In this document: piece by piece, positions 1 to 64,000 of the stretch
Layout of the letters: every line of letters starts with the position of its first letter
Position numbering within the stretch: the stretch's first letter is position 1
NCBI GenBank assembly: GCA_041659265.1
Contig: JBAZYP010000001.1
Location: forward strand, 128,817 to 192,816
Direction of reading: 5' to 3'
DNA length: 64,000 nucleotides
Source: Candidatus Pacearchaeota archaeon
GTDB taxonomy: Archaea > Nanobdellota > Nanobdellia > Pacearchaeales > GW2011-AR1
Translations under genes and position numbers: made by a program
Notes under the pieces: model-generated
Told to the model about the DNA's origin: nothing
Database searches by the model: none
What the model saw: the letters and a program-made list of their open reading frames with translations, nothing else

Positions 1-1287
1 GTTTCAGATATGATAATAAAAGTTCATGGGCCTGATTCAAGAAATATTTATGGGGCTTCAAATGTAATAAATAATCGTTTGTATAATGATGTTAAAGTAA
101 TTAGTTCGAGAGATTATTTCGATGGAACGGTTATTAATGGTGGAGTTAATATAACTAATAATATTATTTATAGTGGTTGTCAAAATGGAATTATTCCTTC
201 ACATAATAGTTTTGTATTTAATAATAGTATAACTTTGCAATCTAGATATACTAATGGATATGCAATTCAAGGTTATGGTAATTTTAATAGTACATTTATT
301 GGAAATATTATAAATTGTGGTAGTGGAAATAATTCTTGCAGAGGAATTTATGCTGGAAGTGAATTTACTGTAAATAAGAGGAATGTTAAAATCTTAAATA
401 ATATTGTTGAAATCCAAGAATTACCTAGGGTGCAGGAATATAGTGGATGTCAAGGTGGAAGTTTATCTGGAGCTTATGGAATACAACTTGAAGCTGCAAC
501 TGATGTTATAATTAGATGGAATAACATAAGTGCAATTGCTAGAGAATGTCCTTCGGCAGCATTTAGAAGAAATGGAAATAATTTAGATAAAGATATAATT
601 GTAGAAAATAATATATTTAATGCAACTAGATATTCTAGTTCGACATCTTTTAATCCTGTCGCTAAAGCATTTTTTGTTTCTTCAGGAGTTAATAATAAAA
701 ATGAAACATTATTATTTAGAAATAATATTTTAATTACAAATCATAGGTTTATTAGTTCTCCTGAAGTAACTAATCTTGAATTTTATTCAAATACTTTTAT
801 TGTTGGAGATAATAAAGAAGAACCCTTTCAACCATTTGTATCTGAAAATTATCAAGGTTATGCAGTTACTTATTATCCTAAGATAAGTAATATAAAATTT
901 ATTGATAATAAATATCAAGATGAATATGTAGCAAATGTATTCAAGAATGCTAGTATATATAAGAAATTTTATGTTTCAATGGGTCTTGATAAAAATTGTT
1001 CATTTTATTATTCTTGGACAACTAATTTAAGTATAATTGATTCAAATAATAATCCTTTAAGTGGTGTTAATGTCATAATAAGAAATGCTTTAAATCAAGA
1101 GATCTATAATGGTTATACGGAATCAAATGGTTTAGTTAGTTTAGTTTTAGATGAATTTTATTATTTCGGTGGAAATAAAACTAATTATAATCCTTATACT
1201 ATTCAAGTTAGTAAAAACGGCTATGATACCTATTCAAAGGAGTTTTATATTAATAATTTAAGTGAGATAAAGGTAGTTTTACAATAG
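1..1287 (+). CDS. parallel beta-helix repeat surface protein with C-terminal CarboxypepD_reg-like beta-sandwich (5' end outside window)
   Basis: The frame is open from base 1, so the listed ATG at 10 is probably internal. N-rich NNxI/NNxF repeats are typical of right-handed beta-helix proteins. The C-terminus (WTTNLSIIDSNNNPLSGVNVIIRN...PYTIQVSKNGYDTYSKEF) aligns by eye with the C-terminus of the 16003..19053 product and with modules in the giant gene. Confidence 0.6.
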   Translation, partial: VSDMIIKVHGPDSRNIYGASNVINNRLYNDVKVISSRDYFDGTVINGGVNITNNIIYSGCQNGIIPSHNSFVFNNSITLQSRYTNGYAIQGYGNFNSTFIGNIINCGSGNNSCRGIYAGSEFTVNKRNVKILNNIVEIQELPRVQEYSGCQGGSLSGAYGIQLEAATDVIIRWNNISAIARECPSAAFRRNGNNLDKDIIVENNIFNATRYSSSTSFNPVAKAFFVSSGVNNKNETLLFRNNILITNHRFISSPEVTNLEFYSNTFIVGDNKEEPFQPFVSENYQGYAVTYYPKISNIKFIDNKYQDEYVANVFKNASIYKKFYVSMGLDKNCSFYYSWTTNLSIIDSNNNPLSGVNVIIRNALNQEIYNGYTESNGLVSLVLDEFYYFGGNKTNYNPYTIQVSKNGYDTYSKEFYINNLSEIKVVLQ

Positions 1288-1395
1288 TTTAATATAATTA
1301 ATAAATTAAAATAACTTAAAACATCTATTATTATATTAAAACAATCCTTTTTTTCTTTCCATAATATTTATATATATAAGAACCAAATAGATTAT

Positions 1396-1995
1396 ATGAA
1401 AGAGAGGGCATTATTGACGATATTTATATTTTTATTTGTAGTCTCGAGCATGATGATAATTGTTGAAAATACGTTAACTAATAGGCAAATGACTGGATTT
1501 GCCGTTGAAGGGTATGCTACTTCAAATGTTACAATTTCTAAATATCTTTCAATATCCATGTCTCCAAATCTAACTACAGGTATTTTATTTGGAACTATTG
1601 ATGTATTACCTGCTGTTGATATTAATGCAAGTGGAAATAATAATAGTGATGGAGGATTATCTACCTTTTATATAAATGTTTCATCTGATTCTAATACTCC
1701 TGTTGATTTTTGTATAAAAGCTAATACTAATTTTTATGATGGTGGAGGAGCTAATACTCTAGGTGCTGGAAATGAGAGTTTTAGCAATGCTACATCAACA
1801 ACTGCAACAAGTCCTACATTAGTTGATCAGTTACCCTTAACCACTGGTTATGTAAAAGCAGGATTTAATTCAACAAGAGGACAATCTGTTTTTTATAGAT
1901 TTTGGCTAGATGTTCCTTCTGGAACTCCATCAGGAAGTTATAATAATACAGTAAACTTTAAAGGAGTAGAGGTAGCTGCTGTTTGTGGAAGCTAA
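1396..1995 (+). CDS. secreted or membrane-anchored small beta-sandwich-like protein (hypothetical)
   Basis: ATG start with an N-terminal hydrophobic helix followed by a TGFAV motif. It is N/S/T-rich with many N-x-S/T sequons. It is the first gene of a tightly spaced three-gene operon. Confidence 0.55.
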   Translation: MKERALLTIFIFLFVVSSMMIIVENTLTNRQMTGFAVEGYATSNVTISKYLSISMSPNLTTGILFGTIDVLPAVDINASGNNNSDGGLSTFYINVSSDSNTPVDFCIKANTNFYDGGGANTLGAGNESFSNATSTTATSPTLVDQLPLTTGYVKAGFNSTRGQSVFYRFWLDVPSGTPSGSYNNTVNFKGVEVAAVCGS

Positions 1996-2003
1996 AAATA
2001 AAA

Positions 2004-2657
2004 ATGAAAAATAATACAATCTTAATATCAATCGCATTATTATTAGCAATAAATTTAGTTAGTGCTGGTGTTGGAATAAAATGGGATAAAGAATCTAGTC
2101 TTGTTAAGGAAGGAGAAAAGACCTGCATAACTTATAAGGTATATAATCCCTGGCCTGAAGAAAACTGGGTAACTATTGAATTATCTGAAGAATTAAAACC
2201 AATATTAATTGAACAAGAGGTTGATACTAAATTAATTCCTGCTAATACCCCTAGTTCTCAAGCTATACCTGTAAATTTTTGTTTTAAAGTACCTATTATT
2301 TATGAAGAAGATTGTTTATTAATGGATAAATTCATCTGTAAAAAAGATTATCAGGGTGAAATTAAGAATTATAAAGGGGAAGTTTTAGTTAAATCTGTTC
2401 AAGCTCCAACTAAAATAGGTGGTTCAGGTGGATCGGCTACTGCTATGGCTGTTTCAGCACCTTTAGCAATAAAAGTTGAACCTAAAAATCATGCTAGAAA
2501 TTTTGCTTTGATTTATGGGATAATTGCTTTATTATCTTTATTATTTATAATCATATTATTATATAAAAGATATAGCAGATCAGATCTTGAAAGAGATGAA
2601 GATAGACTCAGGAAATTAAAGGATAGAATCAAAAAAGAAAAATCAAAAAAGAAATAA
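2004..2657 (+). CDS. surface protein with signal peptide and C-terminal TM anchor plus K/R/E-rich tail (hypothetical)
   Basis: The ORF track start at 1983 is TTG; the first ATG at 2004 gives MKNNTILISIALLLAINLVSA, a signal peptide. The C-terminal helix FALIYGIIALLSLLFIIILLY is followed by a charged tail. Confidence 0.55.
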   Translation: MKNNTILISIALLLAINLVSAGVGIKWDKESSLVKEGEKTCITYKVYNPWPEENWVTIELSEELKPILIEQEVDTKLIPANTPSSQAIPVNFCFKVPIIYEEDCLLMDKFICKKDYQGEIKNYKGEVLVKSVQAPTKIGGSGGSATAMAVSAPLAIKVEPKNHARNFALIYGIIALLSLLFIIILLYKRYSRSDLERDEDRLRKLKDRIKKEKSKKK

Positions 2658-2679
2658 TAAAGGATGCAATTAAAATTTC

Positions 2680-4263
2680 ATGAAGAGAATTGGAGAAAAG
2701 AATTCTAGATTTAAGAAAAATAAAATTATTAATGATTTTAAAACAGTTAAACCTAGAAAAGAAACATTATTTTCTCTTGAATCTTCATATTTAATCTATA
2801 AAGTTTTATTTTTTGTTTGTTTAGTTTATTTAATTATATTGTTCTTATCTTTTGCAAGATTTTCAGGTTTTGCAGTATCAACAGTTTCAAGTTTTGGAGT
2901 AGATGTTGGTTTAAATGTATTATATTTTGAATTTAAAGATGGTCTTTCTACAACCGATTTTATTCATATGACTGATCAACAATTAGAAAATGTATCTAAT
3001 ATGACTTTGGAAGTAAGTGGTTCTGGAAAAATTGAATTTTTAGATCATGTTAATTTAGCCTTAGATAGTATTAATGATGTTATAGATTTAGATTCTAATA
3101 TTAATATTTCTAATGCCAATATTAATTATGATGGGAATGCTTTAACTTCTATAAGTGAGAAATCAGCAAGACTTACATTTAATGGAATCACTTTTTTTAA
3201 TCCGCGATTAAGAAAAGATGGTTCTTTATGCACTTTAACCTGTGAATTAGTAAGTTATGGTGGTGGAACTTATATAACTCTAGTTAATTATTCTGGGAAT
3301 TATGTTTTAGAAGAAACTCCTTATTGTGGAGATAATACGTGTAATTCGAATGAAGGTGAAACTTGTGGAAGTTGTGTAAATGATTGTGGTTTTTGTCCTG
3401 ATGTAACTCCACCAGTTATAACTACACCAAGTACTTCTGCACCAGCAAGCGGAGGAGGTGGAGGGGGTGGAGCTGCATTTGTTAGTTCAGTAAGTACTAT
3501 ATTTGTAAAATCTTCTTTATTGTTTGATAAAGAACTTATTAAATTATCTTTAAAACAAGGAGAAAGTTCAACCGAGTATGTTTATATCTCTAATGACGCT
3601 TTAAATGATATATTTGTTAATTTAACTTCTTCTTCACTTGATAATTTTTTATTAATCCCTGAACCAGGTTTAACAATAAAATCAAAACAATCAGTTAAAG
3701 TTAGATTGGATTTTAATGTTAAAGAAACAGAAAATCCTGATTCTTATTTTGGAAAAATCAATCTTAAAAATTCTGATGGTTCTAAGAATACAATTTCAGT
3801 GATATTGGATGTAAAAGAAAAAAAACCTTTATTTGATATAAAAACTAAAGTTCAAAGAAAGATAATATTACCGGGTACTAAAATAAAAGCAAATATAGAT
3901 TTAATTAATATGGGAGATTTTAGTAATGTTGATGTTGTACTTTATTATTCAATAAAAGATATGGAAGGAAAGGTATTATCCTTTTCTCAAGAATCATTAG
4001 CTGTGCAAAAAAGATTGTCTGTAACTAGAGAACTTGAAATTCCTATCTATAATGAGGGAGATTATATCTTTTATTCAACGGTTACCTATGCTAATACTAC
4101 TGCAATATCTTCTGATCATTTTAAAATAGCATTACAAGAAGAATTTCCTATAAAATTGAATGATCCAAGACTTATTTCTTTAGTAATTGGATTAATCTTA
4201 TTTATATTATTCTATATTATATATAGATATATTAGAAGAAGGATGCCGAGATATGTAGAATAA
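2680..4263 (+). CDS. large membrane-anchored surface protein (Cys-rich CGDxxC module, poly-Gly linker, Ig/CARDB-like domains, C-terminal TM)
   Basis: An N-terminal TM is followed by an SGFAV motif. Further features are CGDNTCNSNEGETCGSCVNDCGFCP, a GGGGGGG linker, and a C-terminal helix LISLVIGLILFILFYIIY followed by RYIRRR. Confidence 0.6.
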   Translation: MKRIGEKNSRFKKNKIINDFKTVKPRKETLFSLESSYLIYKVLFFVCLVYLIILFLSFARFSGFAVSTVSSFGVDVGLNVLYFEFKDGLSTTDFIHMTDQQLENVSNMTLEVSGSGKIEFLDHVNLALDSINDVIDLDSNINISNANINYDGNALTSISEKSARLTFNGITFFNPRLRKDGSLCTLTCELVSYGGGTYITLVNYSGNYVLEETPYCGDNTCNSNEGETCGSCVNDCGFCPDVTPPVITTPSTSAPASGGGGGGGAAFVSSVSTIFVKSSLLFDKELIKLSLKQGESSTEYVYISNDALNDIFVNLTSSSLDNFLLIPEPGLTIKSKQSVKVRLDFNVKETENPDSYFGKINLKNSDGSKNTISVILDVKEKKPLFDIKTKVQRKIILPGTKIKANIDLINMGDFSNVDVVLYYSIKDMEGKVLSFSQESLAVQKRLSVTRELEIPIYNEGDYIFYSTVTYANTTAISSDHFKIALQEEFPIKLNDPRLISLVIGLILFILFYIIYRYIRRRMPRYVE

Positions 4264-4455
4264 AACTTAGTTAAAAAATACTATTTAGTATTTTTTAGCT
4301 AGATAAGAATGTTAATTTAATTGAAGTGAATTCAATTAAATTAGGTAAAGAATGCCGAGATATGTAGAATAAAACTTAGTTAAAAAATACTATTTAGTAT
4401 TTTTTAGCTAGATAAGAATGTTAATTTAATTGAAGTGAATTCAATTAAATTAGGT
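4243..4455. repeat. perfect tandem duplication (2 x 104 bp, period 109 bp) of the last 7 codons of the 2680..4263 CDS plus two downstream hairpins
   Basis: atgccgagatatgtagaataaaacttag...attaggt occurs at 4243-4346 and again at 4352-4455. It contains the hairpins aaaaatacta/tagtattttt and taatttaattgaa/ttcaattaaatta. Confidence 0.9.
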
Positions 4456-4614
4456 TTAGTTTGATTTGTATGAAATTTTGGTAATATTAATTTTCTAAGA
4501 GATTTTTAATTTAAGAAAGAGACATTTGTTAAAAATTATTAATGGAAATATAAAAATTGTAAAAAAACTTCCCTAATATATTTTATTTGGATAATCGTTA
4601 AATTTATATATGTG

Positions 4615-4628
4615 TATGCATATGCATA
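4615..4628. promoter_or_regulatory. 14-bp perfect palindrome tatgcatatgcata between a TATA-like box and the vapB start (candidate VapB operator)
   Basis: The palindrome was read directly. It lies 4 nt upstream of the ATG at 4632 and downstream of aaatttatata. Confidence 0.3.
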
Positions 4629-4631
4629 TGT

Positions 4632-4862
4632 ATGGTAAAAGTAATTTCTCTTTCAAATGATGCATATGAAAAATTGAAAGCTATAAAAAATGGAAAATCA
4701 TTTTCAGAGGTAGTTGTTGAACTTGTTGAATCTAAAAATAAGAATAAAAAAGACAGAAAAAAGTTTGCAGGAATTTTTAAAGATGATGATGAATGGGAAA
4801 AAATAATGGAAGATATAGATATGGATAGAAATAATTTTAAATTAAGAGAGGTAAAAATTTGA
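4632..4862 (+). CDS. vapB: VapB-type antitoxin (archaeal PF02697-like)
   Basis: The N-terminus VISLSNDAYEKLKAIKNGKSFSEVVVEL matches the archaeal VapB antitoxin pattern. A 4-nt ATGA overlap joins it to the downstream PIN gene. Confidence 0.7.
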   Translation: MVKVISLSNDAYEKLKAIKNGKSFSEVVVELVESKNKNKKDRKKFAGIFKDDDEWEKIMEDIDMDRNNFKLREVKI

Positions 4863-5251
4863 TGTATTGTCTTGATACAAATATAATAGTGAATTATCTT
4901 AGAGGTGATAAACAAACAATTTTTAAAATTAATGAGCTTAATGAAGATTGTGAATTATTTGTTACTCCATTAACTTTATGTGAGTTATATAGGGGAGCTT
5001 ATTTATCTAAAGATTCTGAAATTAAAGTAAGATTAATAAAAGAGTTCATTGGTTCGTTTGTTTTGTTAGAATTTAATGAAAAAGTTTCTCTGGAGTATGG
5101 AAAAGAATATTCAAGATTAAAAAAGCTTGGTAAAATAACTGAAAATATTGATTTGATGATTGCTTGTTTTGCTAAAACTAATAATCTTATTTTAGTTACA
5201 AGAAATAAAAAACATTTTGAAAATATTGGAATTAAAATTGAAAGTTGGTAG
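4859..5251 (+). CDS. vapC: PIN-domain ribonuclease toxin VapC
   Basis: It has an N-terminal LDTNIIV motif with acidic residues spaced as in PIN domains, is 130 aa long, and is translationally coupled to vapB. Confidence 0.8.
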   Translation: MMYCLDTNIIVNYLRGDKQTIFKINELNEDCELFVTPLTLCELYRGAYLSKDSEIKVRLIKEFIGSFVLLEFNEKVSLEYGKEYSRLKKLGKITENIDLMIACFAKTNNLILVTRNKKHFENIGIKIESW

Positions 5252-5271
5252 AAATTAATTTTATTATAAAA

Positions 5272-7614
5272 CTATTCTGAAGACGTTGTTCCATCATCGT
5301 CTTCTGCTTTAAATGTTTCTTTCTTTTGTCTAGATGGACATTCCTTGTTGAAACAAAGATTCCATGGTCTTTTTGCTTTTTTTATTGCTAAAACCATTGG
5401 CCATGAACAATGTTCACAGGTTTTATTGAGGTTTTTAACCAGATATCCTGATGGAAGGCTATAGGTTTGTTTGCAATTTGGATAAGATGAACATGCTATA
5501 AAATAACTTCTAAATCTAGGTGAAAACTTGATTTCTAGGTCTCCAGTATTACATGTTGGGCATTTGTAATTTAATTTATTTGCTTCTTTTTCCTGGTCCC
5601 ATTGATTTTGAGTTGCTTGAACAAGTTCAGTACCTATCTTTTTTTCATTTTTTCTTAAATCTTCTGAAATTGTTTTAAGTGCGTTCTCTGCTAAATCTAG
5701 AACATGTTTTGATTTTATATTTAAATCTTTTTTAGATGTTCTAATTATATCCATGTCTTTTTCAATTTCTCTAGTTAGTTTTTCATCAATAATTATTGAA
5801 GAGAATTTTTCTAATGTATCAATTAGTTTTATACCTAGTTCTGTTGCTTTTATTGAAGTATCTTTAACGTAATTTCTGTCGTAAAGAGTTTCAAGAATGG
5901 CTGCTCTTGTTGCTTTTGTACCTAGATTTCTTTTTTCAAGTTCAGAAACTATTGAAGCTGGAGAATATCTTTTTGGCGGTTGTGTTTCTTTTTCTTCTAT
6001 TTTAACATTATCAATATTAACTTCTCCATTGAAATCTTTTATTTCTTTTTCAACTTTGTTTGCAGGATAGACATTCATCCAACCTGGTTCTAGAATTTCC
6101 ATACCTTTTTCATTAAATTTTAAATCATTAATTATTACTTCTATTTTCTTATTTTCTAATTCTGCATCCTCACAAAAACATGAGATAAATCTCTTTACAA
6201 TAAGATTGTATATTTTTTCATCATATCCTTCTAATTTTTCAAAGTTGCCTGTGGGCATAATTGATGGATGCGCTGGATCTGATTTTTTACCTTCTACTGG
6301 TTTTGAACGAGTGGCGAGTTTTACTTCCTTGTAGTTTTTAGATAATCTTTCTAGAATTTTTTTAGGTTCCATTGCATCTGGAATTTTTTGTGAAGAGGTT
6401 CTTGGATAAGAAATTAATCCTGCTAAATATAATTTTTGAGCAACTTGAAGCGCATTTGCAGGAGTTATTGAATGTAACCTGTATGCTTCAGTCTGAAGAC
6501 TTGTCAAATCAAAAGGTGCAGGAGGAATTATTTTTTCTTTTGTTTTTGTAGTAATTGCATTAGCTTTTTTATCTAATAAATTTTTAAATTTTTCTAATTC
6601 AACTTTTTTTGTTATATCTTTATTGTGTTTTACATCTGTAATATTTTTTCCATCATTTATAGTTAGGAATATTTGCCAGTATGGTGTTGGCTTGAATTTT
6701 AATATTTCTTTTTCTTTTTTTACTATTAAATTAAGCGCAGGACCTTGTACACGACCTATTGACATTATTTTAAATTTTCCAGTTGATTTTATAGCAGACA
6801 TTAATGCTCTTGAAAGATTAATTCCATATAACCAGTCAATGAAATGACGAGTTTCTCCTGCAATAGCTTGACCCCAATCTATTGTAGGATGAGAATTATC
6901 ATAAGAGTCTTGCAGTTCTTTAGCTGTTAAAGAAGAGAATTTCATTCTTTTAGCATCTTTTTGACCTGCTAAAAATCGAACTACATTATATCCAATAACT
7001 TCTCCTTCAACATCATAGTCTGTAGCTACAACAATTTCTGAAGCACCTTTAACTAGTTTTTTTATTGTATTATAATATTTTCTTGTAAAATCTTTTTTCT
7101 TAACTTCAAAATTAGGGAACCAGCCAATATCAAAAATAGGATAATTTGTTCCTTTAGCTGTTTGAGATACTGTAAAAAGGTGGCCTACTGCACAAGCTAC
7201 AACTATTTTATTATTTTTTCTTGTTAATTCATAATAGGGCACTCCACTATCAGATTTTTTTGATTCTTTATCTTCAGATAGAGCGGCAGCAATTTTTGCA
7301 GCTGCTTGAGGTTTTTCAGTTATAACAAGAATATATCCTCCTGATTTTAATTTTATATTTTCATTTTTTGCTTCTTTAGATTTTAAATCCAAGGAAGATG
7401 CAGATATTTTTTTAGAAGTAGTTTTTTTTGTTGATGATTTTTTAAAAGTTCTTTTTGCTTTAGGAATAGTTCCAATTTTTTCTATTTTTTCAATTTGTTC
7501 AATGGATGGTTTAGGTTTAACTGGAACTTCAACAGTTTGTCTTATTTTTTCAGGGTCAAATACTTGATATTTTATTTGTTCAGTTGCTTCTGGTGCTATT
7601 TTTTTCTTTGCCAT
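5272..7614 (-). CDS. topA: DNA topoisomerase I (type IA) with C-terminal zinc ribbons and a Lys-rich N-terminal extension
   Basis: Toprim motifs are present (VITEKP, DYDVEGE) with active-site ISYPRTSS. C-terminal CPTC...CSSYPNC and CEHC...C motifs form zinc fingers. Confidence 0.9.
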   Translation of the reverse strand: MAKKKIAPEATEQIKYQVFDPEKIRQTVEVPVKPKPSIEQIEKIEKIGTIPKAKRTFKKSSTKKTTSKKISASSLDLKSKEAKNENIKLKSGGYILVITEKPQAAAKIAAALSEDKESKKSDSGVPYYELTRKNNKIVVACAVGHLFTVSQTAKGTNYPIFDIGWFPNFEVKKKDFTRKYYNTIKKLVKGASEIVVATDYDVEGEVIGYNVVRFLAGQKDAKRMKFSSLTAKELQDSYDNSHPTIDWGQAIAGETRHFIDWLYGINLSRALMSAIKSTGKFKIMSIGRVQGPALNLIVKKEKEILKFKPTPYWQIFLTINDGKNITDVKHNKDITKKVELEKFKNLLDKKANAITTKTKEKIIPPAPFDLTSLQTEAYRLHSITPANALQVAQKLYLAGLISYPRTSSQKIPDAMEPKKILERLSKNYKEVKLATRSKPVEGKKSDPAHPSIMPTGNFEKLEGYDEKIYNLIVKRFISCFCEDAELENKKIEVIINDLKFNEKGMEILEPGWMNVYPANKVEKEIKDFNGEVNIDNVKIEEKETQPPKRYSPASIVSELEKRNLGTKATRAAILETLYDRNYVKDTSIKATELGIKLIDTLEKFSSIIIDEKLTREIEKDMDIIRTSKKDLNIKSKHVLDLAENALKTISEDLRKNEKKIGTELVQATQNQWDQEKEANKLNYKCPTCNTGDLEIKFSPRFRSYFIACSSYPNCKQTYSLPSGYLVKNLNKTCEHCSWPMVLAIKKAKRPWNLCFNKECPSRQKKETFKAEDDDGTTSSE

Positions 7615-7741
7615 ATTTTAAAAGATACTATTTAATTATAAAAAGAATCTTTATTAAATGAACCTAAAACCCTAGGTTTATAAACATTAGCTTATCGCCT
7701 TTAAATTAATTTTCTAAATAAACAAATGAATTTTAATTTTT

Positions 7742-8584
7742 TTATTCTTGGATATTATTTATTTCTTTTAATCTTTTATTTGCATCTATTGAAGATAAAA
7801 ACATTTTCCAGAAAATTTTAGTTAACCATTCATTCCATTCTTTATTTTTAATTGTATAAAATATGAATATTTTTTTATCAAGTTCAAAATCCCTTCCAGT
7901 TGGTTCTTTTATTTCTTTTATATTTATTAATTTATCATCAATTATTGTTGCTCTTAATGGTTGTTCTTTATGCCTTATTTGGATAAGTTCTTTTCCATAT
8001 TTATAATTTAAGGATAATAATTTTTCAACATTTTTTTTACTAGCAATATCCACTCTACATACTACTTTGATTGAAATTCCTTTTTTTGCTAAATTTTCTA
8101 ATACGCTAAAAACTTTTATTTTTCCATCATCAAAATTTATGAATGAAAGATTGCCTGAATAAAATAATATTTGTTTTTTTGCATCAAGAAGTAATTTTTC
8201 AAAATCATTTAATCTACCTGCTTTTGATTCGTTTTCTCCTTTTTTAATCCAAGCAAATTTATCTTTTTCAGGAATATGCTGATATATATCAAATGGTGCA
8301 AAATCAAATTTGCTTCTACCATTAATAATTGATTTTTCTAATTCTTCTTGAAATAAAGATTGACTAGCTTTTTCTAAACCAGTAAAATAAACTATTTTTA
8401 ATGCCCCACGTGTACCTTCTCTAAAAACTCTAGTTGAAATTGTTCCAAAATTTTTTTCAATCTCTCTAATATATCTATCTGCTGTTCTCCAATTTTTTTT
8501 TATTTCTTTAGCTATTTCATCAACTGAACGTGGTTTAGATATAACAAAATCCTCTATTTTTTTTATTATGTTAGGTGTTAACAT
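7742..8584 (-). CDS. TrmB-like winged-helix transcriptional regulator with PLD-like C-terminal domain
   Basis: The likely start is the internal ATG at 8584 (MLTPNIIKK), because the upstream extension is hydrophobic junk. The wHTH reads SVDEIAKEIKKNWRTADRYIREIEK. The C-terminal domain call is inference only. Confidence 0.45.
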   Translation of the reverse strand: MLTPNIIKKIEDFVISKPRSVDEIAKEIKKNWRTADRYIREIEKNFGTISTRVFREGTRGALKIVYFTGLEKASQSLFQEELEKSIINGRSKFDFAPFDIYQHIPEKDKFAWIKKGENESKAGRLNDFEKLLLDAKKQILFYSGNLSFINFDDGKIKVFSVLENLAKKGISIKVVCRVDIASKKNVEKLLSLNYKYGKELIQIRHKEQPLRATIIDDKLINIKEIKEPTGRDFELDKKIFIFYTIKNKEWNEWLTKIFWKMFLSSIDANKRLKEINNIQE

Positions 8585-8687
8585 AATGATAATTATAAAT
8601 TGAAATATATAAGCTTTTTTGGTATACAACACTATTGACAAATTTTTGTGAATAATTTTCATATATAATACAACTCTATACTATATT

Positions 8688-9230
8688 ATGGATAATAAAA
8701 AAGGTGATAGGAAGTTTGTTCTAACAGGGGGAGCTAGTTGTGGTAAAACTACTTTATTAGGGGAATTAAGGAGAAGAGGTTATCAAGTAATTGAAGAAGC
8801 GGCTACAGATATTTTGGAAGATAGGGCAGATAGGATAGTAAATTCAGAAGAGATTGAATTAAGACAGAAATTAATATTTAGAAGAAGTTTAAGAAGAGAA
8901 AATTATGATTTTGGTTCGAATATGGTTTTTTTTGATAGGGGATTAGTTGATTGTTTAGTTTATTCTCAATATTATCTTGGAAGAATTCCTGATGAAATTA
9001 AAAATTTTGATTGTTCTAAAAGATATGATGATATTTTTGTTCTTGATAGACTCAATTTTGAAAAAAATCATGTAAGAATAGAAAAAGATAACGATGAAGC
9101 AGAAAAAATTCATCAACTTATAATTGAATATTATAAAATTAATGGATATAATCCGATTTTTGTCCCATTAATGAAAGTTGAAGAAAGAGCGTATTTTATA
9201 TTAAATTATTTGAAAGGAGGTGAAATCTAA
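8688..9230 (+). CDS. P-loop ATPase/kinase (AAA_28 / NadR-kinase-like, COG3911-like)
   Basis: The Walker A motif is GGASCGKTT. Its size of about 180 aa fits, and it is the first gene of a four-gene operon. Confidence 0.6.
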   Translation: MDNKKGDRKFVLTGGASCGKTTLLGELRRRGYQVIEEAATDILEDRADRIVNSEEIELRQKLIFRRSLRRENYDFGSNMVFFDRGLVDCLVYSQYYLGRIPDEIKNFDCSKRYDDIFVLDRLNFEKNHVRIEKDNDEAEKIHQLIIEYYKINGYNPIFVPLMKVEERAYFILNYLKGGEI

Positions 9231-9232
9231 AA

Positions 9233-10243
9233 ATGGGAGGATGTTATAATGGGAGTTATAAATATGCAAAATCAGAAGCAGTAGAAAAACCAAAAGTATC
9301 AAATGATTTTAAGAAAAATTTAAGAAGTTATTTCAAAGATCATCAAATGAGTCAGTTTATTTCAGCCTACAAAGGTTATTTTGAATCAAAGCCGTCAGGT
9401 TTTATTCTTGAAGTAGCAAAAAATGCAGGAATAACAGATGCTAAAGATATTCCTAAGGAGTTTCCTGAAATTGAATATGAAGTTAAATTTGATGTAAGGC
9501 TAAAAGGAAAGGGAGATGAACCTAGTATTGTAGAATATATGGATGCATTTGAATTTCCATGTGGAAGAAATACAAGATTTTTCAAAGATCCTATGAATAC
9601 TTTTGCAGAAGGTGTAAATAATTTTTATGGAAATAATTTAGATGAAAGATTAGTTGTAATAGAAAAAGGGAATGGACTTTTTTTAAAAGAAAAAGGATTA
9701 GTTACTCCTGTTCAAAGTGATATGCCTTATAGCGAGATAGTGATTAAAAGGAGTGAATTAAGATATCCTGCTTCTTTTGAAGAAGTAGAAAGAAAAGTAA
9801 CAGAAGTTTGCAAGGAAAGTGGCGTTAAGTACAGAGGTAAAATTAGAAAAGAAAAAGGAGATTTTTTTGTTCTTGATTCAAATGATGGAAGAATATATTC
9901 TTTTAGTTTTACTAGAGCTCATTTAATAAAACCTGGGAAAAAAGAAGAATCTGGAATTCAGAGGCAATTAGAAATAGAATATGCAGGTTATATACCTGGT
10001 GTAGGTAAAATTAATGTAGGTTCTGAAGAGGAAATTGTTTCAGGAATGATAGATAATGCCAGATATACGTATGGGTTGTACAGTAGCTCGCCTGTAAAAG
10101 ATGGTTGGAGAATGAATCTTTTGGTAACTAATGAACGAAAGTATGATTTTATTGTTGGAAAGGATAAAATGAATCTTGAAAATAGAATAACTTTACCTGC
10201 AATAATAAGTACAACTGGAAGAAAAAATCCTCGTTTAAATTAA
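9233..10243 (+). CDS. CYTH-like (triphosphate tunnel metalloenzyme-like) protein, tentative
   Basis: An ExExK-type motif (EIEYEVKFDV), later K/R-x-K strands (LFLKEKG, KIRKEKGDFFVLD) and an ExE strand (QLEIEYAGY) occur in the order expected for a CYTH barrel. This is by-eye evidence only. Confidence 0.4.
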   Translation: MGGCYNGSYKYAKSEAVEKPKVSNDFKKNLRSYFKDHQMSQFISAYKGYFESKPSGFILEVAKNAGITDAKDIPKEFPEIEYEVKFDVRLKGKGDEPSIVEYMDAFEFPCGRNTRFFKDPMNTFAEGVNNFYGNNLDERLVVIEKGNGLFLKEKGLVTPVQSDMPYSEIVIKRSELRYPASFEEVERKVTEVCKESGVKYRGKIRKEKGDFFVLDSNDGRIYSFSFTRAHLIKPGKKEESGIQRQLEIEYAGYIPGVGKINVGSEEEIVSGMIDNARYTYGLYSSSPVKDGWRMNLLVTNERKYDFIVGKDKMNLENRITLPAIISTTGRKNPRLN

Positions 10244-10247
10244 TAAA

Positions 10248-10868
10248 ATGAATAATTTAATTTTTTTATCTGGTCCGCATGGTTCTGGAAAAACAACTTT
10301 AGCTGATTTAATACAAAGAGAAAATCCTGAAGTTATTGTACCAGAATTAGTTATGCGGATCAGAAAATTTTATTCTGAAGTTCCTGAGAATGAAATCGAT
10401 GATTTTCATAGACAAACATTAAAGAATTGCCAGAGAGCTATTGAAAATCATGAATATTTATGCATAGCTAGAGAAAATCCAAATAAAATAATATTAGCGA
10501 ATAGATGTATTTATGATGTAGAGACATATTCAAAAGCTTTTGAAAAACTTGGATGGGTTAATGAAACTCAAAGGAAAATACTTGTTGAAAATTCAAGATA
10601 TTTATATGGCAGTTTACAATCACCAAATGCTATTTTATTAAATCCAGGTGTTGATACCTGTAAAATGCATTTGGAAAATAGGTGGAAAACCAAAAAGAAG
10701 AAATTTAAAGAAACTGATATTAAATATTTGAGTGCAGTTTGCAATGAATTTGAAAGTTATAGAGAAAATTCTAATGTTTATTATATTGATAGAGAAATTA
10801 ATTTAGAAGATAAAGAACAAGTTAATAACATCTATTCTTGGATAAGAAATAAAAATGAGGGAAAATAG
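10248..10868 (+). CDS. P-loop kinase, deoxynucleoside-kinase-like
   Basis: The Walker A motif is SGPHGSGKTT. ANRCIYDVETYS resembles the dNK ERS motif, and there is a basic LID-like segment LENRWKTKKKK. Confidence 0.5.
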   Translation: MNNLIFLSGPHGSGKTTLADLIQRENPEVIVPELVMRIRKFYSEVPENEIDDFHRQTLKNCQRAIENHEYLCIARENPNKIILANRCIYDVETYSKAFEKLGWVNETQRKILVENSRYLYGSLQSPNAILLNPGVDTCKMHLENRWKTKKKKFKETDIKYLSAVCNEFESYRENSNVYYIDREINLEDKEQVNNIYSWIRNKNEGK

Positions 10869-11250
10869 TTTTTTTTATATTCCTGAAGATTTTTCTCCTG
10901 AAGAATTTTTTAATAGAATAATAGATGATTATGTTAATTTTAATAAGAAATATTTATGGCAACAAGAACATCATATTTTAGCCGATATTTTTCCAAAATC
11001 TTCATCCATAAGGGGAATGTATCTTAATCCTGTTATTGAAGGATATTGTGTTTTTGAGTTAAATTCTTATGATAAATTATTAATTTACTCAAGAAATGAG
11101 ATAGTAATATCTGGAAGTCTAGCTATAGCTGGATTTGGTAAAAAAAGAGATTCATGCAAAAAAGAACTTGAGAAAATTGCTGGAATAAAATTAAGAAAGT
11201 TAACTAAAAAAGAAATAGAAATTAAAGATTTGGATTATTATTCATATTAA
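10855..11250 (+). CDS. hypothetical protein (last gene of the P-loop/CYTH operon)
   Basis: The ORF overlaps the upstream gene by 14 nt. I recognise no motif. Confidence 0.45.
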   Translation: MRENSFFYIPEDFSPEEFFNRIIDDYVNFNKKYLWQQEHHILADIFPKSSSIRGMYLNPVIEGYCVFELNSYDKLLIYSRNEIVISGSLAIAGFGKKRDSCKKELEKIAGIKLRKLTKKEIEIKDLDYYSY

Positions 11251-12302
11251 TTTAAAACTTCTTTTTCTACTTCTATTCCGTCAAAGGTTGGGAATTCTTC
11301 AACAAGATAAACCTTAAATAAATCATTGTTAATAATTTTTCTTGCTAGTTCTTGAGATAAGATAATACGATTCTTTTTTTTATCAATATAAAATTTACCT
11401 TTAATAGATTTTGAAATAATATTTAATTCTTTTTTACTTTTAACATATATTGCAAGATAGTTTACTAGGCCTTCTTTGGATTTTTTACCAAATGGTAGAA
11501 TATTATGCAGTTTTAATCTATTCATAAATTGATAATTATTTTTTAATTCTGCTGTACAAACATGAAGATTTAATTTTATTTTCCTTTTTTTTAATTCATT
11601 TAATAACCAAATTCCTGATTTTATTGAATCTTTAATAGTATAACCTCCTTGATTTAAATTGTATTTTTGGGATACTATCTCTATATTAGTTTCTGATAGT
11701 TCAAACTCATTGAAATTGGCAAATCCAATATATGGAGAAACTTTAATTATGAAATCAAGGATTTCTTTTTTCTTATTGGGTATCATTGGAAGTTCAACAC
11801 CTATATTTTCTTTTTTATAAAATAAAGAAACTTGCTTGATTTTTTCAATATCTTGATTCATTAATTCTTTATTCGGATTACATAAAAATTCTGGATGAAA
11901 CCGAACTTCATCAATATAATGAGATAATTTTTTTATTTTATCATTTGTAAGAAGTTTTGTTGGAAGGTATATATGAATATGAAATTTTTTCCCAAATTTA
12001 TTTTTTAATGCTTTTGCATATTTTATTGTTCTATTTAGATATAATAATGGATCTCCTCCGGTTATACCTGCTGAAGTTGCATTACTTTCTAATGCTTCAA
12101 TTATTGCATTTTTAGGAGATTTACATATTTTTTCATTTGCATAGATAACATCTATATTTTTTCTTTTATTTGAAAGCGAACAATAGGAACAATTTCTTGA
12201 ACAATATCCTGAAATAAATAAAACTAATTTTTCACCTTTTACACAATATTTGCATCCCTTCGCAATGTCATTTGTATAATATGAAGAATATTTTGATTTC
12301 AT
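11247..12302 (-). CDS. radical SAM protein (COG2108-like, PFL-activase related)
   Basis: It carries the CxxxCxxC cluster motif CSRNCSYCS near the N-terminus plus a GGDPLL motif. Confidence 0.75.
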   Translation of the reverse strand: MKSKYSSYYTNDIAKGCKYCVKGEKLVLFISGYCSRNCSYCSLSNKRKNIDVIYANEKICKSPKNAIIEALESNATSAGITGGDPLLYLNRTIKYAKALKNKFGKKFHIHIYLPTKLLTNDKIKKLSHYIDEVRFHPEFLCNPNKELMNQDIEKIKQVSLFYKKENIGVELPMIPNKKKEILDFIIKVSPYIGFANFNEFELSETNIEIVSQKYNLNQGGYTIKDSIKSGIWLLNELKKRKIKLNLHVCTAELKNNYQFMNRLKLHNILPFGKKSKEGLVNYLAIYVKSKKELNIISKSIKGKFYIDKKKNRIILSQELARKIINNDLFKVYLVEEFPTFDGIEVEKEVLN

Positions 12303-12341
12303 TATGATTTAATGGGCTATTTGATTTAATAGATTATTGTA

Positions 12342-12355
12342 AAAGTTTATAAATA
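12342..12355 (+). promoter_or_regulatory. BRE/TATA promoter (aaagtttataaata) of the 12382 gene
   Basis: It lies about 30 nt upstream of the ATG. The same attgt(a)taaaagtttataaat string precedes the paralog at 13800. Confidence 0.45.
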
Positions 12356-12381
12356 TAAATGTTCTTATTAAATTAAGAAAA

Positions 12382-12726
12382 ATGGTGAATATAAATTTAA
12401 AAATTGATAATCGTTTACTTTATCTGATAAGTTTTTTATTTATAATTATATTAATAACGGGATTTACTTATGCATATAATTCAAATCCTGCGGTTCCTTC
12501 TAATTTTGGACATAGTATGGATGAAATTGAAGGATTGGGTTCTTTAACCTCAAATGTTGAATTTGTAAGGAATAGTTATACTACCTTACATAATACTGGA
12601 GATATTTGGACTAGTTGTGCAAGAAAAGTTAATGATAATCTTCCAGCAGGTTACTCTTTTTGTTTAATAGAATCTGTTGAATTTGATGGGACTAATTGTT
12701 TATGTTCTAGAGTTTGTATGAAATAG
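12382..12726 (+). CDS. small secreted or membrane-anchored Cys-containing protein, paralog of 13800..14273
   Basis: It shares about 50 N-terminal aa with the 13800 product (MV..N....NR.LY.I...II...YAYN.N...P...GHS..EIE). The C-terminus is divergent and has 5 Cys. Confidence 0.55.
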   Translation: MVNINLKIDNRLLYLISFLFIIILITGFTYAYNSNPAVPSNFGHSMDEIEGLGSLTSNVEFVRNSYTTLHNTGDIWTSCARKVNDNLPAGYSFCLIESVEFDGTNCLCSRVCMK

Positions 12727-12839
12727 GTTGTTTTAATTTGATTTTATTTTAGAAGTTTATTAAATTCTTATAGAAAGGTTTAAAAATAGGTTTTGATATT
12801 ATTTATTTGTCTTCTGGTGCGATTAATTATAGGAAATAT

Positions 12840-13409
12840 ATGAATAATAGAAAGAATGCTAAGAAAGAATTTGCACCAAATATATGTTTAGAATGTGTTA
12901 AAAAAGATAGCGGATGTTGTAGTAGTTACCCGTTTATTCCTTTAACAATAAAAGATATTGAACGAATAAAGAAATTAGGATATAAATTGGAAGATTTTGT
13001 ATTAGTTCAAAAATATAGAAAAAATATGATAGATACTTCTGAAAAATGGTGGGCTGATGGATTTGTTAATCATGATAAAAAAAAATATAAGTTGACTGTA
13101 AAAAAGAAGAAGGATAATAGTTGTGTATTTTTAAAACAAGGAAAAGGGTGTACTTTAGGAAAAAATAGGCCCTTTGTTTGTAAGATTTATCCATTTTGGG
13201 TTGATTCTAAAGGTAAAGTTATATATGAAAGAGATGAAGAAAAAGATTGTCTTTTAGGAAAAAGAAATGTACCTATAAAACATGCAGTTGAAATGATAGG
13301 TGAAAAAAGAAAATTAATTAAAAAATATAGAAAGGAGATAAGAAAGGATTGCATTGAAAATTTGGATAAATCAAAGATTTTAGTGTGTTCTATGATAAAA
13401 CAAAGATGA
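12840..13409 (+). CDS. YkgJ/UPF0153-like cysteine-cluster (Fe-S or Zn) protein
   Basis: It has the CLECVKKDSGCC cluster and additional Cys later. The track start at 12807 is TTG; the first ATG is at 12840. Confidence 0.55.
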   Translation: MNNRKNAKKEFAPNICLECVKKDSGCCSSYPFIPLTIKDIERIKKLGYKLEDFVLVQKYRKNMIDTSEKWWADGFVNHDKKKYKLTVKKKKDNSCVFLKQGKGCTLGKNRPFVCKIYPFWVDSKGKVIYERDEEKDCLLGKRNVPIKHAVEMIGEKRKLIKKYRKEIRKDCIENLDKSKILVCSMIKQR

Positions 13410-13687
13410 GAACTAGAAAAATAGATAAAATTTTAGAGAATAGAATTGTTTTTTTATTGTTTAAGGACATGGATTTAAGATTGCAAACTTTACCATTAAA
13501 TGGAGCTAGTATCCACAAAAGAGAATCTGTAAGATGCGCTTATGTTTTTAGAATGGATAGATATGAAATGGGAAGTTGTCCATTAACAGAGACTTTTGGC
13601 GATTTAAAAGAAAGAGATAAGTCTGATTATGATAGTTGTGTTAGATTAATAGAAGAAACTAAAAAATATTTTAAATTAAATCCTTAA
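13406..13687 (+). CDS. hypothetical protein
   Basis: The ATG at 13406 overlaps the upstream stop as ATGA, which suggests translational coupling. I recognise no motif. Confidence 0.4.
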   Translation: MRTRKIDKILENRIVFLLFKDMDLRLQTLPLNGASIHKRESVRCAYVFRMDRYEMGSCPLTETFGDLKERDKSDYDSCVRLIEETKKYFKLNP

Positions 13688-13758
13688 GAAAAATATTTGG
13701 AATAATAGAAAAATTTTTAAGAAATGTTTTGTTTTTATTTTAATAAATATAATTGTAT

Positions 13759-13773
13759 AAAAGTTTATAAATT
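13759..13773 (+). promoter_or_regulatory. BRE/TATA promoter (aaaagtttataaatt) of the 13800 gene
   Basis: It has the same sequence and spacing as the promoter at 12342. Confidence 0.45.
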
Positions 13774-13799
13774 GGAATTGTTTTATAAATTAAATAAAG

Positions 13800-14273
13800 A
13801 TGGTGAAATTTAATATTCATGTAAGTAATAGGATTCTTTATACTATTTTAACGATATTAATTATTGTAGGAATTGGGCAGATAGTTTATGCATATAATAC
13901 TAATAATGCTAATCCTATATCTATGGGTCATAGTTTAAATGAAATAGAAATGCCTCCTGGATGTTTAGCTGGTCAAGCATTAATAAGAAATCCTTCAAAT
14001 AATGGATGGATTTGTAGTGGTTCAGGAAGTGGAAGTGGTCAATGTTTTGTTAATCATGTAACTCTTGCGACTATCGATCAGCCTAGTGGTACAGTTTGTA
14101 CTTGCCCTCAAGGTTGGTCTAAACCTGATCTTTCTGGAGCTGAAGAGCTTGGTGTTATTCATTATTGTGCTTGGTCTAATTGTTTGGGTGGTCAGCATAG
14201 ACCGCTTGGTATGGGTTGTGCAGCTGGGGAATGTGATCAAATTGTTGGAAAGGCTTGTCTTTGTTGTCGTTGA
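13800..14273 (+). CDS. small secreted Cys-rich protein (12 Cys), paralog of 12382..12726
   Basis: The N-terminal leader/anchor is conserved. A GSGSGSG linker follows, then a Cys-rich C-terminal domain encoded by a visibly GC-richer patch. Confidence 0.6.
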   Translation: MVKFNIHVSNRILYTILTILIIVGIGQIVYAYNTNNANPISMGHSLNEIEMPPGCLAGQALIRNPSNNGWICSGSGSGSGQCFVNHVTLATIDQPSGTVCTCPQGWSKPDLSGAEELGVIHYCAWSNCLGGQHRPLGMGCAAGECDQIVGKACLCCR

Positions 14274-14491
14274 TTGATTATATAATAAAAATATAAGATA
14301 TAGAGAATAAATAAGTTATATATTCATATTTTAGTTTTGCTTGTTAAATTAATCGAATTTCTATTATTTAGCTTATATTTGTTTTTTAATGTTTAAACAT
14401 AAGGAAATTAAATTTATTATCAAATTAGACCCCCTCTAGAATTTTTGGAATAGTGGAAAAATTTTTAAATGATGAAAAAATCTATTTAATT

Positions 14492-15184
14492 ATGAAAAAG
14501 CAATTATCGTATATTAATGAACAAGAAAAAACTCAAGAATTTTTTAAGAAAGTTTATTTATGGATGTTTTTAGGTTTATTAGTTTCATCTATTGTTGCAT
14601 ATATTGTACCTAATCAATTCAAGTCTTTTTCACTCTTATTATTTAGTAATGATTGGATTTATCTATTTACTTTTTTAGCTTATATTGGTTTTATATGGTT
14701 TTTATCTGCTAGAATAATGAAATTATCTTATAATACTGGGATAGTTTTATTTTTTGTTCAAGCAATTTTAATGGGATTATTATTTTCTTCGATATTTTTA
14801 GTTTTTGAAATGAGTTCAATAGCTTTAATATTTTTTATAACTGCTGTAATTTTTGGCCTATTATCTTTATTTGGATATTTTACAAAAATGGATTTATCAG
14901 GATTAGGACCTGTTCTTTTTGTGGGTTTAATAGGTATAATAATTATTACAATAATAAATATTTTTATGAAGAATAGTTTTGTTGATATGTTTATATCAAT
15001 TATTGCTGTTTTGATATTTATTGGATTTACTGCTTATGATAATTATATGTTAAAAAAGATAGTAAAGAATGAAAACCATCAAGATACTCTTAATAAACTA
15101 GCAATACTAGGAGCTTTAGCATTATTTTTAGATTATATTAATCTATTTTTAAATTTATTAAGCCTTTTTGGTGATAGAAAATAA
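14492..15184 (+). CDS. Bax inhibitor-1/YccA family membrane protein
   Basis: It has seven hydrophobic segments and an N-terminal FFKKVYLWMFLGLL signature typical of the BI-1/YccA family. The track start at 14453 is GTG; the ATG is at 14492. Confidence 0.8.
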   Translation: MKKQLSYINEQEKTQEFFKKVYLWMFLGLLVSSIVAYIVPNQFKSFSLLLFSNDWIYLFTFLAYIGFIWFLSARIMKLSYNTGIVLFFVQAILMGLLFSSIFLVFEMSSIALIFFITAVIFGLLSLFGYFTKMDLSGLGPVLFVGLIGIIIITIINIFMKNSFVDMFISIIAVLIFIGFTAYDNYMLKKIVKNENHQDTLNKLAILGALALFLDYINLFLNLLSLFGDRK

Positions 15185-15215
15185 ATTAAGATTTTTTTAA
15201 TTTTATTAATTAAAC

Positions 15216-15388
15216 TATAATTCTATAATTGTACCTTTCTTTCCAACAGATATAACTTTAGTTTTTCCTATCTTTTCTGTAAGACCTTCTTAATTTGCTT
15301 CGCAAGAATAAATTTATAATTCTATAATTGTACCTTTCTTACCAACGGATATAACTTTGGTTTTACCTATTTTTTCTGTTAAACCTTC
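15216..15388. repeat. degenerate tandem duplication (about 74 bp, 7 mismatches, period 99 bp) of the 3' end of the metallophosphoesterase gene
   Basis: tataattctataattgtacctttctt... at 15216 (non-coding copy) matches the real gene tail at 15315. Confidence 0.8.
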
Positions 15389-15931
15389 GGCTTCATGGAT
15401 ATGACCTGAAAGAAATAAATCAGGTTGGAATCTTTCAATAGCTTTTCTTAAAGCATGACTTCCTTCTATACCCGAAAACTCTGATTTTGTTCCAGCTGCA
15501 TGAAGATGACTAACCATAATCTTTTTTTCTAAATCTTTTATTTTATCAAAATCTTTTTTTAATTTTTCATAGGTTTTTGTTTCATTTAATTCTAATTGCC
15601 AATCTGGACTTCCAATTCCAAAAACTCCGACATTATCATAAACTGCATATTTTTTACTTAAGTTTTTTATTCCATACAATTGTGACATGAATTCAATAGT
15701 TTCAGAAGAATCCCAATTACCTGGAACAAAGACCACTCTTTCTCCTTTATCTATAAATGGTTTAAGAAGATTTTTTGTATCAATTGGACTAGTTATATCT
15801 CCAGTAAGTATAACTAAATCTACTTTTTCCCTATAAGCTTTATCTGCAAGTTTTTTTGTTGCAGCTGAATCTCCATGGAAATCTCCTGCTGCTAAAATTT
15901 TAAATTTTCTTTTTTTATTTTGATTTGTCAT
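15314..15931 (-). CDS. calcineurin-like metallophosphoesterase
   Basis: The motifs GDFHGD, GDITS, GNWD, SHLH and GHIHE occur in canonical order. Confidence 0.8.
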   Translation of the reverse strand: MTNQNKKRKFKILAAGDFHGDSAATKKLADKAYREKVDLVILTGDITSPIDTKNLLKPFIDKGERVVFVPGNWDSSETIEFMSQLYGIKNLSKKYAVYDNVGVFGIGSPDWQLELNETKTYEKLKKDFDKIKDLEKKIMVSHLHAAGTKSEFSGIEGSHALRKAIERFQPDLFLSGHIHEAEGLTEKIGKTKVISVGKKGTIIEL

Positions 15932-16002
15932 TTTAATAATCTAGTTATCATAATAGGTATAAGCTTTATTAATCTTACTTACTATTGAGATTTTATAAAA
16001 AG

Positions 16003-19000
16003 ATGGTGGAAATACCGATAATTAATGTGGAAGTACCTAAGCTCGAATATCTTGTTTGGGGTGATAAGTATGATAAGAAAAAGGATAAGAAGAAAATCTA
16101 TAAGATTTTAGCTTATCTAGCTATTATTGCTGCATTAATTATATTTTTTAGATTTGCCCTTTTAGCTTATTTGTATATAGCTAATTTACCTAAAATAAAT
16201 AGTTATGATGCAAATATAGAAAGGATAGCTTTAAGTGATGACGGAAAGCAAGCTTATATTAAATTAACTGGTGGAAATTCTAAAGAGATTGAATCTATTA
16301 AATTTATATTTAGAACAAATGAATCAGAATATATTTATGAAACAACAGATGGGATTAAAGAAATAACCTATGAAGATAAGAGATTTTTAACTTACTTTGC
16401 TAATCCTGAATATGAAGGAAGTTATGATTATTCTATTAAATCAGGTGATATTGGACTTGAGGATTTTAGAGGAATAATCAAAGTTGAAGTTTTGATTAGA
16501 TATAAAGATGAAAAAAGTGGGGAGATAAAAGAAACAAAGATTGTTGATAGTACAAAAAAATCAGATATAAAAGTTGTTAGTGGTGGATATAGCGGAGGAG
16601 GTGGATCAAGTGGGGGATCAGGAGGAGGAAGTGGTGGGGGTGATAATAATCCGACTTGTACTCCTAGTTGTTCTGGAAAAAATTGTGGTGATAATGGGTG
16701 TGGAGGAACTTGCGGAATATGTAATGATAATAATGAATGTACAGATGAAAGTTGTAATTCAGGAAGTTGCTCATTTGTAAATAAAAGTGATGGAAGTATA
16801 TGTTCATCTGGAACATGCAAATCTGGAAGATGCGTATCTTGTCAATCGGATTCTGAATGCAATGATAATATTAATTGTACGACTGATAAATGCACTTTAG
16901 GAAGATGCGAGATTACAACAAATAATAATCTATGTACTAATGGAAATATTTGTGATAGATTTTATGGATGTGTTCCTGAAATTCATATTACTCAAGAATG
17001 GCTTAATAGCAAGGGAAAAAGTCCATATTATTTAGATACTGCTGGAGCTAAATATATACTTGAAACTGATGTTGTAACAAATGGAACCGCGTTTAAGATT
17101 ATAGCTAAAGGTATAACTTTTGATCTAAATAGTTATACTATTATTTATGATGATTTTGAATCTGGAGTTCAAAATTCTGGTTTTGAAGAAAGTGATTCAA
17201 ATGATCCTACAATTCCATTAGGTTGGAATCTTTCATTAGCCCCTTCTGCAAGAAGAGTATCTAATCTTAATATTCACCTGATAGATTATTATCATCTTGA
17301 ATTTGTAAATGCTAAAAATGGAGAGGAAATAATATCTTCATGGACAAATTTGCCAAATAAGGGTAAATTAATGTTATATCTTGGAAGTGATCTTGCAAAT
17401 ATGAAACCTTTGCCTAATTACATTGTTAATATTGAATATGAAAATGGAACAGTTTTATATTCTTTGAATTTTAATAATTCTTTAGATTTTTATGAAATTG
17501 ATGCTTTTCCTTATTCAGGAAAGTATAGACTTAGATTGAAAATATTAAATGCAGAGCAACTTAATTGGTCAAGTTATCCATATCTCCCACCAAAAGGTGT
17601 AATTCCAATAGACGAATTAAATATTAAACCTCATAATAATTTTGGTATAGATCTAAGATTTAATAATCAAAACACTAAGATTTTAAATGGAAAGATAATT
17701 CAAGGGAAAGGTGGAGGACCTAGAAATCCGGCTATATATTGCAGTGGTTCCGCTATATATAATAATCTTGAAATATCCACTAATGGTCCGGATAGTGTTG
17801 CTATAGAATGTGGATATTCTTCCAATGTAACTCTCTCAAATTCAAAAATTAATGGTGGAAGTTCATTTAAGTTTAATAGACATCAAATTTCTGCAGCTTT
17901 AGATTTTGGCAGTACTAATAATATCTTTATTTTTAATAATAATATTTCAACTGAAAAAGGTTATGGAGGATTACAATTAAGTGGAGGAAGTAATTATTAT
18001 ATCTATAATAATAAATTTATTTCTAGATCAACTTTAGTAAATCATCATGCAATTGTGATTTATCAGGGGCAATATTCAGAAATTTATAATAATAACATAA
18101 TAGCTGATCCTGGTCAAGGTATATTAATTAGTGGATCTTCTAATAATCATAATGTTTTTAACAATAATATTACTATTTTAAAATCTGCACCAGGACCGTT
18201 TCAAGGATTTTTTAGTCTTGATGCATTTAGAACAAATGATTATGGTTGTTGTAACTCAAATATAACTTTTCATAATAATAATATTTTAGTTTATGGAAAA
18301 GTAGATGAGTTTTATTCTGGAATGTCAACAACAGTTAATGGAATTTGCAATAATGCAAATGGAGAGAATATAAGTTATTCTAATAATTATATAAAAGCAA
18401 TACAATTAGATCAAAATGTAAATACATGGGGGATGGAACCCGGTTCTGGTTATCAAGGAAATCAGGTTCTTATTAATAACAATACTTTTGAGAGTAATTA
18501 TAGAAATATTGTATTTGTTGGTTATCCCTCAATTTCTTTAAATAATAGATTTATATCAAATACTTTTATAAAAAATATAGATTATCCAAGTTCAAATTAT
18601 GCTACTATTGGATCTGCAAGATGTTATGTTAGTGGAGGATTACGTTGTGTTGATAATACTAGATTTATAGATTCAAAATTTTTAAATGGAGCATCATTTG
18701 CAAACTTAGATAAAAAATGGTCTAATTATTCATTTTATATTGATTGGATTCTTAATTTAGTTATTAAAGATAATTCTTTAAATCCAATTAATGAGGCGAA
18801 TATTAATATTTTTGATAAGAATGGCAAATTAGTATTTAATGGATCTAGTGATAGTCATGGAAATCTTAATAATATTCTCTTAAATGAATATAATATTTAT
18901 GGTGCTTATTCAAATAGTTTCAACAATTATTCATCGCCATATATTATTTCAATTTCAAAATTTGGATATGAAACTTTTTCTTTTGAATTAAATCTTAATC

Positions 19001-19053
19001 AATCAAGATTTATACAAGTAAATCTAGAATCTGGAAGTTATTTTACTTTGTAA
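16003..19053 (+). CDS. large surface protein: N-terminal TM, Gly-rich linker, Cys-rich module, parallel beta-helix, C-terminal CarboxypepD_reg-like domain
   Basis: The track start at 15985 is TTG; the ATG is at 16003. Features are the TM helix ILAYLAIIAALIIFF, GGGGSSGGSGGGSGGG, about 30 Cys in CGDNGCGGTCGIC-type repeats, NN-rich beta-helix repeats, and a C-terminus paralogous to the 1..1287 product. Confidence 0.7.
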   Translation: MVEIPIINVEVPKLEYLVWGDKYDKKKDKKKIYKILAYLAIIAALIIFFRFALLAYLYIANLPKINSYDANIERIALSDDGKQAYIKLTGGNSKEIESIKFIFRTNESEYIYETTDGIKEITYEDKRFLTYFANPEYEGSYDYSIKSGDIGLEDFRGIIKVEVLIRYKDEKSGEIKETKIVDSTKKSDIKVVSGGYSGGGGSSGGSGGGSGGGDNNPTCTPSCSGKNCGDNGCGGTCGICNDNNECTDESCNSGSCSFVNKSDGSICSSGTCKSGRCVSCQSDSECNDNINCTTDKCTLGRCEITTNNNLCTNGNICDRFYGCVPEIHITQEWLNSKGKSPYYLDTAGAKYILETDVVTNGTAFKIIAKGITFDLNSYTIIYDDFESGVQNSGFEESDSNDPTIPLGWNLSLAPSARRVSNLNIHLIDYYHLEFVNAKNGEEIISSWTNLPNKGKLMLYLGSDLANMKPLPNYIVNIEYENGTVLYSLNFNNSLDFYEIDAFPYSGKYRLRLKILNAEQLNWSSYPYLPPKGVIPIDELNIKPHNNFGIDLRFNNQNTKILNGKIIQGKGGGPRNPAIYCSGSAIYNNLEISTNGPDSVAIECGYSSNVTLSNSKINGGSSFKFNRHQISAALDFGSTNNIFIFNNNISTEKGYGGLQLSGGSNYYIYNNKFISRSTLVNHHAIVIYQGQYSEIYNNNIIADPGQGILISGSSNNHNVFNNNITILKSAPGPFQGFFSLDAFRTNDYGCCNSNITFHNNNILVYGKVDEFYSGMSTTVNGICNNANGENISYSNNYIKAIQLDQNVNTWGMEPGSGYQGNQVLINNNTFESNYRNIVFVGYPSISLNNRFISNTFIKNIDYPSSNYATIGSARCYVSGGLRCVDNTRFIDSKFLNGASFANLDKKWSNYSFYIDWILNLVIKDNSLNPINEANINIFDKNGKLVFNGSSDSHGNLNNILLNEYNIYGAYSNSFNNYSSPYIISISKFGYETFSFELNLNQSRFIQVNLESGSYFTL

Positions 19054-19073
19054 TAACTTAAAATTTAATATAT

Positions 19074-19757
19074 TTATTTTCCAAAATTTCTTTTTCTTAA
19101 ATGATATTCTTTGATGCAATCTAAAAGGTCTTCTTTATTAAATTCTGGCCAGAATTTATCAAGAAAGAACCATTCTGAATATATTGATTGCCATGGAAGA
19201 AAGTTAGATGTTCTTTTTTCTCCACCTGTTCTGATTATTATTTCAGGTTCGCTTGGAAGATAGAGGTAATTTTTAATTGTCTCTTCATTAATATCCTTTA
19301 TTTGGATATTATTTTTTAAAATATTTTTTATTGCATCCATTATTTCTTGTCTTCCTCCATAAGCTATTGCAAAATTAACAATTAAATCAGAATAATCTTT
19401 TGTTTTATTCATTAGATTTTTGCAAATTTCTTGGATATCATCAGGAAGGAGAGAAATGTTACCTATAAAATTAATTTTTATTTTATTTTTATGGATATTT
19501 TCATTATCAAGTTCCTTGAAAACTTTTCTGAAAAGAGTATAAAGAAAATCGAGTTCATTTTTTGGTCTATTATTTATATTTTCTATTGATAGAGTATAGA
19601 AAGTTAGTTCTTTAATGCCAAGTTCTTTAGAATAATCAAGAAGATCAAAAACTTTTTCCTTACCGAAAACATGTCCTTTCCAGGGTTCTAATAAAAGTTT
19701 TTTTGCATATCTTCTATTTCCATCCATGATTATTGCTATATGCTTTGGTGAGTTCAT
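19074..19757 (-). CDS. uppS: cis-prenyltransferase (undecaprenyl diphosphate synthase family)
   Basis: It has HIAIIMDGNRRYA and C-terminal RTSNFLPWQ motifs. Confidence 0.9.
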   Translation of the reverse strand: MNSPKHIAIIMDGNRRYAKKLLLEPWKGHVFGKEKVFDLLDYSKELGIKELTFYTLSIENINNRPKNELDFLYTLFRKVFKELDNENIHKNKIKINFIGNISLLPDDIQEICKNLMNKTKDYSDLIVNFAIAYGGRQEIMDAIKNILKNNIQIKDINEETIKNYLYLPSEPEIIIRTGGEKRTSNFLPWQSIYSEWFFLDKFWPEFNKEDLLDCIKEYHLRKRNFGK

Positions 19758-19863
19758 TTATGTTTAAATTAAATTTCTGTTTTAAAGCTTTCTTTTTATA
19801 CTATTAAAATTTATATTAAAAAAAAATCGAATAATTTATATATTAAGAAATATATATTAGAAA

Positions 19864-20382
19864 ATGGAAAATAGAGGTGAAAATAAGTTTCCATTCAAGA
19901 AAATATCTTTGAAATTGCTTTGGTTTTTTCCAATAGTAGTATTAAGTGTAGTTTTGATATGGATAATTTTATTATTAAATTCTTTTGTATTCTTGCTTAT
20001 TGGTAATGGTCTTGTTTATAATTATGTTCTTAGTTTTATCCAATGGTTTTATCCAAGCCAAATTGGTTATTATGAGTCTATGTATGGATTTGTAGGATTA
20101 TGGGCTATGATATTTGCATTATCGATAACATCTGTTATTTGTTTAGAACCTATATTAAAAGATTTAAAAAAGAAGGAAAAGAAAAAAGAATCCTTTAATA
20201 TCTTTTTAATGATATTTTTATCTCAATTATTCACATGGCTGATAATTATTAATATATTTAAGGATAGTTTTCTATCTGGATATATGGATATAGTTCCATT
20301 AATTATAGGATTAATTGTATTATTTATTTTAATTTTAAATCAAAATATAATATTTTATAAAAAACCAAAAAAAAGACGTTGA
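19864..20382 (+). CDS. hypothetical multi-pass membrane protein (tandem paralog 1)
   Basis: Its N-terminus FPFKKISLKLLWFFPIVVL resembles FPLRNIFIRLLYFFPALL of the next gene. It has four hydrophobic segments. Confidence 0.5.
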   Translation: MENRGENKFPFKKISLKLLWFFPIVVLSVVLIWIILLLNSFVFLLIGNGLVYNYVLSFIQWFYPSQIGYYESMYGFVGLWAMIFALSITSVICLEPILKDLKKKEKKKESFNIFLMIFLSQLFTWLIIINIFKDSFLSGYMDIVPLIIGLIVLFILILNQNIIFYKKPKKRR

Positions 20383-20425
20383 TATATATGATTAGATTTA
20401 TATATTATAAAATACTAATAAAAAA

Positions 20426-20875
20426 ATGAAAAAGAGAAAATTAATGAAAAGAAAAATTGTAAAAGAAAAATTTCCATTAAGAAATATTTTTATCCGATTA
20501 CTTTATTTTTTTCCTGCTTTACTTATATGCAGTGTTATATTAACGCTAATTTTTTATTTAATTGATAATATTACCCCTATAGAATACCAAATAGATTCTT
20601 TAGTAGTACTTGCATCAATTATTGCTTTTACATTGAGTGCAGATTATAGTTTTAGATTATTTGTAACTGAAAAAAGATTTAAACATCCAAATAAAAAACT
20701 TGCGTCATTTGATACTTTGATATTTTTAATTCAAATTTTTGCTTTAGTTATATTTGTAAGTATTATTTCAAATGGAAATTATTCAAATGTTAAGATATTA
20801 GAGATATTTCCTTTACTATCTGGATTACTAACTTTTGTAATTATTGTTTTTTCTGAAATGAAAAAATTTGAATAA
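20426..20875 (+). CDS. hypothetical multi-pass membrane protein (tandem paralog 2)
   Basis: See 19864..20382; it has the same topology and the same N-terminal motif. Confidence 0.5.
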   Translation: MKKRKLMKRKIVKEKFPLRNIFIRLLYFFPALLICSVILTLIFYLIDNITPIEYQIDSLVVLASIIAFTLSADYSFRLFVTEKRFKHPNKKLASFDTLIFLIQIFALVIFVSIISNGNYSNVKILEIFPLLSGLLTFVIIVFSEMKKFE

Positions 20876-20884
20876 ATTTTTTAT

Positions 20885-22174
20885 TTAATTCTTTTTAGCT
20901 TTAATTTCTTTAAAATTAGTGTATTTATGAAGAACTTTTGGTATCTTAATTGATCCATCTTTTTGCTGATTATTTTCTATAATTGTTACTAATATTCTTG
21001 AGGTTGCTAATGCTGTATCATTTAAAGTATGTAATACTCTTCTTACGCCATGTTTATCAATACATTTAATATCTAATTTTCTAGCTTGATAGTCAGTACA
21101 GTTAGTTAGAGACATGACTTCCCCATATTCTTTAGTAGTGGGTCTATAAACCTCAAAATCTGCACTCCTAAATTTCCAATCAGCTAAGTCTCCTGAACAA
21201 ATCTCTATAATTCTAAATGGAAGTTCTAAAGCAGTTAATATTTCTTCAGAATTTTTCATTAGCTCATCATATAATTTTTCTGAATCTTCTGGTTTACAAA
21301 ATATAAATTGTTCAATTTTGTTGAATTGATGTGTTCTCCATAATCCTTTTTCATTTATTCCGTGAGCCCCTATTTCTTTTCTGAAACACATTGAATAAGA
21401 AAAATATTTTTTTGGTAATTCTTCTTCAGAGATAACATTTCCAGAATGCATTGCTAATAATGATTGTTCTGCTGTACCTATAAGATTTAAATCTTCATCT
21501 TTAATTGAATAAACTGATTGTTCTATAGCTGCTTTATCCATTGAAGCAAAAATAGATGATTCGTTAAGCATTAAAGGGGTTTCAATATAATTATAACCTT
21601 TTTCTCTCATGAAGTCTATTGTAAATCTTATTAGGGCTTGATTAAGAATTGCTAGTTCGTCTTTAAGATAATAAAATCCTTTTCCAGAAACCGATGCAGC
21701 TGATTCAAAATCTGCTATTTTAAGATTTTCTAAGATTTCAACATGATTTCTTATTGGAAAATCAAATTTTGGAATTAAACCTATTTTCTTTATTTCTTTA
21801 TTTTCCGATTCGTCTTTACCTTTTGGAACTTTTGATGACATTAAGTTAGGTATTTGAAGCATCATATGCTTAATTTCTTCTAAAAGTTTTATTTCTTTTT
21901 CTTCTAGTTTTTCAATTTCAATTGGAATATCTTTTGCTTTTTTTATAAGTTCTTCTGCTTTTTTATTGTCTTTATCTTTTTTTGCTTTATTAATTTCTTC
22001 AGAAATTTTATTTCTTTCTTTTCTTAAATTATCTGCTTGAAATTTTGATTTTCTCCATTCTTCATCTTTTTTCTTTATTTTTTCAACTAGAATAATTTTA
22101 GGATCTTGAAATTTTTTTTTAATATTTTCAATAACTTTATCTGGTTCTTCTCTAATATATTTTATATCTATCAT
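20885..22174 (-). CDS. serS: seryl-tRNA synthetase
   Basis: It has an N-terminal coiled-coil arm and class II motifs (GTAEQS, CFRKEIGAHG, RTHQFNKIEQF). The true start is the ATG at 22174 (MIDIKYIREEP); the 37-aa upstream extension is hydrophobic junk. Confidence 0.9.
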   Translation of the reverse strand: MIDIKYIREEPDKVIENIKKKFQDPKIILVEKIKKKDEEWRKSKFQADNLRKERNKISEEINKAKKDKDNKKAEELIKKAKDIPIEIEKLEEKEIKLLEEIKHMMLQIPNLMSSKVPKGKDESENKEIKKIGLIPKFDFPIRNHVEILENLKIADFESAASVSGKGFYYLKDELAILNQALIRFTIDFMREKGYNYIETPLMLNESSIFASMDKAAIEQSVYSIKDEDLNLIGTAEQSLLAMHSGNVISEEELPKKYFSYSMCFRKEIGAHGINEKGLWRTHQFNKIEQFIFCKPEDSEKLYDELMKNSEEILTALELPFRIIEICSGDLADWKFRSADFEVYRPTTKEYGEVMSLTNCTDYQARKLDIKCIDKHGVRRVLHTLNDTALATSRILVTIIENNQQKDGSIKIPKVLHKYTNFKEIKAKKN

Positions 22175-22510
22175 GAATTTAATAGAGAGATGGAATATAT
22201 ATAAAAGTTTTGTAAGAAATAATTTGCAAAAACTTATAAAATAAATAACTATTAAGTGATAATATAATAAAGGTTTTTGAACCAAGTTTATAGTAGTAAA
22301 CTTAAGTCACTATTTTTTTAAGTACTTAAATTTTGTTACTCAATGGTTAATTTTCCGTACAGAAAGTTTTATAAATGACTATATGACTTAAATATATAGT
22401 TCTAAAACAGTGCATAAAAAAGTACTTTTTAGAGTATAGTTATTGAAAGTTAAGAAATTAATCTTTTAAAAAACGCCCTTTCGAGGGAAATTAAATAAAC
22501 ACAAAAAAAC

Positions 22511-22774
22511 ATGAAAGACAACTTTGACATCTTTTTCAGAAGAAAGCCTGCATTAATGCTGGTTGCTCTAAGAAAAATGTCTAAGGTAAGGTACGGTTCT
22601 GTACTTGCAAAAGAAGTAGATTGTACTTATTCGCATGCAGTAAAGATACTGCAGACATTAGAAGGTCTTGGTTTGGTTAACTTCCAGAAGAAAGGAAGAA
22701 TCAAGCTGATTGAACTAACTAAGAAAGGCGAAGAGATTGCAGAACACATTGAGAACATTAGAAGAAAATTATAA
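22511..22774 (+). CDS. small winged-helix transcriptional regulator (ArsR/MarR-like)
   Basis: YGSVLAKEVDCTYSHAVKILQTLEGLGLVNFQKKGRIKLIELTKKG is a classic wHTH plus wing. Confidence 0.65.
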   Translation: MKDNFDIFFRRKPALMLVALRKMSKVRYGSVLAKEVDCTYSHAVKILQTLEGLGLVNFQKKGRIKLIELTKKGEEIAEHIENIRRKL

Positions 22775-22925
22775 TTATTTATACCTCACTTTAGATTTTT
22801 AGAGGAAAGCAACTATCCAATTTGGATTTTTTTTCCAAGGGGTGATTTTTATTTTTTTATTTTCGAACTTTTATCTTATATTTTTTTATATAAATCTTTA
22901 AATATATTATTTTGATATTATCTTT

Positions 22926-23168
22926 ATGTCACTTGAAATTTTTGAAGGTATTATTGAATCTGTTATTGGAGAATCTATTGAATCAATAAGAAATAGACCC
23001 CTTGAACCTAGGAAAGATCTAGAAAGTGGAAAATTTGGTATCCCTCCAAGATTAGCTGTACCAATATATAATTCTAAAACATGCAAATATACAAATAATT
23101 TTAGGGAAATATTTCCAGACACAAGTTCTTATTATGATGATGCTATGAAGAGATTATCAAAACTTTAA
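22926..23168 (+). CDS. hypothetical protein
   Basis: A TATA-like tttatataaat lies about 40 nt upstream. An antisense ORF of similar length also exists, so coding status is uncertain. Confidence 0.3.
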   Translation: MSLEIFEGIIESVIGESIESIRNRPLEPRKDLESGKFGIPPRLAVPIYNSKTCKYTNNFREIFPDTSSYYDDAMKRLSKL

Positions 23169-23176
23169 ATTTTTTT

Positions 23177-23338
23177 TATCTAGAACATGTTACATTCTTT
23201 TTTGGACAACATACTATCGCCTATTGGCGAGATAAAACTATCTAGAACTTGTTACATTCTTTTTTGGACAACATACTATCGCCTATTGGCGAGATAAAAC
23301 TATCTAGAACTTGTTACATTCTTTTTTGGACAACATGA
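23177..23338. repeat. three tandem copies (62-bp period) of the last 12 codons of nth plus a 26-bp hairpin spacer
   Basis: tatctagaac(a/t)tgttacattcttttttggacaacat starts at 23177, 23239 and 23301, and the third copy is the real gene end. The spacer actatcgcctattggcgagataaaac contains the tcgcc/ggcga hairpin. Confidence 0.85.
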
Positions 23339-24013
23339 ACTTACTGGACATCTTGAACAGAATGGAGAGATGGGCGTGCAAATTGTTCTTCCAAATAATA
23401 CAAATATTCCATTGAATTCAAACCAATATTCTTTTGGTAAAATTTGTTCTAGGACTTTTTCTGTTTGTTCTGGAGTTTTTGTTGATAACCAACCTAATCT
23501 ATTTGGAATCCTATGGCAGTGAGTATCAATAGGTAAAGTTGGTTGGTTGAAAGCAAAATTTAAGACTATATTCGCTGTTTTTGGTCCAATTCCTTTTATT
23601 GAAATTAAATCATCCTTATTATTCGGCACATTACCTTTAAATCTATCAATTAATTCTTTTGAAACGCTCTTTAAAGTTAATGCTTTTTTATGATAATGTC
23701 CTGTTGAATAGATTATTCCTTCTAATCTACCTATTGGAAGATTTAATATTTTTTCAGGAGTATCTGCAACTTTGAAAAGATTTTCTGAGATTTTTTCTGT
23801 TGTTTCGTCTCTTGATCTTAATGATAATAAACATGATATTAATATTTTGAATGGATTAGGATCTTCTTTTCTCATTCGATTTAATGTTGTTCTTTCAGTA
23901 TAATTGAATTCTTTTTCTAAAGTTTGCATAACCTTAGAAATATTTTCTTTAGAATTATATGCAAAGTTATAGTTCCTTCTAATGGTTTTTGTGTATTCAC
24001 TCCTCTTTATCAT
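23300..24013 (-). CDS. nth: endonuclease III (HhH-GPD DNA glycosylase, 4Fe-4S)
   Basis: It has the HhH motif IKGIGPKTANIVL, DTHCHRI, and the C-terminal cluster C-x6-C-x2-C-x5-C. Confidence 0.9.
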   Translation of the reverse strand: MIKRSEYTKTIRRNYNFAYNSKENISKVMQTLEKEFNYTERTTLNRMRKEDPNPFKILISCLLSLRSRDETTEKISENLFKVADTPEKILNLPIGRLEGIIYSTGHYHKKALTLKSVSKELIDRFKGNVPNNKDDLISIKGIGPKTANIVLNFAFNQPTLPIDTHCHRIPNRLGWLSTKTPEQTEKVLEQILPKEYWFEFNGIFVLFGRTICTPISPFCSRCPVSSCCPKKNVTSSR

Positions 24014-24133
24014 GTTTCATAGGGTCTTTTTTTGTTTTTAAAGTTTTAGATGTTATTATTCAAGTTTTCAATATAAAAATGGGATTTCAATTACATTTTT
24101 AAATCAAGTTTTTCTTAAGTTTAATGAAGACAT

Positions 24134-24208
24134 GGATGCGTAGCTCAGCCTGGTTAGAGCACCGGACTCTTAATCCGGGTGTCGGGAGTTCAAATCTCCT
24201 CGCGTCCA
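24134..24208 (+). tRNA. tRNA-Lys (anticodon CUU), no encoded CCA
   Basis: I folded the cloverleaf by hand. The acceptor stem is GGAUGCG/CGCGUCC, the D arm is GCUC..GAGC, the anticodon stem is CCGGA/UCCGG with loop CUCUUAA, the T arm is GGGAG UUCAAAU CUCCU, and the discriminator is A. Confidence 0.9.
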
Positions 24209-24370
24209 GTTTTATTTAGAGATTTTCACTCTTACAAACAAGTATGTTTGTAAGATCCTTAACAATTTATTATGAAAATAAATTCTTGGGAACATTCAAA
24301 ACAGGCATGTTTTGAAGTTTTCAAATCTCCTCAGAGTCCAGTTTTATTTAGAGATTTTCACTCTTACAAA
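24189..24370. repeat. direct duplication (about 50 bp, period 131 bp) of the tRNA-Lys T-loop/3' end plus downstream sequence
   Basis: ttcaaatctcctcgcgtccagttttatttagagattttcactcttacaaa at 24189 matches ttcaaatctcctcagagtccagtttta...cttacaaa at 24320. Each copy is followed by a hairpin (cttacaaaca/tgtttgtaag and tacaaatca/tgatttgta). Confidence 0.8.
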
Positions 24371-24524
24371 TCATTGATTTGTAGGCATTAAAAAAATATC
24401 GAAATTTTTTAGGCATATTATATATTTAAAAACAAAATTAAGGTAGATTATATATTATTTAGTAACTATTATAAAATGGTAAAAAGGAAAGTTTTAAATA
24501 CCCCATAATAATCATTTTTATAAG

Positions 24525-24680
24525 ATGGACAGATTAGAACATAACATAAAAATGTCTTTTAGCATGGTCAAAAGAGATATGGATCATTTAAAGAGCAAGG
24601 TAGAGGAATTAATGTTAAGACTTGATAATCTTGATAGATTAGCAAGCGAATTAAAATCAAAGCCTAATAGAAGAAAATGA
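24525..24680 (+). CDS. small coiled-coil protein (51 aa, below the ORF-track cutoff)
   Basis: My translation is MDRLEHNIKMSFSMVKRDMDHLKSKVEELMLRLDNLDRLASELKSKPNRRK. An ATGA overlap joins it to the next small ORF, which is a paralog. Confidence 0.4.
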   Translation: MDRLEHNIKMSFSMVKRDMDHLKSKVEELMLRLDNLDRLASELKSKPNRRK

Positions 24681-24856
24681 GTAATATTGAACCTAAAATC
24701 TCCAAATCTTTTAAATCAGTTAAACAAGATATAGTTGAACTTCATACTAGATTAGAAGAAGCTTCTAGAAAACAAGAAGAATTAATTAAAGCTATTAGTG
24801 AAATAAAAACTAAAGTTAAAAGAACAAGCAAAAAAAAGGCTAGTAGAAAAAAGTAA
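24677..24856 (+). CDS. small coiled-coil protein (59 aa, below the ORF-track cutoff), paralog of 24525..24680
   Basis: My translation is MSNIEPKISKSFKSVKQDIVELHTRLEEASRKQEELIKAISEIKTKVKRTSKKKASRKK. It shares the (K/M)SF..VK.D...L motif and a basic tail with the upstream ORF. Confidence 0.4.
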   Translation: MSNIEPKISKSFKSVKQDIVELHTRLEEASRKQEELIKAISEIKTKVKRTSKKKASRKK

Positions 24857-24862
24857 TTATTT

Positions 24863-25138
24863 TCATTCACTAATTGTTTCTAAAATATAAGGTATTTGTT
24901 CCATAAATAATTTCAAAAGTTCTTTTTCAGTAAGTCCTCTATTATTTTTAGCCATTTCAAAAGCTTTACCTGCTGCAGCAATCATAGCTAATTTTATTTT
25001 AAGGTCTTTTGTTTTTGTTCCTTCTGATATATAATCAGAAACATGCTGAAAAACTTCTTCATGGATTGCATTAGGGTTTTTTTTAGTATAATTAAAAACC
25101 TCGGATGCAGCTGAAACCATATTTATCTGTATATCCAT
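24863..25138 (-). CDS. hypothetical protein
   Basis: This is a 91-aa ORF with ordinary composition and no recognised motif. Confidence 0.45.
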   Translation of the reverse strand: MDIQINMVSAASEVFNYTKKNPNAIHEEVFQHVSDYISEGTKTKDLKIKLAMIAAAGKAFEMAKNNRGLTEKELLKLFMEQIPYILETISE

Positions 25139-25512
25139 TTTATCACCTTTTTATAAAAATAATTGGTTAGATACCTATTTAAATATTTTCTAGATGTATT
25201 ATATATAAAGAAGTATTCTTGAGAGTTAAATTATTAAACATTTATTCTTTTTCAACACTATCAAATGCTTTTTGAAGTTCATCTAAAACTTTTTGCATTT
25301 TATCATCTACTGTTTTATCTTTAAAATTAAGTTCAACTATTTCTTCTTCATTAGATTCCTTCTTTCTTTTCATAATATTTTAAAAATTTTCATATTTAAA
25401 AGGATTTGGATAGAAGATAAACTAGGTTATTTCTTTAAAAAAATAACAATTATTATCTTTTTATAAAAATATTTAAAATCAATGAATTAATTAATTTAGT
25501 GAGATTAATAAA

Positions 25513-25917
25513 ATGAATACAAATATTGAAAGTTTAATTAGTATTGCTCAAAAAGCAGGATATTATAATCTTTTAGGTCCTGAAGCAATGGATTCAAGAT
25601 TTTTTGGTAGGATTATAACTGAAGAACATGAGATAATTTATATTAGAAAAATTGATGAAAATAAGGTTGTTAGAAGAAGAGAAAATGAGACAAAGATCAA
25701 CCCTCCTGATATTGGTGATTTAGAACTTTTTGGATTTAGTGATCCTTATGATTATTCCAATTGCAGGGTCTATAGGATGGATGAAGAAAATCCATTTAGT
25801 TTTTATGAAGTGGAATCTAATTTCTATGATATAACTTATTTTGATTTAGATTCTAGATGTCCTATGTATAGTGGAGAAAGAGCGGTGGAATATATAAAAA
25901 AATATATTAAAGAATAA
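25513..25917 (+). CDS. hypothetical protein
   Basis: This is a 134-aa ORF with an ATG start and no recognised motif. Confidence 0.5.
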   Translation: MNTNIESLISIAQKAGYYNLLGPEAMDSRFFGRIITEEHEIIYIRKIDENKVVRRRENETKINPPDIGDLELFGFSDPYDYSNCRVYRMDEENPFSFYEVESNFYDITYFDLDSRCPMYSGERAVEYIKKYIKE

Positions 25918-26061
25918 ACTAAGGGGTTTTGTAATTCAAATATTTTTTATTTAATTTATTTAGATTATATTCATGTTATAATCTTATTTATAGGAAGTTT
26001 TTTAAATAAATTTTTTATCATGTTAGATATATTAGTTTAGTGGTTTAATTAATCGAATAAT

Positions 26062-26634
26062 ATGAAAGGACTATTAGTTCAATCTACTCTATATGGGAAA
26101 AGAGAATTAAACAAAATAGTTAGAACTAGGGAATTAAAAGGTCATAGTTCAAAAATTAAAGCAATAGGAACCCAATTGCCAATTTATAAAGATCGTCCAT
26201 TAAGTTATTGTAGCTTTTTTTGTAATGGTTATGATCAAGTTTATGGAAATCGAGAAGGAGTGATTTTTGAAACTGATTCTCCTGTTATTTATGCATGTCC
26301 TGTTGATGTTTTTCATTTAATTAGAGGGGGAATATGGCTTCCAGGATATGAAAGATTTATTTTTCCAACAATTGATAAAATGATTGAAAAATATCCTAAT
26401 TTAGGAATATTTAAAAAAGATTTTTCTGAATATTTTAGAAATTTGAAACCAGAAGAAGTTTATCCAGATAATACTAGAAATTTTGCAATACAAGAATTTG
26501 AATTTGATTATTGTTTACGTGATTGGAATCCTGGATGTAATGAAGTTACATTTGATAAACCTACAAAAATTAATAATGTAAGGATTTATAGTAGTGTGGA
26601 TGAATTGAAAAATATTCTTGAAATTAAAAATTAA
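26062..26634 (+). CDS. hypothetical protein
   Basis: This is a 190-aa ORF with an ATG start and no recognised motif. Confidence 0.5.
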   Translation: MKGLLVQSTLYGKRELNKIVRTRELKGHSSKIKAIGTQLPIYKDRPLSYCSFFCNGYDQVYGNREGVIFETDSPVIYACPVDVFHLIRGGIWLPGYERFIFPTIDKMIEKYPNLGIFKKDFSEYFRNLKPEEVYPDNTRNFAIQEFEFDYCLRDWNPGCNEVTFDKPTKINNVRIYSSVDELKNILEIKN

Positions 26635-26750
26635 TGATATATTTTATTCAAGTAGCTTTAAATCTTATATTCTATAGAATTACTATTAGTGGTATTCTCA
26701 ACTCGAATACCTTTAATTAAATGAAGAATTATTATTTAGATACCATTAAA

Positions 26751-27059
26751 TTAATGGTATTCTCGCCAAACATGTTTGCATTTGGTGCATCTAAAGAAAC
26801 GTGTTTCAGCTTCATCACCTGCTCTAGTTTGAGAGGTCCAGAAATACGCTTCTTTATTTGAGCATTTAGGGCAATTTGCATTTGTAATTGGAAATACATC
26901 TGTTTCTTTGTCTTTTATAAAACCAACCTCTAATCTAGAATCAATTTTTTCAGAAGATTCTATTTTAATCTTTCCTTTGGATTTATGGTTGCAACGAGGA
27001 CATCTAAATTCTTTATTCTTTTCAACTAACACACACCCACATTTTGGACAAAATTCCAT
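26751..27059 (-). CDS. tfs: transcription factor S / RNA polymerase subunit M (TFIIS-type zinc ribbon)
   Basis: The N-terminal Zn ribbon is CPKCG...CPRC. The C-terminal TFIIS ribbon is CPKCSNKEAYFWTSQTRAGDEAETRFFRCTKC. Confidence 0.85.
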   Translation of the reverse strand: MEFCPKCGCVLVEKNKEFRCPRCNHKSKGKIKIESSEKIDSRLEVGFIKDKETDVFPITNANCPKCSNKEAYFWTSQTRAGDEAETRFFRCTKCKHVWREYH

Positions 27060-27171
27060 GCTTTTTTTTGTTGAATATAATTTAAATACTTTTGTATAAC
27101 CTTATAAGTGATTATTTATTATTATATATTGAAAGAAGAAGCTTTATTAAGATTTTTTTCCTAATAGAATA

Positions 27172-27753
27172 ATGGTAAAGAGGTTATTATTTGTGTTATT
27201 TATATTATCTCTATGTTATCTTTTTTTATCTTTTTCTTCAGAAAAATCTATTCTTGGAAGAGTAATTTCTATAGATAGTTCTTATGAAAATATTAAATGG
27301 TTAAATATGCCTTTAACTTATTATATTAATTATTCTAGTTGTGGAGAATTGATGAAAACTAGAATAAAAAATGCATTTTTAATATTGGAAAATGAAAGTG
27401 AGGGAAAAGTTGAGTTTCATGAAGGAGATTTTAAATCTGATATATTAATAACTTGCACATCTAAAATTAATTTTATTAAGGGATTTTATGAATCTGGAGA
27501 AGCTACCTATTATTCAGAAGGTGAAAATATTAACCGAGCTGAAATTGTATTTTATAATGTTAATCCCAAAGCAAATAATAAATTTGCAGGAGGATGTACT
27601 GGTTATCCTAATTTAGAATTGCATGAGATTTTACATGTTTTGGATTTTTCACATAAATCTGGAAATAGTATAATGAATCCTTTAATTGATGGGTGTAAAA
27701 TAAAAGAAGTTGATAGGGATATTATAGAAAAAATAAAAGAGATATATTCTTAG
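27172..27753 (+). CDS. secreted zinc metalloprotease, metzincin/matrixin-like
   Basis: It has a signal peptide, an HEILHVLDFSH (HExxHxxxxxH) motif, and a downstream SIMNP Met-turn candidate. Confidence 0.6.
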   Translation: MVKRLLFVLFILSLCYLFLSFSSEKSILGRVISIDSSYENIKWLNMPLTYYINYSSCGELMKTRIKNAFLILENESEGKVEFHEGDFKSDILITCTSKINFIKGFYESGEATYYSEGENINRAEIVFYNVNPKANNKFAGGCTGYPNLELHEILHVLDFSHKSGNSIMNPLIDGCKIKEVDRDIIEKIKEIYS

Positions 27754-28430
27754 TTTTTAGTAAATAAGTTTGTAACAAATTCTGAAGCCCAGATTTTTAT
27801 ATAACCTAAATAAGGTATTTTAAAGATGGCTTTACCTATGACTTGATCTTCTTTAATTTTTGTTTCATCTGTTCTATAATTATTATTACCTGCAACTAAT
27901 TGATCTTGATTATGGTCTCCTTTTGTTTGTATAAATCCATTTTCCATTGTGACTACTCTATGAATAATTGGTCTAGGTGCAAATGAATCTTGATTTGGTT
28001 TAAAGATTATTATATCTCCTATTTTAGGTTTAAATCTTCCCCATACTATTATTATATCTCCTTTTCTAAATCCATTTTTTAAAGTGAACTTCGAAAATTC
28101 TTCTTTTGTTAAATCTCTTTTTTCATACCATTCTCCGCAATTTTTCCAATATTCATCAAAATCAACATGATTAACTTGATTTTCTGAAAAATATTCTCCA
28201 CATAATGCATATCTTCCTAAATCATCTTTTACTATTTGATGATCCATGGAAGATGATTCAACTCCTGCTAATGGAAGAGTTGTACCCATGATTAAAGATA
28301 ACGTTGGAAAGAAAATAAATTTTACAATAACAAAAATGACTACTAGAGCTACAAGCCAACTTAATATTGAATCAGAATCCCAAATCCATCTCCACATTTT
28401 ACGAATATTTTTAAAAAATTCATTTGACAT
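27750..28430 (-). CDS. signal peptidase I (archaeal/ER S26B type)
   Basis: It has an N-terminal TM, then ESSSMDH (catalytic Ser box), GDIIIF, IIHRVV and TKGDHN boxes. Confidence 0.75.
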   Translation of the reverse strand: MSNEFFKNIRKMWRWIWDSDSILSWLVALVVIFVIVKFIFFPTLSLIMGTTLPLAGVESSSMDHQIVKDDLGRYALCGEYFSENQVNHVDFDEYWKNCGEWYEKRDLTKEEFSKFTLKNGFRKGDIIIVWGRFKPKIGDIIIFKPNQDSFAPRPIIHRVVTMENGFIQTKGDHNQDQLVAGNNNYRTDETKIKEDQVIGKAIFKIPYLGYIKIWASEFVTNLFTKN

Positions 28431-28616
28431 TTATTAAAGAAATGAAAGGGGTTTTTAAAACTAATTAATAATATGAAATGTCTGGAATTCTTTAGAATTC
28501 CTTCCAGAATTGCTAATTTGTCGCAAGATTTGCTAATTTTTAAGAAGTTAATTCTAAAAAAATTAGTTAATTAAAATGTTAAAAAATTAAACTCTAGATA
28601 GAGCATAATCATAAAA

Positions 28617-29207
28617 TTATTGATTTTGATAATATATAGGTTCATTAGTTGGAACAAGAAGTGTTTCTATATTTCTTCTTCCACAAAATATTCTTCTAAA
28701 AATTGCTCTTAAACCTATTCCAACTCCTCTTAAACTTCTTCCAACTGCTTTAACTAAGGGTCTATCATAATAAACTACTTGTAGTTCTCTATAAACTTGA
28801 TTTTGTGGAACTTCAAAGGAAGTTGGTGGATTTGTATAAACTGTTTGAGGATTGACAAGAACAGAACTTTCCCCTTGAACAGTTGGATTTAATGAATAAG
28901 CATCTGGTGTTGGAATTTCTTCAAATCCATTTGCTGGATTTAATGAAGGTCCTTCTTGAGAAATATAAACTAATCCATTGTTATTAGTTTTTTGAACTCT
29001 TGTATCATTTAGAAAGTGAATATTTTCATATTGAGAAGATGGTTCTCTAATATCAACAAATCTACCTGATTGTACATATGAATCTTGTGCAATTGATTCT
29101 ATATTTGCTGATTTTGTTTCTGTTTTATTAGGATTTGGAAGTCCATTTAAATAAAATGCACCTACTGCTGTTAATCCAATAAGACCTGCGACATAATTTC
29201 TATTCAT
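28617..29207 (-). CDS. hypothetical secreted or membrane-anchored protein
   Basis: It has an N-terminal helix YVAGLIGLTAVGAFYL and is P/N/Q-rich. Confidence 0.5.
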   Translation of the reverse strand: MNRNYVAGLIGLTAVGAFYLNGLPNPNKTETKSANIESIAQDSYVQSGRFVDIREPSSQYENIHFLNDTRVQKTNNNGLVYISQEGPSLNPANGFEEIPTPDAYSLNPTVQGESSVLVNPQTVYTNPPTSFEVPQNQVYRELQVVYYDRPLVKAVGRSLRGVGIGLRAIFRRIFCGRRNIETLLVPTNEPIYYQNQ

Positions 29208-29521
29208 TTTATTTGTTGTAACTTTAATATAGTAAAAATAAAGATAGTATATTTTAAATTATTATTGTATTAGGAAATATATATTCTACAATATACTTTA
29301 TTTTTTGTTTTTAATTTACCACTTAAGGGTTAATGGAAAAGTTTATAAAGTATACATATGTGGTATATACATAAGGTATATCCATACCTTAGACACCTCT
29401 TTTCCCCTATAAAAAGCCCAAGACGTGCTTTGTGCATGACACTGGCTTTTTTAGGGTTTAAACTCTATTGAAAGGAAATAAGATAACAAAAATAAAAATA
29501 TAATAATAACAAAGCGATACA

Positions 29522-29935
29522 ATGGATGACATTTTTGACAACACGATTTTATGCAAAAATTGCAATATAAAAATGAATAATACTAATGTGCATAAAAATG
29601 GATTTATTCTTAGAGCAGTTAATTGTCCTGAATGCAATTCTATTTTGATTCATCCTAAAGATGAACATGAATTTAATGATTTTGTTAATTTAAAAAATAA
29701 AGAGTTTTCTGTTAAAATGAGATATATTGGCAATAGTTATGCTGTATCAATTCCAAGAGAACTTGTTAATTTTATAAGGGAACAGGAAAAAATAATGGAT
29801 GATATGGTTAGTATGTGTTTAGAAGATTTTGGAAAAATATCTTTAAATTTTGCAAATAATAAGAATGGAATAATTAATAAAGGGAGTGTTGATGAGATTA
29901 ATGAATTTAATCAAATAAATAAAAAGAATAATTAA
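29522..29935 (+). CDS. zinc-ribbon plus SpoVT/AbrB-like domain protein
   Basis: The CKNC...CPEC ribbon is followed by VKMRYIGNSYAVSIPRELVNFI, an AbrB-like swapped hairpin. It lies immediately upstream of cdc48 with a 1-nt gap. Confidence 0.5.
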   Translation: MDDIFDNTILCKNCNIKMNNTNVHKNGFILRAVNCPECNSILIHPKDEHEFNDFVNLKNKEFSVKMRYIGNSYAVSIPRELVNFIREQEKIMDDMVSMCLEDFGKISLNFANNKNGIINKGSVDEINEFNQINKKNN

Positions 29936-29936
29936 A

Positions 29937-32489
29937 ATGACTGATAAAATTAAAACTATAAAATTAAGGGTTGCTGAAGCATTACAAGATGATGCATATA
30001 AAGGTATAGCTAGAATAGATGCTGAAGTGATGAAAGAATTAGGAATCAAGAGAGGAGATGTTATTACAATTAAAGGTACACGAGAAACAGTCGCTATTGC
30101 AGATAGGGCTTATCCTGCTGATGTTGGCGAGAATCTAATTAGAATAGATGGAATTATAAGAAAAAATGCTAGAACTGGTGTATCTGAAAATGTCACAATA
30201 TCTAGAACAAATATTAAGGAAGCAAAGAAAGTTGTTATTGCGCCTCAAAAAGGTGTAAAAGTTCAAGGTGATCTTAAACCAGGTTTACTTGGAAGAGCAA
30301 TAGTTAAGGGTGATGTTGTTGTTCTTGGTGGAGTTCAAAGAAGAAAAGATATGATGAATGATGAGTTTGGAGACATGAATGAATTATTTGGAAATCTTAA
30401 TGAAATGTTTGGTGGAATGGGAAGTTTTCCAGGATTTAGGGGACTTCAACAAATTAGATTTATAATAACTACATTAAGTCCGGCTCAAGCATGTATAATA
30501 ACTGAAAATACTGAAATTGTTTTATCAAATAAATCAATGGAAGTAATGGAAGAAAATATTCCAAGTGTTACTTATGAAGATATTGGTGGATTAACTGATG
30601 AAGTCAAGAAAATAAGAGAAATGGTTGAAATTCCACTTAAACATCCAGAGATATTCGAACAATTAGGAATTGAACCACCTAAAGGAGTATTATTGCATGG
30701 ACCACCTGGAACAGGAAAGACATTACTTGCTAAAGCTGTAGCTAATGAATCTGAAGCAAATTTCTTATTATTAAATGGACCTGAAATTATGTCTAAATTT
30801 TATGGAGAATCTGAAAAGAAATTAAGAGATTTATTTGAAGAAGCGGAAAAAAATGCTCCGTCAATTATATTTATAGATGAGATTGATGCTATTGCACCAA
30901 AAAGAGAAGATGCTTCTGGTGAAGTTGAAAGAAGAGTTGTTTCACAATTATTAACAGTTATGGATGGTCTTCAAGCAAGAGGAAAAGTTGTAGTAATTGG
31001 TGCAACAAATAGACCTAATTCAATTGATCCTGCATTAAGAAGACCTGGAAGATTTGATAGAGAAGTCGAAATAAGAGCACCTGACAAGAGTGGAAGATTG
31101 CAGGTTTTAAAGATTCATACAAGAAATATGCCGTTAGTTTCACCTTTAAAAAAATCATATATCTTAAAAAAGATAAGTTTTGTTAAGGAATTAATTAAAT
31201 CATTAAATTCAGATTCACGATTTACAAAAGAAGAGAATAAAGCAAAAAATACTGCTGAGGAACTTAAGAGAAATAAGGAACTTCTTGAAAGACTTGAATT
31301 TTATCATGAACAATTTCATGAAGATGAAATAAAAAATAAAAGTGTTTTTAGGGAACTTCCATCAAAAGAAAAAGAGGAAGTAAATTCTATTATGATGGAA
31401 GGGATGATGGAAGAAATAGCTGGTGTAACTCATGGATTTGTTGGAGCTGATATAAATGCTTTAGCAAAAGAAGCTGCAATGGTTGTATTAAGAAAATTCT
31501 TACCAAATCTTGATTTAAAAGAAAATGAAAATATTCCTGAAGACAAATTAAAAGAATTAAAAGTTACTCATAAAGATTTTCAAGAAGCATTAAAAGCTGT
31601 TAGACCGTCTGCTATGAGAGAAGTTTTAGTTGAAACTCCTAATATTGGATGGAATGATGTTGGTGGATTAGACCCATTAAAACAAGAATTAATGGAAGCT
31701 GTTGAATGGCCAATGAAATATCCTGATTCATTCACAAGAATGGGAATAAGACCTCCACGAGGAATATTATTATATGGTCCTCCTGGAACTGGAAAGACAC
31801 TACTAGCTAAAGCTGTTGCTAAAGAATCTGAAGCTAATTTTATACAGATAAAAGGACCTTCATTATTATCTATGTGGGTTGGAAAATCTGAAGAAGGGGT
31901 TAGAAAAGTCTTTGAACGAGCAAGACAAGTTTCACCTTGTATTGTATTTTTTGATGAAGTTGATGCACTTGCATCTAAAAGAGGAATGGAACAAGGAACT
32001 AAAGTAACTGAAAGAGTACTAAATCAATTATTAGCTGAAATGGATGGAATTGAAGATTTATCAAATGTAATTGTGATAGGTGCTACAAATAGACCTGATA
32101 TGCTTGATGCTGCATTATTAAGACCTGGAAGATTTGATAGAATTTTATTAGTTGGAACTCCTTCTAAAGAGGGAAGAGAAAAAATATTAGAAATTCATAC
32201 TAAGAAAATGCCTCTAGCAAAAGATGTAGATATGAAAGATATTATTGAAAGAACTGAAGGATATGTTGGAGCAGATTTAGAATCTTTAGTTAGAGAAGCA
32301 GCAATGCTTGCATTAAGAGAAGATATTAATGGAAAAGAAGTTAAGATGAAACATTTTGAATTAGCACTAAAGAAAGTATCTGCATCTGTATCAAAAACAG
32401 ACATGGATAGATATAGAAAAATTGAAACTGAATATCTTAGAAGTGCAAAAGCTGCTTTAGAAAGAGCACCTAGTGCTTATTTGGGATAA
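29937..32489 (+). CDS. cdc48: CDC48/VAT-type double AAA+ ATPase
   Basis: It has an N domain and two GPPGTGKT Walker A motifs, each with DEID/DEVD Walker B and SRH motifs. At 850 aa it carries an extra K/E-rich insert in D1. Confidence 0.92.
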
Positions 32490-32539
32490 AATTTATTTTT
32501 ATAGAAAAAATTAAATAGTTTGTTTTTTTAAATAATTAC

Positions 32540-32701
32540 ATGGGAAATGAAGAAATAATTATTACTAAACTTGATGAATTAAAACAAGAAATAGATTTTA
32601 TAAAATCTCATTTGTTAGATGTAACTTTAACCCAAGAGGATATTGAATCTTTATACGAAGCTGATGAAGATTTAAAAAAAGGAAGAACTAAGAGGTTATA
32701 A
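32540..32701 (+). CDS. small antitoxin candidate (53 aa, below the ORF-track cutoff) upstream of relE
   Basis: My translation is MGNEEIIITKLDELKQEIDFIKSHLLDVTLTQEDIESLYEADEDLKKGRTKRL. The stop is 1 nt before the relE ATG. Confidence 0.5.
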   Translation: MGNEEIIITKLDELKQEIDFIKSHLLDVTLTQEDIESLYEADEDLKKGRTKRL

Positions 32702-32702
32702 A

Positions 32703-32963
32703 ATGTATAATGTAGGGCTATCTATTAGGGCTCAAGATTTCTTAAATAAATTAGATGAAGATACTAAAAAAAGAGTTGAAAAAAGATTAAAAAATTTAGA
32801 ACATAATCCGGTTCCAAGCGATTCTAAATTTATTGGTAGGGATAATAATGAAATAATATTTAGATATAGAATTGGTAAATTTAGGGTTTTATATAAGCTT
32901 AAAGAAGAATTAAAAATAGTTTTAATTTCTAAAATAGATAAAAGAGAAAGGGTTTACGATTAA
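32703..32963 (+). CDS. relE: RelE/ParE-family toxin (archaeal RelE-like)
   Basis: It is 86 aa long. The pattern ...L..L...P......K.L.G.....FRYRIGKFRVLY....E..IV.I..I.KR..VY is typical of RelE. Confidence 0.75.
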   Translation: MYNVGLSIRAQDFLNKLDEDTKKRVEKRLKNLEHNPVPSDSKFIGRDNNEIIFRYRIGKFRVLYKLKEELKIVLISKIDKRERVYD

Positions 32964-32964
32964 T

Positions 32965-33147
32965 ATGAAAAATTCATATCAATCAGAGAATATTTATTCT
33001 ATGAATTCGAATAGAAATTATTATTCAAAAAATTCAAGTTATCAAGGAATTAGTTTAGGTAATGCTACTGGAGATTATTCAGAAGGAAATCTTTCTAATG
33101 ATTATTTTAAAAGTATTCCTAAAACAAGAATTGGAGATTATGTTTGA
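32965..33147 (+). CDS. hypothetical small N/S/Y-rich protein
   Basis: This is a 60-aa low-complexity ORF and may not be coding. Confidence 0.2.
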   Translation: MKNSYQSENIYSMNSNRNYYSKNSSYQGISLGNATGDYSEGNLSNDYFKSIPKTRIGDYV

Positions 33148-33235
33148 ATTTTAAAAAATTATTCTTTAGTTAGTTTGTATTATATTTTAATAAATAAAAT
33201 TATTTCTTTCGAAAGGTTTTTATATATGTAAGTAC

Positions 33236-33454
33236 ATGTACTTACATAATAATATGGGAAATGATAGGAAGCATATGAAGAAAATAAGAATTAAAAGAAT
33301 AGAATCAGTCAAGAAGCAGATAGAAAACCATGAAGAAAAGATTGATAATGAAAAAGGAAGAAAAGATACTACAAAAGATTATTGGAAAAAGGAAATAGAT
33401 GAGAAATTTTTAAAGCAAATAGAAGAAGATGAAAAATATTTGGATAAAAAATAA
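33236..33454 (+). CDS. hypothetical K/E-rich small protein
   Basis: Its stop overlaps the next ATG (taATG), which suggests coupling to the nucleotidyltransferase gene. Confidence 0.4.
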   Translation: MYLHNNMGNDRKHMKKIRIKRIESVKKQIENHEEKIDNEKGRKDTTKDYWKKEIDEKFLKQIEEDEKYLDKK

Positions 33455-34236
33455 TGGATGTTCAAATAAAAAAAGCAATTAAAGCAGGAAATTCTTCTGC
33501 TGTAACTCTTCCAAGAGCATGGTTAAATAGAGATGTAAGGGTTGAATTAATAAAAAAGACACCTGAAACTATACTTTTGGAGGTAATCAAAATATTAAAC
33601 GAGAATATTGATTTAAAAGATGTAATTGGAATATATTTAACTGGAAGTTATGCTAGAAATGAAGAGACATTAGAGAGTGATATTGATATATTAGTTATTA
33701 CCAATAAAATTGATAAAGAAATTATTAATAAAGGAATTTATAATATTTTAATAATTTCAACTGAATTATTATATCAAAAATTAGATAGAGATTTATTTCC
33801 AATTGGACAAATGATAAAAGAAGCAAAACCCTTACTTAATTCAGAATATTTGAAATCGATTGAAGTAAAAATCACTAATAAAAATATAAAATGGTATTTG
33901 GAAACTACTAAAGAAAAAATTATTTTAATAAAAAAAATTCTTGAAAAATCTAAAAATCTGGATATTTTAAGTGATAAAATAGCTTATACACTTATTTTAA
34001 GGATACGGACATTAGAAATAATCCTGAAGTTGATTAATAATGAAACGTATTCTAATAAGGAATTCCTAAGAAAAATAAAAAATATTAGTAAGGGGAATAA
34101 TTCTTATGAAGGATATTTGAATATAAAATATGAAAAAGATGATAAAAATAGGATAAGTCTAAAAGAAGCTAAAAAGCTTTTATCTTATTTAGAGAATCAA
34201 TTAGAAGAAATTATTGGAAATAAAAAAATTGAATGA
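33454..34236 (+). CDS. SpoVT/AbrB-like domain fused to a minimal nucleotidyltransferase (MNT) domain with a helical C-terminal domain
   Basis: The AbrB-like segment is IKAGNSSAVTLPRAWLNRDVRVEL. The NTase motif is GIYLTGSYARNEETLESDIDILVI (GS...D.D). Confidence 0.65.
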   Translation: MDVQIKKAIKAGNSSAVTLPRAWLNRDVRVELIKKTPETILLEVIKILNENIDLKDVIGIYLTGSYARNEETLESDIDILVITNKIDKEIINKGIYNILIISTELLYQKLDRDLFPIGQMIKEAKPLLNSEYLKSIEVKITNKNIKWYLETTKEKIILIKKILEKSKNLDILSDKIAYTLILRIRTLEIILKLINNETYSNKEFLRKIKNISKGNNSYEGYLNIKYEKDDKNRISLKEAKKLLSYLENQLEEIIGNKKIE

Positions 34237-34310
34237 ATTTTATAAATAGATAATATTATTATATTTAGATTTTAAATTAAGTTTTTAAACTCTTGATATT
34301 TAATTTTAAT

Positions 34311-34943
34311 ATGAATTCAAAAAAGGTGTTTAAGTATTTAGTAATTTTAACAATTGTTGCAGTTATAGCTTATATTCTAATTTATTCTTATATTGATCAG
34401 AAAAAAATTGATGAATTAAAGAAAATTAATAGTGAATCTAGTTCAACTAAACAGAGTTCAACTGTAAATACTCCGCCTAAACCAAGTTCAGCTGCACCGA
34501 GCCCACCAAGTCCATCTACATCTAAACCAAGCAGCCCATCTACAAGTAAACCTACCGCTCCAAGTCCACCACAAGTTGATACATATAAATTACCTGATTT
34601 TAATAAACTTCAAGAAACTCTGGCTAAAGAACCAATAATTAATGATTTTCCAAAAGCGGGAAATATGAGATTAAGATTTTATCATTTTTATAATGGAAAT
34701 AGAATTTGGGATAAATCTTTTTATATTACTCAAGGAAGTATTGTTGCTAAAGATACTACAGCTGATATTGATATTTGGATGTCTTCAGATTATGCAAGTG
34801 TGTTTAATGGAAATAATTTATGTGATACTGTTCAAGATGCAAGAACAAAAGGACATTTAGGTCAAGATAGTGGTTTAACTAAAACTCAACTTCTATGGAA
34901 ATATTCTGGAATGGTTAAATATAAAAGTTGTTTTGGGATATAA
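34311..34943 (+). CDS. secreted or membrane-anchored protein with P/S-rich linker
   Basis: The track start at 34293 is TTG; the ATG is at 34311. It has a TM helix and the repeats PSSAAPSPPSPSTSKPSSPSTSKPTAPSPP. Confidence 0.5.
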   Translation: MNSKKVFKYLVILTIVAVIAYILIYSYIDQKKIDELKKINSESSSTKQSSTVNTPPKPSSAAPSPPSPSTSKPSSPSTSKPTAPSPPQVDTYKLPDFNKLQETLAKEPIINDFPKAGNMRLRFYHFYNGNRIWDKSFYITQGSIVAKDTTADIDIWMSSDYASVFNGNNLCDTVQDARTKGHLGQDSGLTKTQLLWKYSGMVKYKSCFGI

Positions 34944-34989
34944 AATTTTAAAGATTTGCTAAAAAATTTTTAGAAAAAAAGATTTATTT

Positions 34990-35385
34990 TTAAAGTAAAT
35001 TTGCTGCCCTTATTCTAGCTTCTTGAGAAAGAATTAAACCTTCTTTTCCAACATAAACAGAGTAAATGTCTCCATTTAATTGTATTCCTGAATCATTTTT
35101 ACTTGGCATATAAGTGGTAATTTGATAAATTGCTCCAACTGGAGCTAAAACATCTTTAGTATGATCAACTAATTCTATATAGATTCCTGGTGATCTTGGA
35201 GATTCAATAGTGACTGCTCCTCTCGATGTTGGAATTAATTTTGCTTCTAAAGAACCATTATACATTCTTACTTTTGCACTTTCACTAGCTGTAGCAATTG
35301 CAGTTCTTTCATCATTAAGATTTACTCCCAATTGATCTGCTAAATACTTAATTGTTGCTAATCCTTCTTCGTTTTGATTGGTCAT
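34990..35385 (-). CDS. hypothetical protein
   Basis: This is a 131-aa ORF with balanced composition and no recognised motif. Confidence 0.5.
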   Translation of the reverse strand: MTNQNEEGLATIKYLADQLGVNLNDERTAIATASESAKVRMYNGSLEAKLIPTSRGAVTIESPRSPGIYIELVDHTKDVLAPVGAIYQITTYMPSKNDSGIQLNGDIYSVYVGKEGLILSQEARIRAANLL

Positions 35386-35516
35386 AGCAAAAGTAATGAA
35401 TTAATCCTTTATAAATCTTTAGTTTTTTTACTACTATACTGTGATATCAACTTTCACCCATTTCATTCGAGGATGAAATTAACTTTCTTTAATCCCGTTT
35501 TAACAAAGATTAAATA

Positions 35517-35816
35517 ATGTTAATTCCTTATTTAATTATGGATAAAAAGGATCAATTGATTAAAAAAATTCTTGAAGAAGATACAAAACCTAAGAAGAAA
35601 TTGGGATTTATGAGAGTTGGGGTTTATTTATTTTTTATATTAACTTTAGTTGGTTTATTAATTAGTTTTATATTTTTAAGAGATATTACAATATCTGGAA
35701 ATTTAATTGGAATTAAAGAGGGTAATTTATATGGATTAATGGTAATATTGATATTTTTTATTGTTTGGACTTTTTTAATGGTTGAATGGTTTAAAAGAAG
35801 TAATAAAGATGATTAA
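35517..35816 (+). CDS. hypothetical two-TM membrane protein
   Basis: It has two clear hydrophobic helices. Confidence 0.4.
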   Translation: MLIPYLIMDKKDQLIKKILEEDTKPKKKLGFMRVGVYLFFILTLVGLLISFIFLRDITISGNLIGIKEGNLYGLMVILIFFIVWTFLMVEWFKRSNKDD

Positions 35817-35856
35817 AAAATTTTATAAATAATTTATTTACTAAGATTAGTGAAAT

Positions 35857-36027
35857 TTAATCAATTATATTATCCTTATCTTTTTTATAACCACATTTTT
35901 TGCAATTAGAAACTTCAAAATAGCATTGAGAACTCATTTTTATAGAAATTTGATTAGAACTGCATTTAGGACATCTTATGTCAAGCTCATCATTTGCACC
36001 AGCTGTCTTAATTATGTGGCTTTCCAT
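35857..36027 (-). CDS. small zinc-ribbon protein (56 aa, below the ORF-track cutoff)
   Basis: My translation is MESHIIKTAGANDELDIRCPKCSSNQISIKMSSQCYFEVSNCKKCGYKKDKDNIID, which has CPKC...CKKC. Confidence 0.4.
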   Translation of the reverse strand: MESHIIKTAGANDELDIRCPKCSSNQISIKMSSQCYFEVSNCKKCGYKKDKDNIID

Positions 36028-36176
36028 TTTTAGGGAGTATTGTAAAAACTGTATAAACCACTATAGAAATCTTAAGTATCACTTATATATAGATTTTTTG
36101 TTTAAGAAAAATTTAAAATTTTGGAATAATTAGGGATAATAGAATATTTTATAAATAAAAGAAAATATTTTATTTA

Positions 36177-36632
36177 ATGGTAAAAGAGAATCTAAAAGAA
36201 AATTTATTAATTAAAAAAATTCATAAAGATGCAGAATTACCTAAATATTCTTTAGATAGTGATGTAGGTCTTGATTTAGTTGCTGTTGAAGATGTTAGTT
36301 TTTTACCAATGGAACAAAAACCTGTAAGAACGGGTTTAATTATTAAGATTCCGGAAGGCCATGTTGGATTAATTAGGGATAGATCTGGAATAGTTACCCA
36401 AATGAATATACATACTGTTGCTGGTACTTTTGACCCTGCATATAGGGGAGAAGTTTCAGTTGTACTTGTAAATTTTTCAGATAGTGAGATAGAGGTTGAA
36501 AAAGGTATGAAAATAGCACAATTATTAATAATTCCTGTAACTAAAGTAGGAGTAAAAGAAGTAAAAACCCTTGAAAAGACAAAAAGAGGAGAAAAGGGTT
36601 TTGGTTCAACAGGATTAAGGCATAGAAAATAG
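36177..36632 (+). CDS. dut: dUTP diphosphatase
   Basis: It has the motifs AGTFDPAYRGE and C-terminal RGEKGFGSTG. Confidence 0.85.
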   Translation: MVKENLKENLLIKKIHKDAELPKYSLDSDVGLDLVAVEDVSFLPMEQKPVRTGLIIKIPEGHVGLIRDRSGIVTQMNIHTVAGTFDPAYRGEVSVVLVNFSDSEIEVEKGMKIAQLLIIPVTKVGVKEVKTLEKTKRGEKGFGSTGLRHRK

Positions 36633-36783
36633 TTTATATTCTATAAAATAATTGAAAAATATTTTTTACTCCCACATTTTAAGAATATTTATAAATGATT
36701 TTTTCTTTAATTTTATATAAAAGAGGCATGGCATTTTAAAATAATGTTACTAGAAATATTATTATTTTATAATCTGGATTTTA

Positions 36784-39700
36784 ATGGCCTATAAAAGATA
36801 TTTTAATATTAATGGGAAAAAATATGGCCCGTATTATTATGAGTCATATAGGGATTCATCTGGAAAGGTAAAAAAAAGATATGTGAAAGTAATTGAGGAA
36901 GATAAAAAAAGTTTTACTCCTACAGATTTTTTCTCAATAATTAATAATAAAAAATTATATTTAATTTTAGGAATATTATTTTTAGCATTAATATTTGGAT
37001 TTTTTTTAATGAATAATAATTCTAATGAAGTAACTAAATCAAATGCAGCTAATTCTAAATTATTAGGCGGTTTTACAGGTTATGTTGTTTCAGAAATAAG
37101 TGAAGAAGAAATTTTGCAGAGTTATAAAAATGATAAAGCAGATTTATCTATAAAAGAACCTAAAAAGATTTTTGGTAATATTGTTTCTGAAAATAAGAAT
37201 AAAAGGATGGATTTTAGCTTATCTAGTGGAGAGATAAGAGTTTATTTTGATTTATTGAATTATAGTAATTTTGTTAGTAATATTGAAGAAAAGATAATTA
37301 ATGGCGAAAGTTCTCAAGTAGGGAGTAGTCAAATTAATAATCCTGGATTAACTGGTAATGTAGTTAGTGAAGAAGAAAATACTAGTGTTGATAATGGTAA
37401 TTTAGAAGAAAATATAATTGAAGAGAATAATTCTAGTAATAAAATTAATGAAAATGATAATGAGCAAAATTTGGTTGATGAAAATTCTATTAATGGTAAT
37501 GAAAATAATGAAATTAAAAATGAAATTAGTATTGATGAAGTTAAGCAAAAGGTTGAAGAAATTGAATCTGAAGAAATTGAAGTTATTGCAGATAGTTCTA
37601 AAGTTGAAGCTGAAAATTTTGATATTAATATAGATAAGATTCCTGATGAAAATGAAAAAGAATCTTCATATAAATGGGGGTATAAAGTTAGATTAAATGA
37701 TTATAAGTTTTTAGCTAAAATTGATGTTACATCTGGAGATAAGATTTCTGTTTATAATGAAAATAGTTTAAAAATTGGTAGAAATATATTATCATTTTCT
37801 GATTTAGAAAGTCAAGGGTATAAAGTTAGTTTTGAAAAACCTAATTTAGATATAGTAGAAGAAAAAGTTGAAGAAGTTGTTCAAGTAATTGAAAAAGAAG
37901 ATACAACAATAGAAAATATTGAAAATGTTACGGAAGAAAATGTTAATGAGAGTCAAGAAAGTCAAGGTAATGAAAGTAGTGTAGAAGAAAATACTGTAAA
38001 TTCTGAAACTTCTGTTGATGAAAGTACTGGTAATGTTGATAATAATGTTGATGAGACTGTTGGAGATGGAGCAGCTAATAATGGAGAAGATACTAGTAAT
38101 GAGAAAAGCGAAACTCCTGTTGAAGAGGGCGCTAATAATGCTGAAGCAAGTAGTGAAGCAAGTAGTGAATCAATAAGTGAAACTACAAGTGACCCTGCAA
38201 GCGAATCTGTAAGTGAATCTTTAAGCGAATCAGTTAGTGAAACTTCAAGCGAATCAACTAGTGAAGGAAGTGTTGAAGCTAGTCCAGGAATAACTGGGGG
38301 AGTTATAAGATTCTTTTCAGGAATAACTGCTAAAATTATTGGAATTGATGAAGAAAGTGTTGTTGAAGATATAAGTTACGAAAACATAATAACTGTTTAT
38401 ATTGAAAGAGATTTTACAAATAATAATGAAGGAATTGAATTAGGGGATATTATTGAAATTGATCCTACATTAATAATTTATATTTCTAAAGCAGAACACT
38501 TGGATAGTTCCAGAAATTATATTAGTGATATCTATGAAAGTGTTAGTGTTTTAGATGGAAATTTTAGTGAAGAAATAAGTGTAGGTGATTTTGTAAGAGT
38601 AAGTTTTGAAGAGAATCTTACCAATGAAAGAGATATAACAATTTATGCAAGAGGAACAAGTGGAGAAAGTTCAATTGAAGTTTATGAAAAAGATGGAAAT
38701 GACGTAATTGCTAAATTTGAAGGAATTAGTGAAGAGAAAGAATATAAAATATATCTTGAAAATTTAAGTTTGTATCAAGATACTTTTGATTTGAAGATTC
38801 TTGATAATCCCGCTAGCTTTGATTATATTGTTGACCCTTTTATAGATAATGGTTCGATGATTCAATATGTTTATGATTGTGGAATATTAAATACAACTGG
38901 GGCTACTTATATTTTAAATCAGTCGATTAATACTACTGGAACTTGTTTTAATATAACTGCTGATAATGTTACTTTAGATGGAAATGGGTATAGTATTGAT
39001 GGGGATGATTCTGGAACAGATTATGGAATTTATGCTAATGGAAGAATTAATTTAACTATTAAGAATTTTAATAATATAACTGATTTTGCTTCTGCAGGAA
39101 TATATTTTAATAATATTAATAATTCATTAATTTATAATTCTAGTATATTATCCAATAATGAGGGAATTCATTTTCTATCTAGTTATAATAACAACTTAAG
39201 CATAATTACGTCTAATAATAATTCACAAAGCGGAATTTATTTTAATACTGCTAATTATAATACTTTATTTAATATTACTTCTAATTCTAATAGTAATGGT
39301 ATTTATTTTAATCCGGGTTCTAATAACAACTTAAGTATAATTACTTCAAATTACAATTCACAAAATGGAATGTATCTTATCTCTTATTCTAATAATAATA
39401 AATTAATTTCTGTAACTTCTAATTCAAATCTTAATTCTGGAATTTATTTTCAATCAAGTTCAAATAACACATTATTTGATTTTACTTCAAATTCAAATCT
39501 GGGTTATGGAATTAATATTTATACTAGTTCAATGAATGTAATAAATAATTTTTCCTTATGGAATTGTTCAAAATCAGCAAGTTTTGCTTGTATAAGTTTA
39601 TTTGGTGTCTTTGATTATGCAAATGATAATTCTCTAATTAATGGTAATATTAATTATACTACTAATTCTGGAATTGCGATTCAAACAATGCCTATGAATG

Positions 39701-42700
39701 GATATGTTCGAAATAATTATTTTAAGAATATAAAAATTGAAAATATTAATGGAAATATCATATATGTGGGGTTACTTGTTGGAGGCGATTCAATTAATAA
39801 TACATTTATTAATGTAAGTTATCAATCATCCGGAGAAGCTTTTTCAGGATGCATTTCAACAACTTGTGAAATTATTAGAAAATGGTATTATTCTGCAAGT
39901 GTTAATGATACAAGAGGATTAGCTGTAGATGGTGCTAATGTTTCTTTGGTAAATGTTAGTGGAGTTAATCAAGGAACATTATTAACAAATGCTTTAGGAT
40001 TAACTAATCTAACTGAAATTATTGAATATGTTAATTATGCTGGAACAAGAACATATTATTCTAATTATACATTAAATGCAAGTAAAAATGGATATGGTGC
40101 TAGTGGACATGTTATGAATTTTTCAATTAGTCAGAATTTATTAAATGATTATTTTATACTTGATAGTACATTAAACATAACTCAAACATATTCTCAAAAT
40201 ATATCTAGCACTGTTGGTGGAAGTGTTGTAAGAGGAGATAATGTAACAATTAATGCAACAATTGTAAATGCAACAATAATTGATAAAGTTTGGATAAAGC
40301 TATGGCAAGGTGCTGTTGGAGTTAGTCAAGTAATATGGCAAGGGTTTATGGCGTTTATTAGTGGAAATTTATGGAGTGTAACAATACCTACAAATATGAC
40401 TTGGAATATTGGAGAGGTAAATTATACAGTTTATGCAAATGATACCATTGGGCAGGAAGTTAATATGAGTTCTAATGTAACAATGTTACAAGGATTTAAT
40501 TTGACACAGTGCGGGGTGTTAGATGTTGAGAATGGTTATTATAGGTTGATGAATAATGTTTCAAATAATGAAACTTGCTTTAATATTACTGCTGATAATG
40601 TGACTTTGGATGGAAATGGGTATTTAATTAATTTTTCAAGTGATAGTGGAGATGCAAATTATGGAATTTATGGAAATCGTATTTCTAATATAACTATTAA
40701 AAATTGTAAGTTTATAGCAAAGTCAAGAGATAGTTATTATGATGATGGTATTTATTTAGCAAATTCAAATTTTTCTTTAATTTATAATAATAGTTTTGAA
40801 AGTTGTTTTAATGGAGTTAATATTGTTAACTCTACATTTATTACCATAGAAAATAATACTCTAAATAATATTGCTACTGGTGTATATTTTTGGGCTGTAA
40901 CTGATTCAAATGTAACTAATAATATAATTAATGATGGTAATTCTTGGTCAGGGGTTGCACTATCAATTTCTAATAGAAGCCTTATATATGGAAATTTAAT
41001 TTCAAATTTTACAGGAATGGTAGTTATTACCGGTGCAATTGATTTATCTAGTTCTTATTACAATAGAATCATTCTTAATAATATAACTGGAGTTTATTCA
41101 GGAATTCAACTTATCTTAAGTAATTATAATAATCTTTCTATGAATAATATTAAAAATATTAATTTGAATGGGGATGGAAGTGGATTAAGGTTAGTAGGAA
41201 ATTATAATTATGTAGAAAAAATATTTATTCAAAATGTATCCTATGGTGATGATGGATTGACTGTTGAAGGAAGTTATAATATTGTAAATGAAACAAGGAT
41301 TGATTTTTCAAGAACAAATGCATTATATTTTAATGAAGCTCAAAATAATTCTTTATATAATATAAATATTACAAATTCAGGATATTTTATTGAAAGTATT
41401 GGTAATAAAAATTTAAATAATAATTTAATTAATGTTACAACAACAAATGATTCAGAACGTCTTTCATTGGGTACAGATTATTTCAGAAAATGGTATTTGG
41501 ATGTTAATGTTAGTAATTTAACTAGCCAACTTGATAATGCTTTAATAAATTCTTCAAATAGAACTGGAAGTTTGCAATATTCTGATTTGACTTCTAGTAG
41601 TGGAATTGTTAGACAAGAGTTAGTAGAATATGTTAATATTAATGGAACTAGGACTTATTATTCACCTTATACTTTGAATGTGACTAAAACGGGTTATAGT
41701 GATTATGGAAATAATAGTGTGAATATAAGTTCGAATAAATGGATGGATGTTAGACTAGATGTTAGTAGTGATGGTTCAATTGGAATAACTCAATGTCAGG
41801 AATTGAATCAGGCAAATACGACTTATGTTTTACAGAATAATGCAAATACAACTGGAACTTGTTTTAATATTACTGCAGATAATGTTACGTTAAATTTAAA
41901 TGGCTTTGATATAATTGGATCACAAAATGGTTATGGTGTTTATGGAACTGGAATTAATAATATAAATATTTCTAGAGGAGGTTATATCAAGAATTTTAGT
42001 AATGCTATTTATTTAATGGATGTTAATTATAGTGTTATTGAGGGTTTAAATATAAATGAGAATAATGGCGTTTATTCTGGAATTTATTTATTACAAAGTA
42101 ATTATAATAATTTAACAGCAATAAATTATAGTTATAATAATGCAAGTAATAATTCTGGACTTTTTGTTGAAAGTTCCTCTTATAATAATATTTGGAATAA
42201 TTATTTTAATTTTAATAATGTGACTCATGCAACTGGTAATCTTTATGGAGCCCCTATATTAGGATTGTATTTAAATTCATTAGGAAATAATATTGAAAAT
42301 TCAACATTAATAAATAATCTATTTATAATGGGCGGAAGTAGTTCTATTCTTGGAGGAGGATTGTTTGGATTATCAAGTGGGTGCAATAATAGTATTATTA
42401 GAAATACCAATATTAGTAATAATTTTATGAATCTTTCTAATTTTATTATTGGTGGAGCAATTGGTTTATATGATAGTTCTAATAATAATATTTCTTCAAG
42501 CATAATTTTTAATAATACTTTTAAATCCACTCAAGCTTTTCGTGGAGGGGCTATAGGTATTCAAGAAAGTTATAATAATATTATTTTATTAAGTTCAATT
42601 AATAATAATTATATTGAAAGTAATACTGTTTCTGGAGGAGTAATTGGTATCGCTTATGGTTCAAATTATAATAATATTTCTTCAAGTTTTATTTCTGGTA

Positions 42701-45700
42701 ACATTGTTAGGGTAAACAGTATGATAGATGGAGGAATAATCGGAGTTGAAGCATCAACTAATTTTATATGGAATAGTACAATTACAAGAAATAATATTAC
42801 TCTATATGATGTTTATGGTGGGGGTGTTATTGGATTAGAATCAAATAATGATGCATTTTTAACTAATATTTCAAATAATAATATTACTATGTTTCAAATT
42901 CATGGTGGAGGGGTAATTGGAACTTATTGGGGAGAGTATGTTAATTTTTCTATTAATACTATAGTTGGCAATATTATTACAATAACGGATTCTATTTATG
43001 GCGGAGGAATAATCGGAATTAGTTCTTATGATTCTAGTTATAACACTATTTTTAATAATATTATTCTTAATAATACTATTTCTAATAGTAATTATGTTAT
43101 TGGTGGAGGGGTAATTGGTATGAATAGTGCTCACTATAACAATATTTCTTTAAGTTTAGTTTCAGGAAATTTAATTAGATTAAATCATGAAGTTTATGGT
43201 GGAGGGATAATTGGAATAAATTATGGAAGGGGAAATAATATTTCTTTAAGTACAATTTCCAATAACAATATAACTAATAATAATGTTTCAGGTGGAGGAA
43301 TAATAGGGTTTATAGGAAGTACTAGCACAAATAATAGTATTTTATCGAGTTCGATAAGTGGAAATAATCTATCTAATTATTATCTAGGTGGAGGAGCTAT
43401 AATTGGTCTTTTTGATAGTTCTTATAATAAATTTATAAATATTTCAATAAATGGTTCTTCAAATTTAGGAAAGGGAATTGGTTTGCAAAGAAGTTCAAGC
43501 TATAACTTATTTAAGGATATAGAAATATCTTATTCTGGAGATTATGCAATCGGAGTAAATAATCATTTAAATGCAAATTCTATCAATAATACTTTTAATA
43601 ATCTTTCTGCAATATATGCTCCAAATGGTTCATTGTATATCTCACAACAATATAATGGAACAAATTTAATTGATATTTCTAATTTAGGAAATTATACAAT
43701 TTTTGGAACTGGTGCAACAATAAATATTGAAAATACTTTATATGGAAAAATTAGTTATATAAATGTTGTAAGTGGATCTGGTACAAATTTCTCGAATGAT
43801 ATTAGAATTGGAAATAATTCAATAACAGTTGAATCTGGAAGTCAAAATGGATTAAATAGAAGTGCGAATTTAAGATTATATGGACTATCAACTAGTTATC
43901 TTAATCCAAAAATTTATAGGAATGGAAATATTATTTGTAATTCAACTACTAATCCATCATGTTATAATTTTTCATCTTTAAATGCTGGAATAGTTATTTT
44001 TAATGTAAGTAGTTGGAGTAATTATAGTATAGGTGAATTGAATGAAACGCTTAATTTAACTCTTAATATAACTCAAACAATTTATCAAAATCAATCTGGA
44101 ACTGTTGGTGGAAGTGTTGTAAGAGGAGATAATGTAACAATTAATGCAACAATTGTTAATGCAACTGTAATTGATAGAGTTTGGATAAAGATATGGCAAG
44201 GTGCCATTGGTGCTTCACAGATAATATGGCAAGGATTTATGGCGTTTATTAGTGGAAATCTGTGGTCGGTTACTATTCCAACTAACTCAAGTTGGAATGT
44301 TGGATTAATGAATTATACTGTTTATGCAAATGATACAATCGGGCAGGAAGTGAATTTGAGTTCTAATGTAACAATGTTACAAGGATTTAATTTGACTGAG
44401 TGTGGGGTTTTGGATCAGGTTAATGGGTATTATAGATTGATGAATGAAATTGAAATTAATGATTCTCCAACAAGTGATTGTTTTATTATCAGTGCAAATA
44501 ATATAACTTTAGATCTTAATGGATTTGGTATAATTAGTAATTGGACTGGTGTAGAAGATGACCCTTGTTTTTTAAAAACAAAATCATTTATTAGATTATC
44601 AAATTCAAATAATTCTAGAATTTTTAATGGTTATGCTAATAATTTTTCAGGATATGGAATTTATGATAGTGGGGCATATGTTTATGGAACAATTATTGAA
44701 AATTTTAGTGTAAATTATGGATGTCATGCTATATTTATGTTAAATAGCGATAATATTTATGTTAATAATATTACTTCAATTGAAAATCTTGGAGGAATTT
44801 ATGCAAATGATAATAATATAATAAAAAATGTTTATTATTATAATAATCATATTGGAGGGATGATTACTACTCGTGGAATTTGGCTCAAAGATAACAATAC
44901 TCTTGAAAATAATATCGTAGTTAATAATGTAAGTTATGGCATAAATGTTGAAGATAATAATACTCTAATAAATAATTTTATTATTAATAATTCAAATGAA
45001 TTATATACCACTGAGCAGGGTAGTTTGGGTCTTCAGAATAATAATTATGTTGAAAATTTATTTATAGATAATGTTATTTGTGGAATAACCTTAGGTTCAA
45101 ATAATACAATTAAATTTTTTAATATAACAAATAGTGATTTTGGTATTTATCCTAAAGAATTAATAACTTATTATACAAATAACACTTTTATAGATGGATC
45201 TATTAGTAATTCAAATATTTTAGATATTAATTTAACAAGATCCTCTCAAACAGTTAAATTTTATTTTATTAATATAAGTTATAATTATTCTAGGGAATTT
45301 GTTAAAGGAGCAAATGTCTCATTAATTCGTAAATGGTATTTGGATGTTAATGTAAGTAATATTACAGGGCAATTGGATAATTCCTTAGTTAATTCAAGTA
45401 ATTCTAGTGGAATATTGCAGGTTTCTACATTGACTGGAAGTAGTGGGATTGTTAGACAAGAATTAACTGAATATATTAATATTAATGGAACTTGGATTTA
45501 TTATTCTCCTTATACTTTGAATGTTACTAAATCTAATTATACTTCTTATGGAAATAATTCAGTTAATATAAGTGGAAATAAGTGGATGGATGTGAGGCTT
45601 GATGTTAGTGGAGATGGAACTATTAGTGTTACAGAATGTCAGGAGTTGAATATTAGTGGAGGATATTATAGATTTGTTAGTGATATTTATGCAAATGGAA

Positions 45701-47673
45701 CTTGTTTTAATATTACTGATGATAATATAACACTTGATGGAAATGGATACGATCTTCATGGAATTTTTGATGCTCAATTAGGAGATGAATTTGGAATTTA
45801 TGCTTTAAATATAAAAAATTTAAATATAAAAAATATCAAAAATATAAGTAATTATGGTAGTGATGGAAGTTTAGATGGAGCTATCTATTTAGCTGGAATC
45901 AATAATTCAATAATAACAAATATTAGTTTAGAATCTAATAACTATGCTTTTAGGATAGATACTAATTCAAGAAATAATTATATATATAATCTATCTTCTT
46001 ATAATAGCTATTACGGGGTTTATTCTGTTGGGTATAATAATACTTTTAGTGATATCATTACAAATAATAACTCCAATGGTTTTACATTATCCGGATATAA
46101 TAGTTCTCTTAATATTTTAACTACTAAATATAATAGATGGTCTGGATTAGATTTGTCTTCGTCATCGGGTTATAATTTGGTTATGAATGTTACTTCACTT
46201 TATAATCAATACGGTCTCTTTTCATATTATAGCCAATTTAATATATTAAAATATAATAATTTTTCTGGAAATGATATTAATTTTAGAATATTTGAGGATT
46301 ATAACAATACGATTGATCCTTCAAATATTGTTGATTATAATTATAGAATTTATTATAATTATTCTATCTCAAATTATATTTATGATGAAAATACTGCACC
46401 AAATGCAGGATTAGTATATTGTATTAATTGTATTAATGTTACTATAAGAAATCTTAATCTTTCACATTATAATTATGATGGTGTTTATTTTTATAATACG
46501 ACTGAATCTTTTATACAAAATTTAAGTACAGATTATAACTCTTATGGAATTAATCTAGAAAGAAGTTCTAGAAATTTTATTAGCAATATTAATTCTGAAA
46601 ATAATATTAATTCATTATATCTTTATGGATTATCTACATCTAATAGATTTTATAATCTTTCTTCAAAAGATTCTCATTCTGGGATTTTATTATATGACGA
46701 TCCAACTAATAATAGTTTTGATGGAATTTTAATTTCAAATGTAAATCTTAGTATTGATATTTTTGGATGTTCTAATAATACTTTTAGTAATTTTAGTTTA
46801 TTTAATTGTTCAAATAGTAGTATTAATTCGTGCATTAATCTTTATTCTAGTGTTTCAACAAATGTAGAAAGTAATTGGTTTATTTCTGGTTTAATAGATA
46901 CTTCTTATGAAAGTTCAAAGGGAATTTGGATACAATCTACAGCTTCCGGATATAATAAGAATAATTATTTTAAAGATATTAAATTAAAAAATATTAGTGG
47001 AGATTATATAAGAATTGAAAGAACTTCTGGTACTGCATCTAATAATACTTTTGTTAATGTAAGTTATCCATTGTCAAGCGAGATAGTAAGTGGAACTTCA
47101 GCTGAACTTATTAGAAAAGGGTATTATTCAGCAAGTGTAAATGATACGAGAGGATTAGCTGTAAGTGGAGCTAATGTTAGTTTAGTTAATGTTAGTGGGG
47201 TTAATCAAGGTACATTATTAACAAATGATTTAGGTTTAACAAATCTAACTGAAGTTATTGAATATGTTAATTATGCTGGAACAAGAACATATTATTCTAA
47301 TTATACTTTAAATGCAAGTAAAAATGGATATGGTGCTAGTGGAAAAACAAAGAATTTTTCTATAAGTCAGAATTTATTAAATGATTATTTTATACTTGAT
47401 TCAACTCTAAATGTAACTTCTGTTATAAGTCAGAATCAATCTGGAAGTGCGGGTGGAACAGTAGCTAGAGGGGATAATGTTACAATTAATGCAACAATTG
47501 TAAATGCAACAATAATTGATAAAGTTTGGATAAAGTTATGGCAAGGAGCTATTGGTGCTTCTCAGATAATCTGGCAAGGATTTATGGCTTTTATTAGTGG
47601 GAATCTTTGGTCAGTTACAATTCCAACTAATTGGACATTCCCTGTTGGTGAAGTAAATTATTACTGTTTATAG
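36784..47673 (+). CDS. giant surface protein, N-terminal segment (3629 aa) of a roughly 4930-aa multi-cassette beta-helix adhesin-like protein
   Basis: A basic cytoplasmic N-terminus is followed by a TM helix (LYLILGILFLALIFGFFLM), an acidic E/N/S-rich region, and five beta-helix cassettes. Each cassette starts with C..L......Y.L......CFNITADNVTLDGNG. N-x-S/T sequons are extremely dense. The segment ends at a TAG created by a 1-nt insertion. Confidence 0.85.
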   Translation: MAYKRYFNINGKKYGPYYYESYRDSSGKVKKRYVKVIEEDKKSFTPTDFFSIINNKKLYLILGILFLALIFGFFLMNNNSNEVTKSNAANSKLLGGFTGYVVSEISEEEILQSYKNDKADLSIKEPKKIFGNIVSENKNKRMDFSLSSGEIRVYFDLLNYSNFVSNIEEKIINGESSQVGSSQINNPGLTGNVVSEEENTSVDNGNLEENIIEENNSSNKINENDNEQNLVDENSINGNENNEIKNEISIDEVKQKVEEIESEEIEVIADSSKVEAENFDINIDKIPDENEKESSYKWGYKVRLNDYKFLAKIDVTSGDKISVYNENSLKIGRNILSFSDLESQGYKVSFEKPNLDIVEEKVEEVVQVIEKEDTTIENIENVTEENVNESQESQGNESSVEENTVNSETSVDESTGNVDNNVDETVGDGAANNGEDTSNEKSETPVEEGANNAEASSEASSESISETTSDPASESVSESLSESVSETSSESTSEGSVEASPGITGGVIRFFSGITAKIIGIDEESVVEDISYENIITVYIERDFTNNNEGIELGDIIEIDPTLIIYISKAEHLDSSRNYISDIYESVSVLDGNFSEEISVGDFVRVSFEENLTNERDITIYARGTSGESSIEVYEKDGNDVIAKFEGISEEKEYKIYLENLSLYQDTFDLKILDNPASFDYIVDPFIDNGSMIQYVYDCGILNTTGATYILNQSINTTGTCFNITADNVTLDGNGYSIDGDDSGTDYGIYANGRINLTIKNFNNITDFASAGIYFNNINNSLIYNSSILSNNEGIHFLSSYNNNLSIITSNNNSQSGIYFNTANYNTLFNITSNSNSNGIYFNPGSNNNLSIITSNYNSQNGMYLISYSNNNKLISVTSNSNLNSGIYFQSSSNNTLFDFTSNSNLGYGINIYTSSMNVINNFSLWNCSKSASFACISLFGVFDYANDNSLINGNINYTTNSGIAIQTMPMNGYVRNNYFKNIKIENINGNIIYVGLLVGGDSINNTFINVSYQSSGEAFSGCISTTCEIIRKWYYSASVNDTRGLAVDGANVSLVNVSGVNQGTLLTNALGLTNLTEIIEYVNYAGTRTYYSNYTLNASKNGYGASGHVMNFSISQNLLNDYFILDSTLNITQTYSQNISSTVGGSVVRGDNVTINATIVNATIIDKVWIKLWQGAVGVSQVIWQGFMAFISGNLWSVTIPTNMTWNIGEVNYTVYANDTIGQEVNMSSNVTMLQGFNLTQCGVLDVENGYYRLMNNVSNNETCFNITADNVTLDGNGYLINFSSDSGDANYGIYGNRISNITIKNCKFIAKSRDSYYDDGIYLANSNFSLIYNNSFESCFNGVNIVNSTFITIENNTLNNIATGVYFWAVTDSNVTNNIINDGNSWSGVALSISNRSLIYGNLISNFTGMVVITGAIDLSSSYYNRIILNNITGVYSGIQLILSNYNNLSMNNIKNINLNGDGSGLRLVGNYNYVEKIFIQNVSYGDDGLTVEGSYNIVNETRIDFSRTNALYFNEAQNNSLYNINITNSGYFIESIGNKNLNNNLINVTTTNDSERLSLGTDYFRKWYLDVNVSNLTSQLDNALINSSNRTGSLQYSDLTSSSGIVRQELVEYVNINGTRTYYSPYTLNVTKTGYSDYGNNSVNISSNKWMDVRLDVSSDGSIGITQCQELNQANTTYVLQNNANTTGTCFNITADNVTLNLNGFDIIGSQNGYGVYGTGINNINISRGGYIKNFSNAIYLMDVNYSVIEGLNINENNGVYSGIYLLQSNYNNLTAINYSYNNASNNSGLFVESSSYNNIWNNYFNFNNVTHATGNLYGAPILGLYLNSLGNNIENSTLINNLFIMGGSSSILGGGLFGLSSGCNNSIIRNTNISNNFMNLSNFIIGGAIGLYDSSNNNISSSIIFNNTFKSTQAFRGGAIGIQESYNNIILLSSINNNYIESNTVSGGVIGIAYGSNYNNISSSFISGNIVRVNSMIDGGIIGVEASTNFIWNSTITRNNITLYDVYGGGVIGLESNNDAFLTNISNNNITMFQIHGGGVIGTYWGEYVNFSINTIVGNIITITDSIYGGGIIGISSYDSSYNTIFNNIILNNTISNSNYVIGGGVIGMNSAHYNNISLSLVSGNLIRLNHEVYGGGIIGINYGRGNNISLSTISNNNITNNNVSGGGIIGFIGSTSTNNSILSSSISGNNLSNYYLGGGAIIGLFDSSYNKFINISINGSSNLGKGIGLQRSSSYNLFKDIEISYSGDYAIGVNNHLNANSINNTFNNLSAIYAPNGSLYISQQYNGTNLIDISNLGNYTIFGTGATINIENTLYGKISYINVVSGSGTNFSNDIRIGNNSITVESGSQNGLNRSANLRLYGLSTSYLNPKIYRNGNIICNSTTNPSCYNFSSLNAGIVIFNVSSWSNYSIGELNETLNLTLNITQTIYQNQSGTVGGSVVRGDNVTINATIVNATVIDRVWIKIWQGAIGASQIIWQGFMAFISGNLWSVTIPTNSSWNVGLMNYTVYANDTIGQEVNLSSNVTMLQGFNLTECGVLDQVNGYYRLMNEIEINDSPTSDCFIISANNITLDLNGFGIISNWTGVEDDPCFLKTKSFIRLSNSNNSRIFNGYANNFSGYGIYDSGAYVYGTIIENFSVNYGCHAIFMLNSDNIYVNNITSIENLGGIYANDNNIIKNVYYYNNHIGGMITTRGIWLKDNNTLENNIVVNNVSYGINVEDNNTLINNFIINNSNELYTTEQGSLGLQNNNYVENLFIDNVICGITLGSNNTIKFFNITNSDFGIYPKELITYYTNNTFIDGSISNSNILDINLTRSSQTVKFYFINISYNYSREFVKGANVSLIRKWYLDVNVSNITGQLDNSLVNSSNSSGILQVSTLTGSSGIVRQELTEYININGTWIYYSPYTLNVTKSNYTSYGNNSVNISGNKWMDVRLDVSGDGTISVTECQELNISGGYYRFVSDIYANGTCFNITDDNITLDGNGYDLHGIFDAQLGDEFGIYALNIKNLNIKNIKNISNYGSDGSLDGAIYLAGINNSIITNISLESNNYAFRIDTNSRNNYIYNLSSYNSYYGVYSVGYNNTFSDIITNNNSNGFTLSGYNSSLNILTTKYNRWSGLDLSSSSGYNLVMNVTSLYNQYGLFSYYSQFNILKYNNFSGNDINFRIFEDYNNTIDPSNIVDYNYRIYYNYSISNYIYDENTAPNAGLVYCINCINVTIRNLNLSHYNYDGVYFYNTTESFIQNLSTDYNSYGINLERSSRNFISNINSENNINSLYLYGLSTSNRFYNLSSKDSHSGILLYDDPTNNSFDGILISNVNLSIDIFGCSNNTFSNFSLFNCSNSSINSCINLYSSVSTNVESNWFISGLIDTSYESSKGIWIQSTASGYNKNNYFKDIKLKNISGDYIRIERTSGTASNNTFVNVSYPLSSEIVSGTSAELIRKGYYSASVNDTRGLAVSGANVSLVNVSGVNQGTLLTNDLGLTNLTEVIEYVNYAGTRTYYSNYTLNASKNGYGASGKTKNFSISQNLLNDYFILDSTLNVTSVISQNQSGSAGGTVARGDNVTINATIVNATIIDKVWIKLWQGAIGASQIIWQGFMAFISGNLWSVTIPTNWTFPVGEVNYYCL
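38146..38283 (+). repeat. 12-bp-period coding repeat (SESx)n, acidic Ser-rich low-complexity tract
   Basis: It encodes SSEASSESISETTSDPASESVSESLSESVSETSSESTSEGS, from agtgaa/agcgaa repeats. Confidence 0.7.
39871..40525 (+). repeat. about 650-bp intragenic repeat, copy 1 (modules C+A), re-occurring at 47107..47761
   Basis: IRKWYYSASVNDTRGLAV.GANVSLVNVSGVNQGTLLTN...LNITQT...IWQGFMAFISGNLWSVTIPTN is repeated almost verbatim. Confidence 0.85.
41486..41775 (+). repeat. about 290-bp intragenic repeat (module B, CarboxypepD_reg-like), copy 1 of 3
   Basis: RKWYLDVNVSNLT.QLDN...GIVRQEL.EY.NINGT..YYSPYTLNVTK..Y..YGNNSVNIS.NKWMDVRLDVS recurs at about 45328 and about 48776. Confidence 0.85.
42240..43440 (+). 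repeat. array of about 20 degenerate units of about 25 aa with GG(A/V/I)IG and FxxN/NNxI motifs (Pmp-like repeat)
   Basis: The units read ...IIGGAIGLYDSSNNNISSSIIFNNTF..FRGGAIGIQESYNN...VSGGVIGIAYGSNYNNIS...IDGGIIGVEAS... Confidence 0.6.
44062..44415 (+). repeat. module A, copy 2 (about 355 bp)
   Basis: LNITQTIYQNQSGTVGGSVVRGDNVTINATIVNATVIDRVWIKIWQGAIGASQIIWQGFMAFISGNLWSVTIPTN...TMLQGFNLTECGVLD. Confidence 0.85.
45328..45618 (+). repeat. module B, copy 2
   Basis: See 41486..41775. Confidence 0.85.
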
Positions 47674-47761
47674 CAATGATACAATTGGGCAGGAAGTTAA
47701 TTTGAGTGGTAATTTTACGACTGTTGAAAATTATAATGTTACTCAGTGTGGGGAATTGGGA
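47107..47761 (+). repeat. about 650-bp intragenic repeat, copy 2 (modules C+A); contains the frameshift
   Basis: It is near-identical to 39871..40525. The reading frame breaks at 47661/47662. Confidence 0.85.
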
Positions 47762-50700
47762 CAAGAAAATGGGGTTTATAGATTGATGAATGATGTTAAT
47801 ACTAATAGTACTTGTTTTAATATAACTGCGGATAATGTGACCTTGGATTGTAATAATTATATAATTAATTTTTCTAAAGGAGGCCCACAATTTAGTAATG
47901 GGGTTTATTCTAATCAAAATAGATCAAAGATTTATAATTGTAAAATTTATCAAGGAGACTCAAGATTTAATCAATATAATAGGGGAATATATGTTATATC
48001 TAGTGGTAGCGAGGGAATTGAAATAATTAATAATTTTATTTATGTTTTTGATTATCGTGGAATTGAATTCCAGTTTTCAACTTTTAGCAATTCTCCTATG
48101 ATAATAAAAAATAATAGAATAAATAGTACTTGGGAGAGAGGTATTATGATTCAATGGGGGGCTAGTAATATCAATATTTCTAATAATACTATTAATTCTT
48201 ATGATACGGGGATCTATTTTAATGGGAATAATAGGAATATTAATTGTGAAAATAATTTTGTTAATACATTTGGTACTTCTGTTGGCTTATCTTATTCAAG
48301 TGGAGTAAATTCAAGTTTTATTTCAAATTATATATATGGGGGCATGGATATGAGTGGAATTGCTATTATTAAAGATAATTATGTAAAAAGTATTAATAAT
48401 ATTGGTATTTATCTAGCTGCTCAAAATTCTGTTATGATAAATAATACTGGAATTTCTTTAAGTAATTTTGGAATTGGTGTTTATGAATCTAATATTATTC
48501 TTATAAACAATACTGCATCATCAAATTCATCTTTTGCAATAGAGGTTTATACTAATAATAATATTTCAATTATTAATCAAAATGTTACTGGAGTTTCTTC
48601 AAGTAGTGGTGGATATTTGATTTCTGATGGTAATAATATAATAATTAAAGATTGTATTACAATTCAATATGGTTATTCTGCTATTAATGTTACAGGTAAT
48701 GTAAACAATCTTACTATTCTTAATTGTTCCTATGATTCTTCTAAGGAGTTTGTAAAATTAGGAGGTAATCTAACTAGAAACTGGTATTTGGATGTTAATG
48801 TAAGTAATTTAACCGGTCAACTTGATAACGCGCAAGTTAATTCAAGTAACTCAAGTGGAATATTGCAAGATTCTGATTTAACTACAAGTAGTGGAATTGT
48901 TAGACAAGAATTAGTTGAATATGTTAATATCGGTGGAAGTAGAACATATTATTCACCTTATACTTTGAATGTGACTAAATCTAATTATACTTCTTATGGA
49001 AATAATTCTGTTAATCTAAGTGGAAATAAGTGGATGGATGCGAATCTTGATATATTTGAAGAAATTCCTATAATAATAAACATTCTTTATCCAGTTAATG
49101 GAACAATTTATAATTATAATGTAAGTAATATTAATTATAGTGTTAATGTAACTGATGGTTCTTGTTGGTATAGCTTGAATAGTGGAAATACCAATTCTAG
49201 TGCTCTAGCTTCTGGAATTAATTTTACAAATGTTGTTTCAGTTGAAGGAATAAATAATTGGATAGTTTATTGTAATGATAGTTCTGGAAATATGAATTCT
49301 AGTTTAGTTATATATTATCTTAATAGGAGTTTGAATATTACTCAAACAATTTATCAAAATCAATCTGGAGTTGTTAGTGGAACAGTAGTTAGAGGAGATA
49401 ATATTACAATTAATGCAACAATTGTAAATGCAACTGTAATCGATAGATTTTGGATTAAGATATGGCAAGGTGCCATTGGTGCTTCACAGATAATATGGCA
49501 AGGATTTATGGCCTTTATATCCGGAAATTTATGGAGTGTTACAATACCTACAAACTCAAGTTGGAATATTGGTGAAGTGAATTATACGGTTTATAGCAAT
49601 GATACAATTGGGCAGGAAGTTAATTTGAGTGGGAATTTTACTACATTAGCGCAAAATCCTCTTGTTATTATAATCGGTTATCCTGTGAATAATTCTCAAT
49701 ATAATTATTATGTTAATTCTATTAATTATAGTATAATTGAAAACTCGACTTCTGTTGATAAGTGCCGGTATAGTAATTCAAGTGGAAATTGGAATTCTAG
49801 CATAGTTAATGCTGGAAATAATTTTACAAACGTTAGTACAAAATTAGGTGAAAATAATTTTATTATTTGGTGTAATGAAAGTAATGGAAATACTAATTAT
49901 AGCTTGGTTAATTTTAATGTTACAATAGATTCATATTCTCCTGTAATTGATAACTTTAGTGAATTATTTGTTTGTGAAGATGAGGCACTTAATTATTATT
50001 TTAATGTAAGTGATGATGATTCTAATTTGGATATTTCAAATTATAGTATTATTCCTGAATATCCTCTTAGTCCTTTTTATTTAAATTATAATTCTCAATA
50101 TAATTTAACTAAAGAGATATTTTATTTGTTTTCTGGAATTATAACTAAAAGTAATGTAGGTGGAATATTATCCGGATATAGGATTTATAATGAAAATATT
50201 AGTTTTACTGATGGGGAATCTATTACTCGAAGAAATTTTAATATAACTTTGATTGGTATAAATCATGCACCGATTATTGAAAATATTCCTAGTAATATAA
50301 CTCTATATATAAGTGGCGGAAATACAACTTATAATTTTATTGCTAGTTCAAGTGATATTGAAGATGGAACTAATCTCGATTCTAATCTTACATATAATAT
50401 TAGTTTTTCAGCTACAAATTTATTTAATATAGGTTCTAATGGAAGTATGTTTTTTAATGCAACAAACTCTAGTGAACTTGGAGTTCATGACGTAACAATT
50501 TGTGTCATTGATAGAAATCTAACAAATATTCATACAAATATTAGCTATTATTGTTCTAATTCTGGATTATCTAAATCTAATTGTACAACATTTTCTTTAA
50601 TAATAACAAATGAAAATCGGGCACCACAGATATTAAGTTATTATCCAAATCTAAATTTAAGTGTAAATGGAAATAGTGCTATGATGTTTAATGTTAGTTC

Positions 50701-51580
50701 AATTGATTATGAAGGAACAATTCCAAATACTTATTGGTATATTAATAATATTCTTGAAGAAACAGATACAAATAATACTCTAGCAATTTTAAGCCATACA
50801 TTTGGCTGTGGTGTATCTGGATATCATAATGTAACTGCATTTGTAAGTGATGGAAATTTATCAAGTTCAATATCTTGGAATATTTCAGTAACTCTTAATC
50901 CTTGTACAGTAACTGTTGTTGATAGTGGTGGTGGAGGAGGCGGTGGAGGCGGAGGTGCACCAAGTTATATAACCTATACTCCAAATAAAACTGAATTAGA
51001 AAATGAATATATAAGATCTTTAAGAAATAATGATAGATTTAAATTAAATATTTCAAATAATATTTATTATCTTATTTTATCTAGTCAAAATTCAAATAAT
51101 GTAGAAGTATATACTTTGCACGATATGAAGAATTATTCAATTAAACCTAATGGAAATATCTTGCTTGATTTGGATAATAATAATCAATCAGAAATAATTG
51201 TAAACTTTTTATCTTCTAAAGATATTTATGCAAATATTAGTGTTAAAACATTTATTCAAGAAATAAAACAAAATAAAACAGAAGTAAAAAATAATATTTT
51301 AGAAGAAGAACTTTTTGAGGAAGCACCTGAATTAGAGAAAGGTAGTAATAGAATAAAACCCAATAAATATGAACCGGTTTTAATAACAATTGGAATAATA
51401 ATTGCTGCTATTTTGGTTTCATTTATAATTTATTTAGGTTATAGGGCTTATAAAATAAGAAAAAATCTTTATACTGCACCAAAAATATTACCTAAAAAGA
51501 TTGTAAAAATTGCTCCTAAAATAAATAAAAAAATTCCTTCAATAAAACCAAAACGACCATTATGGGGAACAGGAAAATAA
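47702..51580 (+). CDS. giant surface protein, C-terminal segment (sixth beta-helix cassette, Ig-like repeats, poly-Gly, C-terminal TM anchor)
   Basis: The track start is a TTG inside repeat module A, and the sequence continues module A in the +1 frame. It has N(H/R)AP(I/Q)I Ig-like domain boundaries, G10, the TM helix VLITIGIIIAAILVSFIIYLGY and a K/R-rich tail. Confidence 0.8.
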   Translation: MSGNFTTVENYNVTQCGELGQENGVYRLMNDVNTNSTCFNITADNVTLDCNNYIINFSKGGPQFSNGVYSNQNRSKIYNCKIYQGDSRFNQYNRGIYVISSGSEGIEIINNFIYVFDYRGIEFQFSTFSNSPMIIKNNRINSTWERGIMIQWGASNINISNNTINSYDTGIYFNGNNRNINCENNFVNTFGTSVGLSYSSGVNSSFISNYIYGGMDMSGIAIIKDNYVKSINNIGIYLAAQNSVMINNTGISLSNFGIGVYESNIILINNTASSNSSFAIEVYTNNNISIINQNVTGVSSSSGGYLISDGNNIIIKDCITIQYGYSAINVTGNVNNLTILNCSYDSSKEFVKLGGNLTRNWYLDVNVSNLTGQLDNAQVNSSNSSGILQDSDLTTSSGIVRQELVEYVNIGGSRTYYSPYTLNVTKSNYTSYGNNSVNLSGNKWMDANLDIFEEIPIIINILYPVNGTIYNYNVSNINYSVNVTDGSCWYSLNSGNTNSSALASGINFTNVVSVEGINNWIVYCNDSSGNMNSSLVIYYLNRSLNITQTIYQNQSGVVSGTVVRGDNITINATIVNATVIDRFWIKIWQGAIGASQIIWQGFMAFISGNLWSVTIPTNSSWNIGEVNYTVYSNDTIGQEVNLSGNFTTLAQNPLVIIIGYPVNNSQYNYYVNSINYSIIENSTSVDKCRYSNSSGNWNSSIVNAGNNFTNVSTKLGENNFIIWCNESNGNTNYSLVNFNVTIDSYSPVIDNFSELFVCEDEALNYYFNVSDDDSNLDISNYSIIPEYPLSPFYLNYNSQYNLTKEIFYLFSGIITKSNVGGILSGYRIYNENISFTDGESITRRNFNITLIGINHAPIIENIPSNITLYISGGNTTYNFIASSSDIEDGTNLDSNLTYNISFSATNLFNIGSNGSMFFNATNSSELGVHDVTICVIDRNLTNIHTNISYYCSNSGLSKSNCTTFSLIITNENRAPQILSYYPNLNLSVNGNSAMMFNVSSIDYEGTIPNTYWYINNILEETDTNNTLAILSHTFGCGVSGYHNVTAFVSDGNLSSSISWNISVTLNPCTVTVVDSGGGGGGGGGGAPSYITYTPNKTELENEYIRSLRNNDRFKLNISNNIYYLILSSQNSNNVEVYTLHDMKNYSIKPNGNILLDLDNNNQSEIIVNFLSSKDIYANISVKTFIQEIKQNKTEVKNNILEEELFEEAPELEKGSNRIKPNKYEPVLITIGIIIAAILVSFIIYLGYRAYKIRKNLYTAPKILPKKIVKIAPKINKKIPSIKPKRPLWGTGK
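48776..49045 (+). repeat. module B, copy 3
   Basis: See 41486..41775. Confidence 0.8.
49331..49645 (+). repeat. module A, copy 4
   Basis: LNITQTIYQNQSGVVSGTVVRGDNITINATIVNATVIDRFWIKIWQGAIGASQIIWQGFMAFISGNLWSVTIPTNSSWNIGEVNYTVYSNDTIGQEVNLSGNFTT. Confidence 0.85.
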
Positions 51581-51591
51581 CTTTATATTCT

Positions 51592-52623
51592 TTATCTTGT
51601 TGTTACAATTATTTTGTTATCAGGAGTTTTTATAAAAGTATGTTCTGCTTGAGAAACAGGTTTTTTTGATACTTCAATTAATTGAGGATAACTATGTACA
51701 ATACCTGTATCAACAAGTTCTTTTAAACCTAATTTTGAGATATTTCCAAATTCTTCTTGAAGTTCTCTTAAAGAAAATGGTAAGGTTTGTTTTTTCATCC
51801 AGATGTATTCTAGAATTTTTCTTGCTGTAGGGCCTCTTGGAGTTCTTGGATTAGCTACTCTATAGATATTACTTGGAGGACCATCATGAATTTTTCCTTC
51901 ACCAGTTGTAGCAAAAGGTTCTATCGCATATGCACCTGGATCAATTCTATGAGGACTATTATTAGCATGGTTTGGAATTGTTTCACCTGCATGAATGGTA
52001 TAAGGTGCTAAAGAATGACCTGAAAGATTAACTATTGGTGAAAATCCTCTCTTTTCTATTGATTCTTGAATAGTTTTTCCAATATCATTTAATGTAGGAT
52101 CTTTATCTAAAAGTTTAATAGCATTTTCTAAAGCTTCTTCTGAAGCTTTTATTAAACTGGTGAATTTTTTATCATCTGTTAAATCTAAAGAAAAAGAGGT
52201 ATCTGCAATAAATCCTTCAATATGAATCCCTAAATCAACTTTTAATAATCCTGTTGCTTTTGTTTCATCTTCTAAAGTTGGATGATAATGGGCAGCAACT
52301 TCGTTAATTGATAAATTTACTGGAAAAGCAGGTTCTCCTCCTAATTCATATGTTTTTTTCTCAATCATCTGTGCAATTTCAAGAAGAAGCATATCTTTTT
52401 TTATAATGGGTCTTGCATATTCTTTTACTTTTATTGCAATTTCACCAGCTTTAATATAATTATTAATTTCCTTATCAATCTCTTTAGTAATTTTATTTGA
52501 AACTTTGTTTAATTTTTCTATTTTCTTTTCAGTTGTTTTGTTAGGTTTATCTGTTTTAGATTTTACAGGTCCACCTAAATGCTCTCTAATTCCATTATTT
52601 CCTCCGTATGATTTTTCTGTCAT
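51592..52623 (-). CDS. map: methionine aminopeptidase, type 2, with Lys-rich N-terminal extension
   Basis: The motifs AAHYHP, DLGIHIEGFIADTSF, GHSLAPYTIHAG, AIEPFATTG and AEHTF are present. About 50 extra basic N-terminal residues precede the core. Confidence 0.9.
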   Translation of the reverse strand: MTEKSYGGNNGIREHLGGPVKSKTDKPNKTTEKKIEKLNKVSNKITKEIDKEINNYIKAGEIAIKVKEYARPIIKKDMLLLEIAQMIEKKTYELGGEPAFPVNLSINEVAAHYHPTLEDETKATGLLKVDLGIHIEGFIADTSFSLDLTDDKKFTSLIKASEEALENAIKLLDKDPTLNDIGKTIQESIEKRGFSPIVNLSGHSLAPYTIHAGETIPNHANNSPHRIDPGAYAIEPFATTGEGKIHDGPPSNIYRVANPRTPRGPTARKILEYIWMKKQTLPFSLRELQEEFGNISKLGLKELVDTGIVHSYPQLIEVSKKPVSQAEHTFIKTPDNKIIVTTR

Positions 52624-52852
52624 GTAATATTTAACCTCATTAAATGAACATCAGAAAAATTGATAATTTTTCTGTCATGAATAGTCTAAAATTTTGGGGT
52701 ATATAAATCTTTAAACTTGCAAAACCTATTAAAATATGCTTGAAAAAGGTGAAAGAAAAGATTGTTAATAAAAGGCCTATTAGCCATATTAGGTATTTTT
52801 TTAAATTAAATAGATAAGTTTTTATAGGCTCTAAATAAATGATATTTTAAGG

Positions 52853-53119
52853 ATGATGGATTCAAATTTACAGGAGATAGTTAATAGTATTTTAAGTCAT
52901 ACGCCTGGAGATACTATTCCTGATGATTTAATAAGAAAAGGTCTTGATGTTTTTGCAGATAGTTATAGAAAACTTATTCCAGGTGAAGATGGTATTTGTT
53001 ATGATAAAGCAGCTTTTACATTTATTAGTACTATAGTTGGTGATAAAAATCTAGCTGTAATTCAGTTATACATGGATTATTATGAAACTAATAAGATTGT
53101 TAAAAGGAAAAGTGAATAA
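52853..53119 (+). CDS. hypothetical protein
   Basis: This is an 88-aa ORF with no recognised motif. Confidence 0.45.
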   Translation: MMDSNLQEIVNSILSHTPGDTIPDDLIRKGLDVFADSYRKLIPGEDGICYDKAAFTFISTIVGDKNLAVIQLYMDYYETNKIVKRKSE

Positions 53120-53124
53120 AAAGT

Positions 53125-53256
53125 AAATTAAAAATTTCTTTATAAAATTTTTAGATAAACTATCTAATCCTACGCTCTTTAGCCATAAAACAAATTAAAA
53201 ATTTCTTTTGAAATTTTTAGATTAATTATCTAATCCTACGCTCTTTAGCCATGAAA
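53125..53256. repeat. tandem duplication (about 66 bp x 2) of the 3' end of the 53226..53669 gene plus terminator hairpin
   Basis: aaattaaaaatttcttt.(t/g)aaaatttttagat.aa.tatctaatcctacgctctttagccat occurs at 53125 and 53192. The second copy holds the real stop codon. Confidence 0.8.
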
Positions 53257-53669
53257 TTGGTGATTTTTTCACCTGTTGCTTTTCCACAACCAAGAAGTTC
53301 ATTGTTATTCTTTAAGATTTTCCAATTTTTATCTGATTGTATATATAATTCATTACCTTTTAGCCATTCAAGGGCATTTTTATTATCAATTTCAAGTATA
53401 TTTTTTGATATTTGCGATTTAAAGAATTGTACACCATCAAAAGTCAGTCTTAATTTATCCACTTCCCATTTTGCAAAATATAATCCTGCTGTTTCAATTC
53501 TAAGATTAGTATCAAGATTATAAAGTTCATTATTTGAAAGATTTGAAGTAAATATACGTAATTTTTCTTCTCCAAATTTTAAAACTATAAATGGTAGATG
53601 TTCTATTCCATATTGTTCGTTTAATTGTTCTAATAATCTTTTTTTATCAGATGGAGAGAGGATTTTCAT
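53226..53669 (-). CDS. stand-alone PUA-like RNA-binding domain of the RsmF/NOL1-NOP2-Sun type (PF13636-like), tentative
   Basis: The C-terminus LLGCGKATGEKITNFMAKERRIR resembles the conserved LG.GK...g.lKN..Pk..R end of RsmF-type methyltransferase C-terminal domains. It is the last gene of the operon that starts with the Sun-family methyltransferase. Confidence 0.5.
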   Translation of the reverse strand: MKILSPSDKKRLLEQLNEQYGIEHLPFIVLKFGEEKLRIFTSNLSNNELYNLDTNLRIETAGLYFAKWEVDKLRLTFDGVQFFKSQISKNILEIDNKNALEWLKGNELYIQSDKNWKILKNNNELLGCGKATGEKITNFMAKERRIR

Positions 53670-54184
53670 TTTATTGTTTTTATGAACTCATTTATTTGTT
53701 TATTATTTTTTAATAAGATATAATTTTTTTTATGTTTTTTTAAGATCTTATTATGATTATAATAACTTGAATGATGTTTGTTTGACTTTTTTTTATAACT
53801 ATAAGAATATTTTATTATATCTATAGTATCTTTTATTTTTGATGGTGTTTTCTTATTTGATATTCTTTGTATATGTCTTTTTATTAATCTATATAATCTT
53901 TTATTTAAGGATATATCTAGCCAAATAATTAAATCAGATTTTTTAATAGCTTCTATTCTCCAGTTAGAATAAACCCCTTCTATTATCCATGATTTATTAT
54001 TTTTTAAAAATTTTTTTAATTTTGGACCTCTTTTTTCTAATTGTAGGGCTTTAGTATATTTTTTTATCCAATATATATCATCAAGATCTAAATGTTTGAT
54101 ATTAAGTTTTTTTGATATAATTTTTGCTAAATGGGATTTACCACTTCCTGAAGTTCCCATGATGTATATTTTTTTGTATTTCAT
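53666..54184 (-). CDS. P-loop NTP kinase (adenylate-kinase/FlaR-like)
   Basis: The Walker A motif is GTSGSGKSHLAK, followed by LDLDDIYW. It has 4-nt overlaps with both neighbouring genes. Confidence 0.65.
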   Translation of the reverse strand: MKYKKIYIMGTSGSGKSHLAKIISKKLNIKHLDLDDIYWIKKYTKALQLEKRGPKLKKFLKNNKSWIIEGVYSNWRIEAIKKSDLIIWLDISLNKRLYRLIKRHIQRISNKKTPSKIKDTIDIIKYSYSYKKKSNKHHSSYYNHNKILKKHKKNYILLKNNKQINEFIKTIK

Positions 54185-54636
54185 ATTTTTTTCTCCAGGA
54201 AATAAATTTTTTCATTTTCTCCTATTTCTTTAACTGATTTTTCTTCTTTTATTTTGTATCCGTTTTTTTCATAAAATCCTGCTGAAGAAATATTACATAT
54301 TATATGGACTTCATCTGAACCCTCTTTTTTAGCTTTATTTTCCATAGATTTTATCATTTTTTTACCAAATCCCTTTCCAACTAGATTGCTTCTAATATAA
54401 AATCCAGAAATTTCATTATTAAAATATTCAATAGTTCCGATTATTTCATTATTTTCTATAGCAACATAAAGATGTTTATTTTTTATTTTTTCAAGTATTT
54501 TTTCTTTTGAATTAAGTTTTAATAAATAATCAATATGTTTTTTTGGTAATTTTTTTCCATTTACATTTATGATAGTATCTTTTCTAAGATTAAATATGGT
54601 TTCTAGATCTTGAAGTGAAGCCATTTTTAATTTCAT
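54181..54636 (-). CDS. GNAT family N-acetyltransferase
   Basis: Motif A is RSNLVGKGFGKKMIKSMENKAKKEG, and there is a C-terminal FYEKNGY. Confidence 0.8.
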   Translation of the reverse strand: MKLKMASLQDLETIFNLRKDTIINVNGKKLPKKHIDYLLKLNSKEKILEKIKNKHLYVAIENNEIIGTIEYFNNEISGFYIRSNLVGKGFGKKMIKSMENKAKKEGSDEVHIICNISSAGFYEKNGYKIKEEKSVKEIGENEKIYFLEKKI

Positions 54637-55613
54637 TTCATATCTCCTTTCTTTTTATCAGATAGTTTTTTAATTTTACATAAGAAAAATCCTTCCATAT
54701 CATTATCATGATGATAAATTCTTGCTGCTTTTTTTAATTCAGTGGAGAACTTTTCATTTTTCCATTCACTTATTCCTGGTCTAAATTTGATTGGAAGAGT
54801 TATTGGAAGAATTTCAATATCATAATTATCTAATAAATATTGAACAACACTTTCATTTTCTTCAGGCGCATGAGTACAAGTTGAATAAACCATGATTCCA
54901 TCTACTTTTAATAATTCTAAAGCGCGAGATGCTAATTTTTTTTGTTTTTTACCAAATCTTTCCAAAAGTCCTTCTGACCATTCTAAAAGGGTTCTAGGTG
55001 AACAACGAATATTACCTTCACCTGAACAAGGTGCATCAACTAATATTTTATCAAATTTATAACCAATTTTATCTAATTTTTGACAAAGTTCAAGACCTTC
55101 ATGTCTTGTTACAATTGTGTTTGTTATACCTAACCTTTCAAGATTAGCAGATAAAATTGAAATTCTACCCATTGATATATCATTAGCAATAATATTACCC
55201 GTATTATTCATAATTGCTGCTGCCTGAGTAGTTTTTGAACCAGGAGAAGCACAAAGATCTAAAAGAGATTCATTTTCTTTTGGGTCAAGAGCTATTATCG
55301 GCATCATTGAAGTTATTTCTTGAACATAAAAATAACCTAGAATATGTTCTTTAGATTTTCCTAATTCACCTGGTTCAAGAATAGATTCTATTCTAATTAT
55401 CTCTGGATAATCTTTTATTCCTGAAATAATCCAACCTTTTTCTTTAATTCTAGATAATAATTCTTCAGGAGTTGTTCTTAAGGTATTTATTCTAATTGAT
55501 TTTTTAGGAGCTGATTTAGAATATTCAAAGAATGTTTTTACATCTTGTTCATTATCTAAAAGCAGATTTATTCTTTCAAGGAATCTTGGTTTAGGTTCAT
55601 AATTATGTCTCAT
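54633..55613 (-). CDS. NOL1/NOP2/Sun-family RNA cytosine-C5 methyltransferase
   Basis: It has the SAM motif DLCASPGSKT and the catalytic motifs DAPCSGEG and YSTCT. The track start at 55685 is TTG; the ATG is at 55613. Confidence 0.85.
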   Translation of the reverse strand: MRHNYEPKPRFLERINLLLDNEQDVKTFFEYSKSAPKKSIRINTLRTTPEELLSRIKEKGWIISGIKDYPEIIRIESILEPGELGKSKEHILGYFYVQEITSMMPIIALDPKENESLLDLCASPGSKTTQAAAIMNNTGNIIANDISMGRISILSANLERLGITNTIVTRHEGLELCQKLDKIGYKFDKILVDAPCSGEGNIRCSPRTLLEWSEGLLERFGKKQKKLASRALELLKVDGIMVYSTCTHAPEENESVVQYLLDNYDIEILPITLPIKFRPGISEWKNEKFSTELKKAARIYHHDNDMEGFFLCKIKKLSDKKKGDMK

Positions 55614-55813
55614 AAAAATATGAAGAAAAAGAGGGTTATTAAGATTACTCTTTTTAGGGCTTTGTTCGAAGTTTGTCAACTTCAAATAAGAACGCCACGT
55701 TTAAGACTAAATAATGCTAATTAAATGAAGATTCTGTTCAATTTGGATAGAGCAATAAAGAATAATCTTTATATACAGAGAAAAAGTGTTTATAATATAA
55801 GAAAAGAGGAAAA

Positions 55814-56263
55814 ATGATAGAAGGATATTTGGTTGATGTTAATGTAAGATTCTTTTTTAGTTTATTATTATGCACAATTGCAGGATTTTTAATTGGTTTA
55901 GAAAGAGAATCCAGAGGAAAAGATGCAGGGATTTCTACTCATATTTTTGTAATTAGTGGAGCTATGCTTTTTACTTATATGTCTGTTTTAACTGAAACAA
56001 GTGATCCTCGAATAGCAGCTCAGATTGTAACTGGAATAGGATTTTTAGGTGCTGGGTTAATATTAAAAGAAGGTGAAAGAGTAATTAATTTAACAACTGC
56101 AGCTAGTATGTGGTTTTCAGGAGGACTTGGTATGGCAATAGGTTTTGGATATTATAGTATCGCTGCAATTGGTACAGTTATAGCTGTATTTGTTCCAAGA
56201 TTTCCTCATATTCATAAGGAAAGTCCAGAAAGTGTTAATTATAGGACTAAAAAGAAGCATTAA
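55814..56263 (+). CDS. MgtC/SapB family membrane protein
   Basis: LLLCTIAGFLIGLERESRGKDAGISTHIFV and VTGIGFLGAGLILKEG are present. Confidence 0.8.
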   Translation: MIEGYLVDVNVRFFFSLLLCTIAGFLIGLERESRGKDAGISTHIFVISGAMLFTYMSVLTETSDPRIAAQIVTGIGFLGAGLILKEGERVINLTTAASMWFSGGLGMAIGFGYYSIAAIGTVIAVFVPRFPHIHKESPESVNYRTKKKH

Positions 56264-56271
56264 AATTTAAA

Positions 56272-56643
56272 ATGAAAAATATTGGATTATATATTGATCA
56301 TATCGGATTTTTGCTATGGATGTTTTTAATATTTGTTTTTTATAATGATTATAATAATAAAAAGATTAGGAATAAGTTACCAAGATATCTTGTTTTTGCA
56401 ATAGCTTTTTTAGGAATTATAATTGATGGATATTTATTGATTAATTTTTATATGGGTAACCCAATAATTGCTGAAGCAATTAAATATGATCTTTTGGGAA
56501 TACCTGTATTTTCATTTTTGATTGGACTAGCAATATATGATTTAACTAAAGGTATTGGACCTAAATATCTAAAGATTTTATTATTAGTTGTTTCTATTGG
56601 TGGTCTAATTGCAGATGGTGGGATGATTATTGGGTTGTTTTAA
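56272..56643 (+). CDS. hypothetical four-TM membrane protein
   Basis: The call rests on its hydrophobic profile. It lies 8 nt downstream of mgtC. Confidence 0.45.
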   Translation: MKNIGLYIDHIGFLLWMFLIFVFYNDYNNKKIRNKLPRYLVFAIAFLGIIIDGYLLINFYMGNPIIAEAIKYDLLGIPVFSFLIGLAIYDLTKGIGPKYLKILLLVVSIGGLIADGGMIIGLF

Positions 56644-56754
56644 TTTAAAGATTCTAGATTTTTATTTAAGATTTAAATAAGATATTGATTATTAACTCAA
56701 TTAGTTATGATATTTTTCATATATATTTATTAATAAAACGCGGATTCTCTAATC

Positions 56755-58032
56755 ATGGTAAAAATAGGTATAATTGGTGGAAGTGGTTTAGATGATCCAA
56801 AATTACTTACAGATTATTCAGAAAATGATATGGATACACCCTATGGGAAACCAAGTTCTAAAGTTACAATAGGGAGATTATTTGGAGCAGAAGTATGCAT
56901 AATTGCTAGACATGGGAAGGGACACTCTATACCTCCTTCACAGGTAAATTACAGAGCGAATATTTATGCATTAAAAATGCTTGGATGTGATTATATTTTA
57001 GCAACAAGCGCTGTTGGTTCACTTAGGGATGAAATTGAACCGGGTAATTTAGTATTTCCGAATCAATTTATTGATTTTACAAAACAAAGAAAAATGACTT
57101 TTTATGATTCTTCAGGAGTAGTTCATACTCCCATGGCTCAACCTTTTTCAAGTAAATTAAGATATTTACTAGCAGATGTTTGTAATGAATTAAATTTAAA
57201 ATTTAATTTAGATACAACTGTAATTACAATAGAGGGACCTAGATTTTCTTCTAAAGCTGAAAGTCATGTTTTTAGAGCATGGGGTGCAGATATAATAAAT
57301 ATGTCAACATGTCCTGAAGTAATTCTTGCTAATGAATTATCAATTCCTTATCAAACAATAGCAATGTCTACTGATTATGATTGTTGGAAAGCAAATGAAG
57401 AACCTGTTAGTTGGGAGATGATTGTAAAAAGAATGGAAGAGAATTCTGATAAAGTTAAAAAATTATTATTAAGGACAATAGATAAGTTGGTAAATTATGA
57501 TGAGGAATTTGTAAAAAGCAGAATAAGAACAATTCCTAATTATCCTAAACAAGGAATAATGTTTAGGGATATAACTACTTTATTAAAGGATTCAGAAGGT
57601 TTTTCTAAAGTAATAGATATATTATATAATAGGTATAAAAACAAGAAAATTGATGTTATAGCAGGGATTGAATCCAGAGGTTTTATTATTGGAGGAGTTC
57701 TTGCAAGTAAGTTGGGTTTAGGATTTATTCCTATTAGAAAAAAAGGCAAATTACCTTCTGAAGTTGTTAGAGAAGAATATGAATTGGAATATGGGACTGA
57801 TGTAATTGAGATTCATAAAGATTCTTTAAAATATGGTGAAAGAGTTTTACTTATTGATGATTTAATAGCAACAGGTGGAACGTGTCTAGCTGCATGCAGA
57901 CTTATTGAAAAATTAGGCGGAATTGTAGATGAATGTTGTTTTGTTATTGATTTACCTGATCTAAAAGGAAGTGAAAAACTAAAAAATAATGGTTATAATG
58001 TTTTTTCTATTGTGGAATTTGAAGGTGAATAA
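56755..58032 (+). CDS. bifunctional fusion: S-methyl-5'-thioadenosine phosphorylase (N-terminal) and adenine phosphoribosyltransferase (C-terminal)
   Basis: Residues 1 to about 250 match MTAP/PNP ([40 protein letters not shown]). Residues about 258 to 425 match APRT ([34 protein letters not shown]). The ORF is single and uninterrupted. Confidence 0.85.
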
Positions 58033-58092
58033 AATTATTAGATTTAAATAATCTGGTTTATTTAATATTAATAAAAAGAGGGTTGAAATGTT

Positions 58093-59046
58093 ATGAAAAA
58101 TGAGAGTTTTATAAAAATAGAAAATGAAAGTTTTTATACTTCTCCACCTTATAATTATAGGCCTTCTATTGCTGAATATCTTACTACATTTAAAGTTACA
58201 AGCAATAGTTTTATTGCTAGTGTAATGTATCTAGATAATCATAAAAATCTAAAAATTTTAAAATTTGAAAAAGATTTTTTTTTAATCAAGTTAATTGATA
58301 ATAAAAATTTAAAACAAGATGAAATAATTATTTGGGATTATTTATCTTCTTTAGAAAATAATAATGAAATTAAATTTTATTTTAGAAATATTCCTAAAAA
58401 AGTATTGAATAATTTTCATTATGTTTCTATGTATATAACTTATAATGAACTAGGAACAGAATATATTAAAAAATTTAATAGATTGCCTGATGAAAATATA
58501 AAACCTCTTGGATTAAATATCAGCAGGATAATTCTTGGAGTCTTTTTTTCAATGTTTAATTTTCTTGGTATTCTTTCTTTTTTATTATTATTTTTTGGTT
58601 TAAGAAAAATGTCTGAAGAAAAAAAGGAAATAAACTTTTTTTTAAAGAAATTTATTTGGAGATATGTAAGAATTAATCTGGTTTATCTCTTCTTTATTTT
58701 TTTACCCATTATTTTTATTTCTGCAATATTAAATGATTTAGATTCAAGTACATTGAGTTACTATAGTAATTTTATAGGCAATTATATTTTCCTTATTCCA
58801 TTTATTTTTTTAGCAATAGTTCTATTGTATTTATTTATATTTTATCAATTTTGTATAATCTTGTATGATTATATTTGTTGGTTATATGAATCTAAAGAAG
58901 CAGCTGAACATAGAAGAAATTGGCTAGAATTCAAATTATTTGTTATTAAACAATCTGAAATTGAAAAATCTCCCCTTTCTTATTATAAATTATGGGGTCC
59001 TTTTTATTATTATACGCTTGCAGTTGGTGGAATAGAAAAATATTAA
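58093..59046 (+). CDS. hypothetical membrane protein (soluble N-terminal domain plus several TM helices)
   Basis: The call rests on its hydrophobic profile. I recognise no catalytic motif. Confidence 0.5.
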   Translation: MKNESFIKIENESFYTSPPYNYRPSIAEYLTTFKVTSNSFIASVMYLDNHKNLKILKFEKDFFLIKLIDNKNLKQDEIIIWDYLSSLENNNEIKFYFRNIPKKVLNNFHYVSMYITYNELGTEYIKKFNRLPDENIKPLGLNISRIILGVFFSMFNFLGILSFLLLFFGLRKMSEEKKEINFFLKKFIWRYVRINLVYLFFIFLPIIFISAILNDLDSSTLSYYSNFIGNYIFLIPFIFLAIVLLYLFIFYQFCIILYDYICWLYESKEAAEHRRNWLEFKLFVIKQSEIEKSPLSYYKLWGPFYYYTLAVGGIEKY

Positions 59047-59125
59047 ATATTTTTAAATAGTTCTTCAAAATATATTTATCTTCGATATATGATAGATTTA
59101 TAAAGTATATTTTTTTTTGTTTTAT

Positions 59126-60016
59126 ATGATAGAAAAATTTGGTGTATTATTTGAAAAATCATTTAAGGAATATAAGGAAAATTTTGAGACTTTTCTAGTG
59201 ATACTTGTAATATTATCATTAATACCTTCTTTATTTATGTATTTATTCAGTTATAATTTTGGAAGTTATATGCAAGTTTTAAATGAGGATAGTCCCTTTG
59301 AACAAATAAATGAACATATTATGAATTATCCCTATCTAATTCCTTTAATAATTTTGGTGATTATTGTATCTCTATTAAGTTGCTGGTTAGCTACTACTCT
59401 AATTTATTATTCATTAAATGCTAGTAAAAATAAAAAATTGAGTATAATCGATAGTTTACAAGGGGGAGCTAAGAATTTTTTTAAATATCTTGGTATGATG
59501 ATATTATTCGGATTAATTTTATTTTTATTTTTAATTCCTTTGTTTATACTGTTTGCATTTTTATATTATGGCAATAATACTTATCTAATGTTTTATTTTA
59601 TTTTTGTTGCAGTATTATATGTAATTTTATTTATACCTTTTATTATGTTTATTGTTTATTGGATATTTGCACCTTATTTTTTAATAGATCAGAAAAAAAG
59701 CATTATTGATTCTATAAGGGCGAGTAAACAGTTAGTTGAAAATTATTGGTTTGAAACATTAGCTTATTTAATATTTATCTTGGTTATAACAATAGTTATT
59801 TCCATACCGTTTTCTTTATTTTTGAAAGGGATTAAGTATTTTATAGATTATATTTTTATTTTAGGATTAATTGAATTAATATTAAATTTTTTAATTTCAA
59901 TTATCACTTACCCATTAATCACTCTTTTTATTAAGAATCTTTATTTAGAAATGAAAAATGAAAAAGATAAGAAAATAGATAGTAAATCTAGAAAGAAGAA
60001 AAAGAAAAATGAATAA
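59126..60016 (+). CDS. hypothetical multi-pass membrane protein with K-rich tail
   Basis: The track start at 59117 is TTG; the ATG is at 59126. It has six or more hydrophobic segments. Confidence 0.5.
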   Translation: MIEKFGVLFEKSFKEYKENFETFLVILVILSLIPSLFMYLFSYNFGSYMQVLNEDSPFEQINEHIMNYPYLIPLIILVIIVSLLSCWLATTLIYYSLNASKNKKLSIIDSLQGGAKNFFKYLGMMILFGLILFLFLIPLFILFAFLYYGNNTYLMFYFIFVAVLYVILFIPFIMFIVYWIFAPYFLIDQKKSIIDSIRASKQLVENYWFETLAYLIFILVITIVISIPFSLFLKGIKYFIDYIFILGLIELILNFLISIITYPLITLFIKNLYLEMKNEKDKKIDSKSRKKKKKNE

Positions 60017-60308
60017 TTTAAAGAAAACTCTTTTATTAACAATAATTTTTTCATTTATTGCAATTTTTATTGCAAGTTATATAAGAATAACTGCTATATC
60101 TCAATTAAATCTCTATTGTTCATATTTAAATCCATTAATAATTGATATTTTAGCAACTTTATTTGCTATATTTTTAATATTAGAGGGTTCTTTTAGGATA
60201 TATGAACATCCTAATGCTATATTAAAAAGACAATATACTAGGATAATGAGGATTGTAATAGGGTTTGCAATATTAACTCTTCATACATTTGAATTTTTCT
60301 ATGGTTAA
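60009..60308 (+). CDS. small membrane protein (tandem paralog 1)
   Basis: It shares the ...I.DIL....AIFL..EG..RI.EHPNA.LKRQ.TRI.R...GF.I..LH motif with the next gene. Confidence 0.5.
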   Translation: MNNLKKTLLLTIIFSFIAIFIASYIRITAISQLNLYCSYLNPLIIDILATLFAIFLILEGSFRIYEHPNAILKRQYTRIMRIVIGFAILTLHTFEFFYG

Positions 60309-60642
60309 AAAAAAGAAATATCGTAAAGAAGATGTGAAACAATTGAAAAAGACATTGCGTCTAACGCTTTGGTTATGCATCTTTTTCCCATTTTTAATAA
60401 CGGTTATTCAATTAAATGGAAATAATGAAGATAAAATGAATAGATGCAATTCTCAAGATCCAATAATTGTTGATATATTATCTTTTATTGTTGCTATTTT
60501 TTTAACTGTTGAAGGTTTTTGCAGGATAATAGAACATCCTAATGCTACATTAAAAAGACAGTTTACAAGGATAATAAGAGTTGGCTTTGGATTTACTATA
60601 TTTTCATTACATATGATTCATAGTATTAATAAATTATTTTAA
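60301..60642 (+). CDS. small membrane protein (tandem paralog 2)
   Basis: See 60009..60308. The track start at 60289 is TTG; the ATG is at 60301. Confidence 0.5.
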   Translation: MVKKKKYRKEDVKQLKKTLRLTLWLCIFFPFLITVIQLNGNNEDKMNRCNSQDPIIVDILSFIVAIFLTVEGFCRIIEHPNATLKRQFTRIIRVGFGFTIFSLHMIHSINKLF

Positions 60643-60750
60643 TCTTAATCTTTGTTCAAAGTTATAAAAACTTAGAACAAGAACGTAACGATTAAATCTA
60701 AAAAGAATCAATAAATTTTCAAACAGACACATTTTGGAGGAGATTATACT

Positions 60751-61164
60751 TTAAGCAGTAAGAACAATAAGTTTAGTATTTCCCAGATTTGTTCTTTTTA
60801 TAATTCCTCTAAATTCTAATTCTGAAATTATTCTAGAAATCTTAACTTTATTTATACCTGTTAAAGCAACTAATTTATTTTGTTCAATTGAGTTATTGTT
60901 TTCAATTAATATTTTCATTATTTTATTTTGGGGCTCTGGTAAAATTTTTATAACTCTATTTAATTGAATCTTATTTAATTTGGTTTGGAATAATAATACT
61001 ATTATTCCTCCAGCTATTATAGATATAAATGAAATTGCATAGACTATTAATGGCAATTGAGATTCTGTTTCTTCAGCATAATAACCATTAACAATTGCAA
61101 ACATTACTCCAAGTAAGAATACTAATAAAAATGCAATTAATAATCGAGTTTTAGAAACTTCCAT
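60751..61164 (-). CDS. membrane-anchored winged-helix transcriptional regulator
   Basis: It has two N-terminal TM helices and a C-terminal wHTH IEQNKLVALTGINKVKISRIISELEFRGIIKRTNLGNTKLIVL. Confidence 0.6.
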   Translation of the reverse strand: MEVSKTRLLIAFLLVFLLGVMFAIVNGYYAEETESQLPLIVYAISFISIIAGGIIVLLFQTKLNKIQLNRVIKILPEPQNKIMKILIENNNSIEQNKLVALTGINKVKISRIISELEFRGIIKRTNLGNTKLIVLTA

Positions 61165-61165
61165 T

Positions 61166-61396
61166 TTAATCAAAGATATCTTTTTTTAATTTTTGATATT
61201 CTTTTTTAGTAAGTTCTCCATTTGCATATCTTCTATTTAAGATATCTAGGGCTGATTCTTTTGGTTTACTTGATTTTAAAACCCAAAAGATTACTAGAAA
61301 AAATAAGATAAGTATACCTAATTGAATTAACCATCCATATGGATGAATTCCAATAAGTTTTCCAAGTTTTAATGGCATTGTATTAATATAAGTCAT
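61166..61396 (-). CDS. SHOCT-domain membrane protein
   Basis: It has one TM helix followed by LDILNRRYANGELTKKEYQKLKKDI (SHOCT motif). The likely start is the ATG at 61396, because the upstream extension is poly-F/I. Confidence 0.6.
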   Translation of the reverse strand: MTYINTMPLKLGKLIGIHPYGWLIQLGILILFFLVIFWVLKSSKPKESALDILNRRYANGELTKKEYQKLKKDIFD

Positions 61397-61455
61397 TTTA
61401 ATGGTTATAAAAGTTTTTCTATTAAAAAAAATAAAAATAAAAATAAAAAATTTCT

Positions 61456-61878
61456 TTATTGTACAAGATTTGGACAATTTCCATTGTTTTTCATGCCTTT
61501 ATTCATGCCTTTTTTTAAGCCATTATTTGAACCAGTTGTCTTAGATTTCATTTGACCTTGGCCTAAACCAAGTTCTTTTCTTATTTCATTTGCTTTATCT
61601 AAGTCACCTGCTTCAATTGCATTGTGGGCTTCAACAAACTTTGGGAAATTTTCCTTTGTAACAACATCTACAACTCTTGGATGATTGGTATTTTCAGTCA
61701 TTAAACTATACCAAGCTTCATAGTCTAGATTATCCATTGCTTTTTCCATAGCTACGTGTCTTTCTTCACTATAGTTTGGACCTTTTTTTGTAGGGTCTCC
61801 TTGATAAGCCAGGACTAAACCTGAACCTATTAATAAAGCAACAGCTAATATTGATATTGCTGCTATTATTTTTTTCAT
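61456..61878 (-). CDS. secreted helical protein (hypothetical), first gene of the operon with the SHOCT and wHTH genes
   Basis: It has the signal peptide MKKIIAAISILAVALLIGSGLVLA and a G/K/N-rich tail ending in C. Confidence 0.5.
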   Translation of the reverse strand: MKKIIAAISILAVALLIGSGLVLAYQGDPTKKGPNYSEERHVAMEKAMDNLDYEAWYSLMTENTNHPRVVDVVTKENFPKFVEAHNAIEAGDLDKANEIRKELGLGQGQMKSKTTGSNNGLKKGMNKGMKNNGNCPNLVQ

Positions 61879-61938
61879 TGTTTTGTTTTTGATCTCCTTT
61901 CAATGCCTTAACCTAGGGCTTTCATACGTTTCTATAGA

Positions 61939-62011
61939 TGAAACAAGATATCTGTTTTTATGAAACGAGTTTTTAAGAATGTGAAACGAGTACTTAATAC
62001 TATGAAACTAG
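61939..62011. promoter_or_regulatory. four phased direct repeats TGAAAC(A/G/T)AG (spacing 22, 21, 21 bp) in a divergent promoter region
   Basis: tgaaac starts at 61939, 61961, 61982 and 62003, between the 61878 (-) and 62073 (+) genes. Confidence 0.45.
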
Positions 62012-62072
62012 TTAGAAATAGGCGGTTTTTTAATATGGAAAAATCTATATATTAGCTTAACTTGATAAATTT

Positions 62073-62270
62073 ATGAAAGCATCCAAGGTAGTTGATATAA
62101 CTTTTGGTGAAATTTTTCAATTTGGATATTTGGTGATATCTTTTTTATTTGTTTCATTAGGTGCAATTCTTGCTGAACTTTTCATGTTATTTAGAACTGG
62201 AATAGTCATGATTGTAGGTTTTATAATATTTAAGATAATATATTTTGGTTTAGAACCTAAAGGGGTTTAG
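62073..62270 (+). CDS. small two-TM membrane protein (hypothetical)
   Basis: This is a 65-aa ORF with two hydrophobic helices. Confidence 0.35.
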   Translation: MKASKVVDITFGEIFQFGYLVISFLFVSLGAILAELFMLFRTGIVMIVGFIIFKIIYFGLEPKGV

Positions 62271-62274
62271 TTTT

Positions 62275-62643
62275 TTATTTTTCTTTAAAATTTAAAGCTA
62301 GGGAATTTATGCAATATCTTTTATTTGTTGGTTTTGGTCCATCATTGAATATATGACCTAAATGAGACTTACATTTTTTACATATTACTTCAGTTCTATT
62401 TAAATCAAGTGAATTATCAGAAATAAACTCAACAGAATTTTTAATTGAATCATTAAAACTTGGCCAACCTGAATTCGAATCATATTTTGTTATAGAATTA
62501 AATAGGGGATTATTACAATATGAACAAGAATATATGCCTTTTTTCTTGTTATATAATAATTTACCTGAAAAAGGTTTTTCAGTTGCTTTATTTTTTAAAA
62601 TTTCTAATTGCTCTTTTGACAGAGGTATTGGATTATTTTTCAT
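62275..62643 (-). CDS. msrB: peptide-methionine (R)-S-oxide reductase
   Basis: It has two CxxC pairs (CSYC, CKKC), GWPSF, HLGHIFNDGP and RYCINS. Confidence 0.9.
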   Translation of the reverse strand: MKNNPIPLSKEQLEILKNKATEKPFSGKLLYNKKKGIYSCSYCNNPLFNSITKYDSNSGWPSFNDSIKNSVEFISDNSLDLNRTEVICKKCKSHLGHIFNDGPKPTNKRYCINSLALNFKEK

Positions 62644-62712
62644 TATAATAATAAGTTCATCTAGAATATAAATATTAAGAAGTAAAGTTGAATTAAGGCT
62701 TGAAAATGAGGT

Positions 62713-63147
62713 TTACTTTATATCTACAATTTTAATTTTAAATATAAGTTTTTTACCTGCTAAAGGATGATTGAAATCTAACGTGATATTATCTCCTGAA
62801 ACTTTATCTACAACAACTGGAAATTGCCTACCATCATTAGTAGAAACCATAATTGTTGAACCTTTTTCAACTTCACCATCTGCAACAAGCATTTTTTTTG
62901 GAATATCTTTTTTAAGTTGAGAATTATATTCTCCATAAGCATCTTTAGGTTCAATAGAAAACTCCTTTTCTTCGTCTTTTTTCATTCCTAAAACTGCTTT
63001 ATCAAATCCAGGAATAACCATTCCTGAACCAACAACAAATTCTAATGGATGAGAATGGTCTCCATGTTTTGATGAATCAAATATTGTTCCGTCATCTAGT
63101 CTACCTTCATAGTCTAGTGTTACTTTATCATTGTTTTTAATTGTCAT
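62713..63147 (-). CDS. slyD: FKBP-type peptidyl-prolyl cis-trans isomerase (SlyD-like, with IF insert)
   Basis: It has VTLDYEGRLDDGTIFDSS, GSGMVIPGFDKAVLGM and NHPLAGKKLIFKIKIVDI. Confidence 0.9.
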   Translation of the reverse strand: MTIKNNDKVTLDYEGRLDDGTIFDSSKHGDHSHPLEFVVGSGMVIPGFDKAVLGMKKDEEKEFSIEPKDAYGEYNSQLKKDIPKKMLVADGEVEKGSTIMVSTNDGRQFPVVVDKVSGDNITLDFNHPLAGKKLIFKIKIVDIK

Positions 63148-63221
63148 AACATATCTTATAAATATGGGTTTATAAGGGTTTTGGAAAAAGAAAGATATTA
63201 GAATATATTATTAATATTATA

Positions 63222-64000
63222 TTAAAAATCCCCTAAACTTGTTTGTTTTTTTCCTTCTAAAAGTTCACTTGGTTTTATATCAAAGACTTCTAGGATATTT
63301 TCAACTGCTGGAAGCAGTTGATTATCTAGATAATAATCAATATCATAAAGACCTTCTTCATCAGGGAGTTTAGCACGTTCTCTAATCAATTGCTTGGATT
63401 TACCATTCTTTTTTTTGTTATGGGATGCAGATTCTGAGATATAATATTCCATTAACATACCAATTTCAGTTCTAATGTTTCTTTCTTTCATTTTTTTTGC
63501 AATAGTTACATGAGGGGATTCTGATTTATATTCTTCAATTGATTTTTTTAATTGAGTTCTAATAAGAAGCTGTTTAAGTGGTATTTTTCTTTCTTTTAAT
63601 TTTTTAATTATATCTTTTACATATTCTATTGCATGTTCTTTTGTTCCTTCATTTAAGATAAAATCTAGAACATTATTTTGAGTAACTCTTGCTAGTTCAC
63701 ACCAATCTCTTCTAACTGTTTCAAATCCTCTTATCTTTAGTTTTCCTTCTTCAGTAATTAAAGCATATTTCTTTTTTGCACCAAAATCTCCTGTTCTTTT
63801 TGTTACCCATATACCTCTTTTATAAAAATCTTCTAAATCAAGTTCCATAATTCCTGGAAGAGATTCATTGATTTCTTTTAATGTTTGAAGGACTTCTTTT
63901 TTTGAATTTTTATCTCTTAAGAATGCAATTGAATCAGTATCAGAATAGACTACTTCATATCCTTTTTTTTCTATTGTTTCAATTGTTTCATGGATATATT
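63222..64000 (-). CDS. polB: family B DNA polymerase, C-terminal part (5' end outside window)
   Basis: The frame stays open upstream of the listed Met to the window edge. Translation gives ...GYEVVYSDTDSIAF (motif C, YxDTDS) and KKKYALI (KxY motif). Confidence 0.85.
   Translation of the reverse strand, partial: YIHETIETIEKKGYEVVYSDTDSIAFLRDKNSKKEVLQTLKEINESLPGIMELDLEDFYKRGIWVTKRTGDFGAKKKYALITEEGKLKIRGFETVRRDWCELARVTQNNVLDFILNEGTKEHAIEYVKDIIKKLKERKIPLKQLLIRTQLKKSIEEYKSESPHVTIAKKMKERNIRTEIGMLMEYYISESASHNKKKNGKSKQLIRERAKLPDEEGLYDIDYYLDNQLLPAVENILEVFDIKPSELLEGKKQTSLGDF

Follow-up and report, generated by a model that had tools for sequence, protein, structure and literature searches.

The tails of five genes in a 64,000-nt stretch of a Pacearchaeota (DPANN) genome are each duplicated, with the second copy lying just past a hairpin, and these duplications are genuine, inherited and still shifting in copy number. 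Most likely they are harmless scars of mistakes in DNA copying or repair, and we found no evidence in them for a new genetic system. The reading that we prefer, with a probability of roughly 0.55, is that hairpin-associated template switching or break repair would have produced them and that selective filtering, gains and losses of units, and recombination between alleles would then have shaped them. All five events lie in this one 64-kb stretch, hereafter the window, which comes from the metagenome-assembled genome of a tiny, uncultivated groundwater archaeon living in a mixed community.

Five duplicated gene tails

Comparison of the window with itself by BLAST (E < 1e-3) recovered eight local direct repeats. 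Two of these are repeats of coding sequence (an internal repeat of a giant gene and a pair of adjacent paralogous genes), and one is a second alignment inside the array at 23177. The remaining five, at 4239, 15216, 23177, 24189, and 53125, all straddle the 3' end of a gene or tRNA, which bears out the recurrence that an earlier note on this DNA had reported for the same sites (from 4243 in the first case). Besides case 1, the non-protein repeats span 15208-15388, 23177-23336, 24189-24370 (tRNA-Lys), and 53125-53256. Their parts are as follows.

2680..4263, + strand: gene for a 527-aa membrane or surface protein (ORF list and translation)
4239..4346, + strand: case 1, proximal copy R, with gene tail, stop, and hairpins 1 and 2
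4348..4455, + strand: case 1, distal copy R', matching R at 107 of 108 positions and exactly over 4352-4455
15307..15388, - strand: case 2, proximal copy R, belonging to the metallophosphoesterase gene 15314..15931 (last 24 codons, stop, and 7 nt of 3' flank)
15290..15306, - strand: case 2, 17-nt spacer with the small palindrome CTTGCGAAG
15208..15289, - strand: case 2, distal copy R', period 99, in frame
23177..23336, - strand: case 3, tail (36 nt)-hairpin spacer (26 nt)-tail-spacer-tail at the end of the HhH-GPD glycosylase gene 23300..24013
24133..24209, + strand: tRNA-Lys(CUU) gene (ARAGORN)
24189..24238, + strand: case 4, proximal copy R, from the tRNA T-loop to its 3' end plus 29 nt of trailer
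24239..24319, + strand: case 4, 81-nt spacer with two hairpins, the second of which (24295-24316) ends 3 nt before R'
24320..24370, + strand: case 4, distal copy R', 96% identical
53192..53256, - strand: case 5, proximal copy R, with the last codons (MAKERRIR and stop) of 53226..53669 (PUA-like domain) and an AT hairpin at 53196-53219
53125..53190, - strand: case 5, distal copy R', 92% identical with one indel

The periods are 62, 66-67, 99, 109, and 132 nt across the five cases, and the copies are separated by 1, 17, 26, 81, and 1 nt in cases 1 to 5. The tandem layout that had been described for all five sites therefore stands in its strict form for cases 1 and 5 (periods 109 and 66-67), whose copies lie head to tail as in microhomology-mediated tandem duplications (MTD); cases 2, 3, and 4 are spaced, with the order tail-spacer-tail. 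The ORF list contains no ORF between the copies at any of the five sites. Cases 2, 3, and 5 sit between convergent genes, in a genome with a coding density of 91%. A suspected further site at 26686 proved to be merely a 15-nt imperfect repeat within a hairpin.

In case 1, positions 4243-4346 and 4352-4455 are identical over 104 nt with a period of 109, and TRF described 4239-4455 as 2.0 copies of a 109-nt period at 99%. The sole mismatch is G4242 versus A4351, and A4347 is the 1-nt spacer. The unit begins with the end of the gene at 2680..4263 (MPRYVE and the stop) and continues with hairpin 1 (4267-4302) and hairpin 2 (4313-4343), for which the MFE is -27.4 kcal/mol (z = -5.3). The ORF is joined to the first copy only. 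We thus confirmed the 104-bp unit present twice without mismatch, its two strong hairpins, and its single ORF attachment, and corrected the duplicated tail from seven codons to six codons plus stop. The encoded protein has hydrophobic helices at its N-terminal and C-terminal ends, and no Pfam family scored above the cut-off.

An artefact of assembly, arising from unmerged contig overlaps or mixed strains, would be conceivable in a genome assembled from a mixed community, and case 1 is indeed single-copy in one contig from JGI. We looked at the Logan k=31 contigs of two groundwater runs, X1 (2022) and X2 (2018, from another study). A unitig spanning the case 1 junction (4317-4381) is present in both, and the 104-nt unit forms a separate unitig at about 1.6 to 2.5 times the depth of its flanks in both; the duplication is therefore present in the reads. 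Since the junction was recovered in the contigs of two separate runs, from different studies and years, and the unit has about double the depth of its flanks, case 1 is not an assembly artefact. Cases 2 to 5 were reproduced by independent assemblers (Logan and MEGAHIT k141) in contigs L001, L070, L071, and L072. The unitig structure in two runs and the independent contigs refute the artefact for practical purposes.

The JGI contig (L066) matches the flanks of case 1 with 100% identity, and its assembler may have collapsed the repeat. Its single-copy allele, ...GAAG/AAGGATGCC...TTAGGT/TTAGTTTG, already contains both case 1 hairpins. Compared with this allele, the case 1 junction, which reads GGT/AAAGA/ATGCC, has no shared arm or flanking microhomology (the arms of an MTD are 4 bp or more). 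It carries a 5-nt imperfect filler, AAAGA, which with the next bases resembles an AAGAATG found 40 nt upstream. A lack of microhomology combined with a short imperfect filler is the typical pattern of a template-switch junction. We found no single-copy allele for cases 2 to 5.

In case 4, the part of R' that corresponds to the acceptor stem is altered (CAGAG for CGCG), and R' is therefore not a functional tRNA end. A unitig bridging 24209-24365 was found in X1 and X2, and the structure also occurs in contig L070. The spacer is single in run X1 and absent from the relatives' loci. Case 5 is spanned by a single 4,924-nt contig in X1; the coding-derived part is identical between its copies, and the differences are confined to the noncoding part.

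Like the duplications made by att-site integration, these repeats include the 3' portion of a tRNA from the T-loop onward (case 4) and the tails of protein genes. Unlike them, they enclose no element (1 to 81 nt) and come with no integrase, and in case 4 it is the tRNA part that is altered, with the identity running on past it into the trailer. We rejected an att-site footprint at tRNA-Lys, where just 81 nt and nothing else lie between the copies. At the syntenic place, a relative (L003) has small ORFs similar in number and size to those near tRNA-Lys, which does not suggest an integrated element. Of the footprints of integration and excision suggested earlier, the element, the integrase, and a shared spacer did not materialize; what stood was the involvement of a diverged functional allele, at 15208-15388.

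The spacers might instead be miniature mobile elements of the hairpin type, whose insertion at the ends of genes and tRNAs would create unusually long target-site duplications. The tail-hairpin spacer-tail order of cases 2 to 4, and of an event in a relative (L052), resembles an element with its target duplication, at a tRNA 3' end among other places, and one further copy of the case 1 hairpin 2, about 91% identical, lies elsewhere in the same metagenomes. We searched the window, 844 kb of relatives, and run X1 and found no dispersed multicopy family of spacers or units; the spacers of cases 2, 3, and 4 had no other copy there, and they are mutually unrelated in sequence. In cases 1 and 5 just 1 nt and no insert separates the copies, and the single-copy allele of case 1 already has both hairpins. 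Such elements are thus very improbable, in keeping with the earlier statement that the spacers share no common sequence and are not one mobile element.

Hairpins at the duplication junctions

In four of the five cases the distal copy starts 0 to 5 nt past a strong hairpin. The 36 nt directly before the distal copy fold with -11.1 (case 1), -8.4 (case 3), -9.3 (case 4), and -6.6 kcal/mol (case 5). Measured against about 9,400 positions between genes, these energies belong to the top 0 to 4% (Fisher combined P of about 1e-6). When the copies were collapsed and the hairpin strength of 3' flanks was ranked, the duplicated genes took ranks 1, 2, and 4 of 33 (Mann-Whitney P = 0.018). We found no general enrichment of hairpins at 3' flanks in the window (3' versus 5', P = 0.055; 3' versus coding, not significant). 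A link to hairpins thus exists and fits the earlier proposal of template switching or slippage at them. The accompanying suggestion of a process at transcript ends fared worse: the strong hairpins sit at genes that carry duplications, not at gene ends generally, and therefore nothing shows action on transcripts.

The bias toward 3' ends reaches only weak significance. On the assumption that selection purges duplications lying within genes or across 5' ends, the location of all five at 3' ends has P = 0.097, and the impression that gene ends are hit far more often than by chance mostly dissolves once selection is allowed for (P of about 0.1).

According to the preferred reading, short local duplications (units of 62 to 132 nt) would arise from template switching in replication or break repair, preferentially beside strong DNA hairpins in this Pacearchaeota genome. 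A polymerase or repair intermediate at the far base of a hairpin would re-copy the preceding 35 to 110 nt, and the outcome would be a strict tandem in cases 1 and 5 and the order tail-hairpin-tail in cases 2 to 4. A duplication reaching from inside a gene to past its stop would leave the gene intact and survive, and others would be purged. The events would appear as duplicated gene tails because a few strong hairpins follow stop codons and because, at 91% coding density, only stop-spanning events survive. The repeats would then persist for long, expand, contract, and be homogenized by unequal recombination or slippage, and a diverged allele could replace the gene-attached copy through homologous recombination, as proposed below for case 2. 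Several points weigh against this scheme. Among them, the tail-spacer-tail order (cases 2 to 4 and L052) needs two template switches or a templated insertion, not a single slippage, and long persistence in a streamlined genome could mean that the repeats are useful.

Another reading has the hairpin-plus-tail modules kept for function, as doubled elements of termination or RNA stability between convergent genes, with the pseudo-tails as passengers. The hairpins are strong, three of the cases lie between convergent genes, and the architectures of cases 1, 3, and 4 were kept in a relative (from X3) that is 5 to 12% diverged, despite the high coding density. However, cases 2 to 4 duplicate only the tail and not the hairpin, copy number differs between samples without other change, and the duplications are missing at the orthologous genes of more distant relatives with about 80% amino acid identity. 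In the X3 relative the case 1 pseudo-tail has diverged more (about 83%) than the hairpin (92%). Taken together, these data make a retained function improbable.

If the link to hairpins holds genome-wide, it would give a concrete cis-determinant of where short duplications form in an archaeal genome, and an origin for new 3' UTR sequence and repeat arrays in compact DPANN genomes. In published surveys of tandem duplications the emphasis is on microhomology, and hairpins go unmentioned.

Silent divergence in case 2

The two copies of case 2 differ at 8 of 75 nt (T/C, A/T, A/G, T/A, C/T, C/T, T/A, and A/G), and every difference is silent (seven synonymous changes and TAA to TAG). Both encode an identical 24-residue tail with no replacement change, and both are terminated by a stop. 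An independent Logan contig, L001, has the same structure. Under copying in situ followed by neutral decay, a silent-only pattern has a probability of about 1e-4 (range, 1e-4 to 2.5e-6). Since the differences are silent only, one copy came from a functional, diverged allele; case 2 is therefore not an in situ copy decaying neutrally, and a second process must be invoked. Identity between copies is thus no clock: near-identical copies can be old, and diverged ones can record the replacement of an allele, which is relevant wherever duplications are dated or used as strain markers.

Three other sources of the silent pattern were rejected. A diversity-generating retroelement pair does not fit, since the mismatches are not confined to template adenines and the copies in the other cases are near-identical; a Pfam scan of the ten ORFs adjoining the duplications found no reverse transcriptase among those ten. 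An antisense or read-through ORF is excluded by the position of R' behind two stops, with no start of its own and the opposite strand closed. A remnant of a tandem paralogue finds no counterpart among the relatives, where two adjacent copies of the gene occur at 0 of 58 loci.

Case 2 also bears on gene-end displacement by homology-facilitated illegitimate recombination between genomes. A linear piece of DNA, originating in a sister cell or a diverged relative, would recombine homologously within the gene, and its hairpin end would join illegitimately at an upstream position in the resident tail, so that the incoming tail and hairpin become the working end and the resident tail stays behind. 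Silent-only differences are expected if both tails were recently functional alleles, and this route also explains the unduplicated spacer hairpin of the tail-spacer-tail cases and the position of the junction at a hairpin end. The tail peptide is conserved among homologues, which means that diverged donors with the same peptide exist, and other alleles of the tail occur in the same metagenomes. In PMC5361080, displaced 3' ends at type VI secretion (T6SS) effector loci are attributed to such recombination.

Against displacement, we found no donor allele with the case 2 R' attached to a gene in the same metagenomes. Copying in situ is a simpler explanation for the near-identical copies of cases 1, 3, and 5 and for the strict tandem of case 1, in which both hairpins recur; in case 4 the distal tRNA end is damaged and nonfunctional. 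Case 2 is accounted for just as well if a duplication in situ came first and ordinary replacement of the gene-attached copy by another allele came later. We consider displacement unlikely, while granting it an appreciable chance.

Age, copy number, and known systems

The X3 relative shares the junctions of cases 1, 3, and 4, and by this measure the repeats are old. Despite this age the two copies of case 1 show 0 differences in 104 nt, which has P = 0.0004 to 0.008 without homogenization and suggests that the copies have been homogenized. The repeats are also dynamic. Case 3, with a period of 62 and 2.6 copies in the window and in X1, has 1.6 units in X2, L070, and L071, and case 1 has two copies versus one in L066, where the assembler may have collapsed it. 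Heterogeneity in copy number, which had been predicted, was thus seen between samples for case 3 and in L066 for case 1, and with the same reservation about collapse in case 1, both share the reversible and expandable copy number of MTD. In practice, such loci offer natural variable-number markers for following strains of uncultivated archaea between samples.

We scanned 58 relatives' loci (844 kb) by script for local direct repeats. The density of duplications in the window is about five times that in these relatives (P = 0.005). Part of this excess may have a technical cause, since perfect repeats are collapsed by MAG assemblers, and the selection filter alone does not explain it. The relatives' duplications fall at 3' ends, at 5' ends, and between genes in the ratio 6:3:5, and two of them (L045 and L052) lie at the end of the same metallophosphoesterase gene, the latter as tail-spacer-tail.

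A bolder reading would credit this lineage with a specially active, hairpin-anchored process at gene ends. Cutting or stalling would occur at the foot of an extruded 3' hairpin, and repair would then copy the neighbouring tail from a second template. Where the sister chromosome served as that template, the copies would be identical; where a diverged relative supplied it, the silent-only divergence of case 2 would follow. If this were true, gene tails would be entry hot spots for foreign alleles, old tails would be fossils, and stacked tails would form a readable record of recombination between DPANN genomes. We think it unlikely, with only a small chance of being correct.

A fixed-length "ruler," such as religation of a whole Okazaki fragment of about 80 to 91 nt, has also to be weighed. 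These units are of a size generally seen for Okazaki fragments in archaea and eukaryotes. The periods run from 62, 66, 99, and 109 to 132 nt in the window and over 34 to 137 nt in the relatives; given this wide spread, there is no fixed unit length, and we regard a ruler as highly unlikely. Loss of Rad27/FEN1 does raise the number of short tandem duplications in yeast (bioRxiv 10.64898/2026.02.28.708716).

Returning to the preferred reading, template switching or break repair beside hairpins, its closest known counterparts include the MTD and the non-microhomology tandem duplications (NMTD) surveyed in bacteria, archaea, and fungi (bioRxiv 10.64898/2026.02.28.708716; PNAS 2026, PMC13167724). 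Short tandem duplications arise de novo in bacteria and archaea, revert at more than 10 times the rate at which they form, and lack microhomology at 25 to 30% of variable loci (bioRxiv 10.64898/2026.02.28.708716). The present cases resemble them as head-to-tail copies of single-copy segments of 10 to 500 bp, with frequent reversion and expansion and, on the preferred reading, depletion from coding sequence by selection and an origin linked to replication. They differ in the 5-nt imperfect filler that stands in place of microhomology arms in case 1, in the spacing between copies in three of five cases, in a density uncommonly high for this lineage, and in junctions tied to hairpin ends; the word "hairpin" occurs 0 times in bioRxiv 10.64898/2026.02.28.708716. 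Our literature search found no specific description of gene-tail duplication at hairpins.

Local re-copying, filler at junctions, and an association with secondary structure are also features of FoSTeS/MMBIR, of templated insertions at double-strand breaks (PMC11724301), and of template switching in rad27 strains (PMC5677150). Those events are from yeast and human cells and are mostly shorter or inverted insertions, and any enzyme or break behind ours is hypothetical. The orphan effector ends of the Vibrio cholerae T6SS (PMC5361080) likewise place an old tail directly downstream of the new working one, with copies diverged as functional alleles, as in case 2. Theirs encode different toxin domains, and immunity genes come next; in case 2 both tails encode one and the same peptide, and a 75-nt remnant without cargo is left.

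Each locus in the window has its own unrelated unit, derived from a gene tail. Mycobacterial MIRUs are intergenic units of 40 to 100 nt that include the stop codon of the upstream gene, vary in copy number between strains, and form a dispersed family; the present repeats are like them in overlapping gene ends and in varying in copy number.

A version of the pattern at a 5' end, noted earlier at 52611, was also recovered: the start codon region is repeated exactly over 14 nt (52611-52624 and 52666-52679), with a palindrome adjoining.

Tail duplications in the window

The duplicated gene tails of this stretch are genuine, recurring local duplications that are inherited and associated with hairpins. 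The window (G+C of ~26%; coding sequence put at 91% in a simple ORF map) has a gene content that includes archaeal TFS, tRNA-Lys and giant surface proteins, and homologues of its proteins come from MAGs named Pacearchaeota, Nanoarchaeota or Woesearchaeota. It is present in two groundwater metagenome runs, X1 (2022) and X2 (2018, a separate study). A pair of giant ORFs at 36784-51580, 3629 and 1292 aa long and with internal 66-135-nt repeats, probably encodes surface proteins.

We listed the local direct repeats in the window by self-BLAST and found eight. Five straddle a 3' end, two are coding (the giant gene's internal repeat and a pair of neighbouring paralogues), and the remaining hit is another alignment inside the 23177 array. 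The earlier note had claimed that one gene-tail architecture recurs at 15216, 23177, 24189 and 53125, and all of these sites were recovered.

Duplicated tails in the window
Case 1: 4239-4346 and 4348-4455; 3' end of gene 2680..4263; period 109, one mismatch
Case 2: 15307-15388 and 15208-15289; metallophosphoesterase gene end; 88-90% identity, period 99
Case 3: 23177-23336; HhH-GPD gene end; period 62, 2.6 copies
Case 4: 24189-24238 and 24320-24370; tRNA-Lys end
Case 5: 53192-53256 and 53125-53190; 92% identity, period 66-67

All five read tail, spacer, tail in gene orientation, with spacers of 1, 17, 26, 81 and 1 nt for cases 1 to 5 and periods spanning 62-132 nt, a spread that gives no support to a fixed unit length. 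In case 1, the 104 nt at 4243-4346 are identical to 4352-4455, exactly as first read, and the sole mismatch in the extended repeat is G4242/A4351. The unit covers the end of gene 2680..4263 (MPRYVE*) together with a pair of strong hairpins.

No further copies of the spacers or units were found in the window, the relatives (844 kb) or run X1, except for hairpin 2 of case 1 (4398-4453, 56 nt), which has one other locus. That locus is ~91% identical with unrelated flanks, occurs in X1, X2 and a third run, X3, on contigs of similar depth, and may make hairpin 2 a small dispersed hairpin repeat. The spacers are therefore not one mobile element, as the earlier note had held; its candidate of an integration or excision footprint was rejected, since the distance between tail copies leaves no room for an element.

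Three other sites in the window were noted. In the 3' flank of the TFS gene (26751..27059, minus strand; flank and repeat at 26682-26765), the 15-nt tail motif GAGAATACCAYTAAT occurs again 66 nt downstream, where it forms the right arm of a GGTATTC...GAATACC hairpin; this site, listed as possible at 26686, is too short for a duplication call. At 52611-52624, the start-codon region of gene 51592..52623 (minus strand), the 14-nt sequence CATGACAGAAAAAT is repeated exactly at 52666-52679, the second copy preceding the M24 peptidase start by 55 nt. An adjoining palindrome, CAGAAAAATT/AATTTTTCTG, could pair with either copy, and the repeat may represent the scar of a 5' duplication or serve as a translational switch. 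Neighbouring small paralogous genes (99 and 117 aa) at 60009-60642 share an 85-nt stretch of 81% identity (60163-60247 and 60491-60575); the 3' hairpin of the second is among the window's strongest, yet has no tail duplication.

Assembly and copy number

In both X1 and X2, k=31 unitigs break precisely at the case 1 repeat borders, and one 65-nt unitig covers the junction (4317-4381). The 104-nt unit forms its own unitig, at a depth of 20.7x against flanks of 7.9-9.1x in X1 and 6.3x against 3.0-4.8x in X2. Single contigs bridge cases 2, 4 and 5, and cases 3 and 4 are reproduced in L070, a MEGAHIT k141 contig from ENA. Together these observations rule out an assembly artefact. The JGI contig L066 (the same as L074) matches 2263-4346 at 100% identity before running straight on to 4456, and so holds a single copy of the case 1 unit. 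Either the allele has reverted or the assembler collapsed the repeat, and the sample may not be independent of X2.

Copy-number heterogeneity, raised in the earlier note, was found at case 3. This array has 2.6 units in X1 and the window, and is one unbroken contig, 62 nt shorter, in X2; the same shorter form occurs in L071 and L070.

Hairpins, junctions and 3' bias

We folded the 36 nt just upstream of each distal copy and obtained -11.1, -1.6, -8.4, -9.3 and -6.6 kcal/mol for cases 1 to 5. In every case but case 2, the energy falls within the top 0-4% for intergenic positions, with a hairpin ending 0-5 nt ahead of the junction. The Fisher combined P is ~1e-6. With distal copies removed, and case 3 omitted because its collapsed flank was too short, the 3' flanks of the duplicated genes ranked 1, 2, 4 and 22 of 33 by folding energy (P = 0.018). 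As a class, 3' flanks in the window showed no stronger folding than 5' flanks or coding sequence, so strong hairpins are rare and mark the duplicated sites. The hairpin link proposed in the earlier note was thus seen at four of five junctions, but not as a property of gene ends in general.

Compared with the single-copy form, the case 1 junction has no microhomology and carries a 5-nt imperfect filler, AAAGA. What defines microhomology-mediated tandem duplication is thereby missing. The junction agrees with the 25-30% of variable tandem duplications that are reported to lack arms (bioRxiv 10.64898/2026.02.28.708716), as well as with template-switch junctions. The tail duplications represent a known mutational process in variant form, not a new system.

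If duplications arise anywhere and are lost only when wholly inside a gene, the expected share involving only 3' ends is 27-32%, and P(5/5) = 0.002. Adding loss of duplications that span a start codon lifts this share to 48-81% as length varies, with P(5/5) = 0.097. In the relatives (58 loci, 844 kb), the same scan found six events at 3' ends, three at 5' ends and five that were intergenic (P = 0.04 by Fisher's test against the window). Two of these events lie at the same metallophosphoesterase gene end, in Pacearchaeota or Nanoarchaeota MAGs:

L045: 10587-10694; 49-nt two-hairpin unit, 2.2 copies
L052: 10527-10703; 70-nt exact copy, 37 nt downstream of its source, after the real stop

Overall, a selection filter together with the positions of the hairpins would account for most of the 3' bias, and the earlier note's claim of a frequency far above chance is weakened to that extent. 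Density exceeds that of relatives, with five in 64 kb against 1.06 expected (P = 0.005), although MAG assemblies may collapse perfect repeats. Selection would confine surviving duplications to gene tails; their copy number is dynamic, and allelic recombination is probably overlaid at times.

Age and history

Run X3 (2025) holds a relative with 88% identity over the gene end 3900-4263 and ~95% over 4597-4900. A 111-nt X3 unitig reads through hairpin 2, the same case 1 junction GGTAAAGAATGC and the pseudo-tail TTTAGATATGTAGAGTAA. At case 3, X3 unitigs break at the same borders, and a 90-nt unitig at 1.7x depth contains tail, altered spacer and tail. At case 4, a single contig extends across the tRNA and the 81-nt spacer into the distal copy, of which it includes 30 nt, at 93% identity. 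These three architectures are therefore older than 5-12% divergence; the duplications were absent from relatives at ~80% amino-acid identity. The case 1 copies show 0 differences in 104 nt (P = 0.0004-0.008 without homogenisation or later re-extension), and such identity at this age is unlikely to have persisted without one of the two.

The case 2 tails differ at 8 of 75 positions, with seven synonymous changes and TAA to TAG, and both encode EGLTEKIGKTKVISVGKKGTIIEL*. In simulations this silent-only pattern had P = 2.5e-6 with all changes on a neutral copy, and P = 1.2e-4 with the gene copy under selection and the distal copy neutral. The distal copy lacks a start codon, and two stops separate it from the gene. 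One copy therefore diverged within a working gene. Most likely the tail was duplicated in situ and a diverged allele later replaced the copy attached to the gene. Alternatively, the resident tail may have been left over from homology-facilitated illegitimate recombination in one step. The sequences 3' of the two copies align too (ATTTATT[CTTGCGAAGC]AAATTAA and TTTAATT[AATA]AAATTAA), as expected of two alleles of one ~99-nt unit.

Two other differences from the X3 relative were seen beside these sites. At 24349-24455, the relative has 188 unrelated letters in place of the 105 nt that come after the distal tRNA-tail copy, marking a variable spot right behind the duplication. Directly downstream of case 1, a VapB-like small ORF and a PIN-domain (VapC-like) gene (4632-5251) are ~95% conserved in the relative, against 88% for the upstream surface-protein gene.

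What the first reader, a model, noticed from the sequence alone, without database searches (positions are those of the whole stretch)
36784..51580. A roughly 14.8 kb gene for a roughly 4930-aa surface protein is split by a single inserted T
The 3629-aa and 1292-aa ORFs are one gene. The break lies inside repeat module A. Copy 4 reads gaagtgaattatacggtttatagcaatgatacaattgggcaggaagttaatttgagtggg (EVNYTVYSNDTIGQEVNLSG). The copy at 47651 reads gaagtaaattatTactgtttatagcaatgat..., with one extra T at 47661/47662 that creates TAG at 47671. Removing it restores EVNYTVYSNDTIGQEVNLSGNFTT into the downstream ORF, whose annotated start is only a TTG inside the repeat. Three explanations are possible: an assembly or sequencing error in a repeat, a genuine recent inactivation, or an ON/OFF switch that separates the N-terminal five cassettes from the C-terminal membrane anchor. 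A truncated product would lose its C-terminal TM anchor, so it might be released or held only by the N-terminal helix. The gene occupies nearly a quarter of this window, which is a very large investment for a small-genome archaeon.
Basis: seen in the sequence. Interest (0 to 1): 0.7.

Follow-up and report, generated by a model that had tools for sequence, protein, structure and literature searches.

The report
Giant archaeal surface-protein gene, one-base frameshift
A 14.8-kb gene for a roughly 4,930-residue cell-surface protein of a tiny DPANN archaeon is cut in two by one extra T inside a conserved domain, which is an ordinary broken gene (or an uncorrected assembly error) and not a new kind of genetic switch.

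Summary
ORF A (36784-47673, 3629 aa) and ORF B (47702-51580, 1292 aa) are one ancestral gene. All three sister copies of the repeat read AATTATAC. The broken copy reads AATTATTAC, with the extra T at 47661/47662. Deleting it gives a 4931-aa open frame.

The break lies inside the conserved NYT motif (N and T invariant) of an Ig-like domain. Twenty-nine copies of that domain in 18 proteins from other organisms are all continuous there.

The protein has an N-terminal membrane helix, six parallel beta-helix cassettes with Ig-like modules, a stalk and a C-terminal membrane anchor. It carries twice the expected number of N-glycosylation sites. Relatives of 2,000-7,200 aa exist in other DPANN-type genomes, so the protein kind is already known.

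There is no repeat tract or slippery site at the break. This argues against an ON/OFF switch or programmed frameshifting.

ORF B has no stop in 1308 codons, so the break is either younger than about 1.2-1.6% neutral divergence or not real.

An independent short-read contig matches the window with no indels over 4.9 kb but stops short of the break. I could not examine reads. My estimate is a real recent mutation about 0.55 and an artefact about 0.33. Interest is low.

The parts
36784..51580 (+). Whole ancestral gene. It gives 4931 aa once one T is removed.
36784..47673 (+). ORF A, 3629 aa. It holds the N-terminal lead, a TM helix, an acidic spacer and N-terminal domain, beta-helix cassettes 1-5 and a truncated third Ig-like module. 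It ends ...GEVNYYCL*.
   Evidence: Equals P0005 in the public collections.
47661..47662 (+). TT dinucleotide holding the one extra T. All three paralogous copies have a single T here.
47671..47673 (+). Premature TAG created by the frameshift.
47654..51580 (+). Downstream reading frame of 1308 codons, open to the natural stop. The annotated ORF B starts at TTG 47702. It holds the end of module A, cassette 6, the stalk, the TM anchor and a Lys-rich tail.
36784..36951 (+). N-terminal lead of 55-56 residues with the motif NGKKYGPYYYE, probably cytoplasmic. The motif is shared with a 5116-aa relative, P0053.
36952..37011 (+). N-terminal hydrophobic helix (aa 57-76), a signal anchor or signal peptide.
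38878..38976 (+). Head motif of beta-helix cassette 1 (C..L...Y....TCFNITADNVTL). The other heads lie at 40510, 41794, 44401, 45637 and 47747.
   Evidence: Beta_helix/NosD Pfam hits in the cassette 1, 5 and 6 pieces scanned separately, plus a whole-ORF A hit at aa 1261-1384 (cassette 2).
40231..40488 (+). Ig-like module A, copy 1, intact.
44122..44379 (+). Ig-like module A, copy 2, intact.
47467..47725 (+). Ig-like module A, copy 3, broken. The left part, 47467-47661, is in frame 0. The right part, 47663-47725, is in frame +1.
49391..49648 (+). Ig-like module A, copy 4, intact.
49649..51364 (+). C-terminal stalk, homologous to a widespread family of roughly 650-aa membrane-anchored proteins, for example P0006 from a Ca. 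Pacearchaeota MAG.
51377..51439 (+). C-terminal TM anchor (aa 4865-4885), followed by a 46-aa Lys-rich tail at 51440-51577.

Best explanation
The locus is a single gene for a 4931-aa, heavily N-glycosylated surface protein of a DPANN (Woesearchaeota/Pacearchaeota-type) archaeon. Its order of parts is: a short N-terminal lead, a membrane helix, an acidic spacer and N-terminal domain, six parallel beta-helix cassettes interleaved with carboxypeptidase-regulatory-like and Ig-like modules, a stalk, a C-terminal membrane anchor and a basic tail.

One T has been inserted in the codons for the conserved NYT motif of the third Ig-like module. I judge the insertion most likely to be real DNA sequence of the sampled population and evolutionarily very recent.

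Consequences (inferred). Translation stops three codons later. The 3629-aa product keeps the N-terminal helix and five cassettes. It ends in an Ig-like domain that is missing its last one and a half strands, and it lacks cassette 6, the stalk and the C-terminal anchor. The downstream 1292-codon frame has no signal sequence and starts in mid-domain, so it is not a functional gene of its own.

What is shown: one gene, one inserted base, its position within the domain, and the architecture. What is inferred: that the base is present in the cells, and the fate of the products.
For: One gene:
- Searches show the single-base restoration and the colinear similarity through the break.
- An HMM of the module finds 29 copies in 18 proteins of other organisms. 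All continue through the break position. Only the ORF A end copy stops, at HMM position 66 of 96.
- The alignment of 28 copies has only three invariant columns, and two of them are the N and T of NYT.
- The AlphaFold model (pLDDT 84) puts the break inside the second-to-last beta-strand, residues 101-111 of the model, with strand 116-126 lost.

Surface protein:
- There are exactly two hydrophobic helices, at aa 57-76 and 4865-4885.
- There are 293 N-X-S/T sites against 144 +/- 10 in shuffles.
- Beta_helix and NosD Pfam hits are found.
- Relatives include a protein that JGI names 'surface protein/parallel beta-helix repeat protein'.

Real rather than artefact:
- The window agrees with an independent short-read-derived contig over 4924 nt, with 1 mismatch and 0 indels. 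That stretch contains 66 homopolymers of 5 nt or longer.
- The extra base is not in a homopolymer.
- None of the three paralogous copies carries the T, so cross-mapped paralog reads could not have introduced it.

Recent: 4.8-6% of random substitutions in ORF B would create a stop, yet none is present in 1308 codons. This bounds neutral divergence since the break at about 1.2-1.6% (95%).
Against: No reads and no second assembly across 47661 could be examined. The independent contig L002 ends at 49603, 1.9 kb short of the break.

A perfectly open 1308-codon downstream frame is exactly what an assembly error would also give.

The break lies 4 nt from a 44-nt exact repeat (47666-47709 = 49589-49632). 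That is a place where assemblers have difficulty.

The sequencing technology behind the 257-kb source contig is not known to me.
Confidence: 0.55

Rival explanations
1. Assembly or consensus artefact. The organism carries an intact 4931-aa gene, and the extra T was introduced during assembly or polishing of a repeat-rich region.
For: The downstream frame is flawless over 1308 codons. The site lies next to a 44-nt exact intragenic repeat and within roughly 75-90% identical paralogous modules. Short-read assemblies of this population do break at these repeats. Only one contig in the public collections carries the gene, so nothing replicates it.
Against: There are no indels against an independent contig over 4.9 kb of very AT-rich, homopolymer-rich sequence. 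The insertion is not in a homopolymer, which is not the usual long-read error type. No paralog has the T, so mis-mapped paralog reads would remove it rather than add it. I saw no other obviously broken gene among the suspicious ORF pairs checked.
Confidence: 0.33
2. A reversible ON/OFF switch (phase variation by slipped-strand mispairing), or programmed +1 ribosomal frameshifting or transcriptional slippage, that still yields full-length protein.
For: Large surface proteins are typical targets of phase variation in bacteria (general knowledge). The frames overlap by only 17 nt and the downstream frame is intact.
Against: There is no tandem repeat or homopolymer at the site. Only TT is present, and the nearest runs of 7 nt or more are kilobases away. 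No codon in 47654-47670 lets a P-site tRNA re-pair in the +1 frame, and the TTA before TAG would have to slip to TAT (read directly). All 3 paralogous and 29 homologous copies are in frame, so the feature is not conserved.
Confidence: 0.06
3. Two genuine, separately functional genes.
For: Both public annotations call two CDSs. An AGGA-like stretch precedes the TTG at 47702.
Against: The boundary falls inside a beta-strand of a conserved domain. ORF B would lack any signal sequence, although it consists of glycosylation-site-rich extracellular modules. The same AGGAAGTTAAT sequence is present in every in-frame copy of the module. No relative is split here.
Confidence: 0.02

Closest known systems
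Multi-cassette 'parallel beta-helix repeat' surface proteins of DPANN-type archaea in public metagenomes. Examples are P0004 (7209 aa, JGI name 'surface protein/parallel beta-helix repeat protein'), P0007 (5913 aa), P0053 (5116 aa) and P0010 (2233 aa).
   Same: They have the same building blocks in the same order: the head motif C..L..Y...CFNIT..N.TLD, a NosD-like beta-helix, the RKWY...EYVN.GGTR.YYS.Y module, the Ig-like module A ending in NYT(V/I)(Y/F)AND, and then the next head. They have a C-terminal TM plus a basic tail. P0053 shares the N-terminal NGKKYGPYxYE motif.
   Different: Identity is only 32-48%, so these are not orthologues. The number and order of cassettes differ. The relatives are continuous where this gene is frameshifted.
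Single-cassette membrane-anchored beta-helix proteins (L001 gene of 568 aa, P0001 of 712 aa, P0002 of 611 aa).
   Same: They have one copy of the same unit (signal/TM, head, NosD/Beta_helix, the EVIEYVNY-type module). P0001 and P0002 also end in a C-terminal TM anchor.
   Different: The window gene strings six such units together, adds Ig-like modules and a stalk, and is about eight times longer.
Giant surface ('SPEARE') proteins of nanohaloarchaea (8,880-9,409 aa), described in PMC10266531.
   Same: Both are giant, membrane-anchored, Ig-domain-rich ectoproteins. Each takes a large share of a roughly 1-Mb DPANN genome and is proposed to mediate contact with the host.
   Different: Those proteins carry a VirB4/TraG-like ATPase domain and sit next to a secretion ATPase gene. 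No such domain or neighbour is found here, and no sequence relationship was detected.
[quoted passage not shown]
   Same: Both are predicted right-handed beta-helix, glycosylated, extracellular proteins of an ectosymbiotic archaeon, suggested to act in host interaction.
   Different: That comparison rests on structure prediction in another lineage. I did not compare the sequences directly.
Phase-variable bacterial adhesin genes (contingency loci with homopolymer or short-repeat tracts).
   Same: Both involve a large surface protein interrupted by a 1-nt frameshift.
   Different: The defining mutable tract is absent here.

Membership tests
Frameshift-disrupted single gene (split ORF or pseudogene) | Adjacent same-strand ORFs in different frames with a short overlap of open frames | tested here: met
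   Frames overlap only at 47654-47670.
Frameshift-disrupted single gene (split ORF or pseudogene) | Similarity to intact paralogs and homologues runs colinearly through the break, and one indel restores it | tested here: met
Frameshift-disrupted single gene (split ORF or pseudogene) | The indel is present in the organism's DNA (supported by reads) | not testable with these tools
   No read access. The only independent contig, L002, ends at 49603. A look-up of the predicted 55-aa junction fragment found nothing.
Phase-variable contingency locus | A homopolymer or short tandem repeat tract at the frameshift site | tested here: not met
   Only TT is present. TRF reports no array at 47600-47720. 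The longest runs in the gene are 8 nt, at 36870 and 37000.
Phase-variable contingency locus | Both tract lengths coexist in the population | not testable with these tools
   This needs reads.
Programmed +1 ribosomal frameshift (prfB/RF2-like) | A slippery P-site codon that re-pairs in the +1 frame, next to a stop or slow codon, conserved among homologues | tested here: not met
   The codons GAA GTA AAT TAT TAC TGT TTA TAG offer no +1 re-pairing. All paralogs and 29 homologous copies are in frame.
Giant parallel beta-helix surface proteins of DPANN archaea | Repeated right-handed beta-helix (PF13229/PF05048) cassettes | tested here: met
   Pfam hits in the cassette 1, 5 and 6 pieces scanned separately, plus a whole-ORF A hit at aa 1261-1384 (cassette 2); the cassette 3 piece gave no beta-helix hit and cassette 4 was not scanned on its own. 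Six head motifs are found.
Giant parallel beta-helix surface proteins of DPANN archaea | Export or anchor signals and extracellular hallmarks | tested here: met
   There are two hydrophobic helices, at the two ends. N-X-S/T sites are enriched 2-fold, about 15 SD above shuffles. The Ig-like fold was checked by a fold search.
Giant parallel beta-helix surface proteins of DPANN archaea | Homologues with the same module order in related genomes | tested here: met
   There are 1390 hits at E<=1e-3 and 196 at E<=1e-30. P0010, P0053 and P0004 share the module order. The window's MetAP is 64% identical to that of a Ca. Woesearchaeota MAG.
Giant parallel beta-helix surface proteins of DPANN archaea | Shown to be on the cell surface, or shown to be expressed | not testable with these tools
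   No expression or proteome data.
Nanohaloarchaeal SPEARE-type giant proteins | A VirB4/TraG-like ATPase domain and an adjacent secretion ATPase gene (PMC10266531) | tested here: not met
   No ATPase domain appears in the Pfam or NCBIfam scans of either ORF or of the pieces. The neighbours are dUTPase and methionine aminopeptidase.

The most novel reading that the evidence does not exclude
The insertion is real and is maintained as a strain-level variant. It would convert a protein tethered at both ends into a five-cassette form held only by its N-terminal helix, or shed if that helix is cleaved. This would change how the episymbiotic archaeon contacts its host or escapes viruses. On this reading, frameshifts inside the repeated Ig-like modules would be a general 'module-dropping' route of surface variation in DPANN giant proteins.
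Probability: 0.08. Interest if true: 0.45.

Novelty: new member of a known kind. Interest (0 to 1): 0.2.

Why it matters
The main value is for annotation. The two public CDS calls (3629 aa and 1292 aa) should be one gene, flagged as frameshifted, and the 1292-aa 'protein' with a TTG start should not spread as a family member.

The locus also gives a clean module map of a large, unnamed family of DPANN surface proteins. The family combines beta-helix cassettes, a carboxypeptidase-regulatory-like module, an Ig-like module with a conserved NYT motif and a roughly 650-aa-family stalk. These proteins probably mediate attachment to hosts.

If reads confirm the T, this would be an example of very recent truncation of a host-contact protein in a natural population. 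That would be interesting but not surprising.

Tried and rejected
1. Exact-protein look-up of ORF A found nothing on record.

2. A word-indexed protein search with the 225 aa before the break gave no hits. The same tool with the 438 aa after the break, and with a repaired junction peptide, gave only distant relatives: P0001, P0002 and P0154. The tool also failed to return P0003, P0005 and P0010, which are in the collection. Its negatives are therefore weak evidence.

3. A genome-collection scan with a junction-spanning peptide found nothing. A scan with the neighbouring MetAP found a Ca. Woesearchaeota MAG without synteny.

4. The single metagenome scan gave one distant single-cassette relative.

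5. I tried to reach the break through other assemblies. The MetAP look-up gave two contigs of the same population, but they end at 49603 and 51465. I predicted the k=31 unitig across the break (47506-47695) and looked up its 55-aa product, which was not on record.

6. The first AlphaFold run, with only paralog rows, was useless at pLDDT 34. The second, with 28 diverse copies, worked.

7. The fold search gave only generic Ig-like matches (TM 0.45-0.65), so no specific family could be named.

8. I considered a repeat-mediated mis-join at the 44-nt exact repeat. I rejected it as the cause because a join through that repeat would not change the base count 4 nt upstream of it.

9. Pfam on other suspicious adjacent ORF pairs in the window revealed no further broken gene, though this check has low power.
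Full report
**Observation**

The window has 26% G+C. Between 36784 and 51580 on the + strand there are two long ORFs: 36784..47673 (3629 aa, ATG) and 47702..51580 (1292 aa, TTG). The sequence at 47650-47673 reads GAAGTAAATTATTACTGTTTATAG. The first frame ends at TAG 47671-47673. The second frame is already open from 47654, directly after a TAA at 47651-47653. Any frame change must therefore lie within 17 nt.

The region belongs to a repeat present four times in the gene. In an alignment of the four copies, three read AATTA-TAC and the break copy reads AATTATTAC. Three separate pairwise alignments each leave exactly one base of the break copy unaligned, at 47661. Deleting one T gives a 4931-codon frame with no stop. 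The protein then matches copy 1 colinearly across the break, with aa 3501-3698 against 1089-1286 at 79%. When the two halves are aligned with the intact copies, they abut with a single residue missing. The other off-frame carries 0.17 stops per codon and has a longest open run of 53 codons, so a 1308-codon open frame is not chance.

**What the gene encodes**

The repaired protein has exactly two strongly hydrophobic segments, at aa 57-76 and aa 4865-4885. The second is followed by a Lys-rich tail of 46 residues. The protein carries 293 N-X-S/T sites against 144 +/- 10 in composition-matched shuffles. Pfam finds right-handed beta-helix and NosD matches: in the pieces covering cassettes 1, 5 and 6, and in the whole-ORF A scan at aa 1261-1384, which lies in cassette 2.

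Motif mapping gives six cassette heads (C..L..Y...CFNIT..N.TL) at aa 699, 1243, 1671, 2540, 2952 and 3655. It gives five RKWY...EYVN..GTR.YYS.Y modules, which match the carboxypeptidase-regulatory-like domain only weakly (E 0.08). It gives four copies of module A, each ending in NYTVY. Five cassettes lie before the break. After it come one cassette, a stalk of about 570 residues and the anchor.

**The broken module**

With 28 diverse copies as the alignment, AlphaFold models module A as an all-beta sandwich (pLDDT 84, pTM 0.75). A Foldseek search against the PDB returns only generic Ig-like domains such as nanobodies, CRIg and CopC, with TM scores of about 0.45-0.65. In that alignment only three columns are invariant: a Trp, and the N and T of the NYT motif. 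The extra T sits in the Y/T codons of this motif. In the model this is inside the second-to-last strand (residues 101-111), and the last strand (116-126) is encoded in the other frame.

**Relatives**

An exhaustive HMMER search with the first 1200 residues of ORF B found 1390 proteins at E<=1e-3 and 196 at E<=1e-30.
- The two window ORFs are themselves in the collection. P0005 is 3629 aa. P0003 and P0153 are 1292 aa, starting L and M respectively. They sit on a single 257,394-bp contig held by both NCBI and JGI. Both annotation pipelines therefore call two genes.
- Other hits are giant multi-cassette proteins of 2,000-7,209 aa. One is named 'surface protein/parallel beta-helix repeat protein' by JGI. 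They have the same order of modules.
- About a hundred proteins of roughly 650 aa match only the stalk. One example is P0006 from a Ca. Pacearchaeota MAG.
- Identity of the non-self relatives listed is about 30-53%, and 35-37% for the best-scoring giant proteins, so none is an orthologue.

An HMM of module A finds 29 copies in 18 of these foreign proteins. Every one continues through the break position. The only truncated instance is the end of ORF A. Smaller relatives consist of a single cassette between a signal sequence and a TM anchor.

The neighbouring methionine aminopeptidase is 64% identical to that of a Ca. Woesearchaeota MAG. The flanking genes are archaeal housekeeping genes: Cdc48, topoisomerase I, dUTPase and MetAP. 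This fits a DPANN archaeon.

Giant surface proteins in DPANN genomes, and beta-helix (pectin-lyase-like) ectoproteins in a cultivated DPANN archaeon, are already described and are thought to serve host contact (PMC10266531; bioRxiv 10.1101/2023.10.27.564410). The protein is therefore a new member of a known kind. It is not a SPEARE-type protein, because it has no VirB4-like ATPase domain or ATPase neighbour.

**Real mutation, artefact or switch?**

*Switch or recoding.* Tandem Repeats Finder reports nothing at the site. The extra base extends a single T to TT. The longest homopolymers in the gene are 8 nt and lie more than 10 kb away. None of the codons GAA GTA AAT TAT TAC TGT TTA allows +1 re-pairing (read). 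No paralog or homologue shares the shift. I rate this explanation at about 0.06.

*Two real genes.* The boundary lies inside a beta-strand, and ORF B lacks any export signal. I rate this at about 0.02.

*Artefact against real.* A Logan assembly of run SRR18595301 contains a 4924-nt contig of the same population. It equals window 49603-54526 with one mismatch (53957) and no indel, and the stretch includes 66 homopolymers of 5 nt or longer. A JGI contig from a landfill-site groundwater metagenome (3300014208, sample GW1, PMC9723747) matches 1402/1402. The window consensus is therefore accurate.

That contig ends exactly at the first unique 31-mer beside the 44-nt exact repeat 49589-49632 (= 47666-47709), so it does not reach the break.

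Three points argue for a real base:
- it is not in a homopolymer;
- no paralog carries it, so mis-mapped paralog reads cannot have created it;
- no other broken gene was seen in the pairs I checked.

Three points argue for an artefact:
- ORF B is flawless;
- the site lies 4 nt from an exact repeat;
- no second assembly replicates it.

If the base is real, the break is young. Between 4.8% and 6% of random substitutions in ORF B would create a stop and none has, which bounds neutral divergence since the event at about 1.2-1.6%. Using general knowledge of error rates and of pseudogene frequency in long genes, I put a real mutation at about 0.55 and an artefact at about 0.33.

**Likely consequence if real (inference)**

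The 3629-aa product would still be inserted through its N-terminal helix and would display five cassettes. Its last Ig-like domain could not fold, and it would lack cassette 6, the stalk and the C-terminal anchor. Whether it stays on the cell depends on whether the N-terminal helix is cleaved. The conserved lead of about 55 residues before the helix (NGKKYGPYxYE, shared with P0053) suggests an uncleaved anchor. Any product from the TTG at 47702 would be cytoplasmic and non-functional.

**Verdict**

The finding is an ordinary frameshifted, or mis-assembled, giant surface-protein gene. The useful outputs are a corrected gene model and a domain map of an unnamed DPANN protein family. Interest is low (0.2).

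Noticed in passing
36784-36951: The N-terminal lead of 55-56 residues (MAYKRYFNINGKKYGPYYYESYR..GKVKKRY), probably cytoplasmic, precedes the first TM helix. It shares the motif NGKKYGPYxYE with the N-terminus of an unrelated-sample 5116-aa relative (P0053: MVYKKFLEKNGKKYGPYLYENKR). It has no Pfam match and its function is unknown.
   Followed up: partly
15985-19053; 2680-4263; 1396-1995: Three further genes in the window belong to related surface-protein families. One is a 1022-aa TM + Cys-rich + beta-helix-like protein, weakly similar to P0004. One is a 527-aa protein 41% identical to the C-terminal half of the roughly 650-aa 'stalk' family (P0037). One is a 199-aa protein 40% identical to the C-terminus of P0011.
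   Followed up: partly
4243-4455: There is an exact tandem duplication: two 104-nt copies, 109 nt apart. It begins in the last codons of gene 2680-4263 and contains hairpin-like inverted repeats.
   Followed up: no
23188-23336: A 62-nt unit is repeated about 2.4 times in tandem in an intergenic region.
   Followed up: no
24190-24240 and 24322-24372: The 3' end of tRNA-Lys(CTT) (gene at 24133-24209) plus about 30 nt downstream is duplicated 132 nt further on, with 2-3 mismatches. It looks like an att-type scar of an integrated element that has since been lost.
   Followed up: no
56755-58032: A single 425-aa ORF fuses a purine/MTA phosphorylase-type domain (PF01048) to a phosphoribosyltransferase domain (PF00156).
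   Followed up: partly
P0041 and P0010 (relatives, not in the window): Two giant relatives carry, after their C-terminal TM helix, a cytoplasmic tail with a conserved helix-turn-helix-like stretch (LGALEA..YMKENLN..Y.EIA..L.R.ERT.WTAYKKA). This hints at signalling across the membrane. The window protein has only a Lys-rich 46-aa tail.
   Followed up: no
50925-50957: A run of 11 glycines in the stalk is encoded by an imperfect GGTGGAGGAGGA repeat. A similar poly-Gly run occurs at the matching place in the stalk homologue P0006.
   Followed up: no
tool behaviour: The word-indexed protein search did not return the window's own ORFs (P0003, P0005) or close module relatives such as P0010. All of these are in the collection, so negative results from that tool should be read as weak evidence.
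   Followed up: yes
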